Assembly: GCA_903894955.1 (NCBI GenBank)
Contig: CAITSA010000001.1
Coordinates: 3,769 to 67,768 of the forward strand
DNA from: an uncultured bacterium
Lineage (GTDB): Bacteria > Patescibacteriota > Minisyncoccia > Phycocordibacterales > UBA9973
Reading direction: 5' to 3'
Length of the DNA: 64,000 nt
Part shown: piece after piece, positions 1 to 64,000 of the stretch
How positions within the stretch are numbered: the first letter of the stretch is position 1
How the letters are laid out: every line of letters begins with the position of its first letter
Program-made: the position numbers and the translations under genes
Notes under the pieces: generated by a model
What the model saw: the letters and a program-made list of their open reading frames with translations, nothing else
The model's database searches: none
Told to the model about the DNA's origin: nothing

Positions 1-2348
1 GCTTTTTGTAAATCTTCCCCAGCAAACCTAATAGCCAACTTGATAATATCTGCAGCCGTTCCCTGAATAGGTGCATTGGTCGCGGTTCGCTCCGCCATGT
101 TTTTTAAAAAAGGAATTCTAGATTTAATATTAGGGAAATATCTTCTTCGACCAAACAATGTTTCTGTATAAGAAAATTTTGTTGCATATTCTTTAATACT
201 ATCTAAATAATCTCGCAATCCAGAAAACTGATTAAAATAATTATCGTAAAATTTTTGCGCTTCTTCACGTGTCCCCCCAAGATTTTTTTTCAAAGCAGAA
301 ACTCCCATACCATAAATAATTCCAAAATTTATCACTTTTGCTTTACGGCGCATTTCACTATCCACTTGATCAAATGGAACATTAAAAACAAAAGAAGCAA
401 TTCCAGTATGAATATCTTTTTTTTCATAAAAAACTTTAGTCATCTTTTTATCTCCTGAGAGCATCGCTGCCACCCGTAATTCAATCTGACTATAATCAAA
501 AGCTACTAGCTTATAACCCTTGGGAGCAATAAAACCCCCTCGAATTCTTCTACCTAATTCTGTTTTGATTGGTAAATTTTGTAGATTTGGATCTTTGGAA
601 GAAAATCTCCCCGTGGTAGTGCCATTTTGTAAAAACTTAGCATGTAAACGACCATCGGTCGTCACCATTTTAGGGATAACATCAACATAAGTAGAAAGCA
701 ATTTCTGTAATTCTCGATAAAATAATATTTCTTTGATAATTAAATGATCTTCTTCTAATTCTTCTAACACTGAAACTTTAGTAGAAAAAGACCCACTAGC
801 ATTTTTCTTTACTTTATTTTTCCCTCCCAAACTTATCCCCATTTTACCAAAAATAACTTCTCCTAATTGTTTGGGTGAATTAATATTAAATTCTACGCCA
901 GCCTGTTTATATATTTTTTTAGTTAAAATATCTAATTCTACGTGATATTCACTTGATAATTTTTCAAAATATTTCTGATCTATTAAAATCCCGTGACTTT
1001 CCATCTCTTTAACTGTGGGAATAATAGGTTTTTCTATTTCTTCATATACTTTTTCTAAACTTGCCCCGCCCTGGCGTGGGTTTTTCTCTTTTAACTTTTT
1101 TAAAATATATTCATAAGCAATATCAAAAGAACCTTGGTCAGTTGATGAAGATGATATATTGGCAAACATTAAAATATCATTTAGTTGTGGATTAGAAATA
1201 TCAGAATTTATAATCCAAAGAGCAATACTAGCTTCTTGAAGTTTTTGTGGGGGAATTAAAGAAAGCAAAGTTTTCTCGGGTCCTCGGTTCTCCAGGTCCC
1301 CTACCCCGGCCAGACCAGCTCCAAAACTTGCTTTCTTTAATTCCCCTTCTGGGGCAGAACGGAGGGCATCTTCGGGAGATTTATGATTATCTCCAAAAAA
1401 GTTTTTCAAACGCCCAAACAAACTCCGAAATTCAAATTTAATAAAAATCTGTTCAATTTTTGTTAAATCTGCATTTTCCCAAAAAGTTTTTAAGGGTATT
1501 GCAAAATCTATCGGCGCATCGTTTCTGATGGTCGCTAAAATTTTAGAAAATAAAGCTTCTTCCTCATTGTCTTTTAATAATTTTACTATTCGATCAGAAA
1601 ATCCCAATTTTTTAAACTTTATTTCATAATTCGTACTTCGTAATTGTTTGTATATTTCTTCTATCGTTCCAAAGTTTACAATTAAACTTTCGGCTGTTTT
1701 TTCACCAATACCCTTGATGCCAATAATGTTATCTGAAGGATCTCCACGCAATCCTTTATAATCTGGTAAAAATTTTGGCTTGAAATGAAATCTCTCTACA
1801 ACCGCATCTTCGTCATATAAAATAGTGTCATTAATTCCTTTCTTTAAAGTATAAACTTGCACTTTTTTATCATCTACTAATTGCATTGTATCCATATCCC
1901 CAGAAGCAATAATTATATTTATACCCCCTCCGCCTTTGGCACCTCCCCCTATATAGGGGGAGGCTGGGCAGGGGTAAAATTGATACACTATCGTTCCCAA
2001 AATGTCATCTGCCTCAAACCCTGGGCTGTCATACATGGGAATATTAAAAGCTTCAAAAATCTGACGGGAATTTTTTAATTGCACAATAAGAGATTCTTCT
2101 GCTTTAGCCCGGCCAGCCTTGTACCCATCATAAGCTTCGTGTCGAAAAGTTTTTCCTGGTAAATCATAACAAGCCACAATATAATCTGGCTTTAAGTCAG
2201 TTACTATTTTCATCAACATACTAGAGAGTCCATAAAGAGCCCCGGTAGGTTCACCTTTGGAAGACATAAATTCCGGCAAGGCATGATAAGCACGGTGAAT
2301 TATAGCGTGAGCATCAAGTAATACTAAAGTTTTAATTTCTTTTTTCAT
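1..2348 (-). CDS. polA: DNA polymerase I, first ~782 codons (3' end runs off the left window edge)
   Basis: ATG at 2348-2346. My translation gives MKKEIKTLVLLDAHAIIHRAYHALP...GFEADDILGT...ASGDMDTMQLV (5'-nuclease domain). Near pos 1-100 it gives MAERTATNAPIQGTAADIIKLAI (polymerase motif) in the same frame (p mod 3 = 2). The ORF track omits it only because no stop lies inside the window. Confidence 0.9.
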   Translation of the reverse strand, partial: MKKEIKTLVLLDAHAIIHRAYHALPEFMSSKGEPTGALYGLSSMLMKIVTDLKPDYIVACYDLPGKTFRHEAYDGYKAGRAKAEESLIVQLKNSRQIFEAFNIPMYDSPGFEADDILGTIVYQFYPCPASPYIGGGAKGGGGINIIIASGDMDTMQLVDDKKVQVYTLKKGINDTILYDEDAVVERFHFKPKFLPDYKGLRGDPSDNIIGIKGIGEKTAESLIVNFGTIEEIYKQLRSTNYEIKFKKLGFSDRIVKLLKDNEEEALFSKILATIRNDAPIDFAIPLKTFWENADLTKIEQIFIKFEFRSLFGRLKNFFGDNHKSPEDALRSAPEGELKKASFGAGLAGVGDLENRGPEKTLLSLIPPQKLQEASIALWIINSDISNPQLNDILMFANISSSSTDQGSFDIAYEYILKKLKEKNPRQGGASLEKVYEEIEKPIIPTVKEMESHGILIDQKYFEKLSSEYHVELDILTKKIYKQAGVEFNINSPKQLGEVIFGKMGISLGGKNKVKKNASGSFSTKVSVLEELEEDHLIIKEILFYRELQKLLSTYVDVIPKMVTTDGRLHAKFLQNGTTTGRFSSKDPNLQNLPIKTELGRRIRGGFIAPKGYKLVAFDYSQIELRVAAMLSGDKKMTKVFYEKKDIHTGIASFVFNVPFDQVDSEMRRKAKVINFGIIYGMGVSALKKNLGGTREEAQKFYDNYFNQFSGLRDYLDSIKEYATKFSYTETLFGRRRYFPNIKSRIPFLKNMAERTATNAPIQGTAADIIKLAIRFAGEDLQK

Positions 2349-2350
2349 AT

Positions 2351-4075
2351 TTAATAAACTTCTTGTTGATAACACCTCTCACAATACACAATCTCTGGTC
2401 TATCTGGAGAATAAGAAGTTTCGAATTCATTAACACATCCTTCTTTCATACACTTTCTATGCCAAAGGTTTAAAGGATTTCTTTGTTTTAATCTCTGGTA
2501 ATGTCTACAATTAGGACATAATCTAGGTAAAGGTAGATTCATCCTTTGGTAGAATTGTAACTCAGCTCCTATGATTTTGAAGGCTTCAGTGCATTGTTCA
2601 TTGCATTCTCCTTTATGTTCACATTCAATGACTTTCCCTACCATATCATCCTTTACTTTTTTAATATCATTAGGAATATCTTCTGTTTTAATGTCTATGG
2701 TATAGTTTCTTTCTTCTCTATCTTTCCATTTAAAACCTTGTTTTAAAGCTTCTTCTTTTGTTAAAGGAAAGTATTCTTGAGCAATGGTTTCGTTGTAACA
2801 GAAGGGTGACAATTCACTTGGAAAGAATTCTCCATATTTGTATATTCTACCCTTACTATCTATATATAGCATATCATTCATATGCTGTATGATTTTTGGA
2901 ACTAATTCTTCGTATTGTTCCTTGGTGTATTGTTTGTTGAGGATGCAGTAGGATTTGTTATGTAAGCCAATGCAACCAAAGAGATTATTACAATTATCAC
3001 AATCGATCGAATATGAAACATTTATTAAATTTAAACCATGTAAAGTACTTAAAATATTAGAACTAAAATCAACATTCAAGGATTCATAAGCTAGTTCTCC
3101 TCCACTAACACCAAAGACATCACTGGTATCTTTTTGTCCCTTAACAGACCTAATACTATATCTAACATTATCAACCTCTGAAACAAAATGAGATTTTTTT
3201 ACATTTCTTGAATTGTTAATAAAATTTCCAGTGACATTAACATAGTTTTTCCCAATCATAAATTTATTAATAGCTTGGCTTTTGACTTTTGTATATTTAT
3301 TAAATAATTCATCAAGCCCATTTTTCAAATTAAGGGAATTTAATAAAGATTCTTTGATTTTAAAAAATTCTTCTTTTGAAACTGGTTTATTTTCAATGTA
3401 AAATTGTTGATTACGAAGATTAGAAGAAAAAAGACAATTCTGACAATTTTTACAATCATATATAAACCAGCAATCTATACAATTTTCACAATCCTGAGCA
3501 AAAAAGGTTTGGTAACAGGTATCAGAATTTATCAACTGAGTTGAAAGTTCACATTTATTTATCCATGAATTATCAACACAATTTTTACTTTCCAAAACAG
3601 TATCACCATACTGACAATTTTCTGAATACCAACTACCAAAAACTAAGTAGCAATCTTTCATATCAACACAAATATTACAATAATCACTTCTTACAGGATT
3701 AACGTTATATAAAGCATATTTTGGAACTTTTTTATCAAGATTATGGAACTGTTCAAAAAATGATTTAGTAAAATCATAATCTACTCCATAATCTCTAGGG
3801 TCCCAATTGTCATCATTTATCCAATATTCTTTATCATAAATTACATAAGGAGATTCGGGAGAATACATACTTATTATTTTTTCTTTAGATTTTGAAGCAC
3901 TATTTTCTTTTTTATATAAAACCCTTTCATTTCTGAATAATAATCTTCGTATTGTTCTACATTCTGGACAAAAAGTCGGAGCAGAAACTTTTATTTTTTT
4001 ATAGAAAGTAAAATCTTCTAGCTCAATTTTAAAGTCTTTTTTACAATTTTGACAAACCTTAGTTTCTACCTGCAT
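2351..4075 (-). CDS. Cys-rich zinc-ribbon protein, paralogue 1 of 3, function unknown
   Basis: 574-aa ORF. The N-terminal module CQNCKKDF..FYKK..FCPECRTIRR is echoed at the C-terminus (FKIIGAELQFYQRMNLPLPRLCPNCRHYQR...YCERCYQQEVY). The centre is full of [ND]C / CxNC repeats. Paralogous to 22579-24303 and 54239-55918. Confidence 0.8.
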   Translation of the reverse strand: MQVETKVCQNCKKDFKIELEDFTFYKKIKVSAPTFCPECRTIRRLLFRNERVLYKKENSASKSKEKIISMYSPESPYVIYDKEYWINDDNWDPRDYGVDYDFTKSFFEQFHNLDKKVPKYALYNVNPVRSDYCNICVDMKDCYLVFGSWYSENCQYGDTVLESKNCVDNSWINKCELSTQLINSDTCYQTFFAQDCENCIDCWFIYDCKNCQNCLFSSNLRNQQFYIENKPVSKEEFFKIKESLLNSLNLKNGLDELFNKYTKVKSQAINKFMIGKNYVNVTGNFINNSRNVKKSHFVSEVDNVRYSIRSVKGQKDTSDVFGVSGGELAYESLNVDFSSNILSTLHGLNLINVSYSIDCDNCNNLFGCIGLHNKSYCILNKQYTKEQYEELVPKIIQHMNDMLYIDSKGRIYKYGEFFPSELSPFCYNETIAQEYFPLTKEEALKQGFKWKDREERNYTIDIKTEDIPNDIKKVKDDMVGKVIECEHKGECNEQCTEAFKIIGAELQFYQRMNLPLPRLCPNCRHYQRLKQRNPLNLWHRKCMKEGCVNEFETSYSPDRPEIVYCERCYQQEVY

Positions 4076-4109
4076 TGGTTAATTATACCATTTAAGCTAT
4101 AATTCATAT

Positions 4110-5810
4110 ATGGCAACAGATTTTGATGAAGAAAAACAAAATAGACAATTAGACGAATTACATAAAAAAGAAGAAGAGCAATTAATAGCTACTTTAGCGG
4201 AGTCAAAATATGGTCTCCCTTATATTGATCTTTCTCGCTTAGGAGTAGACAATGAAGCCCTTCGAGCTATCTCTGAAAAAGATTGCAAAGAATTAAATGT
4301 AGCTCCCTTTAAACTTTTTGGGAAAAATATTTTCATAGCTTTACGTTCTCCAAATGATGACCTTATCAAAAGACTAAAAGAAGACATGGAAAGACACAAT
4401 CTGGTTCCAACTTTTTATATGGCCTCTATGGCCAGTCTAAATAAAGTCTGGGATAGATATCAAGAAATTTCAATGGCAGAAAATTCTACAATCGGTGGTT
4501 TAGAAATTTCTGCAGAAATTCTAAGAGAAATAGCAAAACAAATACAAAAGATGCAGGACATCGATAAGATGATAGAGGAAATTTTAAAAGAAAATAAAAT
4601 TCATAAAATTTCTCACATGCTGGAAGTAATCCTAGCTGGAGCAATAGCCATTAAGGCATCTGACATTCACATTGAAGCAGAAGAGGATAAGGGAAGACTG
4701 AGACTTCGACTCGATGGAATTCTCATCGATGTAACATTTTTTAGTTTAGATGTTTATCGTTTACTTAATTCGCGAATAAAACTTATTTCTGGGATGAAAC
4801 TAACATCAAAAATAGCTCAAGATGGACGCTTTAGTATCACCGAAGGAAAAGAAGAAATAAGTATTCGTACTTCTCTTATTCCTGGCGCTTATGGAGAATC
4901 AATAGTGATGAGAATCTTAGACCCCAAGTCAATTCAAGTACCCCTAGAAGAAATTGGGATTGAACCTTTTCTTTTTTCAGTTATCCAAAAAGAAATTTCA
5001 AAACCAAATGGACTAATTTTAGTGACTGGTCCAACAGGATCTGGAAAAACTACTACCCTTTATGCCTTTTTGAAGAAAATATATTCTCCTGAAATAAAAA
5101 TAATAACAATTGAAGATCCAGTTGAATATCATTTAGTTGGTATTACTCAAACTCAAACTGACGTAACCAAAGGTTATACTTTTGCAGAAGGACTACGTTC
5201 AGCCCTACGCCAAGACCCAGATGTAGTCATGGTTGGAGAAATTCGCGATAATGAAACCGCTGAAATTGCCGTACAATCAGCCTTAACTGGTCACATAGTT
5301 TTCTCTACCCTACATACCAATAATGCCGCTGGGGTAATACCACGCTTAATAAACTTAGGGGTCAATCCAAAAATATTAGTTTCTGCTTTGTCTCTGTCTA
5401 TTGCTCAACGTTTGGTTCGTAAATTATGCCAATTTTGCAAAAAAGAAAAAACTCTAAGCAAGGAAGAGGAAGAAACAATCAAAGTTGTTTTAAATAGCAT
5501 CAAAGAAGAAGGCAAAAGTCTTTCAAATTATAATATAAATCCGGATGCACCTTTGAAACTTTTCACATCAGTTGGTTGTGAGAAATGTAATTTAACTGGA
5601 TTTAAAGGCAGAATAGGAATATTTGAAGCCATAAAAACTGACGAGACTATCGAAAAAATAATTCCTGAAAATCCAAGTGAACGAGAAATTAAAAAAGTGG
5701 CGCGAGCCCAAGGGATACTTTCGATGCGTCAGGATGGTGTAGTAAAAATGATAAATGGAATTACTTCATTTGAAGAAGTGCAAAGCGTAGTTGATTTAAA
5801 TGAAGAATAA
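4110..5810 (+). CDS. pilB: GspE/PilB-family secretion ATPase (type IV pilus assembly ATPase)
   Basis: Walker A GPTGSGKTTT, Asp box GEIRD, His box FSTLHTN, tetracysteine CQFC...CEKC. Confidence 0.85.
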   Translation: MATDFDEEKQNRQLDELHKKEEEQLIATLAESKYGLPYIDLSRLGVDNEALRAISEKDCKELNVAPFKLFGKNIFIALRSPNDDLIKRLKEDMERHNLVPTFYMASMASLNKVWDRYQEISMAENSTIGGLEISAEILREIAKQIQKMQDIDKMIEEILKENKIHKISHMLEVILAGAIAIKASDIHIEAEEDKGRLRLRLDGILIDVTFFSLDVYRLLNSRIKLISGMKLTSKIAQDGRFSITEGKEEISIRTSLIPGAYGESIVMRILDPKSIQVPLEEIGIEPFLFSVIQKEISKPNGLILVTGPTGSGKTTTLYAFLKKIYSPEIKIITIEDPVEYHLVGITQTQTDVTKGYTFAEGLRSALRQDPDVVMVGEIRDNETAEIAVQSALTGHIVFSTLHTNNAAGVIPRLINLGVNPKILVSALSLSIAQRLVRKLCQFCKKEKTLSKEEEETIKVVLNSIKEEGKSLSNYNINPDAPLKLFTSVGCEKCNLTGFKGRIGIFEAIKTDETIEKIIPENPSEREIKKVARAQGILSMRQDGVVKMINGITSFEEVQSVVDLNEE

Positions 5811-5824
5811 AATAAAAAGATATA

Positions 5825-6637
5825 TTATTTTAATTCTCCCTTAAATACACATACTGCGGGACCACGAAGAATAATTTGTCCTTCTTTGCTTTTTGATAAA
5901 AAAAGATTTCCACCTAGAAATTCTAAGGTTATTTCTCCTCCAACTTCTTGGTCATTTTTTAATATTGCATATACCGCACAAGCTCCAGTACCACAAGCAA
6001 GAGTTACGCCACAACCACGCTCCCAAACTTTTACCTTAAAATAATTATCGGTAACTTTTTCTACCAATTCTACATTTATTTTGTTGGGAAAATGAAAATC
6101 CTGTTCTATTTTTGGACCAATTTTTGATATATCAATTTCAGATATATTTTTTACCAACCCAACAGCATGTGGATTTCCCATTGAAACAAATTTAAATAAA
6201 ATATTTTCAAGAGTAAGTGAACTATCTGGAAAATCACTATGAGAAAAAACAGGAGCTCCCATATTTACAGAGAAACTTTCATCGTCATTACATATTACTT
6301 TCTTGATCCCCGCCCTGGTGTCAATGGATAATTCCTTTAAATTAGAGTTGGTCTGCTTTAGGAAAAATTTAGCCAAACACCTTACTCCATTCCCACACAT
6401 TTCTGCCACAGTTCCATCAGCATTGTAATAATTCATAAAACAATTTGCTTGTGGTGAGTTTGTCGAATCCACCTTATTCGATAATTCAAGAAGGATCAAT
6501 CCATCTGCCCCAATCCCAAAACGGCGATTGCATAAAAGTTTAATTTTGTTCACGTCAGTAACATCAAAATTCCCATCACGATTATCTATCATAATGAAGT
6601 CATTTCCAGCACCGTGATATTTATAGAATTCAAGCAT
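5825..6637 (-). CDS. dapF: diaminopimelate epimerase
   Basis: N-terminus YHGAGNDF; catalytic Cys contexts MCGNG and ACGTGA; 270 aa. Confidence 0.85.
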   Translation of the reverse strand: MLEFYKYHGAGNDFIMIDNRDGNFDVTDVNKIKLLCNRRFGIGADGLILLELSNKVDSTNSPQANCFMNYYNADGTVAEMCGNGVRCLAKFFLKQTNSNLKELSIDTRAGIKKVICNDDESFSVNMGAPVFSHSDFPDSSLTLENILFKFVSMGNPHAVGLVKNISEIDISKIGPKIEQDFHFPNKINVELVEKVTDNYFKVKVWERGCGVTLACGTGACAVYAILKNDQEVGGEITLEFLGGNLFLSKSKEGQIILRGPAVCVFKGELK

Positions 6638-6658
6638 AATTTTATTATATATTAAAAA

Positions 6659-7579
6659 TTAACTAATTAATGTACCGGCTGAATCTAAATCCCAAAATGG
6701 CCTTACTTGCAGAGGAATTCTTTTTTCTTTGACTTCCTTTAAGGTTTTAGGATGCACTAAACCAAGAGCAACATCTTGCAAAAGACCACTAAGGTCATCA
6801 TAAGTTAAAAAGTCAATTCTTTTTACTTTTTCATTACTAAATAATTTTGGATTTTTTTCCATCACCCCAGGAACATCTTTCCAAAGAACCACTTTGTCTG
6901 CATGGAGAAGGTTACCGAGTAACCCAGCAGTATAATCACTCCCCCCTCTTCCTAATGTTGTCATAAATTTACTATCATTCTTTAGGTTATTTTTTGAGAA
7001 CCCAATAAAACCTTGAGTAATAATATTTTTGTGTAATTTAAAAACTTCTTCGCTAATTTTTAAATTTAAATTTAACGCAGTGGCGTTTTTATCAACATTC
7101 GCAGAACTAAAATTAGAATCAGTATATAAAAAATCAGTAGCATTAATAAGTTTATTTGGAATCCCAATAAAAGAAAAATAATTACTAATAATCAAACTCG
7201 CCAATATTTCTCCAAAAGGAACAATTTGATCATAGATAAATTTATCGTTCTCCAGATGCCCTATTCTAGAGAATGTATCTTTTATTTTTTTAAATTCATC
7301 TTCAATAATACTAAAAATAGTATGTGCTTTGGGAAAAAGTTGGGACACGATTTCCAGATGAAAAACTTTTAATTCATTTAACAACTTCTCATTTTCTTCT
7401 TTTTTCCCTTGTATATAATTCTTGACTATTGTTTCTAAATTATTAGTAGTCTTGCTAAAAGCAGAAAAAACATTTACAGAATAATCCTGTAAAGGGAAAT
7501 TTTCAAATATTTTTGACAAGTGTTTTATGGAAACAGCTCCTTCTATAATCCCGCCCCCAAATTTGTTCACTATAATCAT
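6659..7579 (-). CDS. lysC: aspartate kinase, catalytic domain only (no ACT domains)
   Basis: Start moved to ATG 7579 (MIIVNKFGGG), which avoids overlap with asd. KFGG and GRGGSDYTA motifs. About 306 aa, ending right after the kinase fold. Confidence 0.75.
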   Translation of the reverse strand: MIIVNKFGGGIIEGAVSIKHLSKIFENFPLQDYSVNVFSAFSKTTNNLETIVKNYIQGKKEENEKLLNELKVFHLEIVSQLFPKAHTIFSIIEDEFKKIKDTFSRIGHLENDKFIYDQIVPFGEILASLIISNYFSFIGIPNKLINATDFLYTDSNFSSANVDKNATALNLNLKISEEVFKLHKNIITQGFIGFSKNNLKNDSKFMTTLGRGGSDYTAGLLGNLLHADKVVLWKDVPGVMEKNPKLFSNEKVKRIDFLTYDDLSGLLQDVALGLVHPKTLKEVKEKRIPLQVRPFWDLDSAGTLIS

Positions 7580-7583
7580 AAAT

Positions 7584-8585
7584 TTAGATAATTTTACTAT
7601 GACAGAGGTATTCCGCAATTTGCACTGCATTAGTGGCTGCTCCTTTACGTAAATTATCAGCCACAATCCACATATTTAGAGAATTTTTATTTGATTCATC
7701 TCGGCGAATTCGACCCACAAATACTTCATCTTTACCATCGGTATATAACGGCATAGGATATTGTGAATTTCTAATATCATCAAGCACGATAACCCCTGGC
7801 ATTTTAGAAAGTAAAAATCTAACTTTTTTTAAATCGTAATCTTTTTCAAATTCAATATTGACTGACTCTGAGTGTCCTCCCATCACTGGAATACGAACAG
7901 CGGTCGTAGTTATATTTATACTTTCATCGCCTAATATTTTTCTCGTCTCATTAACCATTTTCATTTCTTCTTTGGTATAACCATTATCAAGAAAAACATC
8001 AATCTGTGGAATTAAGTTTAGGTCAATCGGATAGGCATAAGCCATCGCTCCCTTAATACCTTTACGCTCATTCATAAGTTGATCTACTGCTTTTTTACCG
8101 GTACCGGTCACAGATTGATAAGTTGAAACAACGATTCTTTTTATTTTAAATTCCTTATGTAAAGGATAAAGCGCCATAACCATTTGAATAGTTGAACAAT
8201 TTGGATTAGCAATAATTTTGTCTTCTTTTACTAAAACATTTCCATTTATTTCAGGCACGATAAGTTTCTTTAAAGAGTCCATTCTCCACGCTGAAGAATT
8301 ATCAATCACTGTTGCCCCTATTTGCGCAAAAAGTGGAGCCCACTCTAAAGAAACTGTTCTCCCAGCTGAAAATAAAACAATCTCTGGTTTTTTAGTTAAA
8401 GCTTCTTGAAGAGAAATAATTTTTAAAGGTACTCCATTGAAAATTATTTCTTCCCCAACTGATTTTTCACTTGCAACTGGCAATAATTCTAGAATAGGAA
8501 ATTTTCTTTCTTCAAGAACTTTGAGCATCATTCTCCCCACTAGACCAGTGGCCCCCACAACTGCAATTTTTTTCTTTTCTAACAT
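7584..8585 (-). CDS. asd: aspartate-semialdehyde dehydrogenase
   Basis: VGATGLVGR nucleotide-binding motif; active-site NPNCSTIQ; 333 aa. Confidence 0.9.
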   Translation of the reverse strand: MLEKKKIAVVGATGLVGRMMLKVLEERKFPILELLPVASEKSVGEEIIFNGVPLKIISLQEALTKKPEIVLFSAGRTVSLEWAPLFAQIGATVIDNSSAWRMDSLKKLIVPEINGNVLVKEDKIIANPNCSTIQMVMALYPLHKEFKIKRIVVSTYQSVTGTGKKAVDQLMNERKGIKGAMAYAYPIDLNLIPQIDVFLDNGYTKEEMKMVNETRKILGDESINITTTAVRIPVMGGHSESVNIEFEKDYDLKKVRFLLSKMPGVIVLDDIRNSQYPMPLYTDGKDEVFVGRIRRDESNKNSLNMWIVADNLRKGAATNAVQIAEYLCHSKII

Positions 8586-8611
8586 TTTAATTTTACCCGA
8601 ATGTAAATTTT

Positions 8612-9844
8612 TTATAATTTAAAATTATCTCGAATACTTTTAACTGCTTTTTCAATGTCTGTGGTATGACCAAAAGCGCTTAAACGCAAGTACCCTTCTC
8701 CAGACAGACCAAAACCAGATCCTGGTGTTCCAACAACATGGGTTTCATTTAAAAGTTTGTCGAAAAATTCCCAAGAGCTAAGACCTTTTGGATTTTTTAC
8801 CCAAATATAAGGAGCATTTTCTCCACCAAAAACTTTAAATCCAATTTTCAATAAATTTTTCTTTATTATTCTTGCATTGTTCATATAATAACCAACCATT
8901 TTTTTGCTTTCTCTTAGCCCAGCTTTTGACAAAACTGCTAGGGCGCCTGCCTGAGCAACATTGGATGCTCCATTAAACATCGTTCCTTGTCGTCTGTTCC
9001 ATAAATTATTAACTTCTCTCTTTTTTGTTTTTTCGATAACTAAATCCATCGGTACGACCGTCCAACCAAAACGAACACCGGTAAACCCTGCTGATTTTGA
9101 AAAACTATTTATCTCGATGGCACATTTTTTAGCTCCTTTTATCTCATAAATACTCTTCGGTAAAGATTTATTGGAGATATATTCGCAATAGGCTGCGTCG
9201 TAAATAATAACTGCTTTGTTTTTTATTGCATAATCAACAAAGGATTTTAACTGCTTTTTAGTAGCGACTGAACCAGTTGGATTATTTGGATTGCAAAGAT
9301 AAATTATATCCACCTTTTGTTTTGGCGGAAAAGGTACAAAATTATTTTTTTCGTTACATTCCATATACACTAAACCTTTATATTGACCATCAACAAACTC
9401 TCCTGTCCGGCCAGCAATAACAGTGGTGTCCACATATGCTGGGTATACAGGATCTGAAACAGCCACAATGTTATTTGAATCAAAAATTGATTGAATATTA
9501 GCTAAGTCCGTTTTAGCTCCATCATTAATAAAAATTTCCTGCATATTTAAACTAATATTCCTTGTCTTGTAAAAAGACATGAGCATTGTTAGGAGTTTTA
9601 TATTTGCTTCTTTTCCTTCAGCATCCTGATAACCTGTGTAGGTTTTAATATTGGCAAGTTTTTTTACTCCTTCAGATAATCCTTTGATAATAGTGGGAGA
9701 AAGAGGTTCTGTTGTATCACCTACTCCAAGTCGCATAACTTCTACTCTAGGATTCTTTTCTATAAAATCTCTAGTTCGTCTATCAATTTCACTAAATAAA
9801 TATCCACTTTTTAATTTATTAAAATTTTTATTTATAGTAGCCAT
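8612..9844 (-). CDS. dapL: LL-diaminopimelate aminotransferase-type class I aminotransferase
   Basis: N-terminal KLKSGYLFSEI; PLP-lysine context NSFSKSAGFTGVRFGW; 410 aa; lies between dapA and asd. Confidence 0.75.
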   Translation of the reverse strand: MATINKNFNKLKSGYLFSEIDRRTRDFIEKNPRVEVMRLGVGDTTEPLSPTIIKGLSEGVKKLANIKTYTGYQDAEGKEANIKLLTMLMSFYKTRNISLNMQEIFINDGAKTDLANIQSIFDSNNIVAVSDPVYPAYVDTTVIAGRTGEFVDGQYKGLVYMECNEKNNFVPFPPKQKVDIIYLCNPNNPTGSVATKKQLKSFVDYAIKNKAVIIYDAAYCEYISNKSLPKSIYEIKGAKKCAIEINSFSKSAGFTGVRFGWTVVPMDLVIEKTKKREVNNLWNRRQGTMFNGASNVAQAGALAVLSKAGLRESKKMVGYYMNNARIIKKNLLKIGFKVFGGENAPYIWVKNPKGLSSWEFFDKLLNETHVVGTPGSGFGLSGEGYLRLSAFGHTTDIEKAVKSIRDNFKL

Positions 9845-9859
9845 GAATCGTTATCAGAT

Positions 9860-10762
9860 TTAAATTAATTTTAAGTCTTTCAGAATTTTTTCTAGTAAAA
9901 TCCTATTTTTGTCTTCAATAAAAGTAAGGGGTAGTCTGAAACTTTCCTCAATCTTCCCCATCATAGCTAAAGCTGTTTTCACTGGAATTGGATTAGATTC
10001 AACAAAATTTATGTTCATTAAAGGCAAAAGGTCGTAGTGTAATTTTCTTGCCTCTTCTAAATTACCTTTAAGTGCTAAGTGAATCATTTTGGAAAATAAT
10101 TTAGGAGCTTCGTTGCAAACAACTGAAATACATCCTTGTCCACCTAGGGCAATAAGTGGCAAGGCCACAGCATCATCTCCAGAAAATACAATAAAATCTT
10201 TTGGACCATTTTTCCTTATTTCATTAATTATTTCCATCATCTGATTCAAGGAACCCGAAGCTTCTTTGACTGCTTTTACTTCCGGTACCTCTCTCGCAAT
10301 TCTTACAATAGTTTCTGGAGATACATTAGATCCAGTTCTCCCCGGAACATTATAAACAATAATGGGCATATCTACCATTTTGGCAATTTCTTTAAAGTGA
10401 AGAACTAAACCATTAGGAGTTGGTTTGTTGTAATAAGGAGTTACGTGAAGTAGGGCATCAGCTCCAGCCTTTTTTGCTAAGCGAGATAAATGAACTGCTT
10501 TTTTTGTATCATTACTACCGGCTCCGGCAATGACCGGAACTTTTTTAGCAACTGTTTTCACCACTGTTTTTATCACCAGACTATATTCTTCTTCATTTAA
10601 GGTAGTTGCTTCTCCAGTAGTCCCCACAACCACTATCGCATCTACCCCACCTTCTAATTGAAAAAGAACTAACTTTTCCAAAGCAGGCAAATCTAGGTCT
10701 CCATTTTTTTTAAAAGGAGTAACGATAGCTGGAATAGAACCAAAAAATTTTATGTTCTTCAT
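9860..10762 (-). CDS. dapA: 4-hydroxy-tetrahydrodipicolinate synthase
   Basis: VVGTTGE, YNVPGRTG, KEASG (Schiff-base Lys context); 300 aa. Confidence 0.9.
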   Translation of the reverse strand: MKNIKFFGSIPAIVTPFKKNGDLDLPALEKLVLFQLEGGVDAIVVVGTTGEATTLNEEEYSLVIKTVVKTVAKKVPVIAGAGSNDTKKAVHLSRLAKKAGADALLHVTPYYNKPTPNGLVLHFKEIAKMVDMPIIVYNVPGRTGSNVSPETIVRIAREVPEVKAVKEASGSLNQMMEIINEIRKNGPKDFIVFSGDDAVALPLIALGGQGCISVVCNEAPKLFSKMIHLALKGNLEEARKLHYDLLPLMNINFVESNPIPVKTALAMMGKIEESFRLPLTFIEDKNRILLEKILKDLKLI

Positions 10763-10778
10763 ATTTTATTTTGTTAAT

Positions 10779-11519
10779 TTATAAGATATTTTCAAAAGCA
10801 TAAATTCCTTTTTTACTTTTAATAAATTCTGCTGCAAACAATGCACCTTTAGCAAAACCAACTCTATTATATGCTTGGTGAGAAAGAGTAATGCCATCAG
10901 CATTACTATCAAAAATAACCTCGTGAAAACCAGGGTTTCTGCCCCCTCGAATTGAAGCAAGATGAAGTTCAGTAGGATCAATTTGTCTATTTAATTTTTC
11001 AGTTTGAATAGATTTTTTGGCTGGAAAATTTTCCAAAATCTTTCCTGCTATTTTCAAAGCAGTGCCGGAAGGACTGTCTAATTTACCTCCATGATGAATT
11101 TCAAAACCATAGACGTCATATTCTGGAAATTTAGCAAAAAGCTTAGAAGCAGAAGCTATCATTTTAAAAAATATATTGGCCCCCACTGAAAAATTAGCAC
11201 CATAAATTAATCCTATTTTATATTTCTTAACTATTTTTTTTACTTTCTCTATGTCAGAAGCCCATCCAGTCGTCCCGATAACTAAATTTTTACCAAGTTT
11301 GGCAATCTGTTCAATATTTTTTAAAACTATATCTTTGGAGGTGAAATCAATAGCAATGTCTGCTTTCTTGATCCCTTCTATATCTAACTTGTCATTAATA
11401 TTTTTAAAACTAATCGAAACAACCTCAAAGATTTCGGATTCATTACATAATGTATTAATTTCTTGGCCCATTTTCCCGTAACCAATCAAGGCAATTTTTA
11501 TTTTCTTTTTCATACTCAT
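10779..11519 (-). CDS. dapB: 4-hydroxy-tetrahydrodipicolinate reductase
   Basis: IGYGKMGQ and EIHHGGKLDSPSGTA motifs. Confidence 0.85.
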   Translation of the reverse strand: MSMKKKIKIALIGYGKMGQEINTLCNESEIFEVVSISFKNINDKLDIEGIKKADIAIDFTSKDIVLKNIEQIAKLGKNLVIGTTGWASDIEKVKKIVKKYKIGLIYGANFSVGANIFFKMIASASKLFAKFPEYDVYGFEIHHGGKLDSPSGTALKIAGKILENFPAKKSIQTEKLNRQIDPTELHLASIRGGRNPGFHEVIFDSNADGITLSHQAYNRVGFAKGALFAAEFIKSKKGIYAFENIL

Positions 11520-11680
11520 TAAGAGTACGAGCTTTATTGCCTAAAGTTAAGTTTTTTAACATTTACCTCAAAATTATGACTTTTTGTAAAATCTGTTAAA
11601 ATAGTAATACCTGTCCCGTACTAAATTTTTGATTACGGGATATAAGAATAAAGATTATTAATTAAAATTTTAGTACTGGG

Positions 11681-12337
11681 ATGATCAAAATACAACCAAT
11701 AGTGCGAGAAATAGTGCTTGGAGAATTAGAGGCTTGTTTTGCTTTAACTAATGGCTATATGAATATGAGCAGTTATGCACATCGCATTCGTCCAAAGGTG
11801 GAGGCCCTCACCAAAAAACAAGTAACTATTACCAGCCTAGTGGTTTCTTTGTCACGCTTACGAAAAGAATTTAAAAAAGAAAAACCTCTGATCCACGATG
11901 TCACTATAAAAAATATAACCACCAAACTCCCCATCTCAGAGATAATCTACGAAAACAACAGTAAATTTATTGAGGAGCTCGAATCATTTTATAAAGAAAT
12001 AGCAGTGACTCCGGAAGACTTTTTTACCATTACTATGGGGACCGCCGAGATTGATATTCTTTGTTCTTCTAATTTAGAAAATAAAGTATTGAAACATTTT
12101 AAAATAAAACCAAAAATTATGAATCATAATTTAGCAGCTATTGGAATTTCCTATGGCTCAGAAGTTTTCGGTATGCCAAATGTTTTCTTTTCGCTTCTTT
12201 CAGTTACCGCTCGAGCCCGCATCAACATAGAAGAGCTCGTCTCTACTCCAACTGAATTAATTTTTATTATTGCTGAAAAAGATTTCAGTCAAACAGTCGC
12301 TTTATTTTCTGAACTACATCGAGAAGTTAATAAATAA
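11681..12337 (+). CDS. hypothetical protein with C-terminal ACT-like domain
   Basis: The C-terminal ~70 aa (LAAIGISYGSEVFGMPNVFFSLLSVTARARINIEELVSTPTELIFIIAEKDF) look like an ACT fold by eye. Divergent from the dap operon. Confidence 0.4.
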   Translation: MIKIQPIVREIVLGELEACFALTNGYMNMSSYAHRIRPKVEALTKKQVTITSLVVSLSRLRKEFKKEKPLIHDVTIKNITTKLPISEIIYENNSKFIEELESFYKEIAVTPEDFFTITMGTAEIDILCSSNLENKVLKHFKIKPKIMNHNLAAIGISYGSEVFGMPNVFFSLLSVTARARINIEELVSTPTELIFIIAEKDFSQTVALFSELHREVNK

Positions 12338-12514
12338 AATTGGCAACAAAAAAAGCATTAATCTCTAAACAATCCTTTCGGAGCTGTGCTCCAAAAGTAA
12401 CAAAATATTATAGGATAGTTCCAGAAACTAATAAAAGTACCAAAACGTCCTATGCAAATTCATATAACCAAGGGCTGATTGCTTAGAGATTAATGCCTTT
12501 TTCAATTGTCAATT
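12338..12514. ncRNA. long-stem palindromic element (candidate structured RNA or elaborate terminator)
   Basis: 12348-12374 AAAAAAAGCATTAATCTCTAAACAATC is near-complementary to 12477-12502 GATTGCTTAGAGATTAATGCCTTTTT. About 100 nt between them carries two inner hairpins (GGAGCtgtGCTCC; ATAGGA...TCCTAT). Confidence 0.3.
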
Positions 12515-12561
12515 TTTCTTTCGCTTGATAAATTATACTACATACTTAATCAAGTAAATGC

Positions 12562-12597
12562 TATAATGTTGATAGCTATGTTGATACCCTGTTGATA
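12562..12597 (+). promoter_or_regulatory. TATAAT box followed by three helically phased TGTTGATA direct repeats upstream of ruvB
   Basis: TATAAT at 12562-12567. TGTTGATA at 12567-74, 12579-86 and 12590-97 (spacing 12 and 11 nt). The third reads TGTTGATAA, the complement of the DnaA-box-like TTATCAACA. Confidence 0.35.
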
Positions 12598-12661
12598 AAT
12601 GTACCACTTTTACAATATAGCATATAAGAAAATAAATGTCAACCCCTATCGTTTACGGACA

Positions 12662-13729
12662 ATGAAATTAAGTAAAAAAATCCTTATGAAAAAAGACGAA
12701 AAAAAAGAAATAGCTGATGATTCTTTTTTAGATCAAACCCTCCGCCCTACTCGATGGGATGAATATATTGGTCAAAAACACATAAAAGACAACGTTAAAA
12801 TCTTATTGCGAGCTGCCCAAGAACGCGGGCACATTCCAGAGCATCTTCTTTTTTATGGACCTCCTGGATTAGGGAAAACTACCTTAGCGCATTTAATTGC
12901 CAAAGAAACTGGCAAGCAAATGAAAATTACTTCTGGTCCAGCCATAGAAAAAGTTGGTGACTTGGCTTCAATTCTAACAAATTTGGCTTCTGGGGACATC
13001 CTTTTTATAGATGAAATTCACAGACTAAATAAAATGGTTGAGGAAATACTCTACCCTGCTATGGAGTCTGGAGTTTTAGATATTATTATCGGTAAAGGCC
13101 CTTCCGCGCGTACTATTCAGCTTGATCTCCCCCCTTTTACTTTAATTGCTGCCACGACTCGAGTGGCCATGGTTTCTTCTCCGCTTCGTTCTCGTTTTTC
13201 GGGAGGAGTTTTTCGTTTGGAATTTTACTCTAATGAGGAAATTGCAAAAATTGTTGAAAGGTCCAGTAAACTTTTAAAAATAAATTTAGCTCCGGAAGCC
13301 TTAAAAGAAATTGCGGAAAGGAGTAGGTTTACTCCTCGTACTGCAAATTACTTTTTGAAACGTTGTCGCGATTTCGCTCAAGTGTACCCCGAAGGAAAGC
13401 AAGCTTCCTACGGGGCAGGTGAAAAAGCTATTAGTAAAGAAATGGCGAGAAAAGCTCTTGCTATGCTGGCTATTGATGATATTGGTTTGAATTCTTCAGA
13501 TAGAAAATTTCTGGAAATATTAATTGAAAAATTCAAAGGTGGACCAGTGGGATTAAAAACTATGTCAGCCGCTATGTCAGAAGAAGAAGCGACTGTAGAA
13601 GAAGTGATAGAACCATACTTAATTCAATTAGGTTTACTAGAACGCACCGCCCGCGGAAGAGTTGCGACCAATAAAGCATATGAGCATTTAGGGTTTGACT
13701 CGAAAGAAAAACAAGAAAAACTTTTATAA
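12662..13729 (+). CDS. ruvB: Holliday junction branch-migration ATPase RuvB
   Basis: Start moved to ATG 12662 (MKLSKK). Walker A GPPGLGKTT, Walker B LFIDEIHR, RTANYFLKRCRDFA. Confidence 0.9.
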   Translation: MKLSKKILMKKDEKKEIADDSFLDQTLRPTRWDEYIGQKHIKDNVKILLRAAQERGHIPEHLLFYGPPGLGKTTLAHLIAKETGKQMKITSGPAIEKVGDLASILTNLASGDILFIDEIHRLNKMVEEILYPAMESGVLDIIIGKGPSARTIQLDLPPFTLIAATTRVAMVSSPLRSRFSGGVFRLEFYSNEEIAKIVERSSKLLKINLAPEALKEIAERSRFTPRTANYFLKRCRDFAQVYPEGKQASYGAGEKAISKEMARKALAMLAIDDIGLNSSDRKFLEILIEKFKGGPVGLKTMSAAMSEEEATVEEVIEPYLIQLGLLERTARGRVATNKAYEHLGFDSKEKQEKLL

Positions 13730-13808
13730 AAAGACAAATAGAAAGCCACTATAAAACTAAAAGTCTTATAGTGGCTGGTAGATCTTTAGACCATGGTTAG
13801 GTCAAGTT

Positions 13809-13833
13809 TAGACACAAAAGCGTGTCTATTTTT
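13809..13833 (+). terminator. rho-independent terminator-like hairpin
   Basis: TAGACAC-aaaagc-GTGTCTA followed by TTTTT. Confidence 0.6.
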
Positions 13834-14177
13834 GAAACTCTGATTTTTTGATAATAAAAACCTCCTATGTTTTTTAAAGAAGACATAGGGAACTCCTTCA
13901 CTGTGCAGTTTGTTACATTACTTTACAAAAAACACGCATAGGCAATATCTCCTTTTTCTTAAAAAGAAACGTTGTTATAGTGCGTTTTTCTTCTCTCTGT
14001 AGGGATAGATTAAATAACCCTAAAGAGTAACAATACACACCGGGTGACGGATCTATTATCATCATTTTCTTGGCACTCCCAAGAAAATGATAAAAACTAA
14101 AAGGAACTTATTTGTTTGTATACAATATCTAATCATTTAAAAATGCAAGAACTTGTTCATAATGTTAAAATTATCAA

Positions 14178-14663
14178 ATGACACGAATTTTAGGGATAGA
14201 TCCAGGATACGAACGACTTGGGGTCGCTATCTTGGAAAAGAATAAAGGTGATAAAAAAGAAAGAGTGCTTTTTTCGGAATGTTTTAAAACTTCAGCTAAA
14301 TTAAATTTTTCTGAACGATTATTTTTAATTGGCGAAGAAGTAAAAAAAGTAATAAATAAATACAAACCAGAAGTTCTTTCAATTGAAACTCTTTTCCTAA
14401 ACACTAATCAAAAAACAGTGATGAAAGTCGCAGAAGCACGCGGAGTGGTTGTTTATGAAGCTGTCAGCGCTGGATTGAAAATATTTGAAGCTTCTCCTCC
14501 CCAAATAAAAATAGCCACCACGGGTTACGGCCGAGCCAACAAAGAACAAATAACAAAAATGGTAAAAATATTAGTGGACATCGAAAAATCTAAAACCTCT
14601 GACGATGAATTGGACGCTATCGCTATCGCACTAACAGCCCTTGCTTGCCTAAAAATGAAGTAA
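14178..14663 (+). CDS. ruvC: crossover junction endodeoxyribonuclease RuvC
   Basis: ILGIDPGYERLG N-terminus, ...ELDAIAIAL C-terminal acidic motif; 161 aa. Confidence 0.85.
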   Translation: MTRILGIDPGYERLGVAILEKNKGDKKERVLFSECFKTSAKLNFSERLFLIGEEVKKVINKYKPEVLSIETLFLNTNQKTVMKVAEARGVVVYEAVSAGLKIFEASPPQIKIATTGYGRANKEQITKMVKILVDIEKSKTSDDELDAIAIALTALACLKMK

Positions 14664-14758
14664 TACTTTTAAAAACCGCACATAATTTTCTGCTGAAAAT
14701 TTGCTATGCTCGGCTCGCCAGCCTGCGCAATGCTTTTTAAAAGTATTACTTCATTTTT
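14651..14758 (+). repeat. arm-core-arm element, copy A (conserved hairpin CTCGGCTCGCCAGCCT at 14709-14724)
   Basis: 25-bp perfect inverted arms (14651-14675 / 14734-14758). The left arm contains the last codons and stop of ruvC. The 58-nt core shares its architecture with 25589, 49870 and 59225. Confidence 0.7.
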
Positions 14759-14850
14759 AAGTACAAGTTATCCACATTTGCTATTGCCAAGCTTTTTATA
14801 TTTTGATACAAAGTATGCATTAGTAGGAATTTAATAAAAATAAATTTTTT

Positions 14851-14976
14851 ATGTACGATGAAGATGAGGAAATAGATGGGAATTTCAAAATGGGCGTGGA
14901 CGAAGATGAACCGCTCGACATGCCTGATGATCCTGATTTTGGATTAGATGAAGAAGACCCAGACAGAGATGGTTAA
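14851..14976 (+). CDS. possible 41-aa highly acidic small protein
   Basis: My translation: MYDEDEEIDGNFKMGVDEDEPLDMPDDPDFGLDEEDPDRDG*. Followed directly by a strong terminator. No clear SD; below the ORF-track cut-off. Confidence 0.35.
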   Translation: MYDEDEEIDGNFKMGVDEDEPLDMPDDPDFGLDEEDPDRDG

Positions 14977-14980
14977 AAAA

Positions 14981-15010
14981 TAACCCCGTCGCTCGCGAGC
15001 GACGGGGTTA
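14981..15010. terminator. bidirectional terminator, 30-nt perfect palindrome
   Basis: TAACCCCGTCGCTCG|CGAGCGACGGGGTTA flanked by an A-run and a T-run. Shared by the small ORF (+) and tyrS (-). Confidence 0.8.
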
Positions 15011-16210
15011 TTTTATTACAATTTTCACAAATCTTTTTTTACCAATTTTAAGAGTTAAGTTTTCTGAAATTTTTAAGTTTACGTCTGTTATATTTTTATC
15101 ATTTAGTAAATCATGAACTGCGTTTTCTAAAACAAGTCTTCGCCACTCTCCTTTAGAGGATAAAATCTTATTTTTTACTAAAATTTCGCTCAACATTTCT
15201 CCGGTTTTAACTTTTATTTCCTTTATTTTTTCTGGAATTTCCTTTTTTTGAAAAGTATTCACAAAATTCTCTTCTGCTTTTTGGGCATCTTTTACAGAGT
15301 GATAAAAGGAGATAATTTTTTTAGCTAAAATCTTTTTAAATTCCATTGGATTTTCTCCATTTTTTAAGGAATTTTCTATCTTCGCTATTTCACTTAAGTT
15401 TAAGTCTGTTGTCAGTAAAAAATATTTTGTAATAAGTTCATCTTTTAAAGACATTATTTTCCCGAACATTTCATCTGGGGTATCAATAACAGAAATTATA
15501 TTTCCCCAAGAAGAAGACATCTTACGTCCATCTGTCCCCTCGAGCATAGAAAGAACCATAATATCTTGTTCTTTTTGCCCGTATCTTTTTTGAACAGTTC
15601 TCCCTGCTTTTAAATTAAAAAGTTGGTCAAACCCCCCAATTTCAACATCTGAATTAACAGCCACGCTATCATACCCCTGTAAAGCAGGATACATAAATTC
15701 AACCATAAAAACATCTTTACCCGCATCCAATCTTTCTTTAAAATTTCTTCTTTTTGTCATTTGTTGCACAGTAAAACATTCCAACAACTGACCTATCTCC
15801 GGAATACTCATCCCTTTGAGCCATTCAGAGTTATATCTAACTTCTACCTCTTTCATATCCAAAATAAGATTAATTTGTTCCAAATATTTTTTTAAATTAT
15901 TACTTATTTGTTCATCGGTTAGCATTGGTCTTTTTTCTAATTTATCTGATGGATCTCCAATTTTTGCAGTAAAATCACCAATAATTAAGACAATATGATG
16001 CCCTAAATCTTGAAAGGCTTTAAGTTTAAGGAGGGTTACCGCTCGGCCGAGATGAATAAAAGGACTTGTTGGGTCAATGCCAAGTTTAATTCTTAGTTGT
16101 TTTCCAGAACTTAATCTTTCTTTTAAGTCTTCTTTTATAAAAATATCTTCCACCCCTCGACTTAAAACTTCTTTTATTTTCTTTTCATCTGTTATGACTT
16201 TCACCCTCAA
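15008..16210 (-). CDS. tyrS: tyrosyl-tRNA synthetase
   Basis: GIDPTSPFIHLGR (HIGH-type), IGDPSDK, KMSSS (KMSKS-type), C-terminal S4-like tail; 400 aa. Confidence 0.75.
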   Translation of the reverse strand: MRVKVITDEKKIKEVLSRGVEDIFIKEDLKERLSSGKQLRIKLGIDPTSPFIHLGRAVTLLKLKAFQDLGHHIVLIIGDFTAKIGDPSDKLEKRPMLTDEQISNNLKKYLEQINLILDMKEVEVRYNSEWLKGMSIPEIGQLLECFTVQQMTKRRNFKERLDAGKDVFMVEFMYPALQGYDSVAVNSDVEIGGFDQLFNLKAGRTVQKRYGQKEQDIMVLSMLEGTDGRKMSSSWGNIISVIDTPDEMFGKIMSLKDELITKYFLLTTDLNLSEIAKIENSLKNGENPMEFKKILAKKIISFYHSVKDAQKAEENFVNTFQKKEIPEKIKEIKVKTGEMLSEILVKNKILSSKGEWRRLVLENAVHDLLNDKNITDVNLKISENLTLKIGKKRFVKIVIK

Positions 16211-16242
16211 ATAATACCATATTTTATGATATAATTCGACTA

Positions 16243-18792
16243 ATGAAAGGGGTATTTAAAAAAATAAAAAATTTATACAAAAACAAAAGAGCATTTAGAA
16301 ATTTATTGCTGTTGTTAACGGGTATTTTTATTTTATTAATGGGAATAATTATTATTTTATTGTCTTCTTTGGAGATTCCTGATTTTCATTCTTTTGAAAA
16401 TAGAAAGGTAGTAAATTCTACTCAGATTTATGACCGAACGGGAAAAATTTTACTTTATGACATACATCAAGATGTCAAAAGAACAGATATCCCTTTTGAA
16501 CAAATGAGTTTGAATATAAAAAATGCCACCGTCGCTATTGAAGATTCTGAATTTTACAATCATGGTGGAATACGAATAACTTCTATCATTCGCGCCATTC
16601 TTTCTAATCTATTTCATGTTGGGATAGGAGGAGGAGGTTCAACCATCACTCAGCAATTAGTGAAAAATACTCTCCTCACTAACAGTAGTGGTTTTGCTAA
16701 ATATATTAGAAAAGTAAAAGAATGGGTCTTGGCTATAAAAATAGACAACTCTATGCCCAAAGATAAAATCTTAGAGGCTTATTTGAATGAAATTCCCTAC
16801 GGTGGAAATGTTTATGGGATAGAAGCAGCTAGTAAAACTTATTTCAATAAAGATGCACAAGATTTGACCTTAGCCGAAGCGGCCTATTTGGCTTCAATCC
16901 CACAGTCTCCTAGTACCCTCTCTCCTTATGGAAAGAATAGAAGCAAATTAGACGCTAGAAAAAATCTAGTGCTTTCTAGAATGTTAGATTTGAAGTTCAT
17001 TACTCAAGAAGATTACGATAAAGCAAAAAATGAAGAGGTAGTTTTTAACCCCCCAGCAACCCAAGGCATCAGAGCTCCACATTTTGTTTTTTTTATTAAA
17101 GATTATCTTGAACAAAAGTATGGCAGTGATGTAGTAGACGGAAGTGGGTTGAAAGTTACCACCACGATTGATGCCGACCTTCAAGCTAAAGCGGAACAAA
17201 TTGTCAAAGATGGCGCCCTGCAAAACGAAAAAGATTGGAACGGAAAGAATGCTGGGTTAGTGGCCATAAATCCGAAAACGGGACAAATTTTAACCATGGT
17301 CGGCTCAAGAGATTATTTTGATAAAACAATCGATGGTAATTTCAACATAACTACAGCCAATCGACAGCCAGGATCCTCTTTTAAGCCCTTTATTTACGCT
17401 ACGGCCTTCAATAAGGGCCTTACTCCTGATACAGTACTCTTCGACCTACCTACAGAATTTCAAACAACCTGTAATGCTTATGGAAAGGCTCTAGTAGGGC
17501 ACAGCCAAAAAGATTGCTATATGCCGGATGATTATGATGGAAAATTTCGGGGACCAATGTCGTTACGAGATGCTCTAGCGCAATCAATAAACATTGTAGC
17601 CGTAAAACTTTTCTATTTAGCAGGACTTCCTGATTCATTAAAGACAGCGCAAGATATGGGAATCAGTACTTTGGGAAATAGTGGTCAGTATGGACTTACT
17701 TTAGTTATCGGAGGTGGTGAAGTTTCACTTTTGGACATGACGTCAGCTTATGGAGTTTTTGCTAATGATGGCACAAAAAATCCATATACTGGAATTTTGG
17801 AAGTGCAAGATTTAACTGGAAAAATCTTAGAACAATATCAACCTAATCCACAATATGTTCTACCAAAAAATACTACTCTAACTATTTCCGATATTTTATC
17901 AGACAACCAAGCTCGAATTCCAACCTTTGGAGCAAATTCAGCTCTACAAATACCCAACGAAGAAGTGGCAGTAAAAACCGGAACAACAAATGATAACAAG
18001 GACGCTTGGACTATTGGATATACGCCATCTATTGTGGTAGGTGTATGGGCTGGTAATAACGATAACATTCCAATGAAAAAAGGTGGAGCAGCCGTAGCCG
18101 GACCTATTTGGAATAAATTTATAACCGAAGCCTTAAAAACTTTACCAAATGAAAGCTTTGAAAAACCAGACCTAACAACCGACCCAACTAAAATAAAACC
18201 AGTGCTCCGTGGATTTTGGCAAGGAAATGAAAACTTCTTTATAGATAAAATTTCTGGAAAGTTATCCACGGCCGACACTCCGCCAGAAACCTTACAAGAA
18301 AAAGTAATAACAAACGTACATTCAATTTTATATTGGGTAGATCGAAGTAATATTTTGGGTCCGGCACCACTAGGAGGAGGAGATAATAGTGCTCAGTTTA
18401 ATCACTGGGAGATACCGGTCCAAAACTGGTGGGCAAAAAATAAAGATAAATATCCAACGACAACCTGGAGTGAAAAACCAACCACCCTGGATAATGTACA
18501 TACTAGCGCAAATCAGCCAAAGGTTTCAATTATTGAGCCAAATAATGAAACGATTTATTCACCAGATCAAAAAATAAACTTGAAAATTTCAAATTCCAGT
18601 GTTTTCCCTTTGCAGAAAATAGATATTTTTATAAATAATACTTATTTAGAAACACTGAAACCGCCTTTTAATTTTTCTTTCACCCCATCCGATTTAGAAA
18701 ATATACAAAGTGAAAATGAATTAAAATTAATTTCTTATGATACAGTTTATAACCGCAGTGAGACTAATTTAATCTTTAAAATAACGCAGTAG
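16243..18792 (+). CDS. class A penicillin-binding protein (glycosyltransferase + transpeptidase)
   Basis: EDSEFYNHGG and GGSTITQQL (GT51). SSFKP, SIN and KTGTT (transpeptidase). N-terminal TM helix. Confidence 0.85.
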   Translation: MKGVFKKIKNLYKNKRAFRNLLLLLTGIFILLMGIIIILLSSLEIPDFHSFENRKVVNSTQIYDRTGKILLYDIHQDVKRTDIPFEQMSLNIKNATVAIEDSEFYNHGGIRITSIIRAILSNLFHVGIGGGGSTITQQLVKNTLLTNSSGFAKYIRKVKEWVLAIKIDNSMPKDKILEAYLNEIPYGGNVYGIEAASKTYFNKDAQDLTLAEAAYLASIPQSPSTLSPYGKNRSKLDARKNLVLSRMLDLKFITQEDYDKAKNEEVVFNPPATQGIRAPHFVFFIKDYLEQKYGSDVVDGSGLKVTTTIDADLQAKAEQIVKDGALQNEKDWNGKNAGLVAINPKTGQILTMVGSRDYFDKTIDGNFNITTANRQPGSSFKPFIYATAFNKGLTPDTVLFDLPTEFQTTCNAYGKALVGHSQKDCYMPDDYDGKFRGPMSLRDALAQSINIVAVKLFYLAGLPDSLKTAQDMGISTLGNSGQYGLTLVIGGGEVSLLDMTSAYGVFANDGTKNPYTGILEVQDLTGKILEQYQPNPQYVLPKNTTLTISDILSDNQARIPTFGANSALQIPNEEVAVKTGTTNDNKDAWTIGYTPSIVVGVWAGNNDNIPMKKGGAAVAGPIWNKFITEALKTLPNESFEKPDLTTDPTKIKPVLRGFWQGNENFFIDKISGKLSTADTPPETLQEKVITNVHSILYWVDRSNILGPAPLGGGDNSAQFNHWEIPVQNWWAKNKDKYPTTTWSEKPTTLDNVHTSANQPKVSIIEPNNETIYSPDQKINLKISNSSVFPLQKIDIFINNTYLETLKPPFNFSFTPSDLENIQSENELKLISYDTVYNRSETNLIFKITQ

Positions 18793-19075
18793 GAGTTTTT
18801 TTACCAAAAGATTCTTCAAGTTTGGAAAATATTTGATTTTGTTTTAGTAAAATTTCGTTTTTATAAATAGGTTTAATATTTAAATAAATTATATTATTTT
18901 TTATTTCTATTTCTTGAGATTTTATCTCTATATTAATAACCTCAGAAATAGTTTTCCGGATAATTTCTTTTTTCCCTTCTTCCCCTAGAAGGAGATTATT
19001 AAATCTGCTTAATAAATCTTTTATCTCTATCATGAATTCCTTTATAACCTTATGAACTTTATAACTTTTTACCAA
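18776..19075 (-). CDS. small DUF721-like protein downstream of dnaN (start uncertain: TTG 19075 or ATG 19033)
   Basis: Position after dnaN; C-terminal ...NNIIYLNIKPIYKNEILLKQNQIFSKLEE pattern. Weak, by eye. Confidence 0.3.
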   Translation of the reverse strand: MVKSYKVHKVIKEFMIEIKDLLSRFNNLLLGEEGKKEIIRKTISEVINIEIKSQEIEIKNNIIYLNIKPIYKNEILLKQNQIFSKLEESFGKKTPTALF

Positions 19076-19076
19076 T

Positions 19077-20174
19077 CTATCTATTCATTGGCATTATGAG
19101 ATAAGTAAAAGATGAATCAGAAACTGCAGATATAACTATCGGGCGAGAAGCTCCGGATAATTTTATAGAAACACTATCTGTCCCAATTGACTGAAAACAG
19201 TCTAAAAAATATTTATAATTGAAACCAAGTTCAATAATCTCTCCTTTAATGACTGCGTCTAAATATGTTTTATTTTCTCCAATGTCATTATTAGCAGAAG
19301 AAAGTTCAAAGATTTTTTCCTTGGGTGAAATTTTCAAATTAACTTGATTAAATTTATCTGAAAAAATATTAGAAAGTTTTAAAGCATTTAATAGATCTTG
19401 TTTTAAGACAACCACTTCAGTGGAAGAATCTTTTGGAATAATTTGCCTATAATCTGGGAAAACACCATCAATGATTCGTGAAGTTAAATATATATTATTA
19501 GAAGAAAAAGAAATTTGGTTCTTATTAAAACACACTTTTACCACACTCTTTAATTCTCCAAATATTTTTATTATTTCTCCTATATTTTTATAAGGGATAA
19601 GAATTCCTAAAATTTCATCGAGTCCTTTTATTTTAACCTTTTTCTCAGCTAGTCTAAAAGAATCCGTCGAGACAAAAACTAAATTATCATCATGGGTATA
19701 TATAAAAACACTGGAAATTTCAGATTTTATATCAGAAACAGAAGAACTATAGTAAACTGATTTTATACCATCAACTAATTTATTTGATTCTATTTCAAAA
19801 CTATTTCCATCAACTATTGGTATAGTTGGAAAATCTTCATAAGGTTGACTTTTAAATTTTATTTGACTTTTTTTTGTTTTAATTAATAAATTCCCATTTT
19901 GTTCTTCAAGTTGTATGTTTTCGTTTTGAGAAACATTAGAAAAAACAGCGTTTAGTATTGAACCAGAAATAGCCACAGTGCCTTCTTTTTCTATTTTGGC
20001 TGGAATTTCAATTTCAATACCAAGACTTAAATTAGTGGCTCTAAGTTTTAACAACCCATCAGAGGCAATAAGTAAAACAGAACTTAAAATAGGTAATGTT
20101 AGATTTTTACCAGTAATTCTCTCTACTTGAGAAACTGCACTTTTTATTTTTTCAATTGAACATTCTATCTTCAT
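19077..20174 (-). CDS. dnaN: DNA polymerase III beta sliding clamp
   Basis: 365 aa, three-domain length; ends ...FTYLIMPMNR; adjacent to dnaA. Confidence 0.9.
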   Translation of the reverse strand: MKIECSIEKIKSAVSQVERITGKNLTLPILSSVLLIASDGLLKLRATNLSLGIEIEIPAKIEKEGTVAISGSILNAVFSNVSQNENIQLEEQNGNLLIKTKKSQIKFKSQPYEDFPTIPIVDGNSFEIESNKLVDGIKSVYYSSSVSDIKSEISSVFIYTHDDNLVFVSTDSFRLAEKKVKIKGLDEILGILIPYKNIGEIIKIFGELKSVVKVCFNKNQISFSSNNIYLTSRIIDGVFPDYRQIIPKDSSTEVVVLKQDLLNALKLSNIFSDKFNQVNLKISPKEKIFELSSANNDIGENKTYLDAVIKGEIIELGFNYKYFLDCFQSIGTDSVSIKLSGASRPIVISAVSDSSFTYLIMPMNR

Positions 20175-20423
20175 ATATTTGTTTATATTTTATATATTTA
20201 ATTTATTAATAATACTAATGGTGTTAATAAGTGGATAAGTATTCTTATTGTTATTTTATATGGTTTTATTTTATATTCTATGTTTTTTATAAATCTAACA
20301 ACTTTTTCTATTTTTTATAAATTAATTTTTAAAACTTAAAACACTTTTCTTATTATTTTTTATGCACTATTTTTTATATTTTTTATTCTACTTTTCATTG
20401 TCTTATAAGTCACTTCTTAACAG
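20175..20423. other. candidate oriC part (very AT-rich dnaA-dnaN spacer, likely DNA-unwinding region)
   Basis: 249 nt almost devoid of G/C. One near-consensus DnaA box AGTGGATAA (20230-20238, complement TTATCCACT). Confidence 0.5.
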
Positions 20424-21764
20424 TTATTTAAACATAATTCTTATCTGCTCTAACTCTTGCATTAATTGTGAATCATTTTTTAAATCTGCTTTAATTTTCA
20501 CACACGAATGCATAACAGTGGTGTGATCTTTCCCACCTAATTTTTGGCCTATTAAAGGATAAGAAACACTAAAATCTTCTCGAAGTAGATACATTATAAT
20601 TTGTCTCGTTCTTACTATCTCTTTTTTTCTAGTCTTTTCATAAACAGAGGCTTCTTCTAATTTATAATATTCAGCTACAATTTTGACCACATCTTTGATG
20701 GCTATATTTTTCTTTGGTTTCATGTTGTTTTTTAGTAAGTTTTTAACTTCTAAAAGCGTCGGAGCCTTATTTTTCAAGCGATATTGGCAAACAATAAGAT
20801 TAAGACTTCCCTCAAGTTCACGTATATTCCCCTGCATTGAAGCTGCCACATATTCGATTAAATCTTCTTCTAAAACAACATTAAATTCACGAAGCCTTAC
20901 TTTTATAATTGCGAGACGAGACTCATATTCTGGTTCAGAAACATCCACAATCATTCCCGCAGCAAAACGAGACTTTAAACGATCTGCTAATTCTGGAATG
21001 TAATTAGGGTGTTTATCAGAAGAAAAAATAATTTGTTTATTATTTTCATAAAAAGTATTAAAGGTGTGAAAAAGTTCTTCTTGAATTTTTTCCATTTTAC
21101 CAATGAATTGGATGTCGTCTATAATTAAAAGATCGTATTTACGATATTTTTCTTTAAAAGAATTTGCTTTATTGCTCTGGAGGGAGTTTATAAAATCTGT
21201 TGCAAACTTCTCTAAAGTCATATAATGGACTTTTTTATTAGGATATTTATCTTTTATTGAATTTCCTATAGCTTGAATTAAGTGAGTTTTCCCGAGACCA
21301 GTTCCTCCATAAACAAAAAATGGATTATATTTAGTTCCTGGTGATTCTATGATGGCTTGAGCGGCTGCATACGCGAGTTCATTAAATGTCCCAACAATAA
21401 AAGAGTTGAAATGGTAACGCGGATTTAGGTTGTTCTCTGGATTTATGTATAAATCCCTTAAGGGGAGCTCTTTGGCGATGGTTTCGCTTGTTATAATTGT
21501 TTCTTGTTTAGGGTTTTCTATTTTGGTAATTACATATTCTACGGCCCGCATGTTTTCATAAGCTTCTGTGATGGTTTTAGTTATTAGTTTATGGTATTTA
21601 TTGATGAGCCAGTCACGAACAAACTCGTTGGGTACTCCTATATAGATGATTCCGGCCTCTTCTTTTAAAATAGAGGTATTTTTAAACCAAGTACTAAAAT
21701 TTGCTTTTGACATTCCGGACTCAATTTTTAGTAGGCAGTTCCCCCATAACTGTTTTGTATTCAT
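20424..21764 (-). CDS. dnaA: chromosomal replication initiator DnaA
   Basis: GGTGLGKTHL Walker A, LLIIDDIQF, C-terminal KDHTTVMHS DNA-binding signature. Confidence 0.95.
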   Translation of the reverse strand: MNTKQLWGNCLLKIESGMSKANFSTWFKNTSILKEEAGIIYIGVPNEFVRDWLINKYHKLITKTITEAYENMRAVEYVITKIENPKQETIITSETIAKELPLRDLYINPENNLNPRYHFNSFIVGTFNELAYAAAQAIIESPGTKYNPFFVYGGTGLGKTHLIQAIGNSIKDKYPNKKVHYMTLEKFATDFINSLQSNKANSFKEKYRKYDLLIIDDIQFIGKMEKIQEELFHTFNTFYENNKQIIFSSDKHPNYIPELADRLKSRFAAGMIVDVSEPEYESRLAIIKVRLREFNVVLEEDLIEYVAASMQGNIRELEGSLNLIVCQYRLKNKAPTLLEVKNLLKNNMKPKKNIAIKDVVKIVAEYYKLEEASVYEKTRKKEIVRTRQIIMYLLREDFSVSYPLIGQKLGGKDHTTVMHSCVKIKADLKNDSQLMQELEQIRIMFK

Positions 21765-21820
21765 AGTTTCATATTATACTATTTATAAGATAGAAGACAT
21801 CTTTGAAAGCTTATTAACTC

Positions 21821-21840
21821 TGTTGATAAGCTGTGGATAA
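21821..21840 (-). promoter_or_regulatory. two adjacent DnaA boxes upstream of dnaA
   Basis: TGTTGATAA (21821-29) and TGTGGATAA (21832-40, perfect complement of TTATCCACA). Confidence 0.6.
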
Positions 21841-21920
21841 TTTTAATTGATTTTTGGGGTTTAGTATTAGAACTTAGCGCCTAACTTGCTAGAAGCTAAT
21901 TTTTATTATAGACTAGTCTT

Positions 21921-22055
21921 ATGTCAGTTACATATCAACCTAAAAAAAGAAAAAGAGCTAGAGCTCACGGGTTTTTAGTTCGATCCAGAATAAAAACTGG
22001 GAAGAAAGTCTTAAAAAGAAGGCGCCAAAAGGGTAGAAAAAAATTGTCTGTTTAA
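21921..22055 (+). CDS. rpmH: 50S ribosomal protein L34
   Basis: My translation: [44 protein letters not shown]. Below the ORF-track cut-off. Confidence 0.9.
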
Positions 22056-22061
22056 ATAAAC

Positions 22062-22388
22062 ATGCTTCCTAAAAAAAATAGAGTAGGCAAAAAAGAAGTA
22101 GATTTAATTTTTAAACAAAGTAAATTTATAACTTCTCCTACCTTAACTTTTAAGTTTATTGTAAATAACAATACCAATTCTCCTCGTGTTTCTTTCATTA
22201 CACCAAAAAGTGTTGCTAAGTTGGCTGTTACTAGAAATTTATTACGACGTCGAGGCTATGCCGTTTTATCTAAATATATAAATCAATTCCCTCTTGGGAT
22301 GATGGGCGTTTGTGTTTTTAAAAAATATCAAGACGACGTTTTTGTTATAGAAAATGAAATTAAAACAATTCTCTCAAAACTTAATTAA
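22062..22388 (+). CDS. rnpA: RNase P protein component
   Basis: 108 aa, basic, directly after rpmH; RNRLLRRRGY-type motif ([12 protein letters not shown]). Confidence 0.8.
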
Positions 22389-22572
22389 TTTTTATCAAAA
22401 AAATATTTCAATTTTTTTAAAAGCAAATACCTGTGTTTTTTATCCATCTTGTTCTGAATATACTAAACAAGCTATAGAAAAATATGGAATTCTGAAAGGG
22501 GTTTATTTAGGATTTAAACGTATTTTACGTTGCCATCCGTGGCAGAAAAATCATATTGACCCAGTAAAATAA
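22354..22572 (+). CDS. yidD: membrane protein insertion efficiency factor YidD
   Basis: [17 protein letters not shown]...RILRCHPW...DPV. Confidence 0.85.
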
Positions 22573-22578
22573 AAATAC

Positions 22579-24303
22579 CTAATACACCTCCCCCTGATAA
22601 CATTTCTCACAATACACAATCTCTGGTCTGTCAGGGGAATAAGAAGTTTCAAATTCATTAGAACAGCCTGCTTTCATACACTTTCTATGCCAGAGGTTTA
22701 AAGGATTTCTTTGTTTTAATCTCTGGTAATGTCTACAATTAGGACATAATCTAGGTAAAGGTAGATTCATCCTTTGGTAGAATTGGAGCTCAGCTCCTAT
22801 GATTTTGAAGGCTTCAGTGCATTGTTCATTGCAAGTACCTTGATGCTCACATTCTATGATTTTCCCTACAATATCTTCTTTAACCTCTTTAATATCATCT
22901 GGAATATCATTAGTTTTAATGTCTATATTATAGTTTCTTTCTTCTCTGTCTTTCCACTTATACCCTTGTTTTAAAGCTTCTTCTTTGGTTAAAGGAAAGT
23001 ATTCTTGAGCAATGGTTTCATTGTAACAAAAAGGTGACAATTCACTTGGGAAGAACTCTCCATATTTATATACCCTACCCTCTCTATCTATATAGGGCAT
23101 AGTATTCATATGTTCGATGATTTTTGGGACTAATGCTTCGTATTGTTCCTTAGTGTATTGTTTGTTTAGGATGCAGTATTGTTTGTCTCGGAGGGCGACG
23201 GAGGCAAAGAGGTGATGGGAATCATGACAATCAATAGAATAGTATATATCTTGAGACCCTCTGATCTGAATTGAGAAATATGTTTTAGCCACAGAATGAG
23301 CGGCAGACACATTTTCATAAAGAAGTTCACCTCTTACTCCACAAGCAACACCATCATACATATCACGCATTCCTGCCCCAACCCAAAAACCAAATTTACT
23401 ATCTTCATTCTTACCATCTGCGCAATCAAAAATATAATGACAATTTTTTGCATCAAGAATGTAGTCTCCTGTTGTATTTTGAACATTTATAATATTTGCA
23501 AATTTTCTTGGATATTTAAGCTTTAACTCTTCAAATTTCTTTTTGGATTGAATTAAATTTTGAAAATTACCTGGGTTAAGTTCCCCGAGTTTTTTATCGT
23601 AATCTTCTTTAGAATACTGGACATTAAAAATACAATTAGACTTATTTCGAAGATCAACACAACCGAAACAATTTGAACAATTTTTGCAATCATACATTAA
23701 ACAAGACTCTACGCAATTATTACAATTTTCTACAAAAAATAATTTATATGAATTTTGGCAATTTACTCCCTCGTAACAAAATTCTATTTTACTACAAAAG
23801 TAAATATCTATAGAATCTTTACAGTTAAAAGGTCGATTTCCATAAAAAACATTTTCCGCAAAGCCGCCACCGAATGCCAAATAGCAATTTTTACTATCAT
23901 CTAACCAATTAACATACTCACAAGAGGTAATATTTTTATTTACTAAGTTACTTTTTGGTACTTTTTTAAATAAATCATCAAATTGCCTAAAAAAATTTGA
24001 AGCAAAATCATATGGAGCTCCATAGTTCATAGGGTCCCATTTGTCTCCCCACCAAGATTTTTGATCATAGACTATGCCATTATTAGGTGAATAAGCGGAA
24101 AAAATTTCCTCATTGTGATCTCTTGCATCACATTTTCTTTTATATAAAGTTCTTTCATTTCTAAAGTTCATCCGCCTAGCCATACGACAAGACCAACACC
24201 AAGTAGGAGCTGGAACTTTTATTTTTTCATAAAAGTTAAAATCTTCCAGCTCTATCGTGAAATCTTTTTTACAATTTTGACAAATTCTAGTTTCTTCCTT
24301 CAT
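22579..24303 (-). CDS. Cys-rich zinc-ribbon protein, paralogue 2 of 3
   Basis: 574 aa. The C-terminal ~200 aa are near-identical to paralogue 1; the middle is diverged. Confidence 0.8.
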   Translation of the reverse strand: MKEETRICQNCKKDFTIELEDFNFYEKIKVPAPTWCWSCRMARRMNFRNERTLYKRKCDARDHNEEIFSAYSPNNGIVYDQKSWWGDKWDPMNYGAPYDFASNFFRQFDDLFKKVPKSNLVNKNITSCEYVNWLDDSKNCYLAFGGGFAENVFYGNRPFNCKDSIDIYFCSKIEFCYEGVNCQNSYKLFFVENCNNCVESCLMYDCKNCSNCFGCVDLRNKSNCIFNVQYSKEDYDKKLGELNPGNFQNLIQSKKKFEELKLKYPRKFANIINVQNTTGDYILDAKNCHYIFDCADGKNEDSKFGFWVGAGMRDMYDGVACGVRGELLYENVSAAHSVAKTYFSIQIRGSQDIYYSIDCHDSHHLFASVALRDKQYCILNKQYTKEQYEALVPKIIEHMNTMPYIDREGRVYKYGEFFPSELSPFCYNETIAQEYFPLTKEEALKQGYKWKDREERNYNIDIKTNDIPDDIKEVKEDIVGKIIECEHQGTCNEQCTEAFKIIGAELQFYQRMNLPLPRLCPNCRHYQRLKQRNPLNLWHRKCMKAGCSNEFETSYSPDRPEIVYCEKCYQGEVY

Positions 24304-24357
24304 ATTTTGATTATAACAAAACTTTGATTTTTAATCATTTTCATATAGAATGGGTAA

Positions 24358-25086
24358 ATGCTCACAAGTATCTGGAATGCCATTTTATATCAACCACTTT
24401 TAAATGCCTTAGCGGCCTTAGTGTCCATTATTCCTGGAGGAGATGTAGGGGTAGCGGTTATAGTTTTAACCATCTTGGTGAAGGTTATTCTTTTTCCTTT
24501 ATCCCAAAAATCCATTGAAAGTCAGGCGGAGATGAACATTTTGACTCCCGAGATTAATAAAATAAAAGCGAGTGGTGCTTCTAAAGAAGAACAAGCAAAA
24601 CAAACATTTGATTTATATAAAAAACACAATACTAACCCTTTTTCAGGCTGTCTTTTGGTTTTGATCCAGATTCCAGTTATTTTTGCCTTATATTACGTCT
24701 TTTTAAAAGGAATAAATTTCCAAAGTGGTTTGCTTTATTCTTTTGTTAAAGTTCCAGTACATATCAATATGATTTTTCTTGGTTTCCTTGATATAACTAA
24801 AAAAAGCTTAGTTCTAGCAATTTTAGCTGGTATTTCTCAATATTTACAGGCGCAATTTATGCCCAAACCCGCTCTTTCCTTAGGGGCCGACAACGCTTCT
24901 TTTTCAGATAGTTTTGCTAAAAGTATGAACATGCAAATGAAATATATCTTCCCATTTATTATTGCTTTTATCGCTTATAACATTTCTGGGGCAGTGGCAC
25001 TTTATTGGATTACCAGTAATCTTTTCATGGTAGGACAGCAGATTTATGTTCAAAGAGAAAAGAATTTCAAAATTGTGATTAAGTAA
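24358..25086 (+). CDS. yidC: YidC/Oxa1-family membrane insertase (short form)
   Basis: LYKKHNTNPFSGCLLVLIQIPVIFALY; multi-TM; 242 aa. Confidence 0.85.
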   Translation: MLTSIWNAILYQPLLNALAALVSIIPGGDVGVAVIVLTILVKVILFPLSQKSIESQAEMNILTPEINKIKASGASKEEQAKQTFDLYKKHNTNPFSGCLLVLIQIPVIFALYYVFLKGINFQSGLLYSFVKVPVHINMIFLGFLDITKKSLVLAILAGISQYLQAQFMPKPALSLGADNASFSDSFAKSMNMQMKYIFPFIIAFIAYNISGAVALYWITSNLFMVGQQIYVQREKNFKIVIK

Positions 25087-25107
25087 AAGAATATTTTTTT
25101 AAAAATT

Positions 25108-25590
25108 ATGAAAAAAGAAGAGATTCAAAATTTAATAAAAGATTTAATTGAAAAAACTACAGTAAAATTAAATGGAATTTCGATGGTTGATGATGGACCT
25201 AAAAATGTATGGGTTTCAGTGGAAGTCAGTGAACCACATTTTTTTATTGGGCACGATGGTGATGGCTTGCACGCATTAAGTCACCTTGTTCATAGAATCA
25301 TAGAAGCTAAAACTCCTCGTGAAGAAAATTCTCTACCTCAACAAGGGTTAGGTATTATTATTGATATAAATGGTTTTCAGAAAAAACATATTGAGAATAT
25401 TCGTGCAGTAGCCCATATGATGTCAGAACGAGCAAGGTATTTCAAGTCTAATATAGAAGTTGACCCAATGTCCGCTTTTGAACGTAGAATCGTTCATGAA
25501 TTTTTAGCCGAATCAAGTGATCTAAAGACTGAATCTATGGGAATAGGGCGTGATCGCCGAGTGGTGATTAAATATATAGGAGCGATTTAA
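25108..25590 (+). CDS. jag: Jag/SpoIIIJ-associated KH + R3H RNA-binding protein
   Basis: C-terminal R3H context ERRIVHEFLAE...GRDRRVVI; follows yidC. Confidence 0.8.
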   Translation: MKKEEIQNLIKDLIEKTTVKLNGISMVDDGPKNVWVSVEVSEPHFFIGHDGDGLHALSHLVHRIIEAKTPREENSLPQQGLGIIIDINGFQKKHIENIRAVAHMMSERARYFKSNIEVDPMSAFERRIVHEFLAESSDLKTESMGIGRDRRVVIKYIGAI

Positions 25591-25731
25591 AAATATAAAT
25601 ATGACTTTTTCCGGTACGGATTTTTAGTCGCACCAAAAGGACTTGCGCGACATGATTCCGCAGAATCAAAAATCCTGAAGTTCTCGGCTCGTCAGCCTCG
25701 AAACCCCTTCAAAAGGCATATTTATATTTTT
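25589..25731 (+). repeat. arm-core-arm element, copy B (conserved hairpin CTCGGCTCGTCAGCCT at 25683-25698)
   Basis: 15-bp perfect inverted arms AAAAATATAAATATG / CATATTTATATTTTT. The core matches copy C except for an enlarged first hairpin. Confidence 0.7.
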
Positions 25732-25743
25732 TTGAGACCCCTT

Positions 25744-27153
25744 TTATTTCAAAGCAAGTTCCCAAAGGAAAGAATCTTTTTTATTTACAAAAAATAAATA
25801 ATTTTCTCCATCATCAAGCATAGGTTTGATACTATCAAGATCTTCTCCCCTGACAATAGTAGCTGGGTCTGCAATTATGGTTGCATTTTCAGTTTTAATA
25901 TCTATTTTCCAAATTTGATCTGAAAAAGAAACTTCTCCCTGATACCAACTATCTGGATATTGACCACTAGCGATAGATTTCGGTACTCCACAATAAATAG
26001 TATCGCTAGTTTTATTCCAAACACATTTTTCTGCTAATGTTTTTACTCCTAAAATATCAGAAACTTTTGTATCCATGTGATAAACATTAAGTGCCAGATT
26101 ATCATTACTATAAAGGACTAATTTTCCGTCAGGACTGGTTATAGTGGTGAGTCCATTTATTTTACCCAAGACTTGATGAAAGTTATAATTTTTACTATTA
26201 GGGTCCATTACATACATATATCCTGGGACAAGAGATGCAGGCTTGGTGGTAAAGGTAATTATTTTATTGTTTGGAAAAAGTGAAAGCCATTCAGAAAATG
26301 GCGAGCTAAAAACTTGAACCTTTTTATTAGTTAATAAATTTAAAGTTGTACCAATCATATTATCTCCAGAATTGAAAAGATAAAATACACTAAGAGCATC
26401 GCTTGATAGGCTTATGTCTTTTATGTTTTCTGGTAGAAATGTTCCTTTTATTTCATTACTACTCGTGGTATCTGCACCAAGATATTCTTTTGGAAGAGTG
26501 CCAACAAAAGTTATGATGGTTCTGGCATCTTCTTTTAAATATCTCATGACTACAGATTCCCCATTGTTTCCAAAAAATGCTTCGTAAACCATAGGGATAA
26601 TAGTAGTGGAAAATTTCTTTTCTTCTATTTTATCTGCAAAGGTTTGATAAATATTCCCTGTTGCTTTATCCACATATCTTAAAGCTGGCATAAATTCAGT
26701 TAGGGGTGGAGTTGGTTTGGTTGTTTTTTTAGTGGTTGTTTTAGGTGAAGTTGAAGACTCGGAGTTTGTTTGTTCTGAGTTTGCCGAAGGGGTAGAGTCA
26801 GATGAAGGAGTGGCTGTTGAATCAATTGTTGGGGTAACTATTGGAATATCTATTAATCTTTCTTTAGAAAATACAGTAAACCCTGCTATGGGCATGCTTG
26901 AAATCTTTTTTAATTTTACGTTTACTGTTGGTGGCGTAGAATCTGATCCATTATCAGAAATATCGACTGGTGGGGTGGTTGGAGGTGTTGTTGGTTTATT
27001 GTTTTTAAATGGGTTAAATTGTGAAATAAAGTTTGTCCCCATATTATCTCCTCCTGGTCCAGTTGTGCCTTGATTAAAATATAAAAATCCAAAAAATATA
27101 ATTATGGCGATGACTAGGATTATTATTAAAAGTATAAAGTTTCTTTTTGACAT
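25744..27153 (-). CDS. membrane-anchored extracytoplasmic protein, unknown function
   Basis: N-terminal TM (FILLIIILVIAIIIFFGFLYF), Pro/Thr/Ser-rich linker, beta-rich (propeller-like by eye) C-terminal region. Confidence 0.7.
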   Translation of the reverse strand: MSKRNFILLIIILVIAIIIFFGFLYFNQGTTGPGGDNMGTNFISQFNPFKNNKPTTPPTTPPVDISDNGSDSTPPTVNVKLKKISSMPIAGFTVFSKERLIDIPIVTPTIDSTATPSSDSTPSANSEQTNSESSTSPKTTTKKTTKPTPPLTEFMPALRYVDKATGNIYQTFADKIEEKKFSTTIIPMVYEAFFGNNGESVVMRYLKEDARTIITFVGTLPKEYLGADTTSSNEIKGTFLPENIKDISLSSDALSVFYLFNSGDNMIGTTLNLLTNKKVQVFSSPFSEWLSLFPNNKIITFTTKPASLVPGYMYVMDPNSKNYNFHQVLGKINGLTTITSPDGKLVLYSNDNLALNVYHMDTKVSDILGVKTLAEKCVWNKTSDTIYCGVPKSIASGQYPDSWYQGEVSFSDQIWKIDIKTENATIIADPATIVRGEDLDSIKPMLDDGENYLFFVNKKDSFLWELALK

Positions 27154-27159
27154 AAAATG

Positions 27160-28278
27160 TTAAATTATGGATATTGTTGTTCCTGTTTTTATGCAGGGGG
27201 CAAGTAGAGTTAAGTCGTCATTACTCATTCTAATACAACCGTTGGTTGTTCCTAAGGTGTCTTGTTCGTTTCCGTGAAAGCCGATGCCTCTATCGTTGCC
27301 AGAAGAATCTTTTGCGCCAATATTAACAAAAGCAGCACCCAAATTATAACCATTGTTCGAGATAACAGCATTTCCACTGTTCCCCAGCCTTATGTCCCCA
27401 CTTGTAGTAAAAGTTCCTTTTGGAGTTTTACTATCCCCACTCTTTGCTTGGCCAACTTCTGCTACTCCTTTATATCCAAGATTTACTGGAACAGAAACAC
27501 AACTTGATCTGGAACAAAAGCTGGCCTGTTTGGTAGCGGTATTTACTGTAACTTTACTTAATGATGAGCAACTGTTGTTGGCAAAATCAGTAACTCCCGA
27601 ACTAGGAGTTCCACTTAATTTATATCCAGTTCCCACAGAGGCTGTTGTCTGCTCTGTAGCAGCAAAATTTGCCTGGTCTGCAGTTACTGTTACTGTTACA
27701 CTTGTTAAATTTTTTAAACTACTATCAAGCAAATTAGGATTTATTGCGTTAAGAAGGGTCCAAGCACCTAGTGCCAAAAGGAGACCAAAAATTGCATTTC
27801 TAATTCTTTCCTTGCCTGCTTCTTTACTTGAAATCAATTCGCTCGTCATATATTCAATACCACCCACGACAATCATTATTACAGCCAAGACAGCGCAGAT
27901 ACCAATGAAGAGTTTTATCATCATATTTAAATATCCACTAAAAGCACTACTGTCACCTGTTGGGACATTACTCATTGTTCCACCGGCAGGATTGGGTAAT
28001 GGAGCTAAAAGATTATAATTTGAATTTGCTGGAGTTGTTGTTGGAGTTGATGGTGTGTATCCCCCCGTACATCCAGCTGGTGTATAAGCTCCAGTGGGGT
28101 CTACTCCTGTACATGTCACTGTTCCTGTTATTGGCGTTGTTGATGTACATCCATCTGGTGTGGGAGTGTTAGTTACTACATTGAAACCTGTACATGTTTC
28201 GGCCTTTACTTCTCTCATCGGGCCAAAAAACCCGATTGATACGATGAGTATTAAAATGTAAATTGAAATTTTTTTCAT
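27160..28278 (-). CDS. VirB2/TrbC-like pilin segment fused to a YkuD-type L,D-transpeptidase domain
   Basis: Signal peptide. Two-helix hydrophobic hairpin (MIKLFIGICAVLAVIMIVVGGIEY...AIFGLLLALGAWTLLNAI). C-terminal TPKGTF...GFHGNEQDTLGTTNGCIRMSNDDL (H..G..S/T.GC[IV]R motif). Confidence 0.6.
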   Translation of the reverse strand: MKKISIYILILIVSIGFFGPMREVKAETCTGFNVVTNTPTPDGCTSTTPITGTVTCTGVDPTGAYTPAGCTGGYTPSTPTTTPANSNYNLLAPLPNPAGGTMSNVPTGDSSAFSGYLNMMIKLFIGICAVLAVIMIVVGGIEYMTSELISSKEAGKERIRNAIFGLLLALGAWTLLNAINPNLLDSSLKNLTSVTVTVTADQANFAATEQTTASVGTGYKLSGTPSSGVTDFANNSCSSLSKVTVNTATKQASFCSRSSCVSVPVNLGYKGVAEVGQAKSGDSKTPKGTFTTSGDIRLGNSGNAVISNNGYNLGAAFVNIGAKDSSGNDRGIGFHGNEQDTLGTTNGCIRMSNDDLTLLAPCIKTGTTISII

Positions 28279-28283
28279 TTGAT

Positions 28284-29267
28284 TTAAAATTCTATATTAA
28301 TTTCTTTGGTGGCACTCTCGAAAATTTTCTCTGTATTATTAATTTCTAATCTTATATTAGATGTTCCAGAAGTTCCAGTCTGTACTTGGAGTGGCATAGT
28401 ATTTTTCATATAAATCGGAGGATTTACCGTTTCGTCATTAATAAACCAATCCCAGGTAAGGAACGAAATTCTGATGTCGCCCGGCGATATGAAATATGGG
28501 GCGGCTACCAAAATTTCACTGTTTACTATTTTATGGCCATCGTCAAGAGCTTGTTCCCAAAGTGTTCCGAGATTAGTATCATTTTTGTAAAATATAATTT
28601 TTGGTTTTACCGTTCCAATATCCATACTTGCTGTTGAAGAATATTTTTGATCAATAGTTGAAGCAGTTACTCCAATATTATTTGAATCTTCCAAATAATC
28701 ATTTACATAAGTAAAAGAATTCTTTCCATAGCCTGAACCATCTGGATTATTGGAAGAATCTCTCTGCCAACTATAAGTCATGTTTTTAGGGTCTACTAGA
28801 TTAGAGCCTGATTTTATTTCAGGGATAGCAACAACTTTTACCGTACTATCAGGTGAAGGCAACGCCTTTCCTTTATAAAACGGAGGAACATAAGAATCCA
28901 TTGCTTGATAGAGCAAGACCATCACATTAGGCCTTATTGTTATTCTGGTGTCTGTTGCTCCATCTGGGAGAGACACAGTAGCGACAACACTTGTTTCCTC
29001 TCCTGCATTTGGAGCATTAAGAGAAAAAGATTTTTTCCCAATTTCAGATGAAACGTTTTTACCATTTACAGACCAAGAGATTAAAACACTATCTAAGTCG
29101 TAATTATAACTTTTTAAGGTAATATCTACCCCTTCACCAGGGGCTGGGTTTTCTGGTGCTATGTTAACCGAAATTCCAATAGAGGGAACAGCCTTTACTT
29201 TAAAAGGTAAAAAAGTTCCGAATATTATAATTACTGTAATTAAAAATGGTAAAAATTTAAACCTCAT
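28284..29267 (-). CDS. secreted protein, unknown function
   Basis: Signal peptide MRFKFLPFLITVIIIFGTFLPFKVKA; beta-rich. Confidence 0.7.
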   Translation of the reverse strand: MRFKFLPFLITVIIIFGTFLPFKVKAVPSIGISVNIAPENPAPGEGVDITLKSYNYDLDSVLISWSVNGKNVSSEIGKKSFSLNAPNAGEETSVVATVSLPDGATDTRITIRPNVMVLLYQAMDSYVPPFYKGKALPSPDSTVKVVAIPEIKSGSNLVDPKNMTYSWQRDSSNNPDGSGYGKNSFTYVNDYLEDSNNIGVTASTIDQKYSSTASMDIGTVKPKIIFYKNDTNLGTLWEQALDDGHKIVNSEILVAAPYFISPGDIRISFLTWDWFINDETVNPPIYMKNTMPLQVQTGTSGTSNIRLEINNTEKIFESATKEINIEF

Positions 29268-29288
29268 ATTTTAATTGTATCATATCTA

Positions 29289-31163
29289 CTACTTTTCAGT
29301 CACATTTATTGTTTGCCCTGTTGCTGTGGGGGTTTCTTGCTCTTGTTTGGCTTTTTTGTTTAATAATATTTGTGAAGGATCGGAAGTAATGATCTGGTCC
29401 TCGGTATAAGAAGAGACTATTTTTATAGCAACATGTTTTAATCCTGCGAAAAAGATACCTTCCCCTAACCCAGATTCTAAAAGTAAATATTTCTCTTCAT
29501 CAGTGAGATTAAAAGTTTTTTGCAGGATATCAATTGTGGTTGGTGATTGTTTTAAAAGAAGCTGGATAGAGGAATTCGTAATGATTGGTACTCCATAAGG
29601 AGATTTCATGAAGTCGGCTGCGTCTTGGGTAATAGTAGAAAGACCCAAATAATATTTTCGTCCTCTTTTGGCAATAGAGTACAAGAATGAGGCTGTGTCT
29701 TCGGACTTCATCATCCACCAAGCCTCATCTACTACGAGTAAGCGTTTTTTTAAATTTTTGCGTATGGCATTCCAAATATAATGCATAATGATATACATGG
29801 CGACTGGTTTTAATTCGTCTTCCATGTCGCGCACAGAGAATACCACGAACTTTTTATTAATATCTACGTTCGACGGTCTGTTTAAAAAAGTTGCCCAAGA
29901 ACCTCTGGTGTATTTTGCCAATCTAGCAACAACTGAATCACTTCCATCCATTCCAGAGAGCACCATTTCAAGATCTGAAAGAAGAGGAGGTTCAATATTG
30001 AAAAAATCCGATTCCGGAGTTATGTCTTTTATGGCATAAGTTTCAGAGATAGCTCGGTCTACCATTGAATCTTCTTCTGGAGTGAGTCCACCCAACATCA
30101 ATCTGAAAAGACCTACTAAGTTAATGATATTTGAACGCAAGACATCTTCTGCAGTCTCATCTTCGCGAGGGATAGGTAAATCAAATGGGTTTAGATGGTG
30201 GTCTGAAGAAAGTGAAATATTAAAATATCGTCCACCTACTGCTTCAGCTAAAAATTCATATTCTCTTTCTGGGTCGATCACAATGACATCGGTATCAAAC
30301 ATGAGTGACCTTAGAATTTCTAATTTTGTTGCGTAAGATTTTCCAGAACCAGATTTAGCAAAGGTTACGGAGTTGTAATTTTCTAAGGAAAATCTATCAA
30401 AGATAACTAAGCTCGAGTTGTTTCTATTGATACCATAAAGTATTCCTTTATCAGAAGTAAGATTAGAAGAAATAAATGGGAAAACACTCGACAAGGGGTC
30501 AGAATTTAATTTTTGGTGAATATTTAATAAATCTGTTTCTATTGGAATGACGCTTTTGAAACCTTCTTCTTGTTGAAAAAGTGCTGGTTTTATATAGATA
30601 AGTTTTGATTCCAGCATTGATTTTATTTCATTTTCTATCTTGAAAAGTTCGAAATCGTTGTCTGCATAAATCGTGATATAAATACCAACATCAAACATCT
30701 TTTCTTGCGCTTGAATTAAGTTATTACGAAGTTCTTCAAGGTCTTGGTAAGCAGTGTCGAGCATTGGGTCTCGGACCATTCCTTTTGATTCTCGGACATT
30801 TATTTGGCTTTGTACTTCAGCAACTTTTTTCTGAAATTGTCGTAGCATTAAAGAAGTGTCTATTGGGTGAATGAAGATTGAAATATCAAAAATTTTATCC
30901 AAATTAATTATTGGAGAAAACCAATTATCCGTTAAAAATCTAGGATAAGATATTATAAAAAAAGTACGGGCAATTTTGTCACCTAGGTTTATAGATTTCG
31001 GGTCAATTTTTAAGGCTGATGGGGCAATGACATCTTGAAGTTCTAGGTTTGCCGACTCATAAATTTTTTCTGGTAAGACCGCCAAAACAGAAGCCCGAGG
31101 TCCCTCTCCTTCAGTTTCTTTTCCTTTTCCAAATAATTTTTTAATGTCTTCTAAAATACTCAT
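29289..31163 (-). CDS. VirB4/TraC-type T4SS ATPase, ATPase portion
   Basis: Walker A AKSGSGKSYATK, Walker B LLVVDEAWWMM, ...GLSTITQD... Confidence 0.8.
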   Translation of the reverse strand: MSILEDIKKLFGKGKETEGEGPRASVLAVLPEKIYESANLELQDVIAPSALKIDPKSINLGDKIARTFFIISYPRFLTDNWFSPIINLDKIFDISIFIHPIDTSLMLRQFQKKVAEVQSQINVRESKGMVRDPMLDTAYQDLEELRNNLIQAQEKMFDVGIYITIYADNDFELFKIENEIKSMLESKLIYIKPALFQQEEGFKSVIPIETDLLNIHQKLNSDPLSSVFPFISSNLTSDKGILYGINRNNSSLVIFDRFSLENYNSVTFAKSGSGKSYATKLEILRSLMFDTDVIVIDPEREYEFLAEAVGGRYFNISLSSDHHLNPFDLPIPREDETAEDVLRSNIINLVGLFRLMLGGLTPEEDSMVDRAISETYAIKDITPESDFFNIEPPLLSDLEMVLSGMDGSDSVVARLAKYTRGSWATFLNRPSNVDINKKFVVFSVRDMEDELKPVAMYIIMHYIWNAIRKNLKKRLLVVDEAWWMMKSEDTASFLYSIAKRGRKYYLGLSTITQDAADFMKSPYGVPIITNSSIQLLLKQSPTTIDILQKTFNLTDEEKYLLLESGLGEGIFFAGLKHVAIKIVSSYTEDQIITSDPSQILLNKKAKQEQETPTATGQTINVTEK

Positions 31164-31191
31164 ATAATTGTTGTGATGTTAAGCTCGTAGT

Positions 31192-31830
31192 TTACTCTAA
31201 TCTAACTTTTCCTTCTACTTCTCCTGGGTTGAAAACTTTATAAAATACTTCTACCACTTCTTCGGTGCCGAGCTGAGCTGAATTTATACCACAACGGGAG
31301 AGCCCTTGTTGAATAACTGATACCCTTTCTTCTAATTGGGACCTTTTTTCTTCAAAAGCTACCTGTTGAGCTGCCTTTATTTCCGCTTTATTTTTTGAAG
31401 AAAATATTTTGTCGATGATTCCAGAGTCTGATTTTAAGGTGGTATGAGTATAAGGGACTACTATAAAAAAGTTTTTTGTCATAATGGCAACAGAGTCAGT
31501 AAAATTTTTAATAAAGTCTATATATTCTCTGGTTTGTAATTTTAAAAGAGGTTCATTTTGCACTTTGATTCTATTTTCCAAAAGTAAAAGATAAGGTCGA
31601 ATATCAAGCCTTCTTGATTGGATTGATATTTGGATAGAAAAATCTAAAGTATTTAGAAAATTTTGGAATTGCATTATTGTTGCTTGTTGCTCGTCGGTTG
31701 ATTTTAAAGATAAATTTACTGAGTTGGCAAGTACAATTGCTCGGAGCTCGTCGTTTTTTAGCACGACTATTCCATCGCGGACTTCCTTAATAGGTACGAA
31801 TTCTTGAGTTGCTTTTGCATTTAAGGCCAT
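31192..31830 (-). CDS. VirB4 N-terminal-domain-like protein (separate ORF)
   Basis: FVPIKEVRDGIVVLKNDELRAIVLANSVNLSLKSTDEQQATIMQFQNFLNTLDFSIQISIQSRRLDI resembles the N-terminal domain of Gram-positive VirB4 homologues. 28-nt gap to the ATPase ORF. Confidence 0.55.
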   Translation of the reverse strand: MALNAKATQEFVPIKEVRDGIVVLKNDELRAIVLANSVNLSLKSTDEQQATIMQFQNFLNTLDFSIQISIQSRRLDIRPYLLLLENRIKVQNEPLLKLQTREYIDFIKNFTDSVAIMTKNFFIVVPYTHTTLKSDSGIIDKIFSSKNKAEIKAAQQVAFEEKRSQLEERVSVIQQGLSRCGINSAQLGTEEVVEVFYKVFNPGEVEGKVRLE

Positions 31831-31838
31831 ATTATTTA

Positions 31839-32285
31839 TTACTTATTATTCTCTTTTTGTTTACTTAAATCTAATATATCCAAACTCCAAGCTAAATCTC
31901 GTAACTTACTCCCGCTTAACTGGTCGCCTTCTTTTATCATTTGAACTTTATTTGTATTATTATTTTTTTCCCCGCCCGCATCGCCTTGCGAAGCATGGCG
32001 GGCAGGTATACGTTTTTTCCAGATGTAAAGTTTATTTTGGGTAAAATATTTAAAACTTGATTCTAGCATATTCACAAAAGGTTTATTATTTGGTTTATAA
32101 AAAGTAAGGGTTAGAGAAAATCCAGCCATGATTAAAATCGGGATTGCTCCCATCACGAGACCTAATAATTTATACAATACAAAACATAGGCCTGCTCCTC
32201 CTGCCAAGTAAATAAATTCCCTAAAAGTAAAAGGACCAAATATTTTATCTTCAATATCTAAAAATTGTGGAACTTTGAATTGCAT
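31839..32285 (-). CDS. PrgI/VirB3-like small membrane protein
   Basis: MQFKVPQFLDIEDKIFGPFTFREFIYLAGGAG followed by two TM helices; directly upstream of the VirB4 ORFs. Confidence 0.6.
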   Translation of the reverse strand: MQFKVPQFLDIEDKIFGPFTFREFIYLAGGAGLCFVLYKLLGLVMGAIPILIMAGFSLTLTFYKPNNKPFVNMLESSFKYFTQNKLYIWKKRIPARHASQGDAGGEKNNNTNKVQMIKEGDQLSGSKLRDLAWSLDILDLSKQKENNK

Positions 32286-32566
32286 CCCGTTAGAGATAGG
32301 AAGCGCCTAATCTATTTTTAAGATAACGCTTGCCCATTCCTGATTTTAAAAATAACTCTCTCGACCTCGCTTTACTTTTTAATAAGCACCCTTCGTAGTA
32401 TATCAAAATAAATGGGCCTCGTCCTTTCGTATATGTAGATAAACCTTTATTGTGCTGACTTAGGCGCTTTCGTAGGTCTTGCGTATATCCCGTATAAATT
32501 TTACCGTCCTTCTTACTTTTTAAGATATATGTGTAATAAAACATAAGTGATCTCTAACGGGATGCA
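32281..32566 (-). mobile_element. GIY-YIG gene cassette bounded by 17-bp perfect inverted repeats
   Basis: TGCATCCCGTTAGAGAT (32281-32297) and ATCTCTAACGGGATGCA (32550-32566) are exact reverse complements. Between them lies only the GIY-YIG ORF. Confidence 0.65.
32290..32544 (-). CDS. GIY-YIG nuclease-domain protein (short, UPF0213-like)
   Basis: YYTYILKSKKDGKIYTGYTQDLRKRLSQHNKG; 84 aa. Confidence 0.8.
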   Translation of the reverse strand: MFYYTYILKSKKDGKIYTGYTQDLRKRLSQHNKGLSTYTKGRGPFILIYYEGCLLKSKARSRELFLKSGMGKRYLKNRLGASYL

Positions 32567-32569
32567 TGA

Positions 32570-33190
32570 TTATTCATCTGGTGACAAACGATATGGATCT
32601 GCCTTAGGTGGATAAGAGGCAGCAGATGTTAGATTTTTCAACGAGTGCTCAGTTTCTACTACCTCATTTTTAACATAACCAGATAATTTTTGGGCTAAGA
32701 TTGGAGGGGGAGTTGGTAACTCTGTTTTTTTAGGTTCATTTATTGGTGATGTGGGGATAATTTCAATTCCAGCAGAACTTAATATTTTAGCATTATTTTC
32801 TGCTTCTTCTTTAGTCTCAGGGATTTCTTCTGGCCCTTGTTTTTCTACAGATACTTTTTTATTTTCAATAATTTTAATTAAATTTTCTTTTATTTTTACA
32901 AAAACTCGGTCATTCATTTCTTTTACTAAATCATTAACTTCACTTTTTTGGAGTTTTAGCCTTTTTTCTATTTCTTTTGAATAGTTTTCAGGGATAATAA
33001 GCCCACAAAGCACTAATTCTGTTTCAATTTCTAGATCTTCTAATTGTTCGAAACTGTATCCTTTTTTCTCTCTCATTCCTAAAACCACTGATTTCCAATC
33101 AACGGCGTTGATAGCATTTTGGGTATCTTCCGGCAACCCTGCTTTTGCTTTCTCAATTTTTATTTGTAGTAAATCTTTTGTATCGTTCAT
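32570..33190 (-). CDS. hypothetical protein, paralogue of 33223-33786
   Basis: Shared N-terminal ~110-aa domain (..NAINAVDWKSVV...LEIETELVLCGLI.PENYSKEIE / ..DVINTFGWEKIT...FQVETLLILTGLEDPNSYAKNIE). Pro-rich tail. Confidence 0.7.
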   Translation of the reverse strand: MNDTKDLLQIKIEKAKAGLPEDTQNAINAVDWKSVVLGMREKKGYSFEQLEDLEIETELVLCGLIIPENYSKEIEKRLKLQKSEVNDLVKEMNDRVFVKIKENLIKIIENKKVSVEKQGPEEIPETKEEAENNAKILSSAGIEIIPTSPINEPKKTELPTPPPILAQKLSGYVKNEVVETEHSLKNLTSAASYPPKADPYRLSPDE

Positions 33191-33222
33191 ATCATTATTA
33201 TACCTTATGTTAATAATTTATT

Positions 33223-33786
33223 TTACTTTGGCGCAGAACTTGTTGGTGAAGGTTTCACTCCTTCGTTCATATCAGTGATTTTGGTTTTTTGACTATTGGC
33301 TCTTATGTCAACCAGTCTTGGGGTAATCATTGGAGAAGTAGGTGTTTTGTTTGTTTCTATAGATTCAGGAGTAGTTTCCCTTTCTACTATAAAAGCGGAA
33401 TAGTCTCCACCGGATAGGATAAAATTAAGATTTTGTTCCGTGTTTGACGTCATAAACACCCAACCCTTTTTAACATTTTGTATTAGAAGATCGTTAATTG
33501 GAGTAAATATTTTTTGTACAACTTCGTTGGTTATTTTTTCAGCTTCGTCTTTACTGGTACCAACATTGCTTTCAATATTTTTTGCATATGAATTTGGATC
33601 TTCCAAGCCAGTTAAAATTAAAAGGGTTTCAACTTGAAAATTAGTTAATTTACTTTCGTTAAGTGAATACTCTCTACCAACTTCTTCTGTTATTTTTTCC
33701 CAGCCAAAAGTATTAATCACATCTTGATTTTCTTTTGATAATTTTCCAACTTCTTCTTTAATTGTTTGTTTTAATTTACCAGTCAT
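33223..33786 (-). CDS. hypothetical protein, paralogue of 32570-33190
   Basis: See the partner entry above. Confidence 0.7.
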   Translation of the reverse strand: MTGKLKQTIKEEVGKLSKENQDVINTFGWEKITEEVGREYSLNESKLTNFQVETLLILTGLEDPNSYAKNIESNVGTSKDEAEKITNEVVQKIFTPINDLLIQNVKKGWVFMTSNTEQNLNFILSGGDYSAFIVERETTPESIETNKTPTSPMITPRLVDIRANSQKTKITDMNEGVKPSPTSSAPK

Positions 33787-33792
33787 AATTTT

Positions 33793-36198
33793 TTATTTTT
33801 TTTCTTCTTGTATACTTGCACGAATTTTATTTGCAGCTTCATTGGCTCCACGATGTAAGGCATACTCGCCTCCACTAAATATAAAGTTCAAAGCTCTGCT
33901 TCCACTACCCTCTAATTTTTCAGCATACTTTGTTTTTCTCTCTCTATTTACTCCAACGACAGCATTTTCTGCTACCTTTAGAGCAACTTCTGCTGTATGA
34001 GTATCACTCCCTGCATCTCTAATATCTTTTTCTCTGGTAAGCACAAGTTGTCTTGTATTAGTTTTTTCTCCCTGCAATCTAACTTGTTCATCAATAGCAT
34101 TTTTTACTCTAGCGCTTTTCCCTGTTGGGTCTGCGGCCTGTGCCGCCTTCAGTTCTCTTTCAGCATCAGCAAGATCCCTTTCTGCTTGGGTGGCAGCTCT
34201 TTCTAATTGCTTTAGGCTTTGTCCTGCTCCTTCTATAGGATTACCATCCTTGTCGAGAGTCCCCGCAGTCCCTTCGGTTAGTGCTAATATTTGTGGCGCT
34301 GCCGCTATTTTTGCCGCCTGAAGTTTGCCTTCTTTCTCTCTAACAGTTTGCATTTCTTTCTCGTCCTCTCCGACTTCAATTTCTTTTGCCCTTTCCATTC
34401 TCTTCTTTACATCTTGTTCTCTCCTTTCTTTAAATCCTCCCTTTTGTGCTTCACCGACTTTCATACCAGTTGCTGATGCCAAAGTTTTACCCCCAATGCT
34501 TGCCCCGCGAACATCAAAGCTTCCACTTTGCATCTTTTTAAACCCAGACATGGCAGCTTCTCCACCAAAACCACTTGCCTCCCAATTCTTTGCCCATCGA
34601 GAGTTAGCCATAGCAGAGCCTGCCCTTCCAGCAGTTGCGCGACCAACTTTTGCAGCTCCAATTGCTGTTGCCCCCAAAGCAAGTCCGCCTGCTATCTTTG
34701 CGCCTTTAAAAATTGCTTCCCCTAATTCCCCGGATGCTTTTTTAGCAAATTTAGTTGCTTGAAGAAGAAGAATCAAAACCAAAAGTGCTGGTATAACAAG
34801 GAGCACTATAGCTTCTAGTGTTGATTGATCCTTAAAATTGCGAACTGCAAGACTAGCAAATAGATCTGCTTTTACAAGTAAAAATATTAAATATAGAAAA
34901 AACATAAAAATTGGCGCCATAAATGCCACTTTAAGTAAACGTTTAGACCAAGCATCCCATCCTAAATATTCAACACTACTAAAAATTGGAAGGGTTGAAG
35001 ACATAAAAGCAAAAGGAGAAAAGATAATTAAAATCCAAAGTTCAATTAATCTACTTAAAAAACAAAAACCTGCTATAAAGAATGCATATGCAGCAAAAGC
35101 CATTATTAACCCACTTATAAGAATTATTCCAATCATAAAAGGAGCAGGAATAGCATTTGAAGGAATGAATGAATAAGCGAGGTAGGCTGCAGTTGCCACC
35201 CCTGCACCAACAACCCCTCCGAAAACAGCTCCAGTGCCCGCAGTTGCTGCTGTACCAACCATAGTTGGACGTGAGGAAGTTTGTTTTTTAGCTTTGTCAA
35301 AAAATTCCTGGGTTAACATTTCTCCTGGCTTAAAGGCCTTGGCTAATCCACCAGCAAAATCTTTTTCTGTATTTCCAGTTTTTGTTGGGTCTGTAATTGG
35401 TTTATATTCTATATTTGTGGCTGTTGTTCCAGTCCCTATCTGTTGATTAACATTAATTTTATTATAAAAAATTAAAGCTAAAATATTTGATGTATCAATA
35501 ATTACTTCAGTGAAAAACATAGAAAAGTTTATAAGCAAAGCGACAACTATCACCTTGACTATCATTTTTTTAACATCAGCTCCCCCCAGCCCTAAAATAA
35601 CTTTAATAGCTATATAAAGGAGAATAAGGATAAAGAAAATATTAGAAAGATCACGCACAACTGCCCAAGCATTAGGAATGAAACTAGATTTGGTATACAA
35701 GGCACTGCTTAACGTAATAGACAATAATACATCTAAAAATTCTGCAGCTACACTCAACAGTAAACTGGGAACTGTATAGAATACAATATAAGTTATTTTA
35801 ACCAAGCAACCTTCCAAGCTACTACTCCCAATTACACCGCAAGACTGTAGATTGTTTTCAAGTGCACTGTTGCCAGTTGATCCTATGTTATTAGGATCTC
35901 CTGCCTTACCACTACACGCTTTTTGAGCAGCGGCTGTTTGTGCAGCAACATCCTTATTCCCTTTAGCATCCACCATTCCACTATTTATAACAGTTTGATC
36001 TGTTATACACTGTGTGTATTCACTTGCACTTGCTTTTCTCACTGGACTAAAAAGTCCAACGAAGACGATAAGCAGGATTATTCCCAATACTAAAATTTTA
36101 CTCTGCTTGCCCCATAGTGAATGTTGCTCTACTATTGGGGTAGTTTCTGATTTTGAATTTCTGGTAGTAGAATTTTGGTTTATTAAATCTTTTATCAT
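33793..36198 (-). CDS. polytopic membrane protein, VirB6/TrbL-like, with long Ala/Lys/Glu-rich C-terminal tail
   Basis: At least 8 predicted TM helices after a Cys-containing extracytoplasmic segment. Sits in the T4SS-like locus. 801 aa. Confidence 0.5.
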   Translation of the reverse strand: MIKDLINQNSTTRNSKSETTPIVEQHSLWGKQSKILVLGIILLIVFVGLFSPVRKASASEYTQCITDQTVINSGMVDAKGNKDVAAQTAAAQKACSGKAGDPNNIGSTGNSALENNLQSCGVIGSSSLEGCLVKITYIVFYTVPSLLLSVAAEFLDVLLSITLSSALYTKSSFIPNAWAVVRDLSNIFFILILLYIAIKVILGLGGADVKKMIVKVIVVALLINFSMFFTEVIIDTSNILALIFYNKINVNQQIGTGTTATNIEYKPITDPTKTGNTEKDFAGGLAKAFKPGEMLTQEFFDKAKKQTSSRPTMVGTAATAGTGAVFGGVVGAGVATAAYLAYSFIPSNAIPAPFMIGIILISGLIMAFAAYAFFIAGFCFLSRLIELWILIIFSPFAFMSSTLPIFSSVEYLGWDAWSKRLLKVAFMAPIFMFFLYLIFLLVKADLFASLAVRNFKDQSTLEAIVLLVIPALLVLILLLQATKFAKKASGELGEAIFKGAKIAGGLALGATAIGAAKVGRATAGRAGSAMANSRWAKNWEASGFGGEAAMSGFKKMQSGSFDVRGASIGGKTLASATGMKVGEAQKGGFKERREQDVKKRMERAKEIEVGEDEKEMQTVREKEGKLQAAKIAAAPQILALTEGTAGTLDKDGNPIEGAGQSLKQLERAATQAERDLADAERELKAAQAADPTGKSARVKNAIDEQVRLQGEKTNTRQLVLTREKDIRDAGSDTHTAEVALKVAENAVVGVNRERKTKYAEKLEGSGSRALNFIFSGGEYALHRGANEAANKIRASIQEEKK

Positions 36199-36268
36199 TT
36201 TTTTAAATATCTCTTAATCAAAAATTCAGTACGGGACAAGAATATATAGCAAAAACTCTTTTTAAATT

Positions 36269-38875
36269 CTAATTTGCTAACCATACTCCAGTAGCTTTTT
36301 TACATTCCGATTGTAATGTATTGGGTATTGGTAGGGTCGTAGGTAGTGTTGTTTGGTTAGGTAGTTGTATTGTGCAAGTCCCGAGTGGTTCTAATGGTCC
36401 CCAAGTTCCGGAATTTTGAGTACATTGGTATTTGGTTAAATCTGTGTCAATAACTCCATTGATGTACCTACAATTACCTAATGTTTCTGTGTCACCCACA
36501 TGAAGAGGTGTCTCGTTTAGGTTTCCAGGTAAGTCTCCTTTATAATCTGATGCTCTTGCATTAAAAATATTATTGCAATTAATTTCTGGGACCCACGATG
36601 CATCTTCCAAAGGGTTTCCGGGTATAAAACCACCACCAAGAGTAAAGCTGAAAGCAACAGATTTCAAAAGTGATGCAATAGTCACAGTTTTATATTGCAA
36701 TCCATTCTGTCCATTATTTGCTGGATTTACTAATGGTATCTCTGGATAGGTAACATTACTATTCCCAAAGTATGGATGAGAATACCCACCACTACTTGGC
36801 AAACTACAGAATAATGCTTCTTCTGTTTTACCATTATCTACGGTTGGTCCACTAGGGCTAGGGTTTTTCCAGGTAGCACTTGGCCCACCAGGATTACTCC
36901 AACCCTTGGCGGCTCTTTCTGCTGGGCAAGAAAGGGGATTGTTTATATCCAACAAACTAACAAAATTGTTATACATGTCTTTTACTTCAGATAATTTATT
37001 TCGTGTATTTTCTATGGTATTTGTATTAGACAAGTCAGTGCTTGCTCCTTGATATTGTTTCCAGATTGATACTAGAGTTTGTTCTTCCGCTGAACCTGTG
37101 TCTGGTTGGGTATTTGTAGGAAATTTAAGATCCAAATTTGTTTTAATTGCTTGCAGTCTTGCTAGAGCAGTATTTTTGGCCATTCTATCACTATTTAGTT
37201 GGTCCATTCCTTGAGACAATTTTGTAATACTGTTTACTGCATCTATATATGCTAATGAACTTGGAAGTTCAGGCATCATTTTATTATCTATCCAAGCCTT
37301 GAAAAATTTCATAGCGGAAGTTAATTCTTTTATAATTGAATCTACTTCGTCTTGGTTGGTACCACCAGTAACAATACTCAAAAAACCACTTGCTTTTGTT
37401 TGAACATCTGCTCGTGCCTTGGTAACTTCTGCGTCAACTCTGTCTTTTAGTCCTATAACATCTGGACCGGGAATACATTCATCAAGTTTCTGTGCCTCGG
37501 GCCAAACTTTACTATAGTATTGATATATGCCAGGATTTACAGGATCCTCGTTATACATTAATCTGATTTCTGTGTTTAAACTGTTTATCCCTTGGTTTAC
37601 TGTGTTCTTAAAGTCACTTAAGACAATTGGTTGGTCTGGACCCCCATTCCAATTATCAGTTGAGTTGGTGCCTGTGCCTGCGTCCAATGGGCTACCAACA
37701 GTTTGGCCATTATAACTCCAATCATCTGTTACGGGGGCAGGATTTATTGTGCTTGAGAGCGCACTTAAGCCTTTATCTAAGTAGTGACTTATCAGAGCAT
37801 CAAAGACAGCAGACAAACTATTGCCTACTGCTCCATCAAGGGCTGTTGTTAAGAACGGTGAATTTATAGCAGTCATTATAGAATTAGCAGCAACTGAACC
37901 CGGAGTAGTGTTTTCAAAGCCACTTGTCCCATCTTTTTTTGGTGGACAAGTATTTGCGTCTGTCCAGGTTTTTTTTGTTGCATCATAGTCGGCATTCCAT
38001 TTTGCTAGGTTGGCGCTGTCTTTCGTTGCATCACCTGTTAATGCTGGTTGGGGTTCTTTTTGGTAAAATGCAGCATCATCAAAACTTGGTTGTGTAAATT
38101 CATTTGTACCATTATTAAATTTCGGATTGGTTGCACATTTTTGTGGAGATAAAAAGCCCGCTCCTTGCGCAAGGAGACCTTTGACTCCTTCGGCAGCGGA
38201 TTGTTGAGTGCCTCTAACATCATTGGCAAGTTGTTGAGTTGCTATCATTTGAAATCCTAATACATTATTTTGTGGATATTGAGTGTTAGTTAGAAATCCA
38301 TTCCACCCTCCATAACTAAAGTCATTTCTATAACTGTTAAGTTGTGCTGAATTCATAACATTACTTAAAGTATATGTGGCATTATTTTCTTGGGTAGTTT
38401 TATAAAGATTGATTGCATCTAGCGCGAATTGCTTGCCAAAAGGATAGAGTAGGTTGTTATAGCCATAGGTATTTACTATGTTTTTTAATTGAGATTTAGC
38501 TATATCACCAAAGAAAGACTGAGGATTTGTTAAGAAAAGTGGGGATCCATGAAAATCAGAATTTATCCAGTTTATAGTAGACTTGGTCATTTCTGCCAAA
38601 ACTTTTTTTGCCACTGCTTTAGCTAATTCTTGAAGTATTTTTTGGGCTTGATCTTGATATTTTAGTGCGAGATCTTTTAAACTTGTAGCTAATAATTCCA
38701 GCGAACTTGCTGCGATTGAGGAAGTTGAAAAATCTCCTATTGGGTTAGTTCCAACATCTCCTGCCCCCCAAACAGCGTATCCTGTTTTTGGGAAAGACAA
38801 CAAAACAGAGGGTAATAATATCAAAATAATTAAAAGACCAGAGATGAATTTTTTTGTTTTATTACTGACTGTCAT
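36269..38875 (-). CDS. large secreted protein, unknown function
   Basis: 868 aa; N-terminal signal/anchor (LLIILILLPSVLLSFPKTGYA); Asn/Thr/Gly-rich. Confidence 0.7.
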   Translation of the reverse strand: MTVSNKTKKFISGLLIILILLPSVLLSFPKTGYAVWGAGDVGTNPIGDFSTSSIAASSLELLATSLKDLALKYQDQAQKILQELAKAVAKKVLAEMTKSTINWINSDFHGSPLFLTNPQSFFGDIAKSQLKNIVNTYGYNNLLYPFGKQFALDAINLYKTTQENNATYTLSNVMNSAQLNSYRNDFSYGGWNGFLTNTQYPQNNVLGFQMIATQQLANDVRGTQQSAAEGVKGLLAQGAGFLSPQKCATNPKFNNGTNEFTQPSFDDAAFYQKEPQPALTGDATKDSANLAKWNADYDATKKTWTDANTCPPKKDGTSGFENTTPGSVAANSIMTAINSPFLTTALDGAVGNSLSAVFDALISHYLDKGLSALSSTINPAPVTDDWSYNGQTVGSPLDAGTGTNSTDNWNGGPDQPIVLSDFKNTVNQGINSLNTEIRLMYNEDPVNPGIYQYYSKVWPEAQKLDECIPGPDVIGLKDRVDAEVTKARADVQTKASGFLSIVTGGTNQDEVDSIIKELTSAMKFFKAWIDNKMMPELPSSLAYIDAVNSITKLSQGMDQLNSDRMAKNTALARLQAIKTNLDLKFPTNTQPDTGSAEEQTLVSIWKQYQGASTDLSNTNTIENTRNKLSEVKDMYNNFVSLLDINNPLSCPAERAAKGWSNPGGPSATWKNPSPSGPTVDNGKTEEALFCSLPSSGGYSHPYFGNSNVTYPEIPLVNPANNGQNGLQYKTVTIASLLKSVAFSFTLGGGFIPGNPLEDASWVPEINCNNIFNARASDYKGDLPGNLNETPLHVGDTETLGNCRYINGVIDTDLTKYQCTQNSGTWGPLEPLGTCTIQLPNQTTLPTTLPIPNTLQSECKKATGVWLAN

Positions 38876-38941
38876 TTTGTTTGTATTATATCTTTTATTT
38901 ACCCAGGAGTGAAGCTTTTTGCTTCTACTCTACTATTGGAT

Positions 38942-39838
38942 TTAATTTTTCAATAATAATTTGGGGATAATTGCATTTTGAAGTTTTGTAACAGCTGATT
39001 CTAATGAGGTAATATTTTTGTCCAATTGATTAATGGCTCCCATGGCCACGATGGGGTCAGTGTCAAAAAGCTTTATATCATTCAGATTCTCCAGCACCCT
39101 TTCTAGTCCATTTAAACAATCAAGATGTAGCTGAGTTAGAGATTGGGGTACATTTAGTTTTAATCCCTCTTCTATTCCACTTTGCATGGGGTTAATTACT
39201 AAGTCTAGTTTTGCTAAGGCTGAAAGATCTACATTATTTTCATCCGCCACGGCCTTTTGCAGGACAGACATCAAATCTTCCTTCATTGGATATTTATTTT
39301 GAATTTTATTCATTGCATTTAAATAACTTATGATAGTTGAGGTACTGTCATCGTTGATTATTTTGAGATCAGAGGTTGTAAAGACTTTTCGAACAACAGG
39401 AGTCCCAATTTTTTCAGCCAAAGAAGCTCCTAATGCGTCTACTGTAGTTTGATCCATTGTTCCAGTTTGGCTTTCGGCAGCTACAGTGGCGAAAAGCTCT
39501 CTAGAAAATTGTTCGGTTTTAGTTAGTTTTTCTGGTTCTGTGGAAGTAATATCTCCATTTATTTTTCCTGTATTTCCCTCTTCCCCAGCTTGTAATTTAC
39601 TGATGACTGTGCTGTTTGGTATTCCAGGAGTTGTTTCTTTTTTAGTTGGATCAAGTCCATACAAGGATTCCTCCCAATCTGGTATTCCATTACCATTGGA
39701 ATCTTTGTTTACTGAGTCTTCTATGGTTGCGTTGTCAAAAGCCATTAATCCATTGTTTTGGTTGCTTTGAACGAATTTGAGAGTATTTTTAAAGATAGAT
39801 GTATCTCTTATTAAAAAAAGGGTAACAAGAAAAAGCAC
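38942..39838 (-). CDS. membrane-anchored protein with Ca-binding-like DSNGNGIPDWEE motif
   Basis: N-terminal hydrophobic anchor. The D-x-N-x-N-G-x-x-D-x-x-E motif resembles thrombospondin type 3 repeats. Confidence 0.6.
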   Translation of the reverse strand: MLFLVTLFLIRDTSIFKNTLKFVQSNQNNGLMAFDNATIEDSVNKDSNGNGIPDWEESLYGLDPTKKETTPGIPNSTVISKLQAGEEGNTGKINGDITSTEPEKLTKTEQFSRELFATVAAESQTGTMDQTTVDALGASLAEKIGTPVVRKVFTTSDLKIINDDSTSTIISYLNAMNKIQNKYPMKEDLMSVLQKAVADENNVDLSALAKLDLVINPMQSGIEEGLKLNVPQSLTQLHLDCLNGLERVLENLNDIKLFDTDPIVAMGAINQLDKNITSLESAVTKLQNAIIPKLLLKN

Positions 39839-39924
39839 TGCAAAGGCAATTAAAATTATCCTTTTATGTTTTTCCCAAATATTTTTAATTATGAGTTAAT
39901 TATAACATCTCTTTTAAAAAGAAA

Positions 39925-40728
39925 CTAGCTTTTAGAGAGGGCAATCCAGCCAGAAAGAGTTAAATCTTCTGCTCTTTTGTTTTTTAAGGTCTCTGAAGTA
40001 GAAATTCCTCTATTTTTTAGATTTGAGGAGAGCTTTTTTCTTTTATGAGCAAAGCCAGCTTTGACTATTCCCCAAAATCTTTCCTCATCAATGTTGTTTT
40101 CCTTAAAAGTCTTTCGAGAAATATTTTTTATGGCAATAATAGCTGAATCAACCTTGGGGCTGGGTGAAAAATATCTTTTATCAACTTTTGCAATAATTTT
40201 TGGCTCCCCGTAAGCTTTGACTGAAATAGACAGAATACTTTCTTTATTATCACGAGCCACTATTCTTTTTGCTACTTCGTGTTGCACCATTAGAATCATC
40301 CTTTCTGGTTGTGCTTCTATTGTTAAAAATTTTTTTAAAATTGCACCAGTAATATTATAAGGAATATTGGCGATGATTTTATAGTGAACCCCTCTAGCCT
40401 TCCTTGTCATGGGAATATTTTCTCCCCCTGCTAAGGGGGAGATTAAGAGGGGGTCGAATTTTAAAATATCATCATTTATTAAAATTAATTTTTTTTCTAA
40501 AATTTCTTTTTCAAATTTTGTTTTTAAAAATTCAAAAAGTTCACGGTCTTTTTCTACTGCGATGACGAGATTGGATTGCTCTAAAAGTTTTTCTGTGAGT
40601 GCTCCTTTTCCTGGTCCAATTTCTAAAATTACATCATCTTTTTTTATTTCCCCAACTTCCGCAATTTTCTTTAAAGCAATTTCTGACTTTAAAAAATTTT
40701 GCCCCAGTGATTTTTTAGCTCTGTGCAT
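39925..40728 (-). CDS. rsmA: 16S rRNA (adenine1518/1519-N6)-dimethyltransferase
   Basis: Start moved to ATG 40728 (MHRAKKSLGQNFL). EIGPGKGALT SAM motif; ANIPYNITG. Confidence 0.85.
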   Translation of the reverse strand: MHRAKKSLGQNFLKSEIALKKIAEVGEIKKDDVILEIGPGKGALTEKLLEQSNLVIAVEKDRELFEFLKTKFEKEILEKKLILINDDILKFDPLLISPLAGGENIPMTRKARGVHYKIIANIPYNITGAILKKFLTIEAQPERMILMVQHEVAKRIVARDNKESILSISVKAYGEPKIIAKVDKRYFSPSPKVDSAIIAIKNISRKTFKENNIDEERFWGIVKAGFAHKRKKLSSNLKNRGISTSETLKNKRAEDLTLSGWIALSKS

Positions 40729-40736
40729 AAATATAA

Positions 40737-42335
40737 TTATTGGAATGCAATAGTGCCTATAATTAAAATAAGATAGATCATATAAACCACAAACGCTTTC
40801 CATTCTTTATAATTTTCTTCATTAATGAAATACCAAGAAAGGATGGAAGCTATGATAGATGGAACAAAAAGGAATGGAATGTGAAAATACCATGGAATTA
40901 AAAGAAAGAAAAAACAAATAATTCCAGCAATTAATTTTTTAGATTTTTTTAATCCCAATAAAGTAGGAATGGTTTTTATACGAGCGACACGATCTCCTTC
41001 AAAATCTTTAATATCACGAATATTAGAAACTGCAATATGGAAAATAACAATAGCTACAGCCAGACCAAACGGGAAAGCAGTGATAGCTTTATTAGGACTT
41101 ACTAAGAAAAATCCTCCTAAAACAGCTGATAAACAAGCAAGTCCAACTAGGCTGGAATTTAAGATGACGAATCTTTTTAGTCTTAAGGGCGGATTGGAAT
41201 AAATAAAATAAATAGAAAGTCCTAGGCAGGTAAAAAATAATATATAAAGGCTAGATGCATAAGCTGATAATAATGCAAAGATTAGAAATATTTTTGAAGC
41301 TATCTCTAGGTCATTTTTTGATAAATCTTTTGTAATTAATGGACGATTTTTATTTGATACAGTATCAATTACTTCATCTTGTATATCATTTTGACAAATA
41401 CTAAACATTCCAGCACAAATAAGTGTTATGGTCGCTAATATATAACTCTGAATATCAATCCAGTTTGTTGACCAGGTGCCATGAGCCAAAACCACGCCAA
41501 ATATGGATAAAAGAAAAAAATAAAATAGTCTTTCCAATCGGCTGTTTTTTAGTAAAGCTATTAATTTTTTTCTAGCACCAAGAAAGAAAAAAGAAAGGGT
41601 AGCTAATATAGCTATGATGGTGTTAAAACCAATCATTGTTTTATTAAAAGCGAATTCAATTAGTCCTTGGTTGGTTGCTGTGAAATTTGGATCAAGATTA
41701 TTTTGAATTATGTGTGATGAAATGATTGATTGTACGACTGAAAAAGCTGGTCCATTTTGGTTTGGTAAGAATAAAGCTATTAATGAAGGAATTGAGCCAA
41801 GGAAAAGTACAAAAACATAAAAAGCAAAAGTTGCTCCCAGAGCCCGAAGAAAATTTTTTGTAACTTTGTACACGTAAACACAACAAAAAATACCTCCAAT
41901 GATTCCTTCAATTTTCATTCCAAGAGTTACCCCAGAGTTTATCTTTCCGCTAAAAAAATATGTCCCAAACTGAAGCAGTAAGTCTTTTCCAGTTACGAAA
42001 AGATAATTTATTGGGTGTCCACCCACTCCGCCAAAAATTAAATCAATAATTGGAGGAATCCAAATTACGAAAAATCCTAAAAGACAAATTACTGACACTT
42101 CTTTTAGACTTGTTTTGGCAAAAAACATTAAAATAACCATTAAGCCAACAATAGTAGTAAGAAAAAATATATTAAAATGAATGATACTGGATAGATTAAT
42201 CAGAATAAATTCTCCTGGTTTAAAATTTGAAAACTGCTCTAATAGAGCTCTGATCAATACAATCCCAACAAAAGAAGCAATCCAAGAATTAAAAGTTATC
42301 GGGACAGAATTTGCATACAAGCGCAATTTTTCCAT
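40737..42335 (-). CDS. UbiA-family prenyltransferase with ~300-aa N-terminal polytopic extension
   Basis: NDIQDEVIDTVSNKNRPL and DIKDFEGD Asp-rich motifs in the C-terminal half. 532 aa, hydrophobic throughout. Confidence 0.65.
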   Translation of the reverse strand: MEKLRLYANSVPITFNSWIASFVGIVLIRALLEQFSNFKPGEFILINLSSIIHFNIFFLTTIVGLMVILMFFAKTSLKEVSVICLLGFFVIWIPPIIDLIFGGVGGHPINYLFVTGKDLLLQFGTYFFSGKINSGVTLGMKIEGIIGGIFCCVYVYKVTKNFLRALGATFAFYVFVLFLGSIPSLIALFLPNQNGPAFSVVQSIISSHIIQNNLDPNFTATNQGLIEFAFNKTMIGFNTIIAILATLSFFFLGARKKLIALLKNSRLERLFYFFLLSIFGVVLAHGTWSTNWIDIQSYILATITLICAGMFSICQNDIQDEVIDTVSNKNRPLITKDLSKNDLEIASKIFLIFALLSAYASSLYILFFTCLGLSIYFIYSNPPLRLKRFVILNSSLVGLACLSAVLGGFFLVSPNKAITAFPFGLAVAIVIFHIAVSNIRDIKDFEGDRVARIKTIPTLLGLKKSKKLIAGIICFFFLLIPWYFHIPFLFVPSIIASILSWYFINEENYKEWKAFVVYMIYLILIIGTIAFQ

Positions 42336-42364
42336 AGAAAAACTATATCATAGACTAGGGATAT

Positions 42365-43441
42365 TTACACTTTTCGATCAATAATGTAATTTACAATTCC
42401 AGTAAAAAATTCTTTAGCCTCTTTGTTTTTAAAATTAATTTTTGTCAGAGCAATTAGAGCTTCTTCAGCAAAACTTTTTGCTAGTTTTTCAGAATATTCC
42501 AAAGAGCCAGTTTCTCTAATAACCTTTCTGAATTCTTCAATTTCTTTTTTTGAAATATTTTTATTATTTAAACATTTTTTGATGAACCTTTTTTGTTTCC
42601 CGTTTCCTTTTTCTAGGGCTTTCAAAACTAAAAGTGTTTTTTTGCCTTCAGTAATATCAGATCCGACGGTCTTGCCAATTTCTTTTTCATTTCCAAAAAT
42701 CCCTAAAATATCATCTTTTATTTGGAAAGCTTTTCCTAAAGGTAGGGCAAATTTATAAAATAAATCTAAATATGATTTATCAGCTTCAGCTAAAATACAT
42801 CCCAAATTAATTGGTCCTTCAAAAGTATAAAAAGCTGTCTTCATCTCGTACATTTTGAGGATTTGTTTTTCTGTTGTTTTGTCTTGATAACTCATTGTAA
42901 TATCAAGTATTTCTCCAGAACAAGTCGAGAATATAATGTTTTCAAGTTTTTTAAGAAATTTTAATTTAACATCATCTTTGAAGTTCGTATTAAAAATAAT
43001 ATCACGCGCCATAGAGCTAGCCATATCGCCAGAGATTATGGCCATAGAATTTCCGAAATGAGTTTTATCTTTTTTATGATTATATTTATTGGCATTTTTT
43101 TTATATTCCTCATGGATTGTATCTCTACCATGTCGGACAGGATCTTTGTCTATAATATCGTCATGAATTAAAGCAAAAGAATGAAGAAGTTCGCTTCCCA
43201 TTGAAATTTTAAAAATTTCTCTATAGTTTTTACCGCCTGTGGCTAGATAGCTGTAATATAAAAAAGCTGGCCTGATTCTTTTTCCTCCAGCCAGAGTGTA
43301 GTCTCTAATCATTTCTATCGCTTCTTTAGTGGTTGAGTCAATTTTGCCAGCTTGATGAATTTTTTCTTCAAAATAGTTTTGCAGAGAAGGATCGAATCTT
43401 GTTTTGAAATTTTTCAGAAGTTGAATGGCTTTTATGCTCAT
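42365..43441 (-). CDS. trans-polyprenyl diphosphate synthase
   Basis: LIHDDIIDKD (first DDxxD) and FQIKDDILG (second Asp-rich motif). Confidence 0.8.
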   Translation of the reverse strand: MSIKAIQLLKNFKTRFDPSLQNYFEEKIHQAGKIDSTTKEAIEMIRDYTLAGGKRIRPAFLYYSYLATGGKNYREIFKISMGSELLHSFALIHDDIIDKDPVRHGRDTIHEEYKKNANKYNHKKDKTHFGNSMAIISGDMASSMARDIIFNTNFKDDVKLKFLKKLENIIFSTCSGEILDITMSYQDKTTEKQILKMYEMKTAFYTFEGPINLGCILAEADKSYLDLFYKFALPLGKAFQIKDDILGIFGNEKEIGKTVGSDITEGKKTLLVLKALEKGNGKQKRFIKKCLNNKNISKKEIEEFRKVIRETGSLEYSEKLAKSFAEEALIALTKINFKNKEAKEFFTGIVNYIIDRKV

Positions 43442-43490
43442 ATAAAGATAAGTTTAACTTATTTATAATATAAAGCCAAACTTTAATACT

Positions 43491-45560
43491 TTATAAGTAA
43501 ATTGTTTTTATTCCACTGGCCTCACCTTCTTTTTTTAAAATATCAGCTGGAATATCTGAAATAAATTCTGATGGTGTATTTATCTGGCGTGATCCAAAAA
43601 TAGTCCGGAAATTTGCAAATGACAAAAATAATTTTTCTTTAGCGCGAGTGAGTGCCACATAAAAAAGTCTGCGTTCTTCCTCGTCGTCTTCATTTGCTTT
43701 ATTTTCATTTTGTCTTTCGTGTGGGAAAAGTCCATCTTCTAATCCTGTAATAAAAACATATTTAAATTCAAGTCCTTTTGAAGCATGGACGGTCATAAGT
43801 TTTATAGCGTTTACTTTTTCTTTTTTTTCTTGATTAATCATTAATGAATCTTGATCTGATGCTAGTGACGCATCTTCTAAAAGTTTTTCTACTCCTGTTC
43901 CACTTGTTAGATTGTCATATTTGAGTGCAAGGGTGGCGAGCTCTTTGATGTTTTCTAATCTCTCCATATCTTCTTCGGTTCCAGCAGAAAGTTCTTGTTC
44001 AATCCCGGACTTTTTAACTACAAATTTTATTATCTCGCTTGTCTTTAAACCTTGTTTTTGTTCATCTTGTCTGGATATTTTTTCTTTTATCTCTTCGAGT
44101 ATTTTATAAAAATTATTAATTTTTATTTGCATTTTTATCGGCAAGGTTTCTCTTTGTCCAGAAAAAATTTTCATTAAAGTTACTTTTCCGATGCCTCGTG
44201 CTGGGAAATTTATTATTCTTTTTATATCAGATAAACTATCGGGGTTTAGAGCTGCTCGTAAATAGGCTAAAGTATCTTTAATTTCTTTTCTTTCAAAAAA
44301 TTTAACACCTAAAACTTGATATGGGATATTATACCGAAGCATCGCTTCTTCCAAAACTCTGGACTGAAAATTTGCACGATAAAGAATTGCTATTTCAAAC
44401 AAATGAGAGGATGTTACTTTTGTGGGGTCGCTGTCTGTGCCTACTGGCACAGCGCTGCCTCTCGGCCCGTCGGCCTGTGAGACACCCCTCAAAAGCAAAT
44501 CCTCTCCTTTGTCTAGTATTTCTAGAATTTTTGTTGCGACGAATTCTCCTTCGTCTGTTTCGTCGAGTGCTTCATATAAGCCTATCTTCTCCCCTTCCAC
44601 ATTGTTTGTAAATAAATTTTTATCTGGTCTATATTTATTTTTCTTGATTACCACATTGGCTGCTTCTAAAATATTTTTTGTAGATCTGTAATTTTGTTCC
44701 AGTAAAATTATTTTTGCATTTGGATAATCTTTTTCAAAATTTAAAATATTTTTCAAATTTGCTCCGCGCCAAGAATAGATATTTTGATCTGCATCACCCA
44801 CCACGCAAATATTTCTATTAGTATTTGTTAGTAATTTAGACATCAAATACTGCACTTCATTTGTGTCTTGATATTCATCGATGTGTATATATTCCCATCT
44901 TTCTTGATAAATTTTTCTTATCTCTTTGTTTTCTTTTAATAATTTTGTAGTCTTTAACAACAGATCATCAAAATCTAATGCATTCTCTTTTGTCTTTTGT
45001 TTTTCATATAAATTCCAAACTTGAGCCACAATTTTCCCCAAAGAATTTCCTCCTCCCTCTTCCCTTTCTACATAATCCGCTAAATATACAAACTTTCCTT
45101 TTTCTCGGGAAATTATATTTTTGATTTTTTTTGGATCATATTGTTTCGGGTCTAAGCTAAGCTCTTTTAAGATATTCTTTATCAGAGTGGTGGTATCATT
45201 TTCGTCTAAAATAGTAAAATATTTTGTTAAACCTAAAAGTTGTGCATTTTCTTTTATAATATAGACTCCCAAAGAGTGGAAGGTGCTGACGAAAGGAATT
45301 TTATCTTGTCCTTTGGCATTTTTTTGGATTTCTCCGATAATTCTCTCGCGCATTTCTTTAGCTGCTTTGTTGGTGAACGTGACCGCTAAAATTTTATCAG
45401 GCGAAACTCCATTTTTTATTAGATTGACAATTCGATGCGTAATAGTCTTTGTTTTTCCCGCTCCCGCTCCAGCCACAATCAAAAGTGGACCCTTCACATG
45501 AAGTGCTGCCTCTTTTTGCTCCTTATTGAGACCTTTTAAATGCTGTTCGTCTATAGCCAC
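43491..45560 (-). CDS. pcrA: UvrD/PcrA-family SF1 DNA helicase
   Basis: AGAGAGKTKTITHR, IHIDEYQDTN, VGDADQNIYSWRGA, TVHASKGLEF. Confidence 0.9.
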   Translation of the reverse strand: MAIDEQHLKGLNKEQKEAALHVKGPLLIVAGAGAGKTKTITHRIVNLIKNGVSPDKILAVTFTNKAAKEMRERIIGEIQKNAKGQDKIPFVSTFHSLGVYIIKENAQLLGLTKYFTILDENDTTTLIKNILKELSLDPKQYDPKKIKNIISREKGKFVYLADYVEREEGGGNSLGKIVAQVWNLYEKQKTKENALDFDDLLLKTTKLLKENKEIRKIYQERWEYIHIDEYQDTNEVQYLMSKLLTNTNRNICVVGDADQNIYSWRGANLKNILNFEKDYPNAKIILLEQNYRSTKNILEAANVVIKKNKYRPDKNLFTNNVEGEKIGLYEALDETDEGEFVATKILEILDKGEDLLLRGVSQADGPRGSAVPVGTDSDPTKVTSSHLFEIAILYRANFQSRVLEEAMLRYNIPYQVLGVKFFERKEIKDTLAYLRAALNPDSLSDIKRIINFPARGIGKVTLMKIFSGQRETLPIKMQIKINNFYKILEEIKEKISRQDEQKQGLKTSEIIKFVVKKSGIEQELSAGTEEDMERLENIKELATLALKYDNLTSGTGVEKLLEDASLASDQDSLMINQEKKEKVNAIKLMTVHASKGLEFKYVFITGLEDGLFPHERQNENKANEDDEEERRLFYVALTRAKEKLFLSFANFRTIFGSRQINTPSEFISDIPADILKKEGEASGIKTIYL

Positions 45561-45580
45561 GCATCTAATATAACACGAAT

Positions 45581-48496
45581 TTATTTTCTTAGACTTTCTT
45601 CAAATATTTCTAATTTTCCATCTGCCACTAGTTTTTGCAAAGCGCGGCATATGTAATGTCCACTATTCTCAGTTCCTACTCCAAGGAACCCTGCTTTAGG
45701 TTTAAGTTCGCTGAAATTTTTAAGTAAATTTAAATAATCTGAGAAACGTTTCGTTGTGGCATCAATATTTGTTTCGTTTGTGTATTCTAGAATCTTGGTT
45801 GCTTTTAAGGCACCCAACCTACTCCAGGTTGCTGGTTCGTTTCCAAATAAATGATTCATATCTCCAAGGCTGGCATCATAAGCTTTTATTAATTCCTTCC
45901 CAGGTAAATTGAAAGGATTATCTGCAAATACCGGATATTTTTGTAAAATAACATTTTCATCTGTTGTAAGTTCAGGAAAATATGGTTTACCATATGCATC
46001 ATGAAATTGACCAGCTTCATTAAGATAATATCTTTCTCCATTAAATATAGATGTTTGATTTCCATAATAATTACCCCCAGTATAGGCTTCACTTCCAGTA
46101 TATGCTACATCATTTCCCGTATATGCTTTAGTTCCAATCTCATGGGCTGTGCCTACATGTACAACTTGAGAACCTAGATGAGGTGTTTTTATGTTATTGG
46201 CAAGATTGGGCTTTTCTGTTCCCGCAACACCCTGTGTTGCTTTTAATTTTTCAGCTTCATTAAATTTATCATCTATTTCTTTTTCTATTTGATCTGCAGT
46301 CTTTATGCTTGGCGCTTTAACTTTTTCTGGTTCAGTAGGTGGAGTAGTATGATGTTCTTGTACAACTTGTTCTGGTTGGTGGTGAGCTGTGCTTATTTTT
46401 TCATATTGGTTATTTGGGTTTTTCCCAAATTCATACCCTTCTTCTTTATCATATGTTTCAATTATTTTCCCATCAAGTGTTTTTTCTATAACTACTGGGT
46501 GTCCATTTTCCACTTTAAGTTCAAAAGCTATTTTATTTGCTTCTGTTATGCGAACTTCTTGCCCATTTTCCCCAATATAACCCATCTTATCAGCTATTTT
46601 ATGAGCTTCTTGTCCTGCGAATTTATGCAAAGCCGCTGTATCACTTGTGTCTCCCTTAAATCCTAATTGTTCGGCTAATTTTGGATTAGCATCTATTTGT
46701 TTTATGAATGTATGCTCCACTCCTTGACCTTGATATACTACTGCGTTTGCATTTGGAGGAGTTAGAGTTTCTGGAGTAGCTACATTAGCAGATTCAGGTG
46801 AAGTAGTAGGAGGCACATTTGAGAAATTTTTCGGAGCACCAGTAGCATCAGGTTGAGCAACTCCACTTTTTGGCATATTTCCATGAACTCCCCACCAGCC
46901 TAAATGTTCTCCAACATACCTCAAAGCATAACCAGCAGTTGCTAGTCCAGCTCCTAGTAATGCACCATTTCGTGTTTGTTTGTAAATAAATTCTCTTTGT
47001 GCTTCAGAAGTTTTTTCAGCTAGATTGCTACCTTTTCTAGCTAATAGAAGATTAATTCTTGTTTTTAATTCCACATTTGTTTTTTCAGACATTGTTTCTC
47101 TTAAAACCAATGCTTCATTTAAATTATTTACTAAATTATATTCATTCACAAGAGACGACTTAGAATCTCCAAAATTTACTTGTCCTTTTTCTATTTTACC
47201 TAAAGTGTGCTCTATTCTTACAGACAACATACTAAGTTTTTCTGCGTGTTCTTCTTTTCGTTCGTCTTTATTAGTAGTATTTTTTATTTCTTGAATTAAT
47301 TTTTCTAAACGTTTATTTAAATGCGTTGCATCCGTAGTTACAATTTTTTCTTTACTAGTATCTTTTTTCCCATGCCTAGCTTCTTTTTGTCTTTCTTCTA
47401 GGGTTTCTTTCCCGCGAAAACGACCTCTGATTCCTCCTATTACTCCACCTACAGCAACAGTAGCTACTCCTGTCATAATATTTACCCCTGAAGCAAAAGC
47501 TAAACTTTTTGATAACCATCTTGCACCATAACCTCCAGCAAATATAGCTTTATTTATAGCTCCTTTCCCTCCAGCCATATTCAAAACATCTTTTCCTTGG
47601 GCAAGCCAGTTGTCACTTTTTTCATTTTTTGATAAATGGGCCAGTTCTGCTTCAAATTCAGGATGTGTGTTTATTAGCTGGTCCATTTTAATTAGGTTAT
47701 CCAACTGTAAGAATTCTATTATTGCAGACCCTTTTCCTTTTTCATTTTCCTTTATTTTTAAAAGTTCATTTCTTGCTTTTTCATATTCAGCTTTAGTTTT
47801 TTCGTATTCTTTTCTATGCTTAACCCCTATTTCCATACTTCCTAATTTTAATTTAGCTTTCTCTTGACTCCATTCATAGGGTATTTTTCGAAAATTATTT
47901 GCCGCAGTATTGAAATTTATAATAATTATTTTTTCTATCTCGCTAGAAGCTTTATCTGGATTAATAAAAGCAATTTCTAGTTTATTATTATTTATAGAAA
48001 CCTCTCTATCCTTTGTCATCTCTGTAAGTTGTGCCAAATTTTCAACTATTAGTTTTTTCCCTTCTTCTGTATTTTTGATTGTTTCGAAAGCTTTTATTTC
48101 AAAGTTTTTTGTTTCTGATTCTTTATTTAGGGATGTTCTTATTTTTGCTATTGCTCCTTTTTCTTTTATGTCTTCAGAATATTGTGTTTGTGCGTCTGAT
48201 TTTACAAGGTCAACAATTCTGCGCTTGAGATCTCGAATTATTTTTAGTTTTTGTGCATTATTTAAAGTTTCAAATTCTTTTGTAAGAAAGGGACCCAAAT
48301 CCATTTCAGTAATAAAATCTGTTACTTCTTTTTGTGCACGTTCTTTATTATATTGCTGTTCTGGCTCTTCTTCATAGGTCTCTTTTGTTTCTTCTTCAAC
48401 TTCTTCTGGGATAACATCTATAATATTAGGATCTTTGGGATTTATTTCTCCTCTTATTGCTCTTAGGAGACGTTCTGTTTCATTCATAGTATTCAT
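45581..48496 (-). CDS. 971-aa orphan protein with two Gly-rich hydrophobic hairpins
   Basis: Acidic/coiled N-terminal third. GVNIMTGVATVAVGGVIGGI and GALLGAGLATAGYAL segments. No recognisable catalytic motif. Confidence 0.7.
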   Translation of the reverse strand: MNTMNETERLLRAIRGEINPKDPNIIDVIPEEVEEETKETYEEEPEQQYNKERAQKEVTDFITEMDLGPFLTKEFETLNNAQKLKIIRDLKRRIVDLVKSDAQTQYSEDIKEKGAIAKIRTSLNKESETKNFEIKAFETIKNTEEGKKLIVENLAQLTEMTKDREVSINNNKLEIAFINPDKASSEIEKIIIINFNTAANNFRKIPYEWSQEKAKLKLGSMEIGVKHRKEYEKTKAEYEKARNELLKIKENEKGKGSAIIEFLQLDNLIKMDQLINTHPEFEAELAHLSKNEKSDNWLAQGKDVLNMAGGKGAINKAIFAGGYGARWLSKSLAFASGVNIMTGVATVAVGGVIGGIRGRFRGKETLEERQKEARHGKKDTSKEKIVTTDATHLNKRLEKLIQEIKNTTNKDERKEEHAEKLSMLSVRIEHTLGKIEKGQVNFGDSKSSLVNEYNLVNNLNEALVLRETMSEKTNVELKTRINLLLARKGSNLAEKTSEAQREFIYKQTRNGALLGAGLATAGYALRYVGEHLGWWGVHGNMPKSGVAQPDATGAPKNFSNVPPTTSPESANVATPETLTPPNANAVVYQGQGVEHTFIKQIDANPKLAEQLGFKGDTSDTAALHKFAGQEAHKIADKMGYIGENGQEVRITEANKIAFELKVENGHPVVIEKTLDGKIIETYDKEEGYEFGKNPNNQYEKISTAHHQPEQVVQEHHTTPPTEPEKVKAPSIKTADQIEKEIDDKFNEAEKLKATQGVAGTEKPNLANNIKTPHLGSQVVHVGTAHEIGTKAYTGNDVAYTGSEAYTGGNYYGNQTSIFNGERYYLNEAGQFHDAYGKPYFPELTTDENVILQKYPVFADNPFNLPGKELIKAYDASLGDMNHLFGNEPATWSRLGALKATKILEYTNETNIDATTKRFSDYLNLLKNFSELKPKAGFLGVGTENSGHYICRALQKLVADGKLEIFEESLRK

Positions 48497-48585
48497 ATTA
48501 TACCCAATAGTAAGATTTTAACAATTTTTTAGGTGTGTGGTTTATCCACAGGTGGTTCTTGTCCGATTGACTTTTGACCATTTTT

Positions 48586-48711
48586 GCGATATCTTGGAGG
48601 GGTACCCAGCAGTAGAGAAATCTCACTTCTGGGCATAGTCCTGAAGAGAGGTACAGAGCAAATTGACTGAAGGCTAGAGAAGACAGTAACCATCGTGAGA
48701 ACCTTTATCGC
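48586..48711 (+). promoter_or_regulatory. candidate c-di-AMP (ydaO/yuaA-class) riboswitch
   Basis: P1 GCGATA/TATCGC. GGGGTACCCAGC (cf. GGGGGACCCA); internal pseudo-repeat GAGGTACAGAGC; GACAGTAACCATCGTGAG (cf. GUCAGCUAACCUCGUAAG). Lies upstream of a LysM/M23 cell-wall hydrolase, a typical ydaO context. Confidence 0.55.
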
Positions 48712-48785
48712 CAGTTGGCGAATGCAGCACAATACAGGTCGTCCTGTGATTCTACCTTTATAATAAAAGGCTAGAAAAGGAAATC

Positions 48786-49865
48786 TTGCGATATTTAGTT
48801 TGTTTTATAAAACGTTCAACTAAAACAGTTAGCAAAATATTTAGATCTACTTTAGCCTCTTCTTTATTGCTTGGGACTCTTTTTATGTCTGCCAGAGTAG
48901 CTCAAGCAGATTTCCTTTCTTCTATCTTTGGTGGTGGCCAAGCTTATGCGCTTCAAGTTAGTGATTCTAATCAAGTTACAGATGGTAAAAATAATGATGA
49001 TTCAGTAACTATTACCGATGATAGTGGTACTGCCCTTGTTCCAGCAACTGGTCTTTCGGGCGGGCAAGATGTCTCTGCTTCTTCAGGAGACACAAGTGTT
49101 TATGTAGTTAGGCCGGGAGATAATATTGCCACTATCGCTAAAATGTTTGATGTTTCGGTAGATACTATTCTTTGGGCTAATGACATGAAAAAGGGAGATA
49201 AACTTACGACAGGCGATGTCCTTTTGATTTTACCTATTTCTGGGCTTGAACATACAGTTACTAAAGGTCAAACCTTACAGAGTATTGCCAAGCTTTATAA
49301 AGTGGACGTAAATGACATTATTCAAAACAATGATGTTACTGAGGATACCAAACTAGCCGTTGGTGATACGCTTATTGTTCCGAATGCCTCAAAATCTGAA
49401 GAAAGTGGTATTCCCGTCAAGGACACAAAGGCAAGCACCGTAAAAGATAATCAATATTATCAAAAGCATCCTATCAAGAATCTTGCTGGGTATTATGTAA
49501 ATCCTGTACCAGGCTATAGAAAAAGCCAAGGTATTCATGACAATAATGCGGTAGATCTCGCTATCCCCAGAGGAACTTCTGTTCACGCGGCTGCTTCTGG
49601 TACTGTTACTCTTGCTAGACTTGGATACAATGGAGGGTTCGGAGGATTAGTAATTATTTCTCACCCAAATGGAACATCAACTCTTTATGCTCATTTATCC
49701 AAGTTGTCTACCTATACCGGAGAAAGTGTTTCTCAAGGTGAAGTAATTGCATCTTCTGGAGGTGTCCCTGGGACTCCTTATGCCGGACATTCTACTGGCG
49801 CACACCTACACTTTGAAGTTCATGGAGCAAGGAATCCAGGGGCAGATGGATCTTGGGCAAATTAA
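48786..49865 (+). CDS. secreted LysM-LysM-M23 peptidoglycan endopeptidase (TTG start)
   Basis: Signal peptide ...LFMSARVAQA. Two LysM repeats (YVVRPGDNIATIAKMF; HTVTKGQTLQSIAKLY). M23 motifs GIHDNNAVDLA...HLHFEV. Confidence 0.85.
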   Translation: MRYLVCFIKRSTKTVSKIFRSTLASSLLLGTLFMSARVAQADFLSSIFGGGQAYALQVSDSNQVTDGKNNDDSVTITDDSGTALVPATGLSGGQDVSASSGDTSVYVVRPGDNIATIAKMFDVSVDTILWANDMKKGDKLTTGDVLLILPISGLEHTVTKGQTLQSIAKLYKVDVNDIIQNNDVTEDTKLAVGDTLIVPNASKSEESGIPVKDTKASTVKDNQYYQKHPIKNLAGYYVNPVPGYRKSQGIHDNNAVDLAIPRGTSVHAAASGTVTLARLGYNGGFGGLVIISHPNGTSTLYAHLSKLSTYTGESVSQGEVIASSGGVPGTPYAGHSTGAHLHFEVHGARNPGADGSWAN

Positions 49866-49869
49866 AATT

Positions 49870-49973
49870 CTTTAGAATATAACTTTTTCCGGTACGGATT
49901 TTTCGAAGCTTGAAAAATCCTGAAGTTCTCGGCTCGTCAGCCTCGAAACCCCTACAAAAATTATATTCTAAAG
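49870..49973 (+). repeat. arm-core-arm element, copy C (conserved hairpin CTCGGCTCGTCAGCCT at 49928-49943)
   Basis: 13-bp perfect arms CTTTAGAATATAA / TTATATTCTAAAG. Core: TTTTTCCGGTAC-[GGATTTTTCGAAGCTTGAAAAATCC]-TGAAGTT-CTCGGCTCGTCAGCCT-CGAAACCCCTAC. Confidence 0.7.
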
Positions 49974-49977
49974 ATAT

Positions 49978-50703
49978 TTAAATTCCAGCGAGATGAATTG
50001 CTCCAAATAAAACAACCACTCCTAATATAGTAGCTACTGTAGTCCACATAGTGGGATGATTGTGGTGGCTTTCTGGTAGTAAATCAGATGCTCCTATGTA
50101 CAAGAAAAATCCAGTAAATAAAGCAAGAATTATCCCTAAGGTTGATTCTGATACTGAAAAAAATAAAGTAGAAGTTATTCCCAAGACTGGAGCAATGGCG
50201 TCAACTAACAGCCAGCTAAAAGCTTGTTTTTTTGTACCAGAATTTTTTAAGATCATATTAACTGTATTTATTCCATCAGAAAAATCATGAACTAATACAG
50301 CAACAGCTACGATAGCACCAACAGCGCTTGATACTTGGAAAGCTAAACCGATAGCAGCCCCATCTAGAAAACTATGCGCAGATAAACTTCCAGCTCCAAG
50401 CAATCCCCTTTTATTTGGATTACACCCCTCATCATTATGGTCACAGTGTGAATGAAAGAAAAAGAGTCTATCTAAAATCATATAAATTACGAAACCAAGA
50501 GCGGTAATGGAGGTAATCAAACTAAGATCATAACTTCCTCCTCCTAGTTCTAATGCTTCAGGCAATAAATCAAAAAATGCTACACCAATAACTGCTCCAG
50601 CCGAGAATCCTAAAATTAAATGTAGTTTATCTTTGAAACGCAAAGCGAACATTCCACCCAAGAATGTGGAAACTAATGTTGCAATAGCTATGAATATAAT
50701 CAT
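49978..50703 (-). CDS. ZIP-family divalent metal transporter
   Basis: HDFSDGINTV, LLPESHHNH; about 8 TM; 241 aa. Confidence 0.8.
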   Translation of the reverse strand: MIIFIAIATLVSTFLGGMFALRFKDKLHLILGFSAGAVIGVAFFDLLPEALELGGGSYDLSLITSITALGFVIYMILDRLFFFHSHCDHNDEGCNPNKRGLLGAGSLSAHSFLDGAAIGLAFQVSSAVGAIVAVAVLVHDFSDGINTVNMILKNSGTKKQAFSWLLVDAIAPVLGITSTLFFSVSESTLGIILALFTGFFLYIGASDLLPESHHNHPTMWTTVATILGVVVLFGAIHLAGI

Positions 50704-50704
50704 G

Positions 50705-50775
50705 TGCGGGATGGGAGAATCGAACTCCCAACCTCAGTTTGGAAAACTGACGTTTTACCATTAAACTAATCCCGC
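50705..50775 (-). tRNA. tRNA-Gly (anticodon UCC)
   Basis: Hand-folded: GCGGGAT-TA-GTTT-AATGGTA-AAAC-G-TCAGT-TTTCCAA-ACTGA-GGTT-GGGAG-TTCGATT-CTCCC-ATCCCGC-A. No encoded CCA. Confidence 0.9.
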
Positions 50776-50805
50776 AATGTCACAAATCCTGAATTTACTG
50801 AAGGG

Positions 50806-50876
50806 TCGGGCTGCTGGGAATTGAACCCAGTCTAAATGCTCCCAAAGCACTTGTACTACCGGTATACTACAGCCCG
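50806..50876 (-). tRNA. tRNA-Pro (anticodon UGG)
   Basis: Hand-folded: CGGGCTG-TA-GTAT-ACCGGTA-GTAC-A-AGTGC-TTTGGGA-GCATT-TAGA-CTGGG-TTCAATT-CCCAG-CAGCCCG-A. G37 present. Confidence 0.9.
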
Positions 50877-50913
50877 AAAATTATATAAATTTTGAAAAAC
50901 ACTTACCGACAAT

Positions 50914-50965
50914 AGTCTAAATGCTCTCACTATAAGCACTTGTACTACCGGTATACTACAACCCG
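50914..50965 (-). pseudogene. 5' fragment of a tRNA-Pro-like gene (acceptor 5' strand to variable region) with an 11-nt anticodon loop and no T-arm
   Basis: CGGGTTGTAGTATACCGGTAGTACAAGTGC-TTATAGTGAGA-GCATTTAGAC. Identical to tRNA-Pro except for one substitution and the enlarged loop. Similarity ends before the T-arm. Confidence 0.7.
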
Positions 50966-50984
50966 CTTTCGCTGGTTTAATATA

Positions 50985-51416
50985 TCACAAAATAATATCA
51001 TTGACCACTTTTATTCTTGCTTTTTTGTTTTTTATATCAAGAAATACAACCAATAAATCTATTTGCCATTCTTTATCATCCGATATTTTTTCAGACAAAA
51101 GATAAGTTTGAATTGTTCGTGATAAACGTTTTAATTTCCACGGATGCATGTTGTCTTCAGGTCTAGGATCAGATATTTCATGCCCGCCTTGTCTAATTGA
51201 GGCAGGTAAAACATTGTTTAAGGTTTCACAGGCAACTGATTTTACCTCAATAAAGTATAATTTATTAGCTTTTTCAGCTATTATATCTATTTCACCCCAT
51301 TTTTTAGTATAATTTCGATCTAATATTGAAAAATTATGTTTCACGAGAAACTTTACTGCAATGTTTTCGCCAATCTCCCCTATTTTTTGTGTTTTTGATG
51401 TAAATACTTTTGGCAT
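50985..51416 (-). CDS. yraN: YraN-family (UPF0102) endonuclease-like protein
   Basis: GENIAVKFL...WGEIDIIA...LYFIEVKS. Confidence 0.75.
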   Translation of the reverse strand: MPKVFTSKTQKIGEIGENIAVKFLVKHNFSILDRNYTKKWGEIDIIAEKANKLYFIEVKSVACETLNNVLPASIRQGGHEISDPRPEDNMHPWKLKRLSRTIQTYLLSEKISDDKEWQIDLLVVFLDIKNKKARIKVVNDIIL

Positions 51417-51486
51417 TTTAATTTTACCAATATTAAATCTTAATTTTACAAGGTTTTATAAGAAAAATGTTAGTTTCACATGGAAC

Positions 51487-51504
51487 ATGTTTCACGTGAA
51501 ACAT
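51487..51504. promoter_or_regulatory. 18-bp perfect palindrome ATGTTTCACGTGAAACAT (candidate operator)
   Basis: Exact dyad about 70 nt upstream of the yraN start. An extra half-site AGTTTCACATGGAAC lies immediately upstream. Confidence 0.4.
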
Positions 51505-51685
51505 TTATCAAATTTTAATGTCTTTTACTGAAATATCCTTATTTTACAAGCTATTTTATAAAAAAGCATAATAAAAGACAATTTTTTATTGTGTCCTTTA
51601 TGAACACTACTAACATAGTTATCCACATATTTAATAAAAACTTTATATCGTAAAGGTTTAACTAAGAGACATCAAAAATTTAATG

Positions 51686-51756
51686 TGCGGCCACCGGGAA
51701 TCGGACCCGAATCTGATCCTTGGCAAGGACCTGTTCTACCATTAAACCATGACCGC
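51686..51756 (-). tRNA. tRNA-Gly (anticodon GCC)
   Basis: Hand-folded: GCGGTCA-TG-GTTT-AATGGTA-GAAC-A-GGTCC-TTGCCAA-GGATC-AGAT-TCGGG-TCCGATT-CCCGG-TGGCCGC-A. Atypical T-loop (C at position 55). Confidence 0.8.
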
Positions 51757-51759
51757 TTT

Positions 51760-52434
51760 TTATTTAAAATTTTCTTTACAAAGTTCAAGCCATTTCATCA
51801 TTTTTTTCTTTAAGCTTGTGTTAGATATTATACTATTTCCAACTCCGTATTGCAATTTTCTTAACTTTGATTTTCCTATTATTACTTGGGATTTATTGAA
51901 ATTTAATCTATTAATACTTAATTTTTCAGACCAAACTTTAATGCAATCTTCTATTACATGATCTGGATACAACAACAACCAAACCTTTATTTTGTCACGT
52001 CCAATTTTAAGAAATTTCTCAGAAAACCTTATAAATACTAGGTGTAAATAGAATTCAGAATTAGCTAATTTTATGTTAAATCTATTGGTTTTATCTCCCT
52101 CACCAGCATAAACCATTAATCCTGCCATGAACAAGGGGTCGTTTTTGTATATTTCAAATTCTTTTTTTGCATCTTCTTCTACTCTTTTATACTTTTTTTC
52201 CAACATTATTCTGCGTCCCTCATTTAATTTTTCTAGATGTGTTTTACTAATTTTTATTTGTTTTTCTGTGTTTGTTTTTTTAATATGTTTTGACCAAGTT
52301 TCATTTTTAAACCAATCACAAAGTGTACTTCGTGAAACATCAAGTAAGGCCTCAATTTCCCTGTAAGTTTTACCCTGTTTTCTTAATTCAAATGCTTTTG
52401 GTTGGTCGTGTCTCATACTGTATAAGTATATCAC
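51760..52434 (-). CDS. HTH + degenerate LAGLIDADG-like protein
   Basis: N-terminal GKTYREIEALLDVSRSTLCDW (resolvase-type HTH). Central PLFMAGLMVYAGEGDKTN resembles a LAGLIDADG motif with the catalytic Asp replaced. Confidence 0.35.
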   Translation of the reverse strand: MIYLYSMRHDQPKAFELRKQGKTYREIEALLDVSRSTLCDWFKNETWSKHIKKTNTEKQIKISKTHLEKLNEGRRIMLEKKYKRVEEDAKKEFEIYKNDPLFMAGLMVYAGEGDKTNRFNIKLANSEFYLHLVFIRFSEKFLKIGRDKIKVWLLLYPDHVIEDCIKVWSEKLSINRLNFNKSQVIIGKSKLRKLQYGVGNSIISNTSLKKKMMKWLELCKENFK

Positions 52435-52495
52435 AAGGGTTCGCTTTGTAAAATAAATATAATAGTATATAATTGTTAGATTATTAAATAATTTT

Positions 52496-52567
52496 GCACC
52501 CGTAGTGAAATGGATATCATACCCGCCTTCGAAGCGGTCGTTGAGGGTTCGACTCCCCCCGGGTGCA
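52496..52567 (+). tRNA. tRNA-Arg (anticodon UCG)
   Basis: Hand-folded: GCACCCG-TA-GTGA-AATGGATA-TCAT-A-CCCGC-CTTCGAA-GCGGT-CGTT-GAGGG-TTCGACT-CCCCC-CGGGTGC-A. Two stem mismatches (27:43, 50:64). Confidence 0.7.
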
Positions 52568-52577
52568 CAAAGTAACA

Positions 52578-54170
52578 GTGGAACAAAATACTAAAAATTT
52601 AATATCAAAAATCCCCAAAGAAGTTTCACATGTAACAGATACGCTTGAAGAAGCTGGTTTTGAGGCATACTTAGTTGGTGGATGTGTTCGTGATCTTTTA
52701 ATGTCAGAGATCCTGAGTGGAACCGAAAGAGATAAAGAACCAAAGGATTGGGACATTACAACCAACGCTAAACCAGAACAAATTATTAGTCTTTTTGAAA
52801 AGACAGTTTATGAAAATACTTTCGGAACAGTTGGGGTATGTGTTCCACTATTTGGGGAGACTCAGGATGTTTCGCGTGAAACATTGGCAGGAGACGTTTC
52901 ACAAGATTTGCCCGCCGAAATGGAGGGAACATCCAAATATAAGATTATTGAGGTAACTCCTTATAGAATTGAGGCAAAATATAGTGATTTTAGACATCCA
53001 GACGAGATAAAGTTTAGTGATAATCTAGAAGACGACCTTAAAAGGCGTGATTTTACAATAAACTCGATAGCTCTTAGTTCTAAAGGACACCTAATTGATT
53101 TATTTAATGGCATAAAGGACATTAAAAATAAGACACTAAAAGCGGTAGGGAATCCAGATGACCGTTTTGCTGAAGATGCTCTTCGCATGTTGCGTGCTGT
53201 GCGCTTTTCTTGCCAGCTTAATTTTTCTGTGTCATATGAAACAACGGAAAGTATTTTAAAAAATTCAGATTTAATAAGAAAAATATCGGCAGAAAGAATT
53301 CATGATGAGTTTGTAAAAATAATTATGTCATCGAATCCAGCGAGTGGAATTGTGATGTTGCAAAAATTTAATTTGTTAAAAAATATAATTCCAGAATTAG
53401 AAGAGGGGATAAATTGTGAACAGGGAGGGGAACATATTTATGATGTGTGGAATCATTTACTACACGCTCTTTCACATGCTGCAAATAAGAATTGGTTTTT
53501 AGAAATAAGGCTTGCAGCCCTTTTTCATGATATTGGGAAACCAAGAAGTCGAAGAGAATCGGAATCTGTTTCTAAGAAGAAATATACATTTTATGGCCAC
53601 GAAGTTGTTGGTGCACGAATGACGAAAAAAATAATGGAGAGATTAAAATTTCCTAAAAAAGAAATTGAGTTAGTTGAAAAATTAATACGTAACCATATGT
53701 TTTTTTCTGATACAGAATTAATTACACTTTCTGCAGTGCGAAGAATTATCACCAAGGTGGGGGTGGAAAACATTTGGTTGTTAATGAATGTCCGTGAGTG
53801 CGACAGAGTAGGCATGAAGAAAAAAGAAACTCCTTATAGACTTCGAAAATATTTTGCCATGATAGAAGAAGCTCTTCGTGACCCTATTTCTGCCCGTCAG
53901 CTTAAAATTAATGGGGAATTTATGATCAAAGAGCTTGGTATGAAGCCTGGACCTCGGATGGGATGGATTTTAAATGCTTTATTGGAAGAAGTTTTGGATG
54001 CTCCAGAAAAAAATACAGTGGAACATTTGTCAGAGTTAGCTAAATCTTTAAATATGTTGGGCAACAACGAGCTAAAAATCTTAGGGGAGCGAGGAAAAGA
54101 AAAAAAAGAAGAAGCAGAAGAAGCAGAAATTAGTAAGCTTCACGAGAAACATGGGGTGAGGAGAAAATAA
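52578..54170 (+). CDS. cca: CCA-adding enzyme / poly(A) polymerase family with HD domain (start uncertain: GTG 52563 overlaps the tRNA, GTG 52578 preferred)
   Basis: EAYLVGGCVRD, RDFTINS, HD motif LFHDIGKP. Confidence 0.8.
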   Translation: MEQNTKNLISKIPKEVSHVTDTLEEAGFEAYLVGGCVRDLLMSEILSGTERDKEPKDWDITTNAKPEQIISLFEKTVYENTFGTVGVCVPLFGETQDVSRETLAGDVSQDLPAEMEGTSKYKIIEVTPYRIEAKYSDFRHPDEIKFSDNLEDDLKRRDFTINSIALSSKGHLIDLFNGIKDIKNKTLKAVGNPDDRFAEDALRMLRAVRFSCQLNFSVSYETTESILKNSDLIRKISAERIHDEFVKIIMSSNPASGIVMLQKFNLLKNIIPELEEGINCEQGGEHIYDVWNHLLHALSHAANKNWFLEIRLAALFHDIGKPRSRRESESVSKKKYTFYGHEVVGARMTKKIMERLKFPKKEIELVEKLIRNHMFFSDTELITLSAVRRIITKVGVENIWLLMNVRECDRVGMKKKETPYRLRKYFAMIEEALRDPISARQLKINGEFMIKELGMKPGPRMGWILNALLEEVLDAPEKNTVEHLSELAKSLNMLGNNELKILGERGKEKKEEAEEAEISKLHEKHGVRRK

Positions 54171-54238
54171 TATTTAGTAGATTTCTTGCTGATAACACCC
54201 CGATAGCAGAGCAAGCTCGCTACGGGGCAGGAGTTTCA

Positions 54239-55918
54239 CTAATATATCTCCTGCTGATAACATTGTTCGCAATATACTTTTTCGTCTCGGTCGGGGGAGT
54301 AGGCAGTTTCAAATTCGTTTTCGCATTTTTTGGAACCGTGAATATGACTTTCTATTTTACACAAACACGAACGATGCCAGAGTTTACGAGGATTGCGGTT
54401 TTTCATTCGATCGTGATTTCTACATTCAAAATCTTTGTGTGGTAGGGGAATAATCATTCTTTTATAGAAATCAAATTCTCCTTTTGTGATACGGAAATTC
54501 TTTTTACAATCTTTACAGACTAAAACTTGATTTAAAATATCTTCAGTGACTTCTTCTATGGTTTCCGGCATATTTTCTTCTTTTATTGTTTCTTTTCCAT
54601 AAGTGCCAGAAGTTTCACTTTGCCAATTGAAACCTTTTTCTTTTGCTTCTTTTTCATTTATTGGAAAATATTCTTGGGCTAATGTTTCATTATATCCAAA
54701 AGCACTAACAAAAGGAGGAATAAAATCACCATAAACTCCCTCCTTTTTCATATTTTCAATAATCTCTTCTTTTAATTTTTCATATTCTTCTTTAGTATAT
54801 TGCTTGTTTAGGATGCAATATTTTTTCTTTTTTAGTCCGAGACAGCCAAAACAACTATCACAATTATGTAAACTTTCTGAATATTCTGAATTACTTGTAT
54901 ACATCATATAAACTGAGTGTTTTATGTTATATGTTTGGAGTGTGCCCATTACATCTAGGTTTAATTCTGGCTTATAGTAAGTGTTGTTCATATCCCAACA
55001 ATCAATAGTTCCTTCTGTATCCCCTACATATTTACAGTTTTTTGTATTCTCCGCATCAAAACCATGGGTTGTGTCATGACAGTTATACATATAATCCCCA
55101 GTAGCATTTTTACATTTTACTTGATGTGAAAATTTTACAATTGCTTCTTTTTTAAATTTTTCATATTCTTTTTTTGCTTCAGCTAATTTTTTATTTGAAG
55201 ATAAAATTTCTTTTTTCTTTTTCTCATATTCTTCTTTTGAAACAGGTTGGTTTAAAATATGATAACTTTTATTTCTTAAGTTGATGGAAAAAATACAGTT
55301 TTGACAATTGCGTAAATTAAAACAAAAGATTAAATCCATACTTGTCTCACAGCCATCAGAGAACATGCAGTTGTAGCATTTTCGACAATCAATACACTCG
55401 TATAAAAATTCAGAATCTTGTACAAAATCATTGTCAATTGCAAATTTACTTCGATAAACTAGTCGGCCATACATTGAATCCTCGTTTTTTTGTGCTCCGA
55501 ATATTAAGTAACAATTTTTATTATCTTCTGAATTATTTACATAATCGCTATTTATGCCATCAATATTTAAAAGAGAGATGCGGGGAACTTTGTTTCGAAG
55601 TTCTAGCCACTGTTCAAAAAATGGTCGACTTGGATCATAGTCTTGTCCATAATCTACTCCGTCCCAATCATCACCCCACCAAATATGTTGATCATAAACA
55701 GGGAAAGGGGTATTGGGAGGGTAAAGGGAAACGATAGGTTTACCACTTTTACTGCAAGTTCTTTTATAAAGAGTTCTTTCATTACGAAAACAAAGTCTAC
55801 GGGCTACTCTGCAATCCGGACAATAGTTTGGAGCAGGAGCTTTCATTTTTTCATAAAAATTTAAATCATCTTGCTCTATTTCAAAATCTTTTTTACAAGT
55901 TTTACAAATTTTTTGCAT
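54239..55918 (-). CDS. Cys-rich zinc-ribbon protein, paralogue 3 of 3
   Basis: 559 aa. Same N- and C-terminal modules (CKTCKKDFEIEQDDLNFYEK...CPDCRVARR; ...VYCEQCYQQEIY), more diverged. Confidence 0.8.
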   Translation of the reverse strand: MQKICKTCKKDFEIEQDDLNFYEKMKAPAPNYCPDCRVARRLCFRNERTLYKRTCSKSGKPIVSLYPPNTPFPVYDQHIWWGDDWDGVDYGQDYDPSRPFFEQWLELRNKVPRISLLNIDGINSDYVNNSEDNKNCYLIFGAQKNEDSMYGRLVYRSKFAIDNDFVQDSEFLYECIDCRKCYNCMFSDGCETSMDLIFCFNLRNCQNCIFSINLRNKSYHILNQPVSKEEYEKKKKEILSSNKKLAEAKKEYEKFKKEAIVKFSHQVKCKNATGDYMYNCHDTTHGFDAENTKNCKYVGDTEGTIDCWDMNNTYYKPELNLDVMGTLQTYNIKHSVYMMYTSNSEYSESLHNCDSCFGCLGLKKKKYCILNKQYTKEEYEKLKEEIIENMKKEGVYGDFIPPFVSAFGYNETLAQEYFPINEKEAKEKGFNWQSETSGTYGKETIKEENMPETIEEVTEDILNQVLVCKDCKKNFRITKGEFDFYKRMIIPLPHKDFECRNHDRMKNRNPRKLWHRSCLCKIESHIHGSKKCENEFETAYSPDRDEKVYCEQCYQQEIY

Positions 55919-55924
55919 AGTTTT

Positions 55925-56587
55925 TTAATCCGCAAAGTGACCTTTGACGTCTTCTCCAAAAAATAAGTGATGAAGCATCTTTAGAATATTTTCAAAAAGT
56001 GTAGTGCTATAAGAAGAAAGGTTAAAAATAACAGCTAGAGTAAACAAGACAAGAGCAAGTTTTATGCTCCAGAAACAAAGTGGGATGGCAATAAGCGAGA
56101 AGAACACTGGCATTAGAGTACGAATAGTACTACCCCGAATTTCCCTTTTTGGAATTTCAGGATTTACAATATGTTCTGAGTAAAATACATATCTTCGCAT
56201 CCAGTATAAAGTAAGGCCGATTAAGATTGTATGTATGCCAAAGATTACAACAGCTAGTTCATTTTTGTTATATTCTCCAAGAATACTAGCGGAAAAAGGG
56301 ATTAAACTTATGAGCATAAAAAACAAGGCATTAATGTTGGTGAGCATAGAGTCAACATTTTTTGCGTAAACAGAAACAAAAAAATGGTGTGCTCGCCAAT
56401 AAGTGAAAAGTAGAGCAAAGCTTAAAATATAACTCATCAATACTGGAAATAACTTTTCAATCTGGAGCCAAAGGTCTAAATTGCTTATTTGTCCCCAGAC
56501 TACAGGTACTTTTATATCAAAAACGAGAATTGTCATCACGATGGCAAAAATTCCATCGGAAAGCTGATCTAATCTTGTATGGTTCAT
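55925..56587 (-). CDS. TMEM175/DUF1211-family putative K+ channel
   Basis: Start moved to ATG 56587 (MNHTRLDQLSDGIFAIVMTILV, the family signature). 6 TM. Confidence 0.75.
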   Translation of the reverse strand: MNHTRLDQLSDGIFAIVMTILVFDIKVPVVWGQISNLDLWLQIEKLFPVLMSYILSFALLFTYWRAHHFFVSVYAKNVDSMLTNINALFFMLISLIPFSASILGEYNKNELAVVIFGIHTILIGLTLYWMRRYVFYSEHIVNPEIPKREIRGSTIRTLMPVFFSLIAIPLCFWSIKLALVLFTLAVIFNLSSYSTTLFENILKMLHHLFFGEDVKGHFAD

Positions 56588-56625
56588 GCTTAAAATATAG
56601 CATAAAATATTTAAAATATAAACTT

Positions 56626-57441
56626 TTAAATCTCTAGCCAAATTGGACAGTGGTCCGAGCCGTAATAATCAGACAACATGCCCGTGGCTTTTATCCCGAC
56701 GCTTTTAGGTCGGGACCCCGACAACGAAGTTCGTCGGGGCTTTAGATCTTTGAAAAAAATTTCATCGGCAAAAAAATAATCAAGACGCCAGCCGACATTT
56801 CTATCTCTAGCGCGAGTTTTGATATCCCAATATGTATAAGCGCCAATTTTTTCTGGATAAAACTTTCTAAATACATCAATGAATTTATTTTTTATTACTT
56901 TATCAATCCAAGCACGTTCTATGGGCAAGAAACCAGTATTTTCAACGTTAGCTTTCGGGCGGGCAAGGTCGATTTCTTCATGGGCTGTATTTATATCTCC
57001 ACAAAAAATTACATTTTCGCCATTCTTTCGCAACTTCAGGATAAATTTTAGAAAAGCTTCGTAAAATTCTAATTTATATTTTAATCTATGTGGTCCTTGG
57101 CCACCATTTGGAAAATATCCAGTAATGATGGTGCAATTTTTTAATTTTACACCAAGCAATCTTCCCTCGTTGTCTAATTTTTTTACACCCATACCATAAA
57201 AAACTTCTCTCGGTTTTTCTTTAGTGTAAATTGCTACCCCACTGTATCCTTTCTTAATTTTTGGATGTGAAAAGTAAGAATAATATCCAGAAATATTTCG
57301 TACTTCGGGAGGCAATTGTTCTGGAGTGGCTTTTGTTTCTTGTAGACATAAAATATCTGGTCTGTTTTTAAATAGGGGAATAAAAAATCCTTGTTTTGCT
57401 GTTGCCCGAAGCCCGTTGGTGTTCCAAGAAATTATTTTCAT
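56626..57441 (-). CDS. xthA: exodeoxyribonuclease III
   Basis: [31 protein letters not shown]. Confidence 0.9.
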   Translation of the reverse strand: [271 protein letters not shown]

Positions 57442-57568
57442 ATTATTATTTTAACATAAATTTGAAAATTGATTTTACTACTCCTTTTTATAGATAAATA
57501 CAAATATCCTTGTTTTTTTATAGGAGAGGGGTAGAATTGAGGTATTATTAATTTATATATAAAAATAT

Positions 57569-57970
57569 ATGGGTATAAATGATGAACCAGGGAAAAACTT
57601 AAGCAATGTCGAGAAGCAAGTTCCAAAAGATAAAGTAGAAAAATTAAATAATACTAATGTCGAGGGCCAAGTTCCAAAAGATAAAGTAGAAAAATTAGAA
57701 ATAACTGGTGCAATAAAAGATCCTGAAGTTGCAGGTGCTATAATTATTCAAGCTAAAGATGAAGCAGGTGATATTATTAGATACTCCTTCCGTAAAGATA
57801 ATGGAGGAAACATAACGGCAACTATAATGTGGGGGTCGGATTATCTTTCCAAAACTCACGGGGCACGAACTCTAGGAAAGAGTGAATTTGAAAAGTTAAG
57901 AAAGAATGGCGTTTTACAAGCTTATGAAACTGCCGTTGCTACTGAAAAAGTAGAAAGTAGTTTTCAATAG
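57569..57970 (+). CDS. small hypothetical protein containing a 51-nt tandem duplication
   Basis: 133-aa ORF. The repeat VE[K/G]QVPKDKVEKL.. occurs twice. Confidence 0.6.
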   Translation: MGINDEPGKNLSNVEKQVPKDKVEKLNNTNVEGQVPKDKVEKLEITGAIKDPEVAGAIIIQAKDEAGDIIRYSFRKDNGGNITATIMWGSDYLSKTHGARTLGKSEFEKLRKNGVLQAYETAVATEKVESSFQ

Positions 57971-58003
57971 GTGAGCGAGATTAATCCTTACTTAACTTAA
58001 AAT

Positions 58004-58918
58004 TTACTGTTTGTTATGAAATTTTTTGTGTACTTCTCTTAATTGTTTGTCTGTTACGTGTGTATAGATTTGTGTAGTATTGATATTAGAATGTCCGAGC
58101 ATTGCTTGGACAGAACGAAGGTCAGCACCATTTGAAAGTAAGTCAGTAGCAAAGCAATGTCTTATTACATGTGGAGTTACCTTTTTTGATATTCCTGCAA
58201 TGGTGGCATATCTCTTTACAATTCTTTCAATCGAACGACTAGTTAGACCATCACTTTTTGATACTTCATCTTTGCCTTTTACAAAAAGGGCATCAGACAT
58301 ATCTTTTCTCAAAGCTAAATAATCTCTCACTGCTTTTTTTGCTTCATCAGATAAAAAAACCACGCGGACCTTGCCACCTTTGCCACGAATTGAAAATTCA
58401 TCTAAGTGTAAATCCAGATCATTTCTTAGTGAGCACAGTTCGGAAACACGCAGGCCGGTAGAAAAAAGCATTTCTAAAATTGCCTTATCACGGTACCTTC
58501 TTTCTAAGTTTCTTTCTTTATCTGGAGCGAGTAAAAGTCTTTTTAATTCTTCTTGTGAAATAATATCAATTTGTCTCTCATTGATTTTTGCCAGTTCTAT
58601 GTAATCGGCTGGTAGAGAAGCGATGTTTCTTTTTGTGAGAAATTTAAGAAAAGTCCGAAGAGCAATTAAATAATAATTTTGTGTTTTTTTTGTTACAGTA
58701 TTGCCAGTGGCACGGTTGTTTCCGGTTGACTGGCGATTGAGCCAAATCCGAAAATCTCGGACCTTGGTGTCCGTAATGTCTTTTGGGTCGGTTATTTTTG
58801 TTTGATTAAGAAAGACAGTCAAATAATGGTCGTAATTTTCTATTGTTCTAATAGCACGTCCTTTTTCTATTTCAATATATTCCAAAAATTCGGTTTTAAG
58901 CTGTTTAAGAGAGACCAT
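58004..58918 (-). CDS. tyrosine recombinase, XerC/XerD-like
   Basis: GLRVSEL, HVIRHCFAT, LGHSNINTTQIYTHV (R-H-R-Y catalytic set). Confidence 0.85.
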   Translation of the reverse strand: MVSLKQLKTEFLEYIEIEKGRAIRTIENYDHYLTVFLNQTKITDPKDITDTKVRDFRIWLNRQSTGNNRATGNTVTKKTQNYYLIALRTFLKFLTKRNIASLPADYIELAKINERQIDIISQEELKRLLLAPDKERNLERRYRDKAILEMLFSTGLRVSELCSLRNDLDLHLDEFSIRGKGGKVRVVFLSDEAKKAVRDYLALRKDMSDALFVKGKDEVSKSDGLTSRSIERIVKRYATIAGISKKVTPHVIRHCFATDLLSNGADLRSVQAMLGHSNINTTQIYTHVTDKQLREVHKKFHNKQ

Positions 58919-58955
58919 ATTGCAATTATAACAGTTTTGTGTTAATATTGTGAGT

Positions 58956-59219
58956 ATGTTAGCTACTAAGAAAAAGCAAGCAGTTATAAAGAAAAATCAA
59001 ATACACGAGAAAGATACAGGCTCTCCAGAGGTACAGGTGGCTGTTTTGTCTGTTCAAATTTCAGAATTAGCCAAACATTTAAAGAAACATAAAAAAGACA
59101 ATCATTCTCGTCGAGGGTTGATCAAAATGGTAGCTGACAGACGTACTCATTTGAAATATTTGGAACGCAAAAGTAAGCCTCGTTACACTGCCTTGATGAA
59201 GAAAATGGATCTAGCGTAA
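58956..59219 (+). CDS. rpsO: 30S ribosomal protein S15
   Basis: ATG at 58956 (the track uses GTG 58950). [26 protein letters not shown]...V..R..LL.YL pattern. Confidence 0.9.
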
Positions 59220-59224
59220 AAAGG

Positions 59225-59356
59225 AAGATTTAAAACTCTTTCTTGGCATACTTTTTATAAAGCAATCTATCTGGCGAAGCTTCGCCAGCGAACTGCTCGG
59301 CTCGTCAGCCTGCGCAAGGCTTTCAAAAAAGTACGCCTGCAACAAGTTTTTAAATC
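59225..59356 (+). repeat. arm-core-arm element, copy D (conserved hairpin CTCGGCTCGTCAGCCT at 59296-59311)
   Basis: Long imperfect arms (AGATTTAAAACT..GGCATACTTTTTATAAAGC / GCTTTCAAAAAAGTACGCC..AAGTTTTTAAATCT). The core resembles copy A. Confidence 0.65.
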
Positions 59357-59372
59357 TGCTATAATTAAGTAT

Positions 59373-59882
59373 ATGACAGTCATAAAACATAAAGAACAGA
59401 GAGTTGGAGTTTTTATTGATACTCAAAATTTATACCACAGTGCACGCAATTTATATCAAGCGCGAGTTAATTTCGGTGCAGTTTTGAAAGATGCAGTAGC
59501 TGGACGAAAGCTTGTGCGGGCAGTGGCTTATGTTATCACCACTGAAGCGGGGGATGAGAAGAATTTTTTTGAAGCACTTTCTAAACTTGGGATTGAAACA
59601 AAAACAAAAGATTTACAAATATTTGCTGGAGGTGCAAAAAAGGCAGATTGGGATGTAGGTCTTGCCGTTGACGCTATTAAAATGTCTCCTCGATTGGACT
59701 CGGTGGTAATTATTTCTGGGGATGGAGACTTTGTTCCGTTGGTAGAATATTTACAGACTATTGGTGTGCAAGTTGAAGTTGTTTCATTCGGTAAATCAAC
59801 TTCTGGGAAACTCCGTGAGGCGGTGGATGATTTTGTAGATTTGTCTGAAAATCCTAGAAAATATTTAATGGGGATGAAATAA
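59373..59882 (+). CDS. NYN/LabA-like domain protein
   Basis: VGVFIDTQNLYHS...VVIISGDGDFVPLVEYL. Confidence 0.8.
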   Translation: MTVIKHKEQRVGVFIDTQNLYHSARNLYQARVNFGAVLKDAVAGRKLVRAVAYVITTEAGDEKNFFEALSKLGIETKTKDLQIFAGGAKKADWDVGLAVDAIKMSPRLDSVVIISGDGDFVPLVEYLQTIGVQVEVVSFGKSTSGKLREAVDDFVDLSENPRKYLMGMK

Positions 59883-60014
59883 TTTTTACATTTTAATCAA
59901 TAGATGCTAATATAAATTTAGTTTATCAGTTAATTAAAGTTCGCCTTTAGATAGAGATAGTGTCTCACTTTTTTGTGAAACAATACTTTATTCTGGAGGG
60001 GAACTAGCCTTTAA

Positions 60015-62165
60015 ATGGGCGAATATATGCAAAAAAAAGAATATAGTGTAGAGATTGGCGGAAAAACATTAACGGCTATTTTTACTGATTTAGCTGAACA
60101 AGCTCATGGTTCAGTAATATTAAAATATGGAGAAACAATTGTTCTGGCCACTGTTTGTATGTCTCATGACAAACAAAAAGGTTTAGGATATTTTAATTTG
60201 ACAGTTGATTATGTAGAAAAATTTTATGCAGCTGGAAAAATTTTAGGTTCACGTTTTGTTAGACGAGAAGGGAGACCTTCAGAAGAAGCTATCCTTGCCA
60301 GTCGAGTTATCGACAGGACTCTTCGTCCACTTTTTGATCAATCGATTCGTCACGCGGTGCAAGTCATTGTGACGGTTCTTTCGGTAGACGACAATGATCC
60401 GACGATTTTAGCAGTTAATGCAGCCTCTCTCGCTTTAGCTGTTTCGAATATTCCATGGAATGGTCCTATTGGTTGTGTGCGTATTGGTAAATACGATAAC
60501 GATAATCTAATCATCAATCCAGCCCAGTCTTTGCGTATAGATGAGGATACTCAATATAAGTTTGACCTAACTGTTTGCGGGAAAGATGGAAATATAAATA
60601 TGATTGAAGCCTCTGCCCGTCAGAGCAAGGAAGAAGAATTAGAAGAAGCCTTAGAAAAGGCAAGTATTGAAATAACTAAACTAGAAAATTTTCAAAAGAA
60701 AATAGTGGGAGAAATAGGTAAAGAAAAAAGAATTATTGAGAAAGAAATAATTTCTCCAGAATCAGTGGCTTTATTTAATGAAAATATTTTACCCAAAATG
60801 GAGGAAGCACTTTTTGGCGAAGCGGGCCTGCCTGCGCAGTCAGGCAAAAAGAAAATAGATGATTTGCATAATATGTGGAATAAAATGGTGCAGGATAAAT
60901 TCAAAGACCGAGACGATTTCTTCTTAGAAGATAATTTGTTTGATGATGCAGAAAATGAAATCTTGCACAAAAAAGCGATAGCAGAAAACAAAAGAGCTGA
61001 TGGAAGAAAGATGGACGAACTTCGTGATTTATATGCTCAAGCCGGAGGATTTTCGAGTAAATTACATGGTTCGGGAATTTTTTATCGTGGAGGAACACAT
61101 GTGCTTTCAGTCCTCACCTTAGGTGGTCCTGAAGATAGAAATTTAGTTGATGGCTTACAGTTGAAAGTAGAGAAAAGATTTATGCATCATTATAATTTTC
61201 CTCCTTATTCTGGAGGAGAAGTAGGAAGATCAGGTTTTACTAATCGCCGAGAAATTGGACATGGAGCCCTCGCCGAAAAAGCTCTAGCGATGGTTCTGCC
61301 TTCAGTTTCAGAATTTCCATATACCATGAGAATTGTTTCTGAATCAATGGCTTCTAATGGTTCTACTTCACAAGCAAGTATTTGCGCTTCTATTCTCGCC
61401 TTGATGGATGGCGGAGTGCCAATTAAAGCACCTGTCGCTGGCATAGCGATGGGCTTGATGATTGAAGATGATGCAAAATACAAAATTTTGACTGACATTC
61501 AAGGACCCGAAGATCATCATGGTGATATGGATTTCAAAATTGCTGGAACGAGAATTGGTGTTACCGCTATCCAGCTTGATGTAAAAGTAGAAGGAGTATC
61601 GATAAAAATATTAGGGGAAGCAATGAGACAAGGAAAAATTGCACGGGTAGTTATTATTGATAGACTAGAAAAAGAAATTCCAAAATCCCGAGACAATATT
61701 TCTCCAAACGCACCAAAGATTTTAATTATTAAAATTAATCCTGAAAAAATTGGTTTAGTGATTGGTGGTGGAGGAAAAACAATCAAAGAAATTAAAGAAA
61801 AATCTGGCGCGGAAATAACCATTGAAGATGACGGAACTGTTTATTTGACCGGAAAAGATGGATCAGCTGAAAAAGCAAAAGAATTAGTTGAAGAGATGAC
61901 TCATGAATTTAAAGTGGGGGAAATGTTGAAAGGTGAGGTTATGAAAATTCTTGATTTTGGAGCTTTTGTGGCCTTGAATCCTTTCACGGATGGAATGGTG
62001 CATATTTCTGAAATAGCACCATTTCGCGTCGAGAGAGTATCAGATATAATAAAGGAAGGGATGATTGTTCCAGTGAAAGTTATCTCTATTGATAAAGAAA
62101 GAGGGAAAATTGGTCTATCTATTAAAGAAGCGGATAAAGATTTTTTTAATGGCGGAAAAAAATAA
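60015..62165 (+). CDS. pnp: polyribonucleotide nucleotidyltransferase (PNPase)
   Basis: Two RNase PH domains; KH (VIGGGGKTIKEI); S1 (GEVMKILDFGAFVAL). Follows rpsO as usual. Confidence 0.9.
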   Translation: MGEYMQKKEYSVEIGGKTLTAIFTDLAEQAHGSVILKYGETIVLATVCMSHDKQKGLGYFNLTVDYVEKFYAAGKILGSRFVRREGRPSEEAILASRVIDRTLRPLFDQSIRHAVQVIVTVLSVDDNDPTILAVNAASLALAVSNIPWNGPIGCVRIGKYDNDNLIINPAQSLRIDEDTQYKFDLTVCGKDGNINMIEASARQSKEEELEEALEKASIEITKLENFQKKIVGEIGKEKRIIEKEIISPESVALFNENILPKMEEALFGEAGLPAQSGKKKIDDLHNMWNKMVQDKFKDRDDFFLEDNLFDDAENEILHKKAIAENKRADGRKMDELRDLYAQAGGFSSKLHGSGIFYRGGTHVLSVLTLGGPEDRNLVDGLQLKVEKRFMHHYNFPPYSGGEVGRSGFTNRREIGHGALAEKALAMVLPSVSEFPYTMRIVSESMASNGSTSQASICASILALMDGGVPIKAPVAGIAMGLMIEDDAKYKILTDIQGPEDHHGDMDFKIAGTRIGVTAIQLDVKVEGVSIKILGEAMRQGKIARVVIIDRLEKEIPKSRDNISPNAPKILIIKINPEKIGLVIGGGGKTIKEIKEKSGAEITIEDDGTVYLTGKDGSAEKAKELVEEMTHEFKVGEMLKGEVMKILDFGAFVALNPFTDGMVHISEIAPFRVERVSDIIKEGMIVPVKVISIDKERGKIGLSIKEADKDFFNGGKK

Positions 62166-63027
62166 TAATAAAATAAATAAGGTATTTGCGGAAACTTATG
62201 CTGAAGATATGGCGGAGGTAATTGAAAATAACAAAGATGGCTTAGTAAAAAAAATAATTCACGGGGAGGAAGAGCACGAAAAAGAAAAGAAAAATTTATC
62301 TCCAGAATCAACCCAAAACAAAGTTTTTATGCTGATTAGCCTTTTACTTGTAATTATCGCTTTGCTTATCTTATCTTTTTTCGTTTTTAAAAAAGACGAC
62401 AATGCAGTGACAGTAGAGAAGCAATTTGTTCCTATTATTTTTAATGATCAAAGCACTTTTCTAGAAATTTCTACTTTGAATAAAGAAGAAATAATGCAGA
62501 CTATTTCAAGTGAAGTGAATAACACGAAGGTGCAAACAGGAGGAGTGGAAGGAATTTATCTTACAGAAAATAAGCAAATTGTAGGACTGAGAAGGTTCCT
62601 CTCCTTAATCAAGAGTAATTTTATTCCAGGTGATAATACTCTTTTTGTTAATGATGATTTTATGATGGGAGCGGTCCTGACTGGGTTGAAGTCTACTTCA
62701 CCTAAGGCTGGGGATTTCTTTATTTTACTGAAAGTTCGTTCTACGGTGGATATTTTTGATGCTCTCCGTGCTTGGGAAGGAAAAATGTTTTCTGATATGT
62801 ACAAATTTTTTGGAGTCACTATTTCAAAAGACACAAATTATCTTTTCACAAAAGAATTTCAAGATGGGGTGGTGGAAAATAAAAATGCTCGTATTCTTTA
62901 TGGTCAAGATGGTCAAATAATAATGATGTATATTTTTGCTGACGATGGTTCTGTTCTTATCACGGATTCTCAACCTGTCGCACATGAAATTATGCTCCGC
63001 CTCGCTTCTGCTCAAAAGAAGCAGTAG
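62149..63027 (+). CDS. single-pass membrane protein, unknown function
   Basis: Start moved to ATG 62149 (MAEKNNNK). TM VFMLISLLLVIIALLILSFFVF. Confidence 0.65.
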   Translation: MAEKNNNKINKVFAETYAEDMAEVIENNKDGLVKKIIHGEEEHEKEKKNLSPESTQNKVFMLISLLLVIIALLILSFFVFKKDDNAVTVEKQFVPIIFNDQSTFLEISTLNKEEIMQTISSEVNNTKVQTGGVEGIYLTENKQIVGLRRFLSLIKSNFIPGDNTLFVNDDFMMGAVLTGLKSTSPKAGDFFILLKVRSTVDIFDALRAWEGKMFSDMYKFFGVTISKDTNYLFTKEFQDGVVENKNARILYGQDGQIIMMYIFADDGSVLITDSQPVAHEIMLRLASAQKKQ

Positions 63028-63032
63028 AAATT

Positions 63033-64000
63033 TTATTTTATTTTCTCAATTTTTTCCCACGGGAGATTTTTTTTGCCAAAGTGGCCATAAGTGGCAGTTT
63101 GTTTAAAAATTGGTTTACGAAGATTAAGTTTTTCTATGATGGCAAGTGGTTTAAAGTCAAAATTTTTCTGAACAATTTGTGATAAATCTTCACCTTTTTC
63201 ATTTTTTGCTTCGATCATTAGAGGTTCAGCCATACCGATAGCATAAGCAACAGACACGAGCACTTCTTTTCCATAACCATTCGCGACAAGATTTTTAGCG
63301 ACAAAACGTGCCATATAAGCACCCGAACGGTCAACTTTTGTAGCGTCTTTCCCGGAGAAAGAACCACCACCGATCGATATTTGCGGTCCATAATTATCAA
63401 TGATTAATTTTCTACCAGAGAGCCCTGTATCTGCATCAAACCCTCCCAATGTCCATTCTCCCGCGGGATTAATTATATATGTATCAGCCTTAATTATTTT
63501 TTTAGTTAATTTTAAAAGTTCTTTATTTTTTGTATTTTGAAAACTGGCGACCACGGTCAATACTTTGCCATTTTCTATTGTTACTTGTGTTTTGCCATCA
63601 TATGGATAGACCGAAAATATTTTTTGGCATAAATTACGAGCTAAAACATATTCAAGAGGTAAATATAGAGGGGTCTCATTGGTTGCATATCCCTTCATAA
63701 TTCCTTGATCTCCAGCTCCGCCATTATCCACTCCATGTGCAATTTCTGGACTTTGTAAAACAATATTGATTATTATTTTGTAATTTGGTCCGACAATTTT
63801 TCTAACTAACTTTTCTATATTTATATTACTTTTTGAAGTTACTTCGCCATTGATGGTTATCAAATTGTGTCCGCCCATTATTTCAATTGCAGTTCGACTT
63901 TTTTTATCCTTTTTTAAATAAGCGTCTAAAATACTATCGGCGATAAAGTCACAGATTTTGTCCGAATGTTTTGGGCTTACAAATTCAGCTGTTTTTTTCA
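63033..64000 (-). CDS. metK: S-adenosylmethionine synthetase (5' end essentially at the window edge)
   Basis: GAGDQGIMKGYA, DTGLSGRKLIIDNYG. The frame continues upstream of the track's Met: KKTAEFVSPKHSDKICDFIADSILDAYL. The codon spanning 64001-63999 ends in TG, so the ATG is probably at 64001. Confidence 0.9.
   Translation of the reverse strand, partial: KKTAEFVSPKHSDKICDFIADSILDAYLKKDKKSRTAIEIMGGHNLITINGEVTSKSNINIEKLVRKIVGPNYKIIINIVLQSPEIAHGVDNGGAGDQGIMKGYATNETPLYLPLEYVLARNLCQKIFSVYPYDGKTQVTIENGKVLTVVASFQNTKNKELLKLTKKIIKADTYIINPAGEWTLGGFDADTGLSGRKLIIDNYGPQISIGGGSFSGKDATKVDRSGAYMARFVAKNLVANGYGKEVLVSVAYAIGMAEPLMIEAKNEKGEDLSQIVQKNFDFKPLAIIEKLNLRKPIFKQTATYGHFGKKNLPWEKIEKIK

Follow-up and report, generated by a model that had tools for sequence, protein, structure and literature searches.

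The region upstream of the LysM-M23 peptidoglycan hydrolase gene is likely the 5' leader of the hydrolase mRNA, a conserved and structured cis-acting RNA which would control the initiation of translation. It lies in a stretch of DNA of 64,000 nucleotides, the whole of which is referred to as the window. The secondary structure is conserved and is backed by compensatory changes. Relatives of the leader are present in more than 100 uncultivated Patescibacteria, and about 90 unique ones were compared. The structured leader is outside Rfam 15: searches of the window at the gathering score, and of 48450-48900 and 20 relatives at E ≤ 10, returned tRNAs and noise only. A published description of the leader was not found in the full-text literature searched, the coverage of which is incomplete. 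The following features, all on the plus strand, are used below.

48542-48550, plus strand: match to the DnaA-box consensus TTATCCACA, upstream of the promoter; possible transcriptional control
48567-48595, plus strand: promoter predicted by consensus scan; -35 box TTGACT (48567-72), 17-nt spacer, -10 box TATCTT (48590-95)
48605-48633, plus strand: optional 5' hairpin CCCAG..CUGGG, containing the GGGGTACCCAGC block
48633-48815, plus strand: core of the conserved leader RNA, described by covariance model R1 (170 positions, 31 base pairs)
48634-48691, plus strand: 5' domain UAGUCCUGAAGAGAGGUA .. CAAAUUGACUGAA .. GACAGUAACC, common to the short leaders of related hydrolase genes
48659-48666, plus strand: 5' strand of helix S2, CAAAUUGA; partner 48795-48802
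48692-48706, plus strand: 5' strands of helix S1, namely S1a AUCGUGAGA (48692-700) and S1b CCUUU (48702-06)
48707-48722, plus strand: optional hairpin AUCGCC-AGUU-GGCGAA
48723-48748, plus strand: hairpin H3, UGCAG (48723-27) with CUGUG (48744-48); the end of the loop is the invariant GGUCGUC (48737-43)
48755-48770, plus strand: hairpin H4, CCUUU-AUAAUA-AAAGG, of varying length in relatives
48776-48792, plus strand: 3' strands of helix S1, AAAGG (48776-80) and UCUUGCGAU (48784-92), including TTG 48786-88
48795-48802, plus strand: 3' strand of helix S2, UUAGUUUG, which stops 4 nt 5' of the AUA
48807-48809, plus strand: invariant AUA, probable non-canonical start of the hydrolase
48807-49865, plus strand: gene of the secreted hydrolase with two LysM domains and Peptidase_M23, read from the AUA, stop codon included

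R1 matches the window at 48633-48815 with 171 bits, and there is no second match within the 64 kb. In L001 (159 bits), L002 (109 bits), and L012 (56 bits), R1 likewise matches over its full length, directly 5' of a hydrolase homologue. Overall, the folded leader comprises about 200 bases (element, about 170-200 nt). In all 110 metagenome loci with sufficient downstream DNA, the hydrolase gene follows directly 3' of the element. The element always adjoins the 5' side of the LysM-M23 gene on the same strand, was seen only before LysM-M23 hydrolase genes of Patescibacteria, and occurs once per locus, with no other copy in the window. Such constancy of position and orientation, between the promoter with its predicted transcript start and the start codon, is that of a cis-regulatory element. 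Most leader sequences were gathered by a DNA pattern which fixes CATCGTRAGAA and GGTCGTCCTGT; about 10 members are independent of the pattern. Because the pattern fixed these blocks, their invariance and the one-sided variation of S1a are partly built in. A protein-alignment search of genome contigs gave, among the matches listed, mostly distant M23 proteins, and L001, L002, and L012 were the useful ones.

The backbone of the leader is a long-range helix, S1, in which AUCGUGAGA/CCUUU (48692-48706) pairs with AAAGG/UCUUGCGAU (48776-48792). It is extended by S2, in which CAAAUUGA (48659-66) pairs with UUAGUUUG (48795-802), and it encloses hairpins H3 and H4. When 85 unique leaders are aligned with MAFFT, 87.8% of the cells of the helix are paired vs 34-51% in six slid registers. 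The covariation score is 0.150 vs 0.053-0.076 in the slid registers; none of 500 shuffles matches the observed values, a statistic which overstates the significance because the sequences are related. Pairing reaches 97% in S1a and 90.6% in S1b. For S2, 84.5% of the cells are paired vs 33-59% in shifted registers, and three pairs have changed on both sides. The 3' strand of S1a varies only where a wobble preserves the pair. At the pair G48697-U48787, we count G-C in 50 leaders, G-U in 24, A-U in 11, and no mismatch. The change from G to A at 48697 has arisen about 10 times independently and always faces U (Fisher p = 2e-5).

S1 is recovered by RNAalifold, which predicts S1a unaided, and by seven of seven single-sequence minimum free energy (MFE) folds; for the leader of the window, the comparative and the MFE structures differ by no more than 0.6 kcal/mol. 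The pattern-independent members retain the helix with an altered sequence. In L002, a U.G pair is replaced by C-G, and in L012, the helix is rebuilt from ACUGAGAG/CUCUUGGU and CAUUA/UAGUG. Within the helix, H3 is 93% paired, and two of its pairs vary as G-U (70) or A-U (13) and as U-A (44) or U-G (29). The loop of H3 has accepted a 40-nt insertion in L087, and its GUCGU has candidate alternative partners in GCGAU 48788-92 (98% canonical) or UGACU (96%). Of 62 unique versions of H4, 61 fold into a stem-loop with 4 bp or more, and their lengths range from 19 to 35 nt.

The 3' strands of S1 and S2 together span positions -31 to -5 relative to the AUA and thus overlap the translation initiation region. 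The AUA at 48807 is most likely the start codon of the hydrolase. All 89 aligned leaders have ATA there, and L012 has ATT. Read codon by codon, its position coincides exactly with that of the ATG in homologues which have a short leader in place of the long one. From the in-frame stop 5' of it to the signal peptide, more than half of the leaders contain none of the codons ATG, GTG, and TTG. Around the AUA, indels of 1 nt occur just 5' of it, and just 3' of it only an in-frame indel (12 nt) was found. The TTG at 48786, being in frame and open, may serve as a local start in this window. A-to-I editing of the AUA was considered and dismissed; to our knowledge, such editing needs a tRNA-Arg-like UACG loop, which this site does not have.

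The encoded protein matches Peptidase_M23 (3e-23) and LysM (3e-20) of Pfam. Its homologues number in the thousands; those that are named come from Patescibacteria/Paceibacterota. In this family, automatic annotation places the start too far 3', so that the signal peptide is lost, or too far 5', so that the leader is translated. As a rule, the genome has neither Shine-Dalgarno (SD) sequences nor long leaders, and the leader of the hydrolase is therefore exceptional.

The 5' block of S1 is homologous to the start and first codons (AUC AUG AGA ACU UUA) of short-leader relatives; judged by this homology, GUG 48695-97 is a relic start. The preceding 5' domain likewise aligns with the short-type leaders of L086, L201, L206, and L207. 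With nhmmer, it gave one match per locus, always in this leader, and none before other genes, either in the window or in the collected loci (about 1 Mb). A fold of this domain was sought by visual inspection, from the mutual information of all column pairs, and with a helix scan. The candidate hairpins H1 and H2 and a pseudoknot of GAUGAC with GUCGUC had weak or inconsistent support (58-78% at variable positions) and are not claimed. A local hairpin ACAGG-UCGU-CCUGU, which forms in the window and in L089, is absent from most relatives and was rejected.

Hairpins of variable length with covarying arms occupy fixed sites in the leader. The one at 48605-48633 is a local stem-loop with covarying arms in each of the leaders that have it, which are only 5 of 89 (the window, L108, L122, L140, and L190). 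The one at 48707-22 was found in 19 unique leaders, where its arms covary (UCGCC/GGCGA, UCCGC/GCGGG, CCGUCC/GGACGG); most relatives are without it.

A mechanism consistent with these data would run as follows. The leader would be transcribed from the conserved promoter (-10 box 48590-95), and its segments 48659-66 and 48692-706 would pair with the approximately 30 nt preceding the start codon (48776-802). With the end of the helix 4 nt before the invariant AUA, the landing zone of the ribosome, just 5' of a weak start, would lie in a duplex, and low translation of the hydrolase is therefore the most likely outcome. Synthesis of this cell wall enzyme, which is potentially lethal, would thus be kept low and would depend on something that opens or stabilizes the fold. 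The helix probably represses initiation rather than helping it. Since it ends 4 nt short of the AUA, it could also position the ribosome instead of blocking it. Sequestration of an SD sequence was dropped as an explanation, as the genome has no SD signal and L012 keeps the helix without AAAGGA.

We infer that an effector exists. In a rough split, a small molecule is tentatively the best candidate; a protein or RNase is possible at a lower level, as is a constitutive leader with no effector at all, and any other kind of effector is the least expected. A more specific proposal, which we regard as possible but doubtful, is a new riboswitch class of the CPR/Patescibacteria. Here, the invariant unpaired GGUCGUC loop, GACAGUAACC, and GAAGAGA would form the pocket for a signal, the binding of which would open or lock the long-range helix and thereby gate initiation at the weak AUA. 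The signal could be related to the cell envelope or to growth, e.g., a muropeptide, a metal, or even c-di-AMP bound by a fold other than ydaO.

Other readings of the conserved stretch involve its translation. In the least improbable of these, which is still unlikely, ribosomes starting at the relic GUG 48695 in the 5' strand of S1a would melt S1 and expose the sequence 5' of the AUA, so that translation could start or restart there. The homology of this strand to the real start region of short-leader relatives speaks for such a uORF, as do the presence of GUG in 69 of 81 leaders and an end of the uORF within 15 nt of the AUA in 12 of 81. In the window, it comprises 22 codons and ends at UAA 48761. 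However, the codon is the non-start GUA in the remaining 12 of 81, with a compensating U each time, and L012 has no start codon there at all. Moreover, the length (6-54 codons), the position of the stop, and the frame are scattered, and the peptide past VRTF is not conserved. Selection hence appears to act on the helix and not on the uORF, and a conserved leader peptide from GUG 48695 was rejected as the selected feature. The same 12 GUA leaders and the missing start codon in L012 count against a protein which begins at the GUG while the following approximately 115 nt are bypassed in translation, as in T4 gene 60, or removed from the RNA. Although the long leader resembles a short leader with about 115 nt inserted after codon 4, the joined parts read MRTF-KILRS, near the short-type MRTLTKIFRS, and S1/S2 brings both ends together, candidate take-off codons match codons of the hydrolase frame in 43 of 90 cases where 51 are expected (codon 4, permuted pairs). 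Such matching is not beyond chance, no stop codon is next to the take-off site, and no Rfam intron or ribozyme matches. Bypassing was rejected, and this reading as a whole is hardly credible. The segment is also too short for any self-splicing intron we know of.

Several automatic gene calls (GRPVILPL.., SRYLVCFIKP) treat the conserved stretch as coding for additional N-terminal residues of the hydrolase, which is just as improbable. Extensions of this kind, conserved in appearance, are present in seven database proteins, and 5 of 81 leaders have no stop in the frame that leads from the GUG to the hydrolase. On the other hand, the GRPVILPL frame of the window stops at TAA 48761, most leaders have in-frame stops 3-57 nt 5' of the ATA, and the frame is broken by 1-nt indels and variable-length hairpins; substitutions follow base pairing instead of codon positions. 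Conservation at the DNA level, through operators for DnaA or another repressor or through an internal promoter TATAAA at 48805-10, is very unlikely. It would agree with the conserved upstream DnaA box, with the 12-bp palindrome GTTTTATAAAAC, and with the resemblance of TATAAA to the -10 boxes just before many genes of this genome. Compensatory changes about 90 nt apart and self-complementary hairpins of variable length are, however, the signature of an RNA and not of protein-binding DNA, and TATAAA has no canonical start codon at a leaderless distance. A role of the DnaA box at the DNA level would fit the RNA model and does not replace it.

An initial sequence-only reading had placed here a ydaO-class c-di-AMP riboswitch with a P1 helix GCGATA/TATCGC, the 5' strand of which was duplicated at a TTG start codon and would switch translation by strand competition. 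Its sequence words exist where it put them: TTGCGATAT occurs exactly twice (48584-48592 and 48786-48794), TATCGC is at 48706-48711, and GGGGTACCCAGC, GAGGTACAGAGC, and GACAGTAACCATCGTGAG are present. The class fits the gene, as ydaO riboswitches control cell-wall hydrolases (PMC5575661; see also PMC9960051). The RNA itself is different. RF00379 gave no match in the window at the gathering score, in 48450-48900 at E ≤ 10, or in 20 family members at E ≤ 10; the model thus fails in 21 members, and a sub-threshold score is among the grounds which the reading itself had named for giving it up. In folding energy, the proposed aptamer (48584-48715) does not stand out from shuffled sequence (z = -0.35), and the proposed pairings, when forced, are 8.9 and 14.4 kcal/mol above the MFE, the latter for P1. 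We take GACAGUAACCAUCGUGAG to resemble the conserved 3' block of ydaO.

The elements of the proposed switch have other places in the leader family. The first copy of TTGCGATAT (48584-92) falls within the spacer and the -10 box of the promoter, which is family-wide, so the supposed 5' strand of P1 (48586-91) is probably not transcribed. The exact duplication is real in the window but not above chance, since at least two copies occur in 11 of 100 dinucleotide shuffles of the window. It is also not conserved, because the two copies read TTGAGATAT and CTCGCGATAT in L089, the closest relative with DNA (hydrolase 79% identical), where GAGATA replaces the upstream P1 strand. TATCGC, supposedly the 3' strand of P1, is the 5' arm of the self-contained hairpin at 48707-22, which most members lack. 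One half of the claimed pseudo-repeat, GGGGTACCCAGC, sits in the hairpin present in 5 of 89 leaders; the pseudo-repeat is therefore not a conserved feature, and the core has no conserved internal repeat. The TTG at 48786 is TCG, TTA, TCT, or TCA in most relatives, with CGA-TAA next in several, and is a position of the helix and not the start of the family. The idea that the downstream 9-mer pairs upstream holds in part: its partner is not TATCGC, but S1 takes in seven of its nine bases, and 48784-48792 pairs with a block the reading had flagged (CATCGTGAG, part of GACAGTAACCATCGTGAG). Likewise, a structured regulatory RNA before a LysM-M23 hydrolase was right in outline, while every specific was wrong. 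No diadenylate cyclase (DisA_N) is among the about 40 proteins of the window, which is only part of the genome, so this is weak evidence. Taken at the level of the family, the comparative data already refute the ydaO model, and we give it next to no credence.

Compared with known systems, the leader shares with ydaO (RF00379) its place before a cell-wall hydrolase gene and a multi-helix RNA with highly conserved unpaired nucleotides. A short 3' block presumably resembles ..ACAGCUAACCUCGUAAG.. of ydaO. The leader differs in having no covariance-model match (21 members), no conserved pseudo-two-fold repeat, and no conserved P1, and in being built on a long-range helix between a probable relic start region and the bases before the putative real start codon. 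The ydaO aptamer consists of two related halves in internal pseudo-two-fold symmetry and has two ligand pockets (PMC5575661). Alike in gene context are the lysM-TM7, lysM-Actino, lysM-Prevotella, and M23 motifs, orphan candidate cis-regulatory RNAs (Weinberg et al. 2017; PMC5737381). They occupy what may be the 5' UTR of lysM or M23-peptidase genes, and one comes from a Patescibacteria lineage (TM7). Our leader exceeds them in length (about 170-200 nt) and has a non-canonical AUA at its end, and at E ≤ 10 no Rfam 15 family except tRNA was found in the leaders, where we assume that Rfam 15 includes the four motifs. A link of these motifs to c-di-AMP was suspected from gene context, but they did not bind c-di-AMP in vitro (PMC5737381), which calls for caution in assuming this ligand for the leader.

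For the start codon, infC (IF3) offers a parallel: it has a conserved AUU/AUC start and is autoregulated, and discrimination by IF3 against such codons results in low, condition-dependent translation (PMC5499595). Both genes have a near-cognate AUH start conserved across species; as far as the alignment tells, the hydrolase has no canonical start, and a near-cognate codon is invariant at the ATG position of its homologues. Unlike infC, the gene codes for a secreted hydrolase and not for a translation factor, and its putative AUA start is combined with a large structured leader. As in translational riboswitches, RNA thermometers, and masking of the ROSE or MS2 type, the initiation region is paired with a segment further 5' in its own mRNA, and initiation would depend on the opening of this helix. 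In contrast to these, the genome has no SD sequence to mask, the masked part is the U-rich -5 to -31 with the start codon outside the helix, and the masking strand appears to derive from the ancestral start region.

Patescibacteria (CPR) are a large share of bacterial diversity and mostly uncultivated, and their gene regulation is almost unstudied; a review of the CPR names riboswitches only as a possible future tool. The leader is among the most conserved non-coding elements of these reduced genomes. The hydrolase it would guard is dangerous to the cell itself and possibly relevant to epibiotic life on host bacteria. Three layers of control are apparent (DnaA box, structured leader, and invariant AUA) in a genome that otherwise seems leaderless and SD-free. 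The leader also provides a defined RNA for ligand screening and for studies of SD-independent initiation at a near-cognate codon.

In the predicted promoter, TTGAC.T and the TA of the -10 box are near-invariant in 89 aligned leaders, and the spacer varies freely; the transcript is predicted to start near 48602. The DnaA box is located 14-33 nt 5' of the -35 box. Among 84 unique upstream regions, TTATCCACA is exact in 49 and has at most one mismatch in 75, vs 2 of 101 control coding regions.

The open reading frame downstream of the leader (core 48633-48815) encodes two LysM domains and a Peptidase_M23 domain. Homologues of this hydrolase number in the thousands, and those with names belong to Patescibacteria/Paceibacterota. 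Over-extended database N-termini (GRPVILPL.., SRYLVCFIKP) are conserved between proteins merely 60% identical, which gave the first hint of leader conservation at the nucleotide level. DNA of relatives was obtained by exact-protein look-ups (loci L081-L090 and L201-L207), by a protein-based scan of genomes, where among the matches listed only L001, L002 and L012 were useful, and by a metagenome scan with the pattern CATCGTRAGAA N15-45 GGTCGTCCTGT, the two blocks of which were invariant in the first seven leaders. The pattern scan yielded 110 loci. Wherever a locus extends far enough downstream, the element is directly followed by the hydrolase gene (40-79% identical). Both the search pattern and common ancestry bias the large set, and the invariance of the two blocks there is built in by the pattern; ~10 members were collected without the pattern. 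We aligned 7 leaders, 89 leaders and 85 unique cores (MAFFT alignment A5).

The alignments show a conserved RNA fold with a long-range helix that spans positions -31 to -5 relative to the probable start codon. The following elements are conserved:

S1a: AUCGUGAGA at 48692-700 paired with UCUUGCGAU at 48784-92
S1b: CCUUU at 48702-06 paired with AAAGG at 48776-80
S2: CAAAUUGA at 48659-66 paired with UUAGUUUG at 48795-802
H3: UGCAG at 48723-27 paired with CUGUG at 48744-48
H4: local hairpin at 48755-70

S1 encloses H3 and H4, and the invariant GGUCGUC forms the end of the H3 loop. S1 was recovered by RNAalifold and by 7/7 minimum free energy (MFE) folds of single sequences. On A5, the structure is 87.8% paired with a covariation score of 0.150, compared with 34-51% and 0.053-0.076 in six slid registers, and none of 500 shuffles reached the observed values. 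S1a is 97% paired, and its 3' strand changes only where a transition preserves a wobble pair. The pair G48697-U48787 is G-C in 50, G-U in 24 and A-U in 11 cores, with no mismatch; the G-to-A change has ~10 origins on the leader tree and always lies opposite U (Fisher p = 2e-5). In L002, which was not selected by the pattern, U.G is replaced by C-G. In the divergent L012, both helices are rebuilt: S1a reads ACUGAGAG/CUCUUGGU, with 8/9 pairs and two double changes, and S1b reads CAUUA/UAGUG, with 5/5 pairs. H4 is formed in 61 of 62 unique versions, with a length of 19-35 nt. No consistent internal fold was found for the 5' domain (48634-91). R1, a covariance model of the leader core, finds a single copy in the window (48633-48815, 171 bits), also detects the element in L001 (Candidatus Nomurabacteria), L002 and L012, and gives no hit in 40 other loci, whose M23 genes are more distant. 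As far as the aligned sequences show, the leader is strictly associated with one gene, the hydrolase, and combines invariant unpaired blocks with variable hairpins at fixed sites.

The sequence-only reading had proposed a ydaO-type c-di-AMP riboswitch, with its P1 5' strand duplicated at a TTG start codon of the hydrolase. With Rfam 15 (4227 families, gathering thresholds), the whole window gave four tRNAs only, and permissive scanning of 48450-48900 (E ≤ 10, lax filters) returned noise only, as it did for 20 independent leader relatives. As no ydaO match was found in window, locus or relatives, the class assignment fails by the criterion that the sequence-only reading itself had set. A DisA_N domain is absent among the ~40 proteins of the 64-kb window, which says little about the whole genome. 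The motifs themselves are there: TTGCGATAT occurs at 48584-92 and 48786-94, with no third copy in the window, and TATCGC lies at 48706-11. At least two copies of TTGCGATAT appear in 11 of 100 dinucleotide shuffles of the window; hence, the repeat is statistically weak. In folding energy, the proposed aptamer (48584-48715) is not distinguished from shuffled sequence (z = -0.35); the longer stretch 48575-48800 folds better than shuffles (z = -2.87). In the window, forced pairing of TATCGC with the downstream or the upstream TTGCGATAT copy is 8.9 or 14.4 kcal/mol worse than the MFE, respectively.

The pieces of the proposed aptamer have other places in the alignments. The supposed upstream P1 strand runs from the spacer end into the -10 box of a promoter, and relatives carry unrelated spacer sequence at this site (TTGAGATAT in L089, the closest relative). 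GGGGTACCCAGC, read as an aptamer block, forms the 5' side of a hairpin (48605-33) that is optional, being present in 5 of 89 leaders. TATCGC, taken as P1 partner, makes up the 5' arm of another optional hairpin (48707-22), which occurs in 19 unique leaders. Each of the two folds locally, with covarying arms. A GC-rich mini-hairpin of the type CGCCA-NN-UGGCG is near-identical at two permissive leader sites in different lineages: the S1b-H3 interval in the window (48707-22) and L089, and inside H4 in L085, L106 and L121; L111 and L148 are also listed for this observation. It may be a small mobile or recurrently arising stem-loop.

The TTG at 48786, whose middle base is U48787 of S1a, reads TTG, TCG, TTA, TCT or TCA depending on the member, and in L105, L111, L123, L135, L138 and L189, it is followed by CGA TAA. 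It may be usable in this one window, but it is not the start codon of the family. The frame through the hydrolase has 340-397 codons. In most leaders, it is interrupted by a stop 3-57 nt before an invariant ATA (within TTTTATAAAAC), and more than half lack ATG, GTG or TTG ahead of the hydrophobic core of the signal peptide. Indels of 1 nt occur within 20 nt upstream of ATA; the sole indel just downstream is 12 nt and in frame. L012 has ATT in place of ATA, and TAA 15 nt upstream. Homologues without the long leader begin with ATG AGA AAT TTA ACC AAA ATA TTC.., codon-for-codon colinear with the leader-type ATA AAA CCT AAA TTT AAA ATA TTA... Hence, AUA at 48807-09 is most likely the start codon. 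AUA, AUC and AUU starts are rare and reach ~1-2% of AUG in E. coli in vivo, and IF3 discriminates against non-canonical starts (PMC5499595).

Automatic gene calls are inconsistent across the family (window 48786-48885; proteins P0001, P0003-P0024, P0122), likely caused by the lack of a canonical start codon. The database call for the window gene (P0001, 326 aa, ATG 48885) would delete the signal peptide, as do calls at internal NTG in P0003, P0004 and P0010. In P0007, P0008, P0012, P0021, P0022 and P0024, the call is too far upstream and the RNA leader is translated.

Four close relatives carry a short leader of ~75 nt:

L086: 2440-2533
L201: ~850-950
L206: ~1400-1503
L207: ~60-140 (hydrolase 77% identical to that of the window)

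These share the promoter and the 5' domain (AAAUGACUGAAAUCGGAGACGC) and have a GUACC/GGUAC closure just before a normal ATG. Their start region AUC AUG AGA ACU UUA aligns with the S1 5' strand of the window, AUC GUG AGA ACC UUU. The long leader thus looks like a short one with ~115 nt inserted after codon 4, and the old start region appears to have the insert's 3' part as its present pairing partner. Among proteins 77-79% identical to that of the window, some have the long leader (L089) and others the short one (L207); the 115-nt module is thus easily gained or lost. That the relic GUG opens a functional upstream ORF has a low probability: 12 of 81 leaders have GUA instead, each time with a compensating U, and length (6-54 codons), stop position and frame of such an ORF are all scattered. 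Translational bypassing across the insert is similarly improbable, with matches of take-off and landing codons no higher than in permuted controls.

All aligned leaders have a conserved promoter, TTGACT-17-TAnnnT. In the window, its boxes and a DnaA box lie as follows:

48542-50: perfect match to the DnaA-box consensus TTATCCACA, upstream of the hydrolase promoter
48567-72, + strand: -35 box
48590-95, + strand: -10 box

In loci L081-L200, the DnaA box precedes the -35 box by 14-33 nt; of 84 unique upstream regions, 49 have it exactly and 75 with at most one mismatch, compared with 2/101 controls. This suggests a coupling of transcription to DnaA, for either the hydrolase or the divergent gene. 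In the window, the box sits inside a small palindrome, TGTGG-TTTAT-CCACA. The divergent neighbour (45581-48496, minus strand) encodes 971 aa with no Pfam match, and large domain-less proteins occupy the same place in L081 (855 aa), L083 (644 aa), L087 (689 aa) and L089 (697 aa).

Most mRNAs of this genome seem to lack a leader or to have a very short one, as a TATAAT box lies 5-10 nt ahead of ATG in many window genes (e.g., gggtataatATG at 48497-48505, upstream of the 971-aa gene). ATG starts 34 of 42 window ORFs. A Shine-Dalgarno-like motif precedes 5 of 42, which is the background rate; hence, the leader's AAAGGA is no Shine-Dalgarno sequence, which agrees with L012. In this genome, a structured leader of 200 nt that ends at AUA stands out as an outlier. 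We propose that the long-range helix would limit 30S access in an organism that probably depends on unstructured A/U-rich initiation regions, as in leaders that mask an initiation region, and that the weak AUA would lower hydrolase output further. An effector might act on the invariant unpaired nucleotides. The H3 loop has two conserved alternative pairings, one with GCGAU 48788-92, which excludes S1a and costs ~10 kcal/mol in the window, and one with UGACU 48663-67, which excludes S2; either could be the basis of a switch.

The leader matches no model of Rfam 15, and no description was found in the literature searched. It would thus be an orphan structured cis-regulatory leader, previously undescribed as far as searched. 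Its gene context is that of the orphan lysM-TM7, lysM-Actino, lysM-Prevotella and M23 motifs, which were suspected c-di-AMP sensors, yet showed no c-di-AMP binding (PMC5737381). The unusual traits are the invariant AUA as putative start and a masking strand apparently recruited from the ancestral start region.

Convergent metal-homeostasis genes regularly follow the hydrolase gene: a ZIP transporter in the window (49978-50703, minus strand), L089, L205 and L207, a Fur-family regulator with ZIP in L086 (3649-4565), and a Fur-family regulator with an ABC-3-type transporter in L201 (2159-3643). As M23 peptidases are zinc enzymes, a zinc link is conceivable. Three further gene groups lie in the window: dnaA-dnaN, probably marking the origin region (19077-21764); a cluster resembling type IV secretion/conjugation, with TraG P-loop, PrgI and a T4SS pilin fused to a YkuD L,D-transpeptidase domain (27160-32285); and a diaminopimelate/lysine block with dapA, dapB, dapF, aspartate kinase and an aminotransferase (5825-11519).

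Follow-up and report, generated by a model that had tools for sequence, protein, structure and literature searches.

Copy C (Table 1) belongs to a hitherto undescribed family of small DNA inserts that form hairpins in Patescibacteria, and more than 200 copies of this family were found in Patescibacteria genomes and metagenomes. Each copy has a conserved part of about 58-80 bp, here called the cargo, which is invariably found in the middle of a long inverted repeat that consists of local sequence. In our view these are probably non-coding, non-autonomous palindromic DNA inserts that are specific to Patescibacteria, selfish or neutral in behaviour and similar to Rickettsia palindromic elements (RPEs) and to REP and MITE repeats, and not a dedicated RNA gene. 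No paper with the core sequence was found in the literature searched, and the papers searched on repeats, palindromes and MITEs of Patescibacteria did not describe the family.

Copies in the window and the family at large

In the window, by which we mean the whole 64-kb stretch of DNA analysed, the 16-nt core CTCGGCYCGYCRGCCT was matched exactly five times, always on the plus strand (Table 1), where 0.01 matches are expected and none of 100 shuffled sequences reached five. A covariance model run over the whole window with filters off returned the same five copies and no sixth, and copies A, B and C were also recovered by an inverted-repeat search. A preliminary description of this DNA had counted five plus-strand copies and had given the sequence of copy C with perfect 13-bp arms, and on both points it was correct. 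The probability that all five fall on one strand by chance is 1 in 16, which is not significant alone. The copies are single, at a density of about one per 13 kb, and lie 5-19 kb apart among housekeeping genes.

Table 1. Positions of the five family copies and their parts in the window
Feature	Position	Strand	Covariance-model score (bits)	Parts
Copy A, T3	14650..14759	+	71.5	perfect 26-bp arms 14650-14675 / 14734-14759; cargo 14676-14733; core 14709-14724
Copy B, T1 with nested insert	25589..25731	+	23.8	arms 25589-25609 / 25711-25731; core 25683-25698
Nested 42-nt two-hairpin module	25626..25667	+		in the P2 loop of copy B
Copy D, T2, 63% G+C	44399..44512	+	63.2	arms ~44399-44412 / 44499-44512; core 44461-44476
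Copy C, T1	49869..49974	+	32.8	left arm and T-run 49869-49887; cargo 49888-49955; A-run and right arm 49956-49974
Copy C, perfect 13-bp arms	49870-49882; 49961-49973	+		ctttagaatataa; ttatattctaaag (sequence reading)
Copy C, P2 hairpin	49896..49920	+		GGATTTTTCGAAGCTTGAAAAATCC; stem GGATTTTTC / GAAAAATCC, GAAGCTT centre
Copy C, P3 core	49928..49943	+		C-TC-[GGCT]-CGTC-[AGCC]-T
Copy E, T5 cargo in long H arms	59226..59357	+	60.5	arms AAACTCTTTCTTGGCATAC / GTACGCCTGCAACAAGTTT; core 59296-59311

Four of the copies (A, B, C and E) begin 0-7 nt past a plus-strand gene stop or overlap it, and three of these four sit between convergent genes. The left arm of copy A, whose arms are 100% complementary, contains the last four codons and the stop of ruvC (stop 14661-14663), and this copy showed no polymorphism within the strain, being identical on contigs from three other samples of the one strain. 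Copy B follows jag/R3H (ends 25590) between convergent genes, copy C lies between the convergent genes for an M23 peptidase (stop 49865) and a ZIP transporter (stop 49978), and copy E is found between rpsO (ends 59219) and an NYN-domain gene, with conserved H arms. Copy D is located within the PcrA/UvrD gene (43491-45560, minus strand), in-frame and in antisense orientation. The preliminary description had missed this position of the fifth copy, the convergent setting of three of the other four and the insert nested in copy B. A T1 copy elsewhere (L169) has in its P2 loop a module that is about 90% the same as the nested one, in the opposite orientation. The idea that the arms of copy E mark a single orthologous locus after rpsO was rejected, since such arms were found at loci that are unrelated and occur two times on a single contig; in other genomes H arms of this type carry T1, T3 or T5 cargo at unrelated loci.

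The preliminary description had tied the existence of a family to copies outside the window, and many were found when genomes and metagenomes were scanned. The exact core occurs in dozens of records of low-G+C Patescibacteria, labelled Nomurabacteria, Paceibacterota, Saccharibacteria, Zambryskibacteria or Minisyncoccia, and the T1 subfamily comprises at least 122 metagenome copies, which have the same form of P2 hairpin as copy C. High-G+C matches to the core were chance matches within coding sequence, and three matches on viral contigs, which have neither P2 nor arms, were also due to chance. The dispersed family with a conserved branched fold that had been proposed is thus genuine: within an outer stem the cargo, usually edged by a T-run on the 5' side and an A-run on the 3' side, holds a short inner stem P1 and the hairpins P2 (stem of 7-9 bp, free in sequence; loop WRCT or GAAGCTT, conserved) and P3 (C-TC-[4 bp]-CGYC-[4 bp]-T). 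Family members are located between genes, beside tRNA genes and in-frame in essential proteins, and an Rfam scan of tRNA-associated loci found nothing next to the T4 copies but tRNAs, a 5S rRNA and a 23S rRNA end. In agreement with the earlier failure to match the element to an RNA family, an Rfam 15 scan of the whole window gave four tRNAs only, and a permissive scan of copy C (E-value ≤10) returned nothing but plant microRNA models of the long-hairpin type, with scores far under the threshold.

Filled and empty sites

Sites of insertion were compared with the same sites in relatives, and the syntenic relatives L120-L124 were almost without family copies. The M23 peptidase and ZIP transporter genes abut at a distance of 2-3 nt in L122-L124, as compared with 112 nt including copy C in the window. 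At the CCA-enzyme site the empty forms measure 36-39 nt, the form with a T2 insert 135 nt and a form with other cargo 111 nt, and the N-side arm is homologous to the empty forms. After ruvC one relative (L253) is empty, and the window sequence contains the cargo (58 nt) and an inverted 26-nt copy of taaaaatgaagtaatacttttaaaaa, the coding part of which (...LKMK*) is conserved among relatives. Here the right arm has been added as an inverted copy of the last ruvC codons. A second relative (L252), with a RuvC that is 94% identical, carries the same cargo inverted after ruvC, and a third (L251) carries a different insert with a direct TTATCC repeat. One arm is therefore original host sequence and the other an added inverted copy, which is firm at two sites only, ruvC and the CCA enzyme. 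The arms are locus-specific, as had been described, but they are not a passive setting for the element given that, at least at these two sites, one of them was added by duplicating host sequence in inverted orientation. An origin of the arms from pre-existing terminator hairpins was rejected as a general rule, since the empty M23/ZIP, ruvC and CCA-enzyme sites have no such hairpin. The empty PcrA/UvrD site is a small quasi-palindrome.

Several copies are inserted in-frame in genes for PcrA/UvrD, Tgt (tRNA-guanine transglycosylase), the CCA-adding enzyme and TsaD, PolA also being listed among the essential enzymes with inserts, and the ORFs concerned run on into conserved downstream motifs. The segment that measures 10-16 residues in PcrA/UvrD homologues with an empty site has 44 residues in the window protein, where copy D yields the peptide ...DKGEDLLLRGVSQADGPRGSAVPVGTDSDPTKVTSSHLF... 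T2 has been found both sense and antisense at one PcrA/UvrD site, and four to five of its six reading frames are open. From the reading frames, in-frame copies are predicted to be read through as protein in surface-loop-like spacers of housekeeping enzymes. One PcrA/UvrD hotspot has received several unrelated cargo families, all with the same T-run/A-run junctions and inverted-arm anatomy. In addition, copies nest in each other's hairpin loops and are found at the tips of conserved long hairpins.

Base pairing, gene context and the level of constraint

The closing pairs had been described as covarying, and the covariation of the core stems proved to be real. In 42 T2, T3 and T5 copies P2 was 99.7% paired with all seven pairs varying on both sides, P3 was 100% and P3b 90% paired, G-U was found in 1 of 588 cells, and the covariation score was 0.762 as compared with 0.168 after shuffling and at most 0.16 when the partners were slid. 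For T1, where 122 copies were gathered without constraining the P3 stem, P3 was Watson-Crick at 474 of 488 positions with at least eight fully compensated variants, and its mismatches were A-C nine times and G-T five times. The arms of 110 T1 copies (median 24 paired columns, 94% identity) had mostly transversions as mismatches (69, as compared with 23 A-C and 10 G-T), and a wobble count on the first copy set gave no clear asymmetry (G-T 18 versus A-C 27 in the arms, 20 versus 12 in P2). That the stems covary almost exclusively by Watson-Crick pairs, and that G-U is not favoured over A-C, points to the DNA, and not the RNA, as the level of constraint. The minus-strand RNA has the more stable fold in 88 of 93 copies, which together with the excess of A-C over G-T in the arms is a weak hint of a strand-specific constraint. 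The large excess of A-C close to the T1 cargo is due to a mismatch inherited within the subfamily and does not represent independent events.

Conservation of sequence is concentrated close to the cargo. In T1 the T-run and A-run and the 6-8 proximal bases are conserved (T at positions -8 to -3 in 93-95% of copies), likeness between arms past about 16 nt is no greater than base composition predicts, and T2 arms vary right from the T-run. The conservation of loops and junctions across distant lineages, with near-perfect pairing of P2, implies selection on structure, for which a purely passive model does not account.

The statement that the elements sit directly after a plus-strand gene holds for four of the five window copies but is not a rule of the family. 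The 86 intergenic T1 copies were distributed over ++ (35), -- (19), convergent (24) and divergent (8) gene pairs, and copies inside ORFs occur in either sense. Divergent settings are thus depleted, 78 of the 86 copies (91%) are in contact with one or more gene 3' ends, and the sense orientation is favoured by 35 to 19. Such a distribution would agree with a cis-acting RNA module co-transcribed with the neighbouring gene, whose long stem and branched GC-rich tip would serve as a partly bidirectional intrinsic terminator, a 3'-exonuclease block or a protein-binding site. The A-rich left arms and T-rich right arms, the T5-6 that directly follows the branched structure in some T3 copies such as copy A, the strongly conserved loops and junction bases and the stabler minus-strand RNA would also agree with it. 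However, we regard this explanation as unlikely, because the element is found in either orientation and, within ORFs, in either sense, where it is apparently translated through, and is missing at the same sites in close relatives, in which convergent genes simply abut. Further, G-U is nearly absent and A-C as frequent as G-T, there is no Rfam match, and in T1 and T2 the T-run is upstream and the A-run downstream, opposite to the polarity of a terminator. A promoter/terminator consensus scan did not flag the elements and did no better than on shuffled sequences; the arms by the T-rich tail are A+T-rich. Given the contact with gene 3' ends, the sense bias and the T5-6 tails of T3, a role as cis RNA in termination or 3'-end protection could still contribute.

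Mode of spread and related elements

Judged from their end products only, the arms of these palindromic DNA inserts most likely arise by fold-back template switching. The cargo would be copied into a new site during DNA synthesis, after which the new strand would snap back via the cargo's own stem and T-run/A-run and copy 10-30 nt of the just-made flank, giving a locus-specific arm. Later intramolecular template switching between the arms would keep the hairpins perfect and could flip the cargo. The first step could be triggered by a trans-acting hairpin-binding nuclease or transposase encoded elsewhere, or by polymerase copy-choice alone. According to published accounts, template switching between inverted repeats (quasi-palindrome correction) homogenises and expands arms and inverts spacers, leaving perfect Watson-Crick inverted repeats as in the family (PMC8604942, PMC13100816, PMC8794818), and the coding palindromes described in Nematomorpha mitochondria are likewise tolerated within coding sequence (PMC8604942, PMC13100816, PMC8794818, PMC6649704). 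Template-switch processes rearrange local sequence only, whereas the family has a conserved foreign cargo common to distant genomes, and an additional transfer step is therefore needed beyond template switching.

Pfam scans detected no transposase and no reverse transcriptase in the window, and no H-type end pair was found to enclose an ORF in about 1.9 Mb, as an autonomous element would. The preliminary description had suggested a search for Y1 transposases (TnpA of IS200, RAYT), and none was found in the window or among 4123 ORFs in 1.63 Mb around copies, the flank search being a weak one with approximate query sequences. Tentatively, the family may represent a new mode of DNA mobility in the form of a transposase-free "hairpin-tip" element, a stable branched hairpin spread by polymerase copy-choice which builds its stem by inverted copying of the target and which might act as a general engine of protein-loop insertions and nested hairpins in reduced Patescibacteria genomes. 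The unrelated cargoes with the same junctions and arm anatomy at the PcrA/UvrD site are as expected if the process, and not the cargo, is the common factor.

REP sequences and the ends of IS200/IS605 elements have free stem sequence, conserved loops and foot bases and Watson-Crick pairing. The hairpins of the family match them in all these respects, and like REP/BIME-RAYT and the IS200/IS605 miniatures (PATEs) the family consists of hairpin repeats with covarying stems and constraint at the ssDNA level that are mostly extragenic and often near gene 3' ends. The family could accordingly be a REP-like or IS200/IS605-derived miniature in which P2 and P3 are ssDNA hairpins cut in trans by an HUH (Y1) RAYT or TnpA, with the arms as a by-product of insertion or repair, and the nesting in hairpin loops, the copies at the tips of long hairpins and the single strand of the window copies (n = 5) would fit this. 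We consider such a descent distinctly unlikely. Apart from the negative Y1 search, there is no conserved GTAG-type tetranucleotide (the ends are CCCCTAC, TTC, TGC or TCC), P2 and P3 are unlike each other, intragenic copies are common, and at one site several cargo families that are not related to each other share their insertion anatomy. The arms are inverted duplications that differ from locus to locus, and we know of no REP/IS200-type family that leaves an inverted target duplication. Among the roles that had been envisaged for the element, a recognition hairpin of mobile DNA fits best, even though no Y1 transposase was found; a terminator or 3'-UTR module and a protein-binding RNA are at most possible side effects.

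Many small ribozymes are spread by repeats, and the three-way-junction shape with invariant unpaired bases might suggest a mobile element that carries a small self-cleaving ribozyme or some other gene for a catalytic or structured RNA. This is very improbable given that no Rfam 15 ribozyme family matched even at an E-value of 10, that covariation is Watson-Crick only and that copies lie in both senses in essential mRNAs, where cleavage would be costly. Stem-loop TIGR arrays with variable palindromic stems, in one CPR clade with a hairpin in the loop region, have been described in Patescibacteria (PMC12045711; bioRxiv 10.64898/2026.09.09.750476), but the superficial likeness of variable outer stems around conserved motifs and an inner hairpin in the same phylum hardly makes the copies solitary units of a TIGR-Tas guide array or of another RNA-guided system, a reading already contradicted since TIGR-Tas arrays are tandem, lie beside a Nop-domain tas gene and have unpaired dual spacers with box C/D, whereas the copies are single and dispersed, Pfam scans detected no Nop-domain gene in the window, the variable segments pair with each other instead of forming single-stranded spacers, the outer stems are copied from neighbouring host genes and there is no box C/D-like UG...CCA frame.

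Among known systems, RPEs are comparable to the family in that, according to a published summary, they are short palindromic repeats of several families in a bacterium with a reduced genome, both intergenic and, unusually often, in-frame in housekeeping ORFs and translated, with no known transposase (PMC10969869). They differ in their host, which belongs to an unrelated phylum, and in length, RPEs measuring about 150 bp as compared with 58-80 bp for the family cargo. A conserved branched tip (P2 and P3) in long arms inverted from the target distinguishes the family, and to our knowledge no such arrangement has been described for RPEs. With regard to in-frame, translated palindromic inserts the family appears, by analogy, to work like RPEs, which is a likeness of behaviour and not homology.

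In classical MITEs (Correia, ERIC, SPRITE and others) the terminal inverted repeats are conserved and the target site is duplicated as a short direct repeat; the insert after ruvC in L251, with its direct TTATCC repeat, is of this kind. The family, in contrast, has arms that vary, at least away from the cargo. Copies A-E have inverted flanks and are bordered by no direct repeat, and in the core family direct duplication is limited to long repeats found at tRNA and 5S genes. MITEs and the family are alike in being small, non-coding and present in many copies with complementary ends, and both may have terminator-like features and be fused in-frame to ORFs (PMC10969869).

The genomes of Patescibacteria are tiny and regarded as strongly streamlined, yet they carry many copies of the family, which offers a tangible origin for protein insertions of the lineage-specific kind that is often seen in these bacteria, as well as a marker of recent genome change. 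Inverted target duplication, flipping of the cargo and nesting in loops fit no standard transposition chemistry, and the family could therefore reveal a new hairpin-homing enzyme or a purely replicative mode of spread. Elements of this kind will mislead gene callers, RNA-motif screens and repeat-based array finders, and a covariance model of the family would clean up annotation.

Two other structures were compared with the element. A hammerhead or K-turn core did not fit when the CUGANGA...GAAA frame and the G-A tandem were sought by hand on both strands. An integron attC site was rejected as there is no GTTRRRY/RYYYAAC frame and the copies are spaced widely among housekeeping genes; the sole tyrosine recombinase in the window (58004-58918) is Xer-like.

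Copies in the window and their common plan

Direct reading of copy C, the element originally reported, gave exactly the sequence of the preliminary description. The 16-nt core CTCGGCYCGYCRGCCT had five exact matches in the window against 0.01 expected, all on the + strand as stated before, and a covariance model built later and run on the window returned the same five copies (A to E) and nothing else. The stop codons of ruvC, jag/R3H, the M23/LysM peptidase gene and rpsO, all on the + strand, lie within a few bases of the start of a copy. The claim that four copies directly follow + strand genes therefore holds within the window but not as a rule for the family, since both orientations occur elsewhere. 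Overlooked in the first reading were the location of copy D inside a gene, the convergent gene pairs that enclose copies A, B and C and a nested insert of 42 nt in the P2 hairpin loop of copy B. The reported finding is confirmed, and its scope is wider than was first recognised.

The window, a Patescibacteria genome stretch with a G+C content of 33%, contains dnaA-dnaN, rnpA-yidC-jag, a type IV secretion-like cluster and four tRNAs, and its gene and domain annotation included no transposase. At 20424-25590 dnaN-dnaA (- strand) is followed by rnpA-yidC-jag (+ strand), an order that suggests a replication origin near 21.8-22.1 kb, whereas the cumulative GC skew has its minimum near 50 kb.

All copies share a plan of an outer stem formed by locus-specific inverted arms, a short inner stem (P1), a hairpin (P2), a joiner of 7-9 nt and a second hairpin (P3); T-runs and A-runs usually occur on the 5' and 3' sides, respectively. 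P3, which contains the reported core, has a 4-bp stem with a CGYC loop; C and an unpaired TC precede the stem, T plus 1-2 unpaired bases follow its return strand, and a 3-bp helix (P3b) closes the hairpin. P2 invariably has a 7-bp stem and a WRCT loop of 4 nt in the cargo subfamilies T2, T3 and T5 (copies D, A and E, respectively). The P2 of T1, the subfamily of copies B and C, reads GGATTTTTT...AAAAAATCC around GAAGCTT. T4, a fourth type, is found beside tRNA genes and has no long arms. T2 has a G+C content of 63% with 4-5 of the six frames open, which explains its persistence inside genes; T3 has one open frame. Copy E is a variant with longer arms (AAACTCTTTCTYGGCAT... / ...ATGCCTTCRACGAGTTT) that are themselves conserved, and arms of this type recur at unrelated loci, where their tip carries cargo of T1, T3 or T5. 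The loops of other elements also hold cargo, and the system of palindromic inserts is modular and nested.

Occupied, empty and inverted sites

At the M23/ZIP site the stop codons of the two genes are separated by 2-3 nt in the related contigs L122-L124 and by 112 nt in the window, with copy C between them. At the ruvC site of the relative L253 (RuvC 87% identical) the stop codon is followed by 4 nt and then TTATCCACAT..., and in the window by tacttttaaaaa, the 58-nt cargo, a 26-nt perfect inverted copy of taaaaatgaagtaatacttttaaaaa, 8 nt and then TTATCCACAT.... The duplicated stretch takes in the four final codons of the gene with its stop, and given that the RuvC C-terminus LKMK* is kept in relatives, the left arm is ancestral and the right arm an addition. 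In L252 (RuvC 94% identical) this cargo lies after ruvC in reverse orientation, and the nested module of copy B occurs inverted in L169. The site in the CCA-adding enzyme is 36-39 nt when empty (the window itself and L124), 135 nt with a T2 insert (L060) and 111 nt with an unrelated GC-rich cargo (L121); in both occupied sites the N-side arm aligns to the empty sequence (RR-xIAE...) and its inverted copy lies beyond the cargo.

Two side observations concern ruvC. L251 (RuvC 93% identical) has at 3487-3740 a different insert of about 190 nt after ruvC, flanked by a direct TTATCC repeat and with terminal inverted repeats (CCCCCACCCCTTTCTTGGTAT / ATACCAAGAAAGGTGTGGGGG) that resemble the conserved arms of copy E; it is a classical MITE-like relative. 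Just downstream of ruvC, a conserved TTATCCACA, which we take to be a DnaA-box-like 9-mer, precedes a conserved ORF of 41-43 codons in three relatives (window 14772-14780, L251 and L253).

In the PcrA/UvrD helicase the inserts are found in one short spacer between ATKILEILD and LSEIAILYRANFQS. Among 59 close homologues with both anchors recognised (from P0001-P0120), this spacer has 10-16 residues in 11 and 33-60 residues in 48. The core family is present in 23 of the 48 long spacers (18 T2 antisense, 2 T2 sense and 3 T3 antisense) and the others contain other cargo families, including that of the PolA gene of the window; at least six different cargo families were found at this hotspot, with some double inserts. 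The first residue of nearly all the inserts is F or L (from TTTT) and the last is K (from AAAA), and their flanks are mutually reverse-complementary (e.g. KGED/SSPL and KETD/SVSL). The unoccupied site, too, is a small quasi-palindrome.

The PolA cargo has 24-bp inverted arms, TTTT/AAAA junctions and a peptide ...GAGLAGVGDLENRGPEKT..., and its family is also present at the PcrA/UvrD hotspot (P0039, P0068, L121 and L123) and at the CCA-enzyme site (L121) of other genomes. The second PolA palindrome has the appearance of a further small insertion into a conserved enzyme.

Location of palindromic features in the window and in other contigs
Feature	Location	Setting
Copy D	window 44399-44512	In-frame, antisense inside PcrA/UvrD helicase gene
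Unrelated GC-rich cargo ctcgggtcctcggttctccaggtcccctaccccggccagaccagctcc	window 1250-1346	In-frame in PolA (- strand gene, runs off left end)
GC-rich imperfect palindrome ccccctccgcctttggcacctccccctatatagggggaggctgggcagggg	window ~1925-1975	PolA 5'-3' exonuclease region, in-frame (YQFYPCPASPYIGGGAKGGGGINIII)
Inverted arms of 26 bp, 92% complementary, around a 102-nt A+T-rich body	window 12349-12502	Just after gene 11681-12337; without core motif
Near-perfect spacer-less palindrome AAAAAATAACCCCGTCGCTCG/CGAGCGACGGGGTTATTTT	window 14969-15022	After tyrosyl-tRNA synthetase gene
T4 copies	L009, L019, L030, L066, L068, L013, L116, L018	Just past 3' end of tRNA genes (5S rRNA gene in L018)
Outer palindrome GTGAATTACGAAAC...GTTTCGTAATTCAC	L010, L036, L181, L216, L229, L232, L239, L248	Around copies at different loci in different genomes

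Covariation, distribution and genomic setting

In 42 distinct T2, T3 and T5 copies P2 was 99.7% paired with all seven pairs varying on both sides, P3 was 100% paired and P3b 90%, and the covariation score was 0.762 as compared to 0.168 for shuffles and at most 0.156 with the partners slid. The metagenome pattern for T1 left the P3 stem unconstrained, and in the 122 copies among the matches listed this stem was Watson-Crick at 474 of 488 positions, with fully compensated variants that include GGCT/AGCC, GCGC/GCGC, GCAC/GTGC, GTGC/GCAC, GGCC/GGCC, AGCT/AGCT, GCTC/GAGC and ATGC/GCAT. The covarying pairs proposed in the preliminary description are thus borne out. Structures selected as RNA normally tolerate G-U pairs. 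Here G-U was found in 1 of 588 cells of the 42 copies, and the rare T1 P3 mismatches among the matches listed were A-C (9) and G-T (5), A-C being as frequent as G-T. This is the pattern expected of inverted repeats copied or selected as DNA, and these substitutions argue that the structure is under selection at the DNA level.

The arms of the T1 copies among the matches listed have a median of 24 paired columns with 94% identity, and transversions dominate their decay, which points in the same direction. The minus-strand RNA fold was the more stable in 88 of 93 copies and A-C exceeded G-T in the arms, together a weak hint of strand-specific constraint. No Rfam family matched in a scan of the window or a permissive scan of copy C, as the preliminary description had anticipated. 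The reading of the family as an RNA is weakened, and a side-role as a cis RNA appears unlikely.

Dozens of low-G+C records, with the labels Nomurabacteria, Paceibacterota, Saccharibacteria, Zambryskibacteria and Minisyncoccia, contain the exact core, and the metagenome scan with the T1 pattern gave at least 122 copies, so that the family extends outside the window, the test proposed for it. Core matches in high-G+C genomes were due to chance, in coding sequence or rRNA, and the viral contigs searched gave chance matches only. The syntenic relatives L120-L124 (98 kb) contain almost no copy. The core string was absent from the literature searched, and literature searches on Patescibacteria repeats found no description of the family.

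Intergenic T1 copies among the matches listed lie between genes oriented ++ (35), -- (19), convergently (24) or divergently (8); the corresponding numbers for a first, mixed set were 7, 5, 15 and 9, and inside ORFs this set had 11 copies in sense and 4 in antisense. These counts indicate that the family, like most bacterial repeats, avoids spacers with promoters and that it has no fixed orientation.

Possible origin and relation to known elements

A given site may carry the conserved cargo or lack it. Where present, the cargo occupies the middle of an inverted duplication of the local sequence, in one orientation or the other, and its stems are kept Watson-Crick. We suggest that DNA synthesis copies the cargo into a site, and that the nascent strand would then fold back through the stem that the cargo itself provides and through the T/A runs, copy 10-30 nt of the just-made flank and rejoin the template. 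Intramolecular template switches between the arms could later homogenise them and invert the spacer. Such arm homogenisation and spacer inversion by template switching are described for yeast and other genomes (PMC8604942, PMC13100816, PMC8794818), and coding palindromes are tolerated (PMC6649704).

On one side of the T4 copies there is a direct copy, 11-48 bp long, that comprises the 3' flank of the tRNA and its 3' end as far as the T-loop, and on the other an inverted copy of a T-arm piece, with the real RNA gene 60-250 bp beyond. This anatomy would be expected from snap-back followed by re-entry upstream, and only such events would keep the RNA gene intact. Some T4 copies form tandem composites that include a second core variant, CTCGCGCCGTCGCGCT.

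Pfam scans of the window detected no Y1 transposase, reverse transcriptase or Nop-domain protein, and a weak search gave no IS200/RAYT homologue in 1.63 Mb around the copies; the Y1 transposase (TnpA/RAYT) that had been suggested as a partner was thus not encountered in either. Group II introns are reported to be absent from 95 complete Patescibacteria genomes (PMC13011429), which argues against one obvious source of reverse transcriptase.

Among the roles considered earlier, that of a mobile palindromic DNA element is favoured, and we regard it as reasonably probable. The functionally closest system is the Rickettsia palindromic element, palindromic repeat families of a reduced genome that are often in-frame in housekeeping genes (as summarised in PMC10969869), a likeness in behaviour. 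The hairpin logic is similar to that of REP/RAYT and IS200/IS605 ends, and the arm behaviour to that of template-switch hairpins. The family differs from REPs in having no GTAG, with no RAYT found in the weak flank search, and from classical MITEs in that no direct target duplication or autonomous partner was seen and that conserved long terminal repeats appear to be lacking; it does not belong to attC sites, TIGR arrays or any Rfam family. We would therefore place it among the palindromic repeats, outside every named family. Its inverted target duplication and hairpin-tip nesting are unusual features that merit attention.

The palindrome after the tyrosyl-tRNA synthetase gene is kept in L253 and is probably a bidirectional terminator; its frame, A-tract-ATAAC...GTTAT-T-tract, resembles the proximal T1 arms. 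The recurring outer palindrome may represent a further layer of nested repeats or a protein-binding site.

Follow-up and report, generated by a model that had tools for sequence, protein, structure and literature searches.

The window analysed here, a stretch of 64,000 nt considered as a whole, contains a gene that seems to end twice, and this creates a puzzle: Why should the last eight codons of a gene be followed, 41 nt further on, by a second version of themselves which spells the same peptide with partly different codons? The gene in question is a 559-aa open reading frame on the minus strand (54239..55918), which terminates at 54262-54239 with TGT TAT CAG CAG GAG ATA TAT TAG. The distal copy, at 54197-54174 of the same strand, reads TGT TAT CAG CAA GAA ATC TAC TAA, and both encode C-Y-Q-Q-E-I-Y-stop. 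Between them lies a spacer of 41 nt (54238-54198, minus strand) with the sequence TGAAACTCCTGCCCCGTAGCGAGCTTGCTCTGCTATCGGGG. The first 11 nt are identical in the two copies, and the five differences in 24 nt occupy the third positions of codons 4-8, each being synonymous, including that from stop to stop. By our own arithmetic, five random differences in 24 nt would all fall at third positions with a chance of 56/42504, or ~0.0013, which falls further if each must be synonymous too. The duplicate ends, with their purely synonymous third-position differences, are therefore real features of the sequence, as the initial annotation of this locus had claimed. That annotation had also raised the possibility of a chance match, but a degenerate 24-mer pattern (up to 3 mismatches) finds both copies, the end of another family member (paralogue 1 below) and nothing else, with 0 matches in 100 shuffles.

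A neighbour absent from the initial annotation turned out to be informative. The gene for the CCA-adding enzyme, cca (52563..54170, plus strand; Pfam PolyA_pol, PolyA_pol_RNAbd, HD, and tRNA_NucTran2_2), converges on the duplicated end, and its stop codon (54168-54170) lies just 3 nt past the distal copy. The genes flanking the insert are cca and a TMEM175-like gene. An Rfam scan of the region with permissive E-values gave matches at chance level only, and a scan of the whole window returned 4 tRNAs and nothing else.

The gene with the double end is, judging by its homologues, a member of a Patescibacteria-wide multicopy zinc-ribbon family of unknown function. Its product has >5000 homologues, all of them hypothetical proteins of Paceibacteria/Nomurabacteria type; the Pfam matches are limited to a weak zf_Tbcl treble-clef, NCBIfam returned no family, and exact-protein look-ups with the window's own product and with P0001 retrieved no record. 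Three paralogues are present in the window (2351..4075, 22579..24303, and 54239..55918, hereafter paralogues 1-3), and their 3' ends are ~81% identical in nucleotides, against an overall amino acid identity of 42-44%. Paralogues 1 and 2 are full-length and have downstream flanks devoid of relics or hairpins.

The Ancestral Junction

How the junction between the zinc-ribbon gene and cca looked originally can be read from related genomes, in which the convergent order of the two genes is kept (L001-L010 and L016). In L016, whose cca product is 85% identical to that of the window, the gene ends with TGTTATCAACAAGAAATCTACTAA, followed by 10 nt and then by the cca stop, with no hairpin in between. 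When this junction is aligned with the window (alignment A7), homology opens exactly at the TGT of the distal copy, and that copy occupies the place next to the cca stop which the gene end has in L016. The same junction is found on the cca side of L011, the closest relative of the gene (92% amino acid identity) and the one close relative available, on a short Logan contig. The distal copy has 1/24 mismatches to the gene end of L016 and 2/24 to that of L011, while the proximal copy has 6/24 to each. The 41-nt spacer (54198..54238) is without counterpart either at the gene/cca junction of L016 or at the cca-side junction of L011.

L011 is not a clean reference, because it carries an insertion of its own at the gene/cca junction, consisting of a single gene of 1.4 kb with a direct repeat of ~20 nt on its flanks; the relic that remains beside its cca is degenerate. 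The inserted ORF of 452 aa has no significant Pfam match, no PADLOC match and no homologue in the window.

Position and sequence in both L016 and L011 show that the distal copy (54174..54197, TGTTATCAGCAAGAAATCTACTAA) is the ancestral end of the resident gene itself. The earlier proposal, which saw in it what remains of a gene end that was functional at one time, is borne out by these near matches, whereas its attribution to a different paralogue has to be abandoned. The differences between the two copies would all be synonymous because each diverged as a working end in its own lineage, under coding constraint, as had been supposed, and because the relic would be too young to have decayed.

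A Breakpoint within the Gene

If the distal copy represents the old end, the foreign part should be the present, functional one, and this is what a comparison of the window gene with L011 suggests. The two sequences differ by 5.3% over nt 1021-1496 of the gene (476 nt) and by 23.9% over nt 1497-1680 (LLR 21.9). At third positions the differences rise from 17/158 before the breakpoint to 28/62 after it (11% to 45%; Fisher p = 1e-7). The breakpoint with the highest score falls at nt 1496, codon 498, and 1/2000 permutations attained that score. Immediately upstream lies a tract of 29 nt identical to L011 (54423..54451, minus strand; gene nt 1468-1496), bounded by a difference at nt 1467 and by the next ones from nt 1497 onward, which is probably the zone of the left, homologous crossover. 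The putatively imported 3' segment, distinguished by its divergence and GC3, spans gene nt 1497-1680 (54239..54422, minus strand) and includes the last eight functional codons (54239..54262, minus strand; TGTTATCAGCAGGAGATATATTAG).

The composition of this segment is also odd. Its GC3 is 0.377, versus 0.209 in the rest of the gene (binomial p = 0.002), while L011 has no such shift (0.279 terminal versus 0.251 elsewhere). The codons of the proximal copy belong to the minority in this genome: CAG accounts for 20%, GAG for 16%, and TAG for 8/45 stops. Over the terminal segment the window gene and L011 share 76% identity and stand no nearer to one another than to outgroups whose identity elsewhere is 80%. 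Assignment of the substitutions in this segment to branches with five outgroups placed 23 in the window lineage and 18 in that of L011 and did not fix the direction of the event, for which the evidence is the relic, the synteny, and GC3. The best explanation of this comparison is that the present functional end is the foreign part, with ~184 nt of gene and 41 nt of flank replaced. The earlier idea of replacement by recombination thus survives with respect to the gene end, as the breakpoint indicates, but not as an exchange of the whole gene.

The Hairpin as a Dispersed Palindrome

The hairpin within the spacer had been noted before as an element at the junction, and it is indeed a real one, belonging to a dispersed palindromic family. 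Related copies and folding delimit a GC-rich palindromic mini-element at 54197..54231 (minus sense CCTGCCCCGTAGCGAGCTTGCTCTGCTATCGGGGT), separated from the proximal stop by 7 nt (TGAAACT). The DNA of the spacer hairpin folds with -9.8 kcal/mol (z = -4.0), a value equalled by 0/200 shuffles. The significance is limited to the palindrome, the RNA fold of the whole region not being significant (z = -1.35). A second stem of 7 bp can form between GCAGGAG of the proximal copy (54254-54248) and CTCCTGC of the spacer (54233-54227).

Sequence comparison retrieved 4 distinct copies of the element in 390 kb, two of which lie in frame within genes. One is in ruvB of the same window (13386..13419, plus strand, the part related to the other copies being 13386-13416), where it encodes (Y)PEGKQASYGAG; these 11 residues constitute an insertion that P0248, a RuvB of 80% identity, and other RuvB homologues lack. 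Another lies within an rluA-like gene that belongs to another genome. Outside the window the copies are located at 90-120 in L028/L062 and at 1440-1470 in L063, the latter being 11 nt past the stop of a family gene. The copies share conserved ends and a conserved AGCTTGCT core, have a covarying inner stem, and fold as DNA with z = -3.2 to -4.0. The flanks of the ruvB and rluA copies contain no consistent or long duplication, no transposase was seen in the window, and the viral contigs scanned gave no match. By this comparison of copies, the hairpin is a member of a dispersed palindromic family and not a private terminator, although at 54197..54231 it probably doubles as a terminator between the zinc-ribbon gene and cca.

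A Probable Recombination Scar

How did a foreign gene end and a palindrome come to lie upstream of the resident end? We consider it likely, though far from certain, that the locus carries a recombination scar, in which the 3' end of a divergent allele was imported together with its downstream flank, the left end joining by homology and the right end illegitimately. The ancestral gene would have ended with ...TGT TAT CAR CAA GAA ATY TAC TAA, 3-10 nt from the convergent cca stop and with no hairpin. The incoming DNA would have derived from a homologue that belonged to the same orthologue group but had diverged, and would have comprised ~184 nt of gene end, the stop, 7 nt and the palindrome. The left join would have occurred by homology inside the gene, at about nt 1468-1496, and the right join illegitimately, where the palindrome ends on its 3' side, between GGGG and TGT. 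Resident nt 1497-1656 would have been replaced in this way, leaving the last 24 nt as a non-functional relic, stranded on the cca side of the palindrome. We infer that all this happened in one step, by homology-facilitated illegitimate recombination (HFIR) after DNA uptake.

The palindrome would have come along with the patch rather than separately. A donor that carried the element downstream of its stop is plausible because hairpins are common past the stop codons of the family (44/67 of its 3' ends have an MFE <= -8 kcal/mol within the first 70 nt), and because the L063 copy occupies just such a position. A separate arrival is possible nonetheless, since the insertion in ruvB indicates that the palindrome is itself insertional.

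The patch would most simply have come from another lineage, as a divergent allele within the same orthologue group. Over the last 62 residues, L011 (82%) is surpassed by none of the full-length homologues in a listing of the 120 best, a search with the C-terminal 65 aa found 4 short proteins of <=75%, and scans for the donor end reached at best 72% among genome contigs and 78% among metagenome contigs; the window's own genome lies outside the GTDB representatives. Neither of the other paralogues in the window is the donor, because both lack a 9-residue segment of CKIESHIHGSKK type that the patch of paralogue 3 carries. A copy of the same subtype elsewhere in the genome, outside the 64-kb window, may alternatively have served.

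Other Explanations

Leftovers of gene ends, scars of a like kind that speak for the import, lie near other family members too, where the initial annotation had suggested looking for them. L065 has its functional end, a spacer of 56 nt, and then a relic with intact frame and the consensus Glu, and L032 has a relic of 31 codons located 220 nt downstream. We regard it as a tentative and rather doubtful possibility that a family-specific hot spot, and not a series of independent accidents, gave rise to the relic ends of the window and of L065, L032, and L072 as well as to the insertion in L011. In that case the conserved 3' terminus would repeatedly anchor recombination, gene bodies and 3' flanks would be swapped between lineages through it, and the palindrome would mark or promote the breaks.

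The order of events might instead have been the reverse, with the palindrome inserting first, upstream of Cys(-8), so as to split the terminal CxxC knuckle, and recombination with a homologue then repairing the end and stranding the relic. The element does enter coding sequences, as the 11-aa insertion in ruvB and the in-frame copy of the rluA-like gene demonstrate; it also directly adjoins the relic and, by our own reading, has no stop codon in the relic's frame. Yet this sequence of events is unlikely: It invokes two steps where one suffices and still requires the import of ~184 nt. Moreover, insertion alone makes no 24-nt repeat, as the ruvB and rluA copies are without long flanking duplications. 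In the sequences compared, this order leaves the same traces as the one-step import that we prefer.

A different precedent is offered by E. coli icd, where integration of prophage e14 or phage 21 has produced the C-terminal pseudogene icdC (PMC13626634). Applied to the present locus, it would mean that an element bearing a recoded 3' end integrated site-specifically and that a later deletion left 41 nt plus 24 nt. The order of functional recoded end, insert, and original end is that of icd ... e14 ... icdC (PMC13626634). In both cases the substitute end is recoded in a largely synonymous way, the original end persists as a pseudogene fragment past the insert, and loss of the insert would restore it. 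The 11 identical nt that open the two copies resemble an att core, and the insertion in L011, 1.4 kb with direct repeats of ~20 nt at this same junction, suggests a site that has been hit repeatedly. However, in icd a 15-kb prophage with its integrase separates the copies, whereas here there are 41 nt and no integrase either between or beside the repeats, the sole nearby tyrosine recombinase (58004..58918) being Xer-type and 3.7 kb off. A displaced relic should also match the substituted segment in length, as it does in icd; here 24 nt remain against ~184 nt, and a second, precisely placed deletion would therefore be needed. Since, in addition, the 41 nt consist of 7 nt and a dispersed palindrome, with no recognisable element ends, we regard integration of this type as quite unlikely.

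Because the sequence comes from a MAG contig of 71.8 kb, one may ask whether two strain haplotypes were joined into a false duplication. Such an artefact is highly improbable, given that the exact tract shared by the copies is just 11 nt, shorter than the k-mers usually employed by assemblers, that the two sides differ by 24%, far above strain-level variation, and that analogous structures occur in independent assemblies from other samples (L065 and L032).

A local duplication of the 24 nt, followed by synonymous changes in the live copy with the dead one unchanged, would explain the synonymous differences without foreign DNA, and selection for a terminator could favour the G-ending proximal codons that form the 7-bp stem with the spacer. 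The argument of the initial annotation, that drift in a dead copy would not be restricted to synonymous sites, had overlooked this option of changes in the live copy alone, which fails on other grounds: High divergence reaches well beyond the 24-mer, taking in 184 terminal nt behind a sharp breakpoint, and the distal copy has scarcely changed. The 41-nt spacer is present once, the shift in GC3 points to a foreign origin, and, by our own arithmetic, the probability of 5 changes on 8 live synonymous sites and 0 on 24 neutral ones is (8/32)^5, ~0.001. Together these data render a local duplication extremely unlikely. A simple tandem duplication, considered separately, was rejected on the grounds that the spacer is not repeated and that the cca gene follows the distal copy.

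Finally, the second copy might be active, through phase-variable exchange among paralogue ends, through precise excision at the 11-nt repeats, or through translational bypass that takes off at the last Tyr codon and lands on that of the distal copy. Family members are present in multiple copies and share a highly conserved 3' terminus, and relic ends recur next to other members; even so, we give such programmed switching hardly any credence. The cassette exchange that had been proposed, in the sense of a programmed or ongoing switch, finds no silent-copy array, dedicated recombinase, or reverse transcriptase to sustain it; the relic lengths (8, 10, and 31 codons) and the unrelated spacers look accidental, and the relic at the cca of L011 is degenerate. 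The differences are not adenine-specific either, 2/5 being at C in the putative template. With the proximal TAT and stop in a hairpin, a 47-nt gap and a landing TAT, the arrangement is formally like the bypass of T4 gene 60, but a bypass from TAT-TAG over 47 nt to the distal TAT, with a predicted product ...CYQQEIYQQEIY, would be very unlikely. A VR/TR pair of a diversity-generating retroelement was discarded on the same positions (2/5 at C of the distal copy, all synonymous third positions), no reverse transcriptase having been found among the neighbours scanned, and silent cassettes of pilE/pilS type on the single 24-nt relic and the full-length, relic-free state of the other two members in the window.

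Comparison with Known Systems

The import that we favour would have left a scar of an ordinary and known type, albeit a clean one. HFIR combines homology on one side with an illegitimate join on the other and leaves orphaned 3' regions (PMC5361080); it has been invoked for the displacement of Rhs, CDI, and T6SS effectors, and work cited in the same source describes it in the naturally transformable Streptococcus pneumoniae, Acinetobacter, and Pseudomonas stutzeri (PMC5361080, its refs 41, 42, and 47). The locus resembles these cases in having a homology anchor inside a conserved gene with the other end joined illegitimately, a foreign flank inserted along with the patch, an old 3' end pushed downstream as an orphan, and a mosaic gene with a sharp divergence breakpoint. 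The import scar itself can be recognised in the spacer, unmatched at the L016 junction, and in the resumption of resident homology at the distal TGT. The scale, in contrast, is tiny, with ~225 nt in, ~160 nt out, and an orphan of 24 nt, and the toxin/immunity logic of Rhs, CDI, and T6SS does not apply. The systems in which HFIR is described are, besides, naturally transformable, whereas the competence of the present organism is putative.

In evolutionary terms, the locus would offer a view, resolved to the base pair, of recombination between lineages in uncultivated Patescibacteria of small genome, with breakpoint, co-imported flank, and stranded terminus all visible. Scars of this sort would constitute direct evidence that divergent DNA is taken up and integrated by these organisms. 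The locus also illustrates a route by which tightly convergent genes may gain a terminator-like hairpin, and it invites caution in annotation and in the study of selection, for a purely synonymous duplicate need not mean a working second copy.

The more unusual and more useful lead is, however, the palindromic element of ~35 nt, which is both intergenic and in frame (ruvB and the rluA-like gene). Palindromes within protein-coding genes are known from the Rickettsia palindromic elements (RPEs) and from MITE- and REP-like sequences (PMC10969869; for the context of RPEs, PMC1779305). The hairpin, considered apart from the rest of the locus, resembles RPEs as a short, dispersed, GC-rich palindrome in a small AT-rich genome, which occurs in intergenic positions as well as in frame in conserved genes, where it adds a short peptide and is present or absent among orthologues. 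RPEs are ~100-150 nt long, and the present element is much shorter. It further differs from RPE, MITE, and REP sequences in being without established terminal inverted repeats or target duplication and without a linked transposase in the window, with four distinct copies seen so far. Our search of the literature on palindromic insertions in CPR/Patescibacteria genomes found nothing relevant, and the in-frame copies would thus represent an RPE-like phenomenon for which we found no description in this phylum. A palindrome of a different kind sits in xth.

The Distal Copy Is the Older Gene End

Paralogue 3 of the zinc-ribbon family, a minus-strand reading frame of 559 aa (54239..55918), ends with TGT TAT CAG CAG GAG ATA TAT TAG (54262-54239, the proximal copy), followed on the same strand by a 41-nt spacer, TGAAACTCCTGCCCCGTAGCGAGCTTGCTCTGCTATCGGGG (54238-54198), and by a second version of its terminus, TGT TAT CAG CAA GAA ATC TAC TAA (54197-54174, the distal copy), 3 nt beyond which lies the stop of the convergent gene for the CCA-adding enzyme (cca, 52563..54170). 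Codons 4-8 differ between the copies at their third base alone, and all five changes are synonymous. This synonymously recoded duplicate of the last 8 codons, reported in the initial annotation, is real and not due to chance: apart from the two copies themselves, a degenerate 24-mer allowing up to 3 mismatches matched only the end of paralogue 1, and 100 shuffles yielded no hit.

Orthologues at about 80% identity (loci L001-L010) keep the convergent order of family gene and cca, and their spacers of 53-64 nt contain unrelated hairpins and lack the duplicate. The closest relative of paralogue 3 is protein P0121 on locus L011 (92% aa and 89% nt identity), while that of cca lies on locus L016 (85% aa). 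In L016 the family gene ends with TGTTATCAACAAGAAATCTACTAA, followed by 10 nt and then by the cca stop, the hairpin being absent. Its terminal 24-mer shows 1 mismatch to the distal copy and 6 to the proximal copy; the functional end of L011 shows 2 and 6, respectively. When four sequences are aligned, the match between the window and the gene-end/cca junction of L016 starts exactly at the distal TGT, and upstream of this TGT the window has the hairpin and L016 has the gene; on the cca side, L011 displays the same ancestral junction as L016. Given these mismatch counts and the junction alignment, the distal copy is best read as the ancestral end of the resident gene, with the proximal copy and the spacer as the novelty. 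Hence, the initial proposal of a relic left by a once-functional gene end is borne out for the distal copy by the L016 and L011 ends, but its attribution to a different paralogue is not, the relic being the resident gene's own former terminus.

Extent and Probable Origin of the Divergent Patch

Divergence between the window and L011 rises from 5.3% at gene nt 1021-1496 to 23.9% at nt 1497-1680, the best breakpoint being nt 1496 (log-likelihood gain 21.9). Third-position differences number 17/158 in codons 341-498 versus 28/62 in codons 499-560 (Fisher p = 1e-7), and with third positions only the best single breakpoint falls at codon 498, its score being reached by 1/2000 permutations. In the terminal segment the window and L011 are 76% identical, each being no farther from L001 or L007 (71-78%); in the preceding segment they are 95% identical, with the same two outgroups at 80%. 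Outgroup polarisation of the terminal substitutions assigns 23 to the window and 18 to L011, a split that favours neither lineage. Composition shifts as well: GC3 in the window is 0.377 in the terminal segment versus 0.209 elsewhere in the gene (binomial p = 0.002), the corresponding values for L011 being 0.279 and 0.251, and the proximal copy draws on minority codons of the genome (CAG 20%, GAG 16%, TAG in 8/45 stops).

By its sequence, the patch would derive from a divergent relative within the orthologue group of paralogue 3. Paralogues 1 and 2 of the window are not its source, since it contains a 9-residue CKIESHIHGSKK-type segment that both lack; a same-subtype copy elsewhere in the genome, beyond the 64-kb window, is a possible alternative. 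No match to a donor allele emerged among the best 120 full-length homologues listed, from a C-terminal search or from scans of genome and metagenome contigs. Of the earlier idea that the resident gene was replaced through recombination, the recombination stands, but its direction, its extent (now the 184-nt 3' part of the gene) and the notion of a paralogue cassette do not.

A Proposed Mechanism for the Scar and Its Alternatives

The explanation that we favour, with some reserve, is that the scar was produced by a single import combining a homologous left crossover with an illegitimate right join. The fragment, possibly taken up by transformation, would have been made up of the last 184 nt of the gene, a further 7 nt and the palindrome, which would thus have arrived with the donor DNA. 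The left crossover would lie within a 29-nt identical tract (window 54423-54451) and the right join at the 3' edge of the palindrome, so that about 160 nt of resident sequence would have been replaced and its last 24 nt left stranded. Before the import, each end would have been the working terminus of a gene in a lineage of its own, which would account for their synonymous-only differences; the relic would be young, since it still closely matches the L016 and L011 ends. [quoted passage not shown]

An unlikely variant, overlapping with the single import, is that the mini-element first inserted into the coding sequence and an import repaired the end afterwards. Slightly less probable still is an e14/icd-like integration followed by deletion: its architecture fits (PMC13626634), and in L011 the corresponding junction is occupied by a 1.4-kb insertion with a single ORF and flanking direct repeats of about 20 nt, but an integrase is absent, the nearby recombinase is of Xer type and the substituted segment greatly exceeds the relic in length. 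An assembly artefact is very improbable with an exact repeat of only 11 nt and analogous structures in independent assemblies. Even less credible is duplication in place with later divergence, given that the divergence spans 184 nt and the relic is unchanged, and equally so programmed switching or translational bypass, for which, as for a DGR, no supporting features were found.

A Dispersed Palindromic Mini-Element

BLAST of the 41-nt spacer against all fetched sequence turned up related copies, and a pattern search yielded four distinct copies in 390 kb. Besides that in the spacer (window 54197-54228), one lies in frame inside ruvB (12599..13729) at window 13386-13419 on the plus strand, another in frame within a gene for an RluA-like pseudouridine synthase in a different Nomurabacteria genome (L028/L062, 90-123), and the fourth in opposite orientation, 11 nt past the stop of another family member (L063, 1440-1470). 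They share CCTGCCCCGTA, the core AGCTTGCT and CGGGGT in a GC-rich layout of about 35 nt, CCCCG-stem-AGCAAGCT-stem'-TACGGGGCAGG, in which the inner stem covaries (AGC/GCT, AGG/CCT, ACC/GGT, ACG/CGT); the fold of each copy far surpasses its own shuffles (z = -3.2 to -4.0). The ruvB copy encodes PEGKQASYGAG, an 11-residue in-frame insertion that is missing in a RuvB of 80% identity and in all other homologues inspected, and the rluA copy encodes PAPEQARYGAG. The hairpin element recognised initially at the junction is thus a real, insertional and dispersed mini-element, which in the spacer probably doubles as a terminator. Its behaviour is comparable to that of the Rickettsia palindromic elements (RPEs), and our literature search found no description of palindromic elements of this kind in Patescibacteria; these in-frame elements constitute a more unusual lead than the scar.

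Other palindromes were observed. At the proximal copy, GCAGGAG (54248-54254), contributed by its G-ending minority codons, pairs with CTCCTGC (54227-54233), the start of the element, in a 7-bp stem whose loop contains the last Tyr codon and the TAG stop; this could be either chance or a selected tandem-hairpin terminator. The ExoIII-like gene at 56626..57441 (minus strand) contains a different GC-rich palindrome, CCCCGACGAACTTCGTTGTCGGGG in gene sense (56716-56739), which inserts 13 residues in frame, RRTSLSGSRPKSV, compared with the L001 and L003 orthologues of the gene. Between convergent ORFs, AAAAATAA and TTATTTTA border a perfect 24-nt GC palindrome, CCCCGTCGCTCGCGAGCGACGGGG (14984-15007), which resembles a classical bidirectional terminator and shares the CCCCG...CGGGG clamp of the others.

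Relic Ends in the Family

The family numbers >5000 homologues, all from Patescibacteria of Paceibacteria/Nomurabacteria type and annotated as hypothetical; its domain matches are restricted to weak treble-clef zinc fingers, and no NCBIfam family corresponds to it. The window has three paralogues (2351..4075, 22579..24303, 54239..55918) with 42-44% protein identity and a shared C-terminus, CxxCYQ[QG]E[IV]Y, and the 3' terminus is the most conserved part of the family's DNA (about 81% between paralogue ends). Neither relic nor hairpin follows paralogues 1 and 2, and a hairpin right after the stop is the family norm (MFE <= -8 kcal/mol in 44/67 ends).

Relic termini beside other family members, for which a search was suggested at the outset, do occur: among 67 distinct gene ends of the family in the loci fetched, those in the window, L065 and L032 have their last 8 codons repeated within 1 kb downstream. 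L065 (2335-2438) is a second case of the same architecture, its functional end TGTTACCAGAACGCAGTAATATAA (CYQNAVI*) being followed by a 56-nt spacer and the relic TGTTACCAAAACGAAGTTATATAA (CYQNEVI*), which keeps the family-consensus Glu. In L032 (2879-2971) an intact-frame relic of 31 codons lies 220 nt downstream of a full-length gene, just upstream of a gene whose translation has the Fic motif (HPFxxGNGR). L072 (about 2500-2608) has a stand-alone 3' fragment of at least 35 codons beside an apparently truncated infA, and a third, truncated tandem copy occurs at L029 4506 / L068 2033. Since relic lengths and spacers vary, these cases fit repeated accidents at a recombination-prone conserved terminus, not a dedicated system. 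A long inverted repeat, ACCCCGCACCTTTAACGGAT...ATCCGTTAAAGGTGCGGGGT, lies 3' of the L065 relic.

The L011 insertion (1799-3213), an independent hit at the window's junction, contains a single oppositely oriented ORF of 452 aa that drew no significant Pfam match and no PADLOC match; its flanking repeat, AAATTTACTAAA[G/A]AATATT, spans the family gene stop codon. Between L016 (1019-2671) and L011 (113-1792), divergence is only about 9% over the final ~80 nt of the family gene but 27-39% over its remainder, and the cca genes are similar; this suggests a relic-free replacement of the gene body with a crossover in the conserved terminus. A 224-aa ORF with only a weak HTH_23 match (51760..52434, minus strand) sits alone in a cluster of four tRNA genes, between those at 51686-51756 and 52496-52567. 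The L001 synteny block lacks this ORF at the equivalent place. It is possibly a mobile or homing-type gene.
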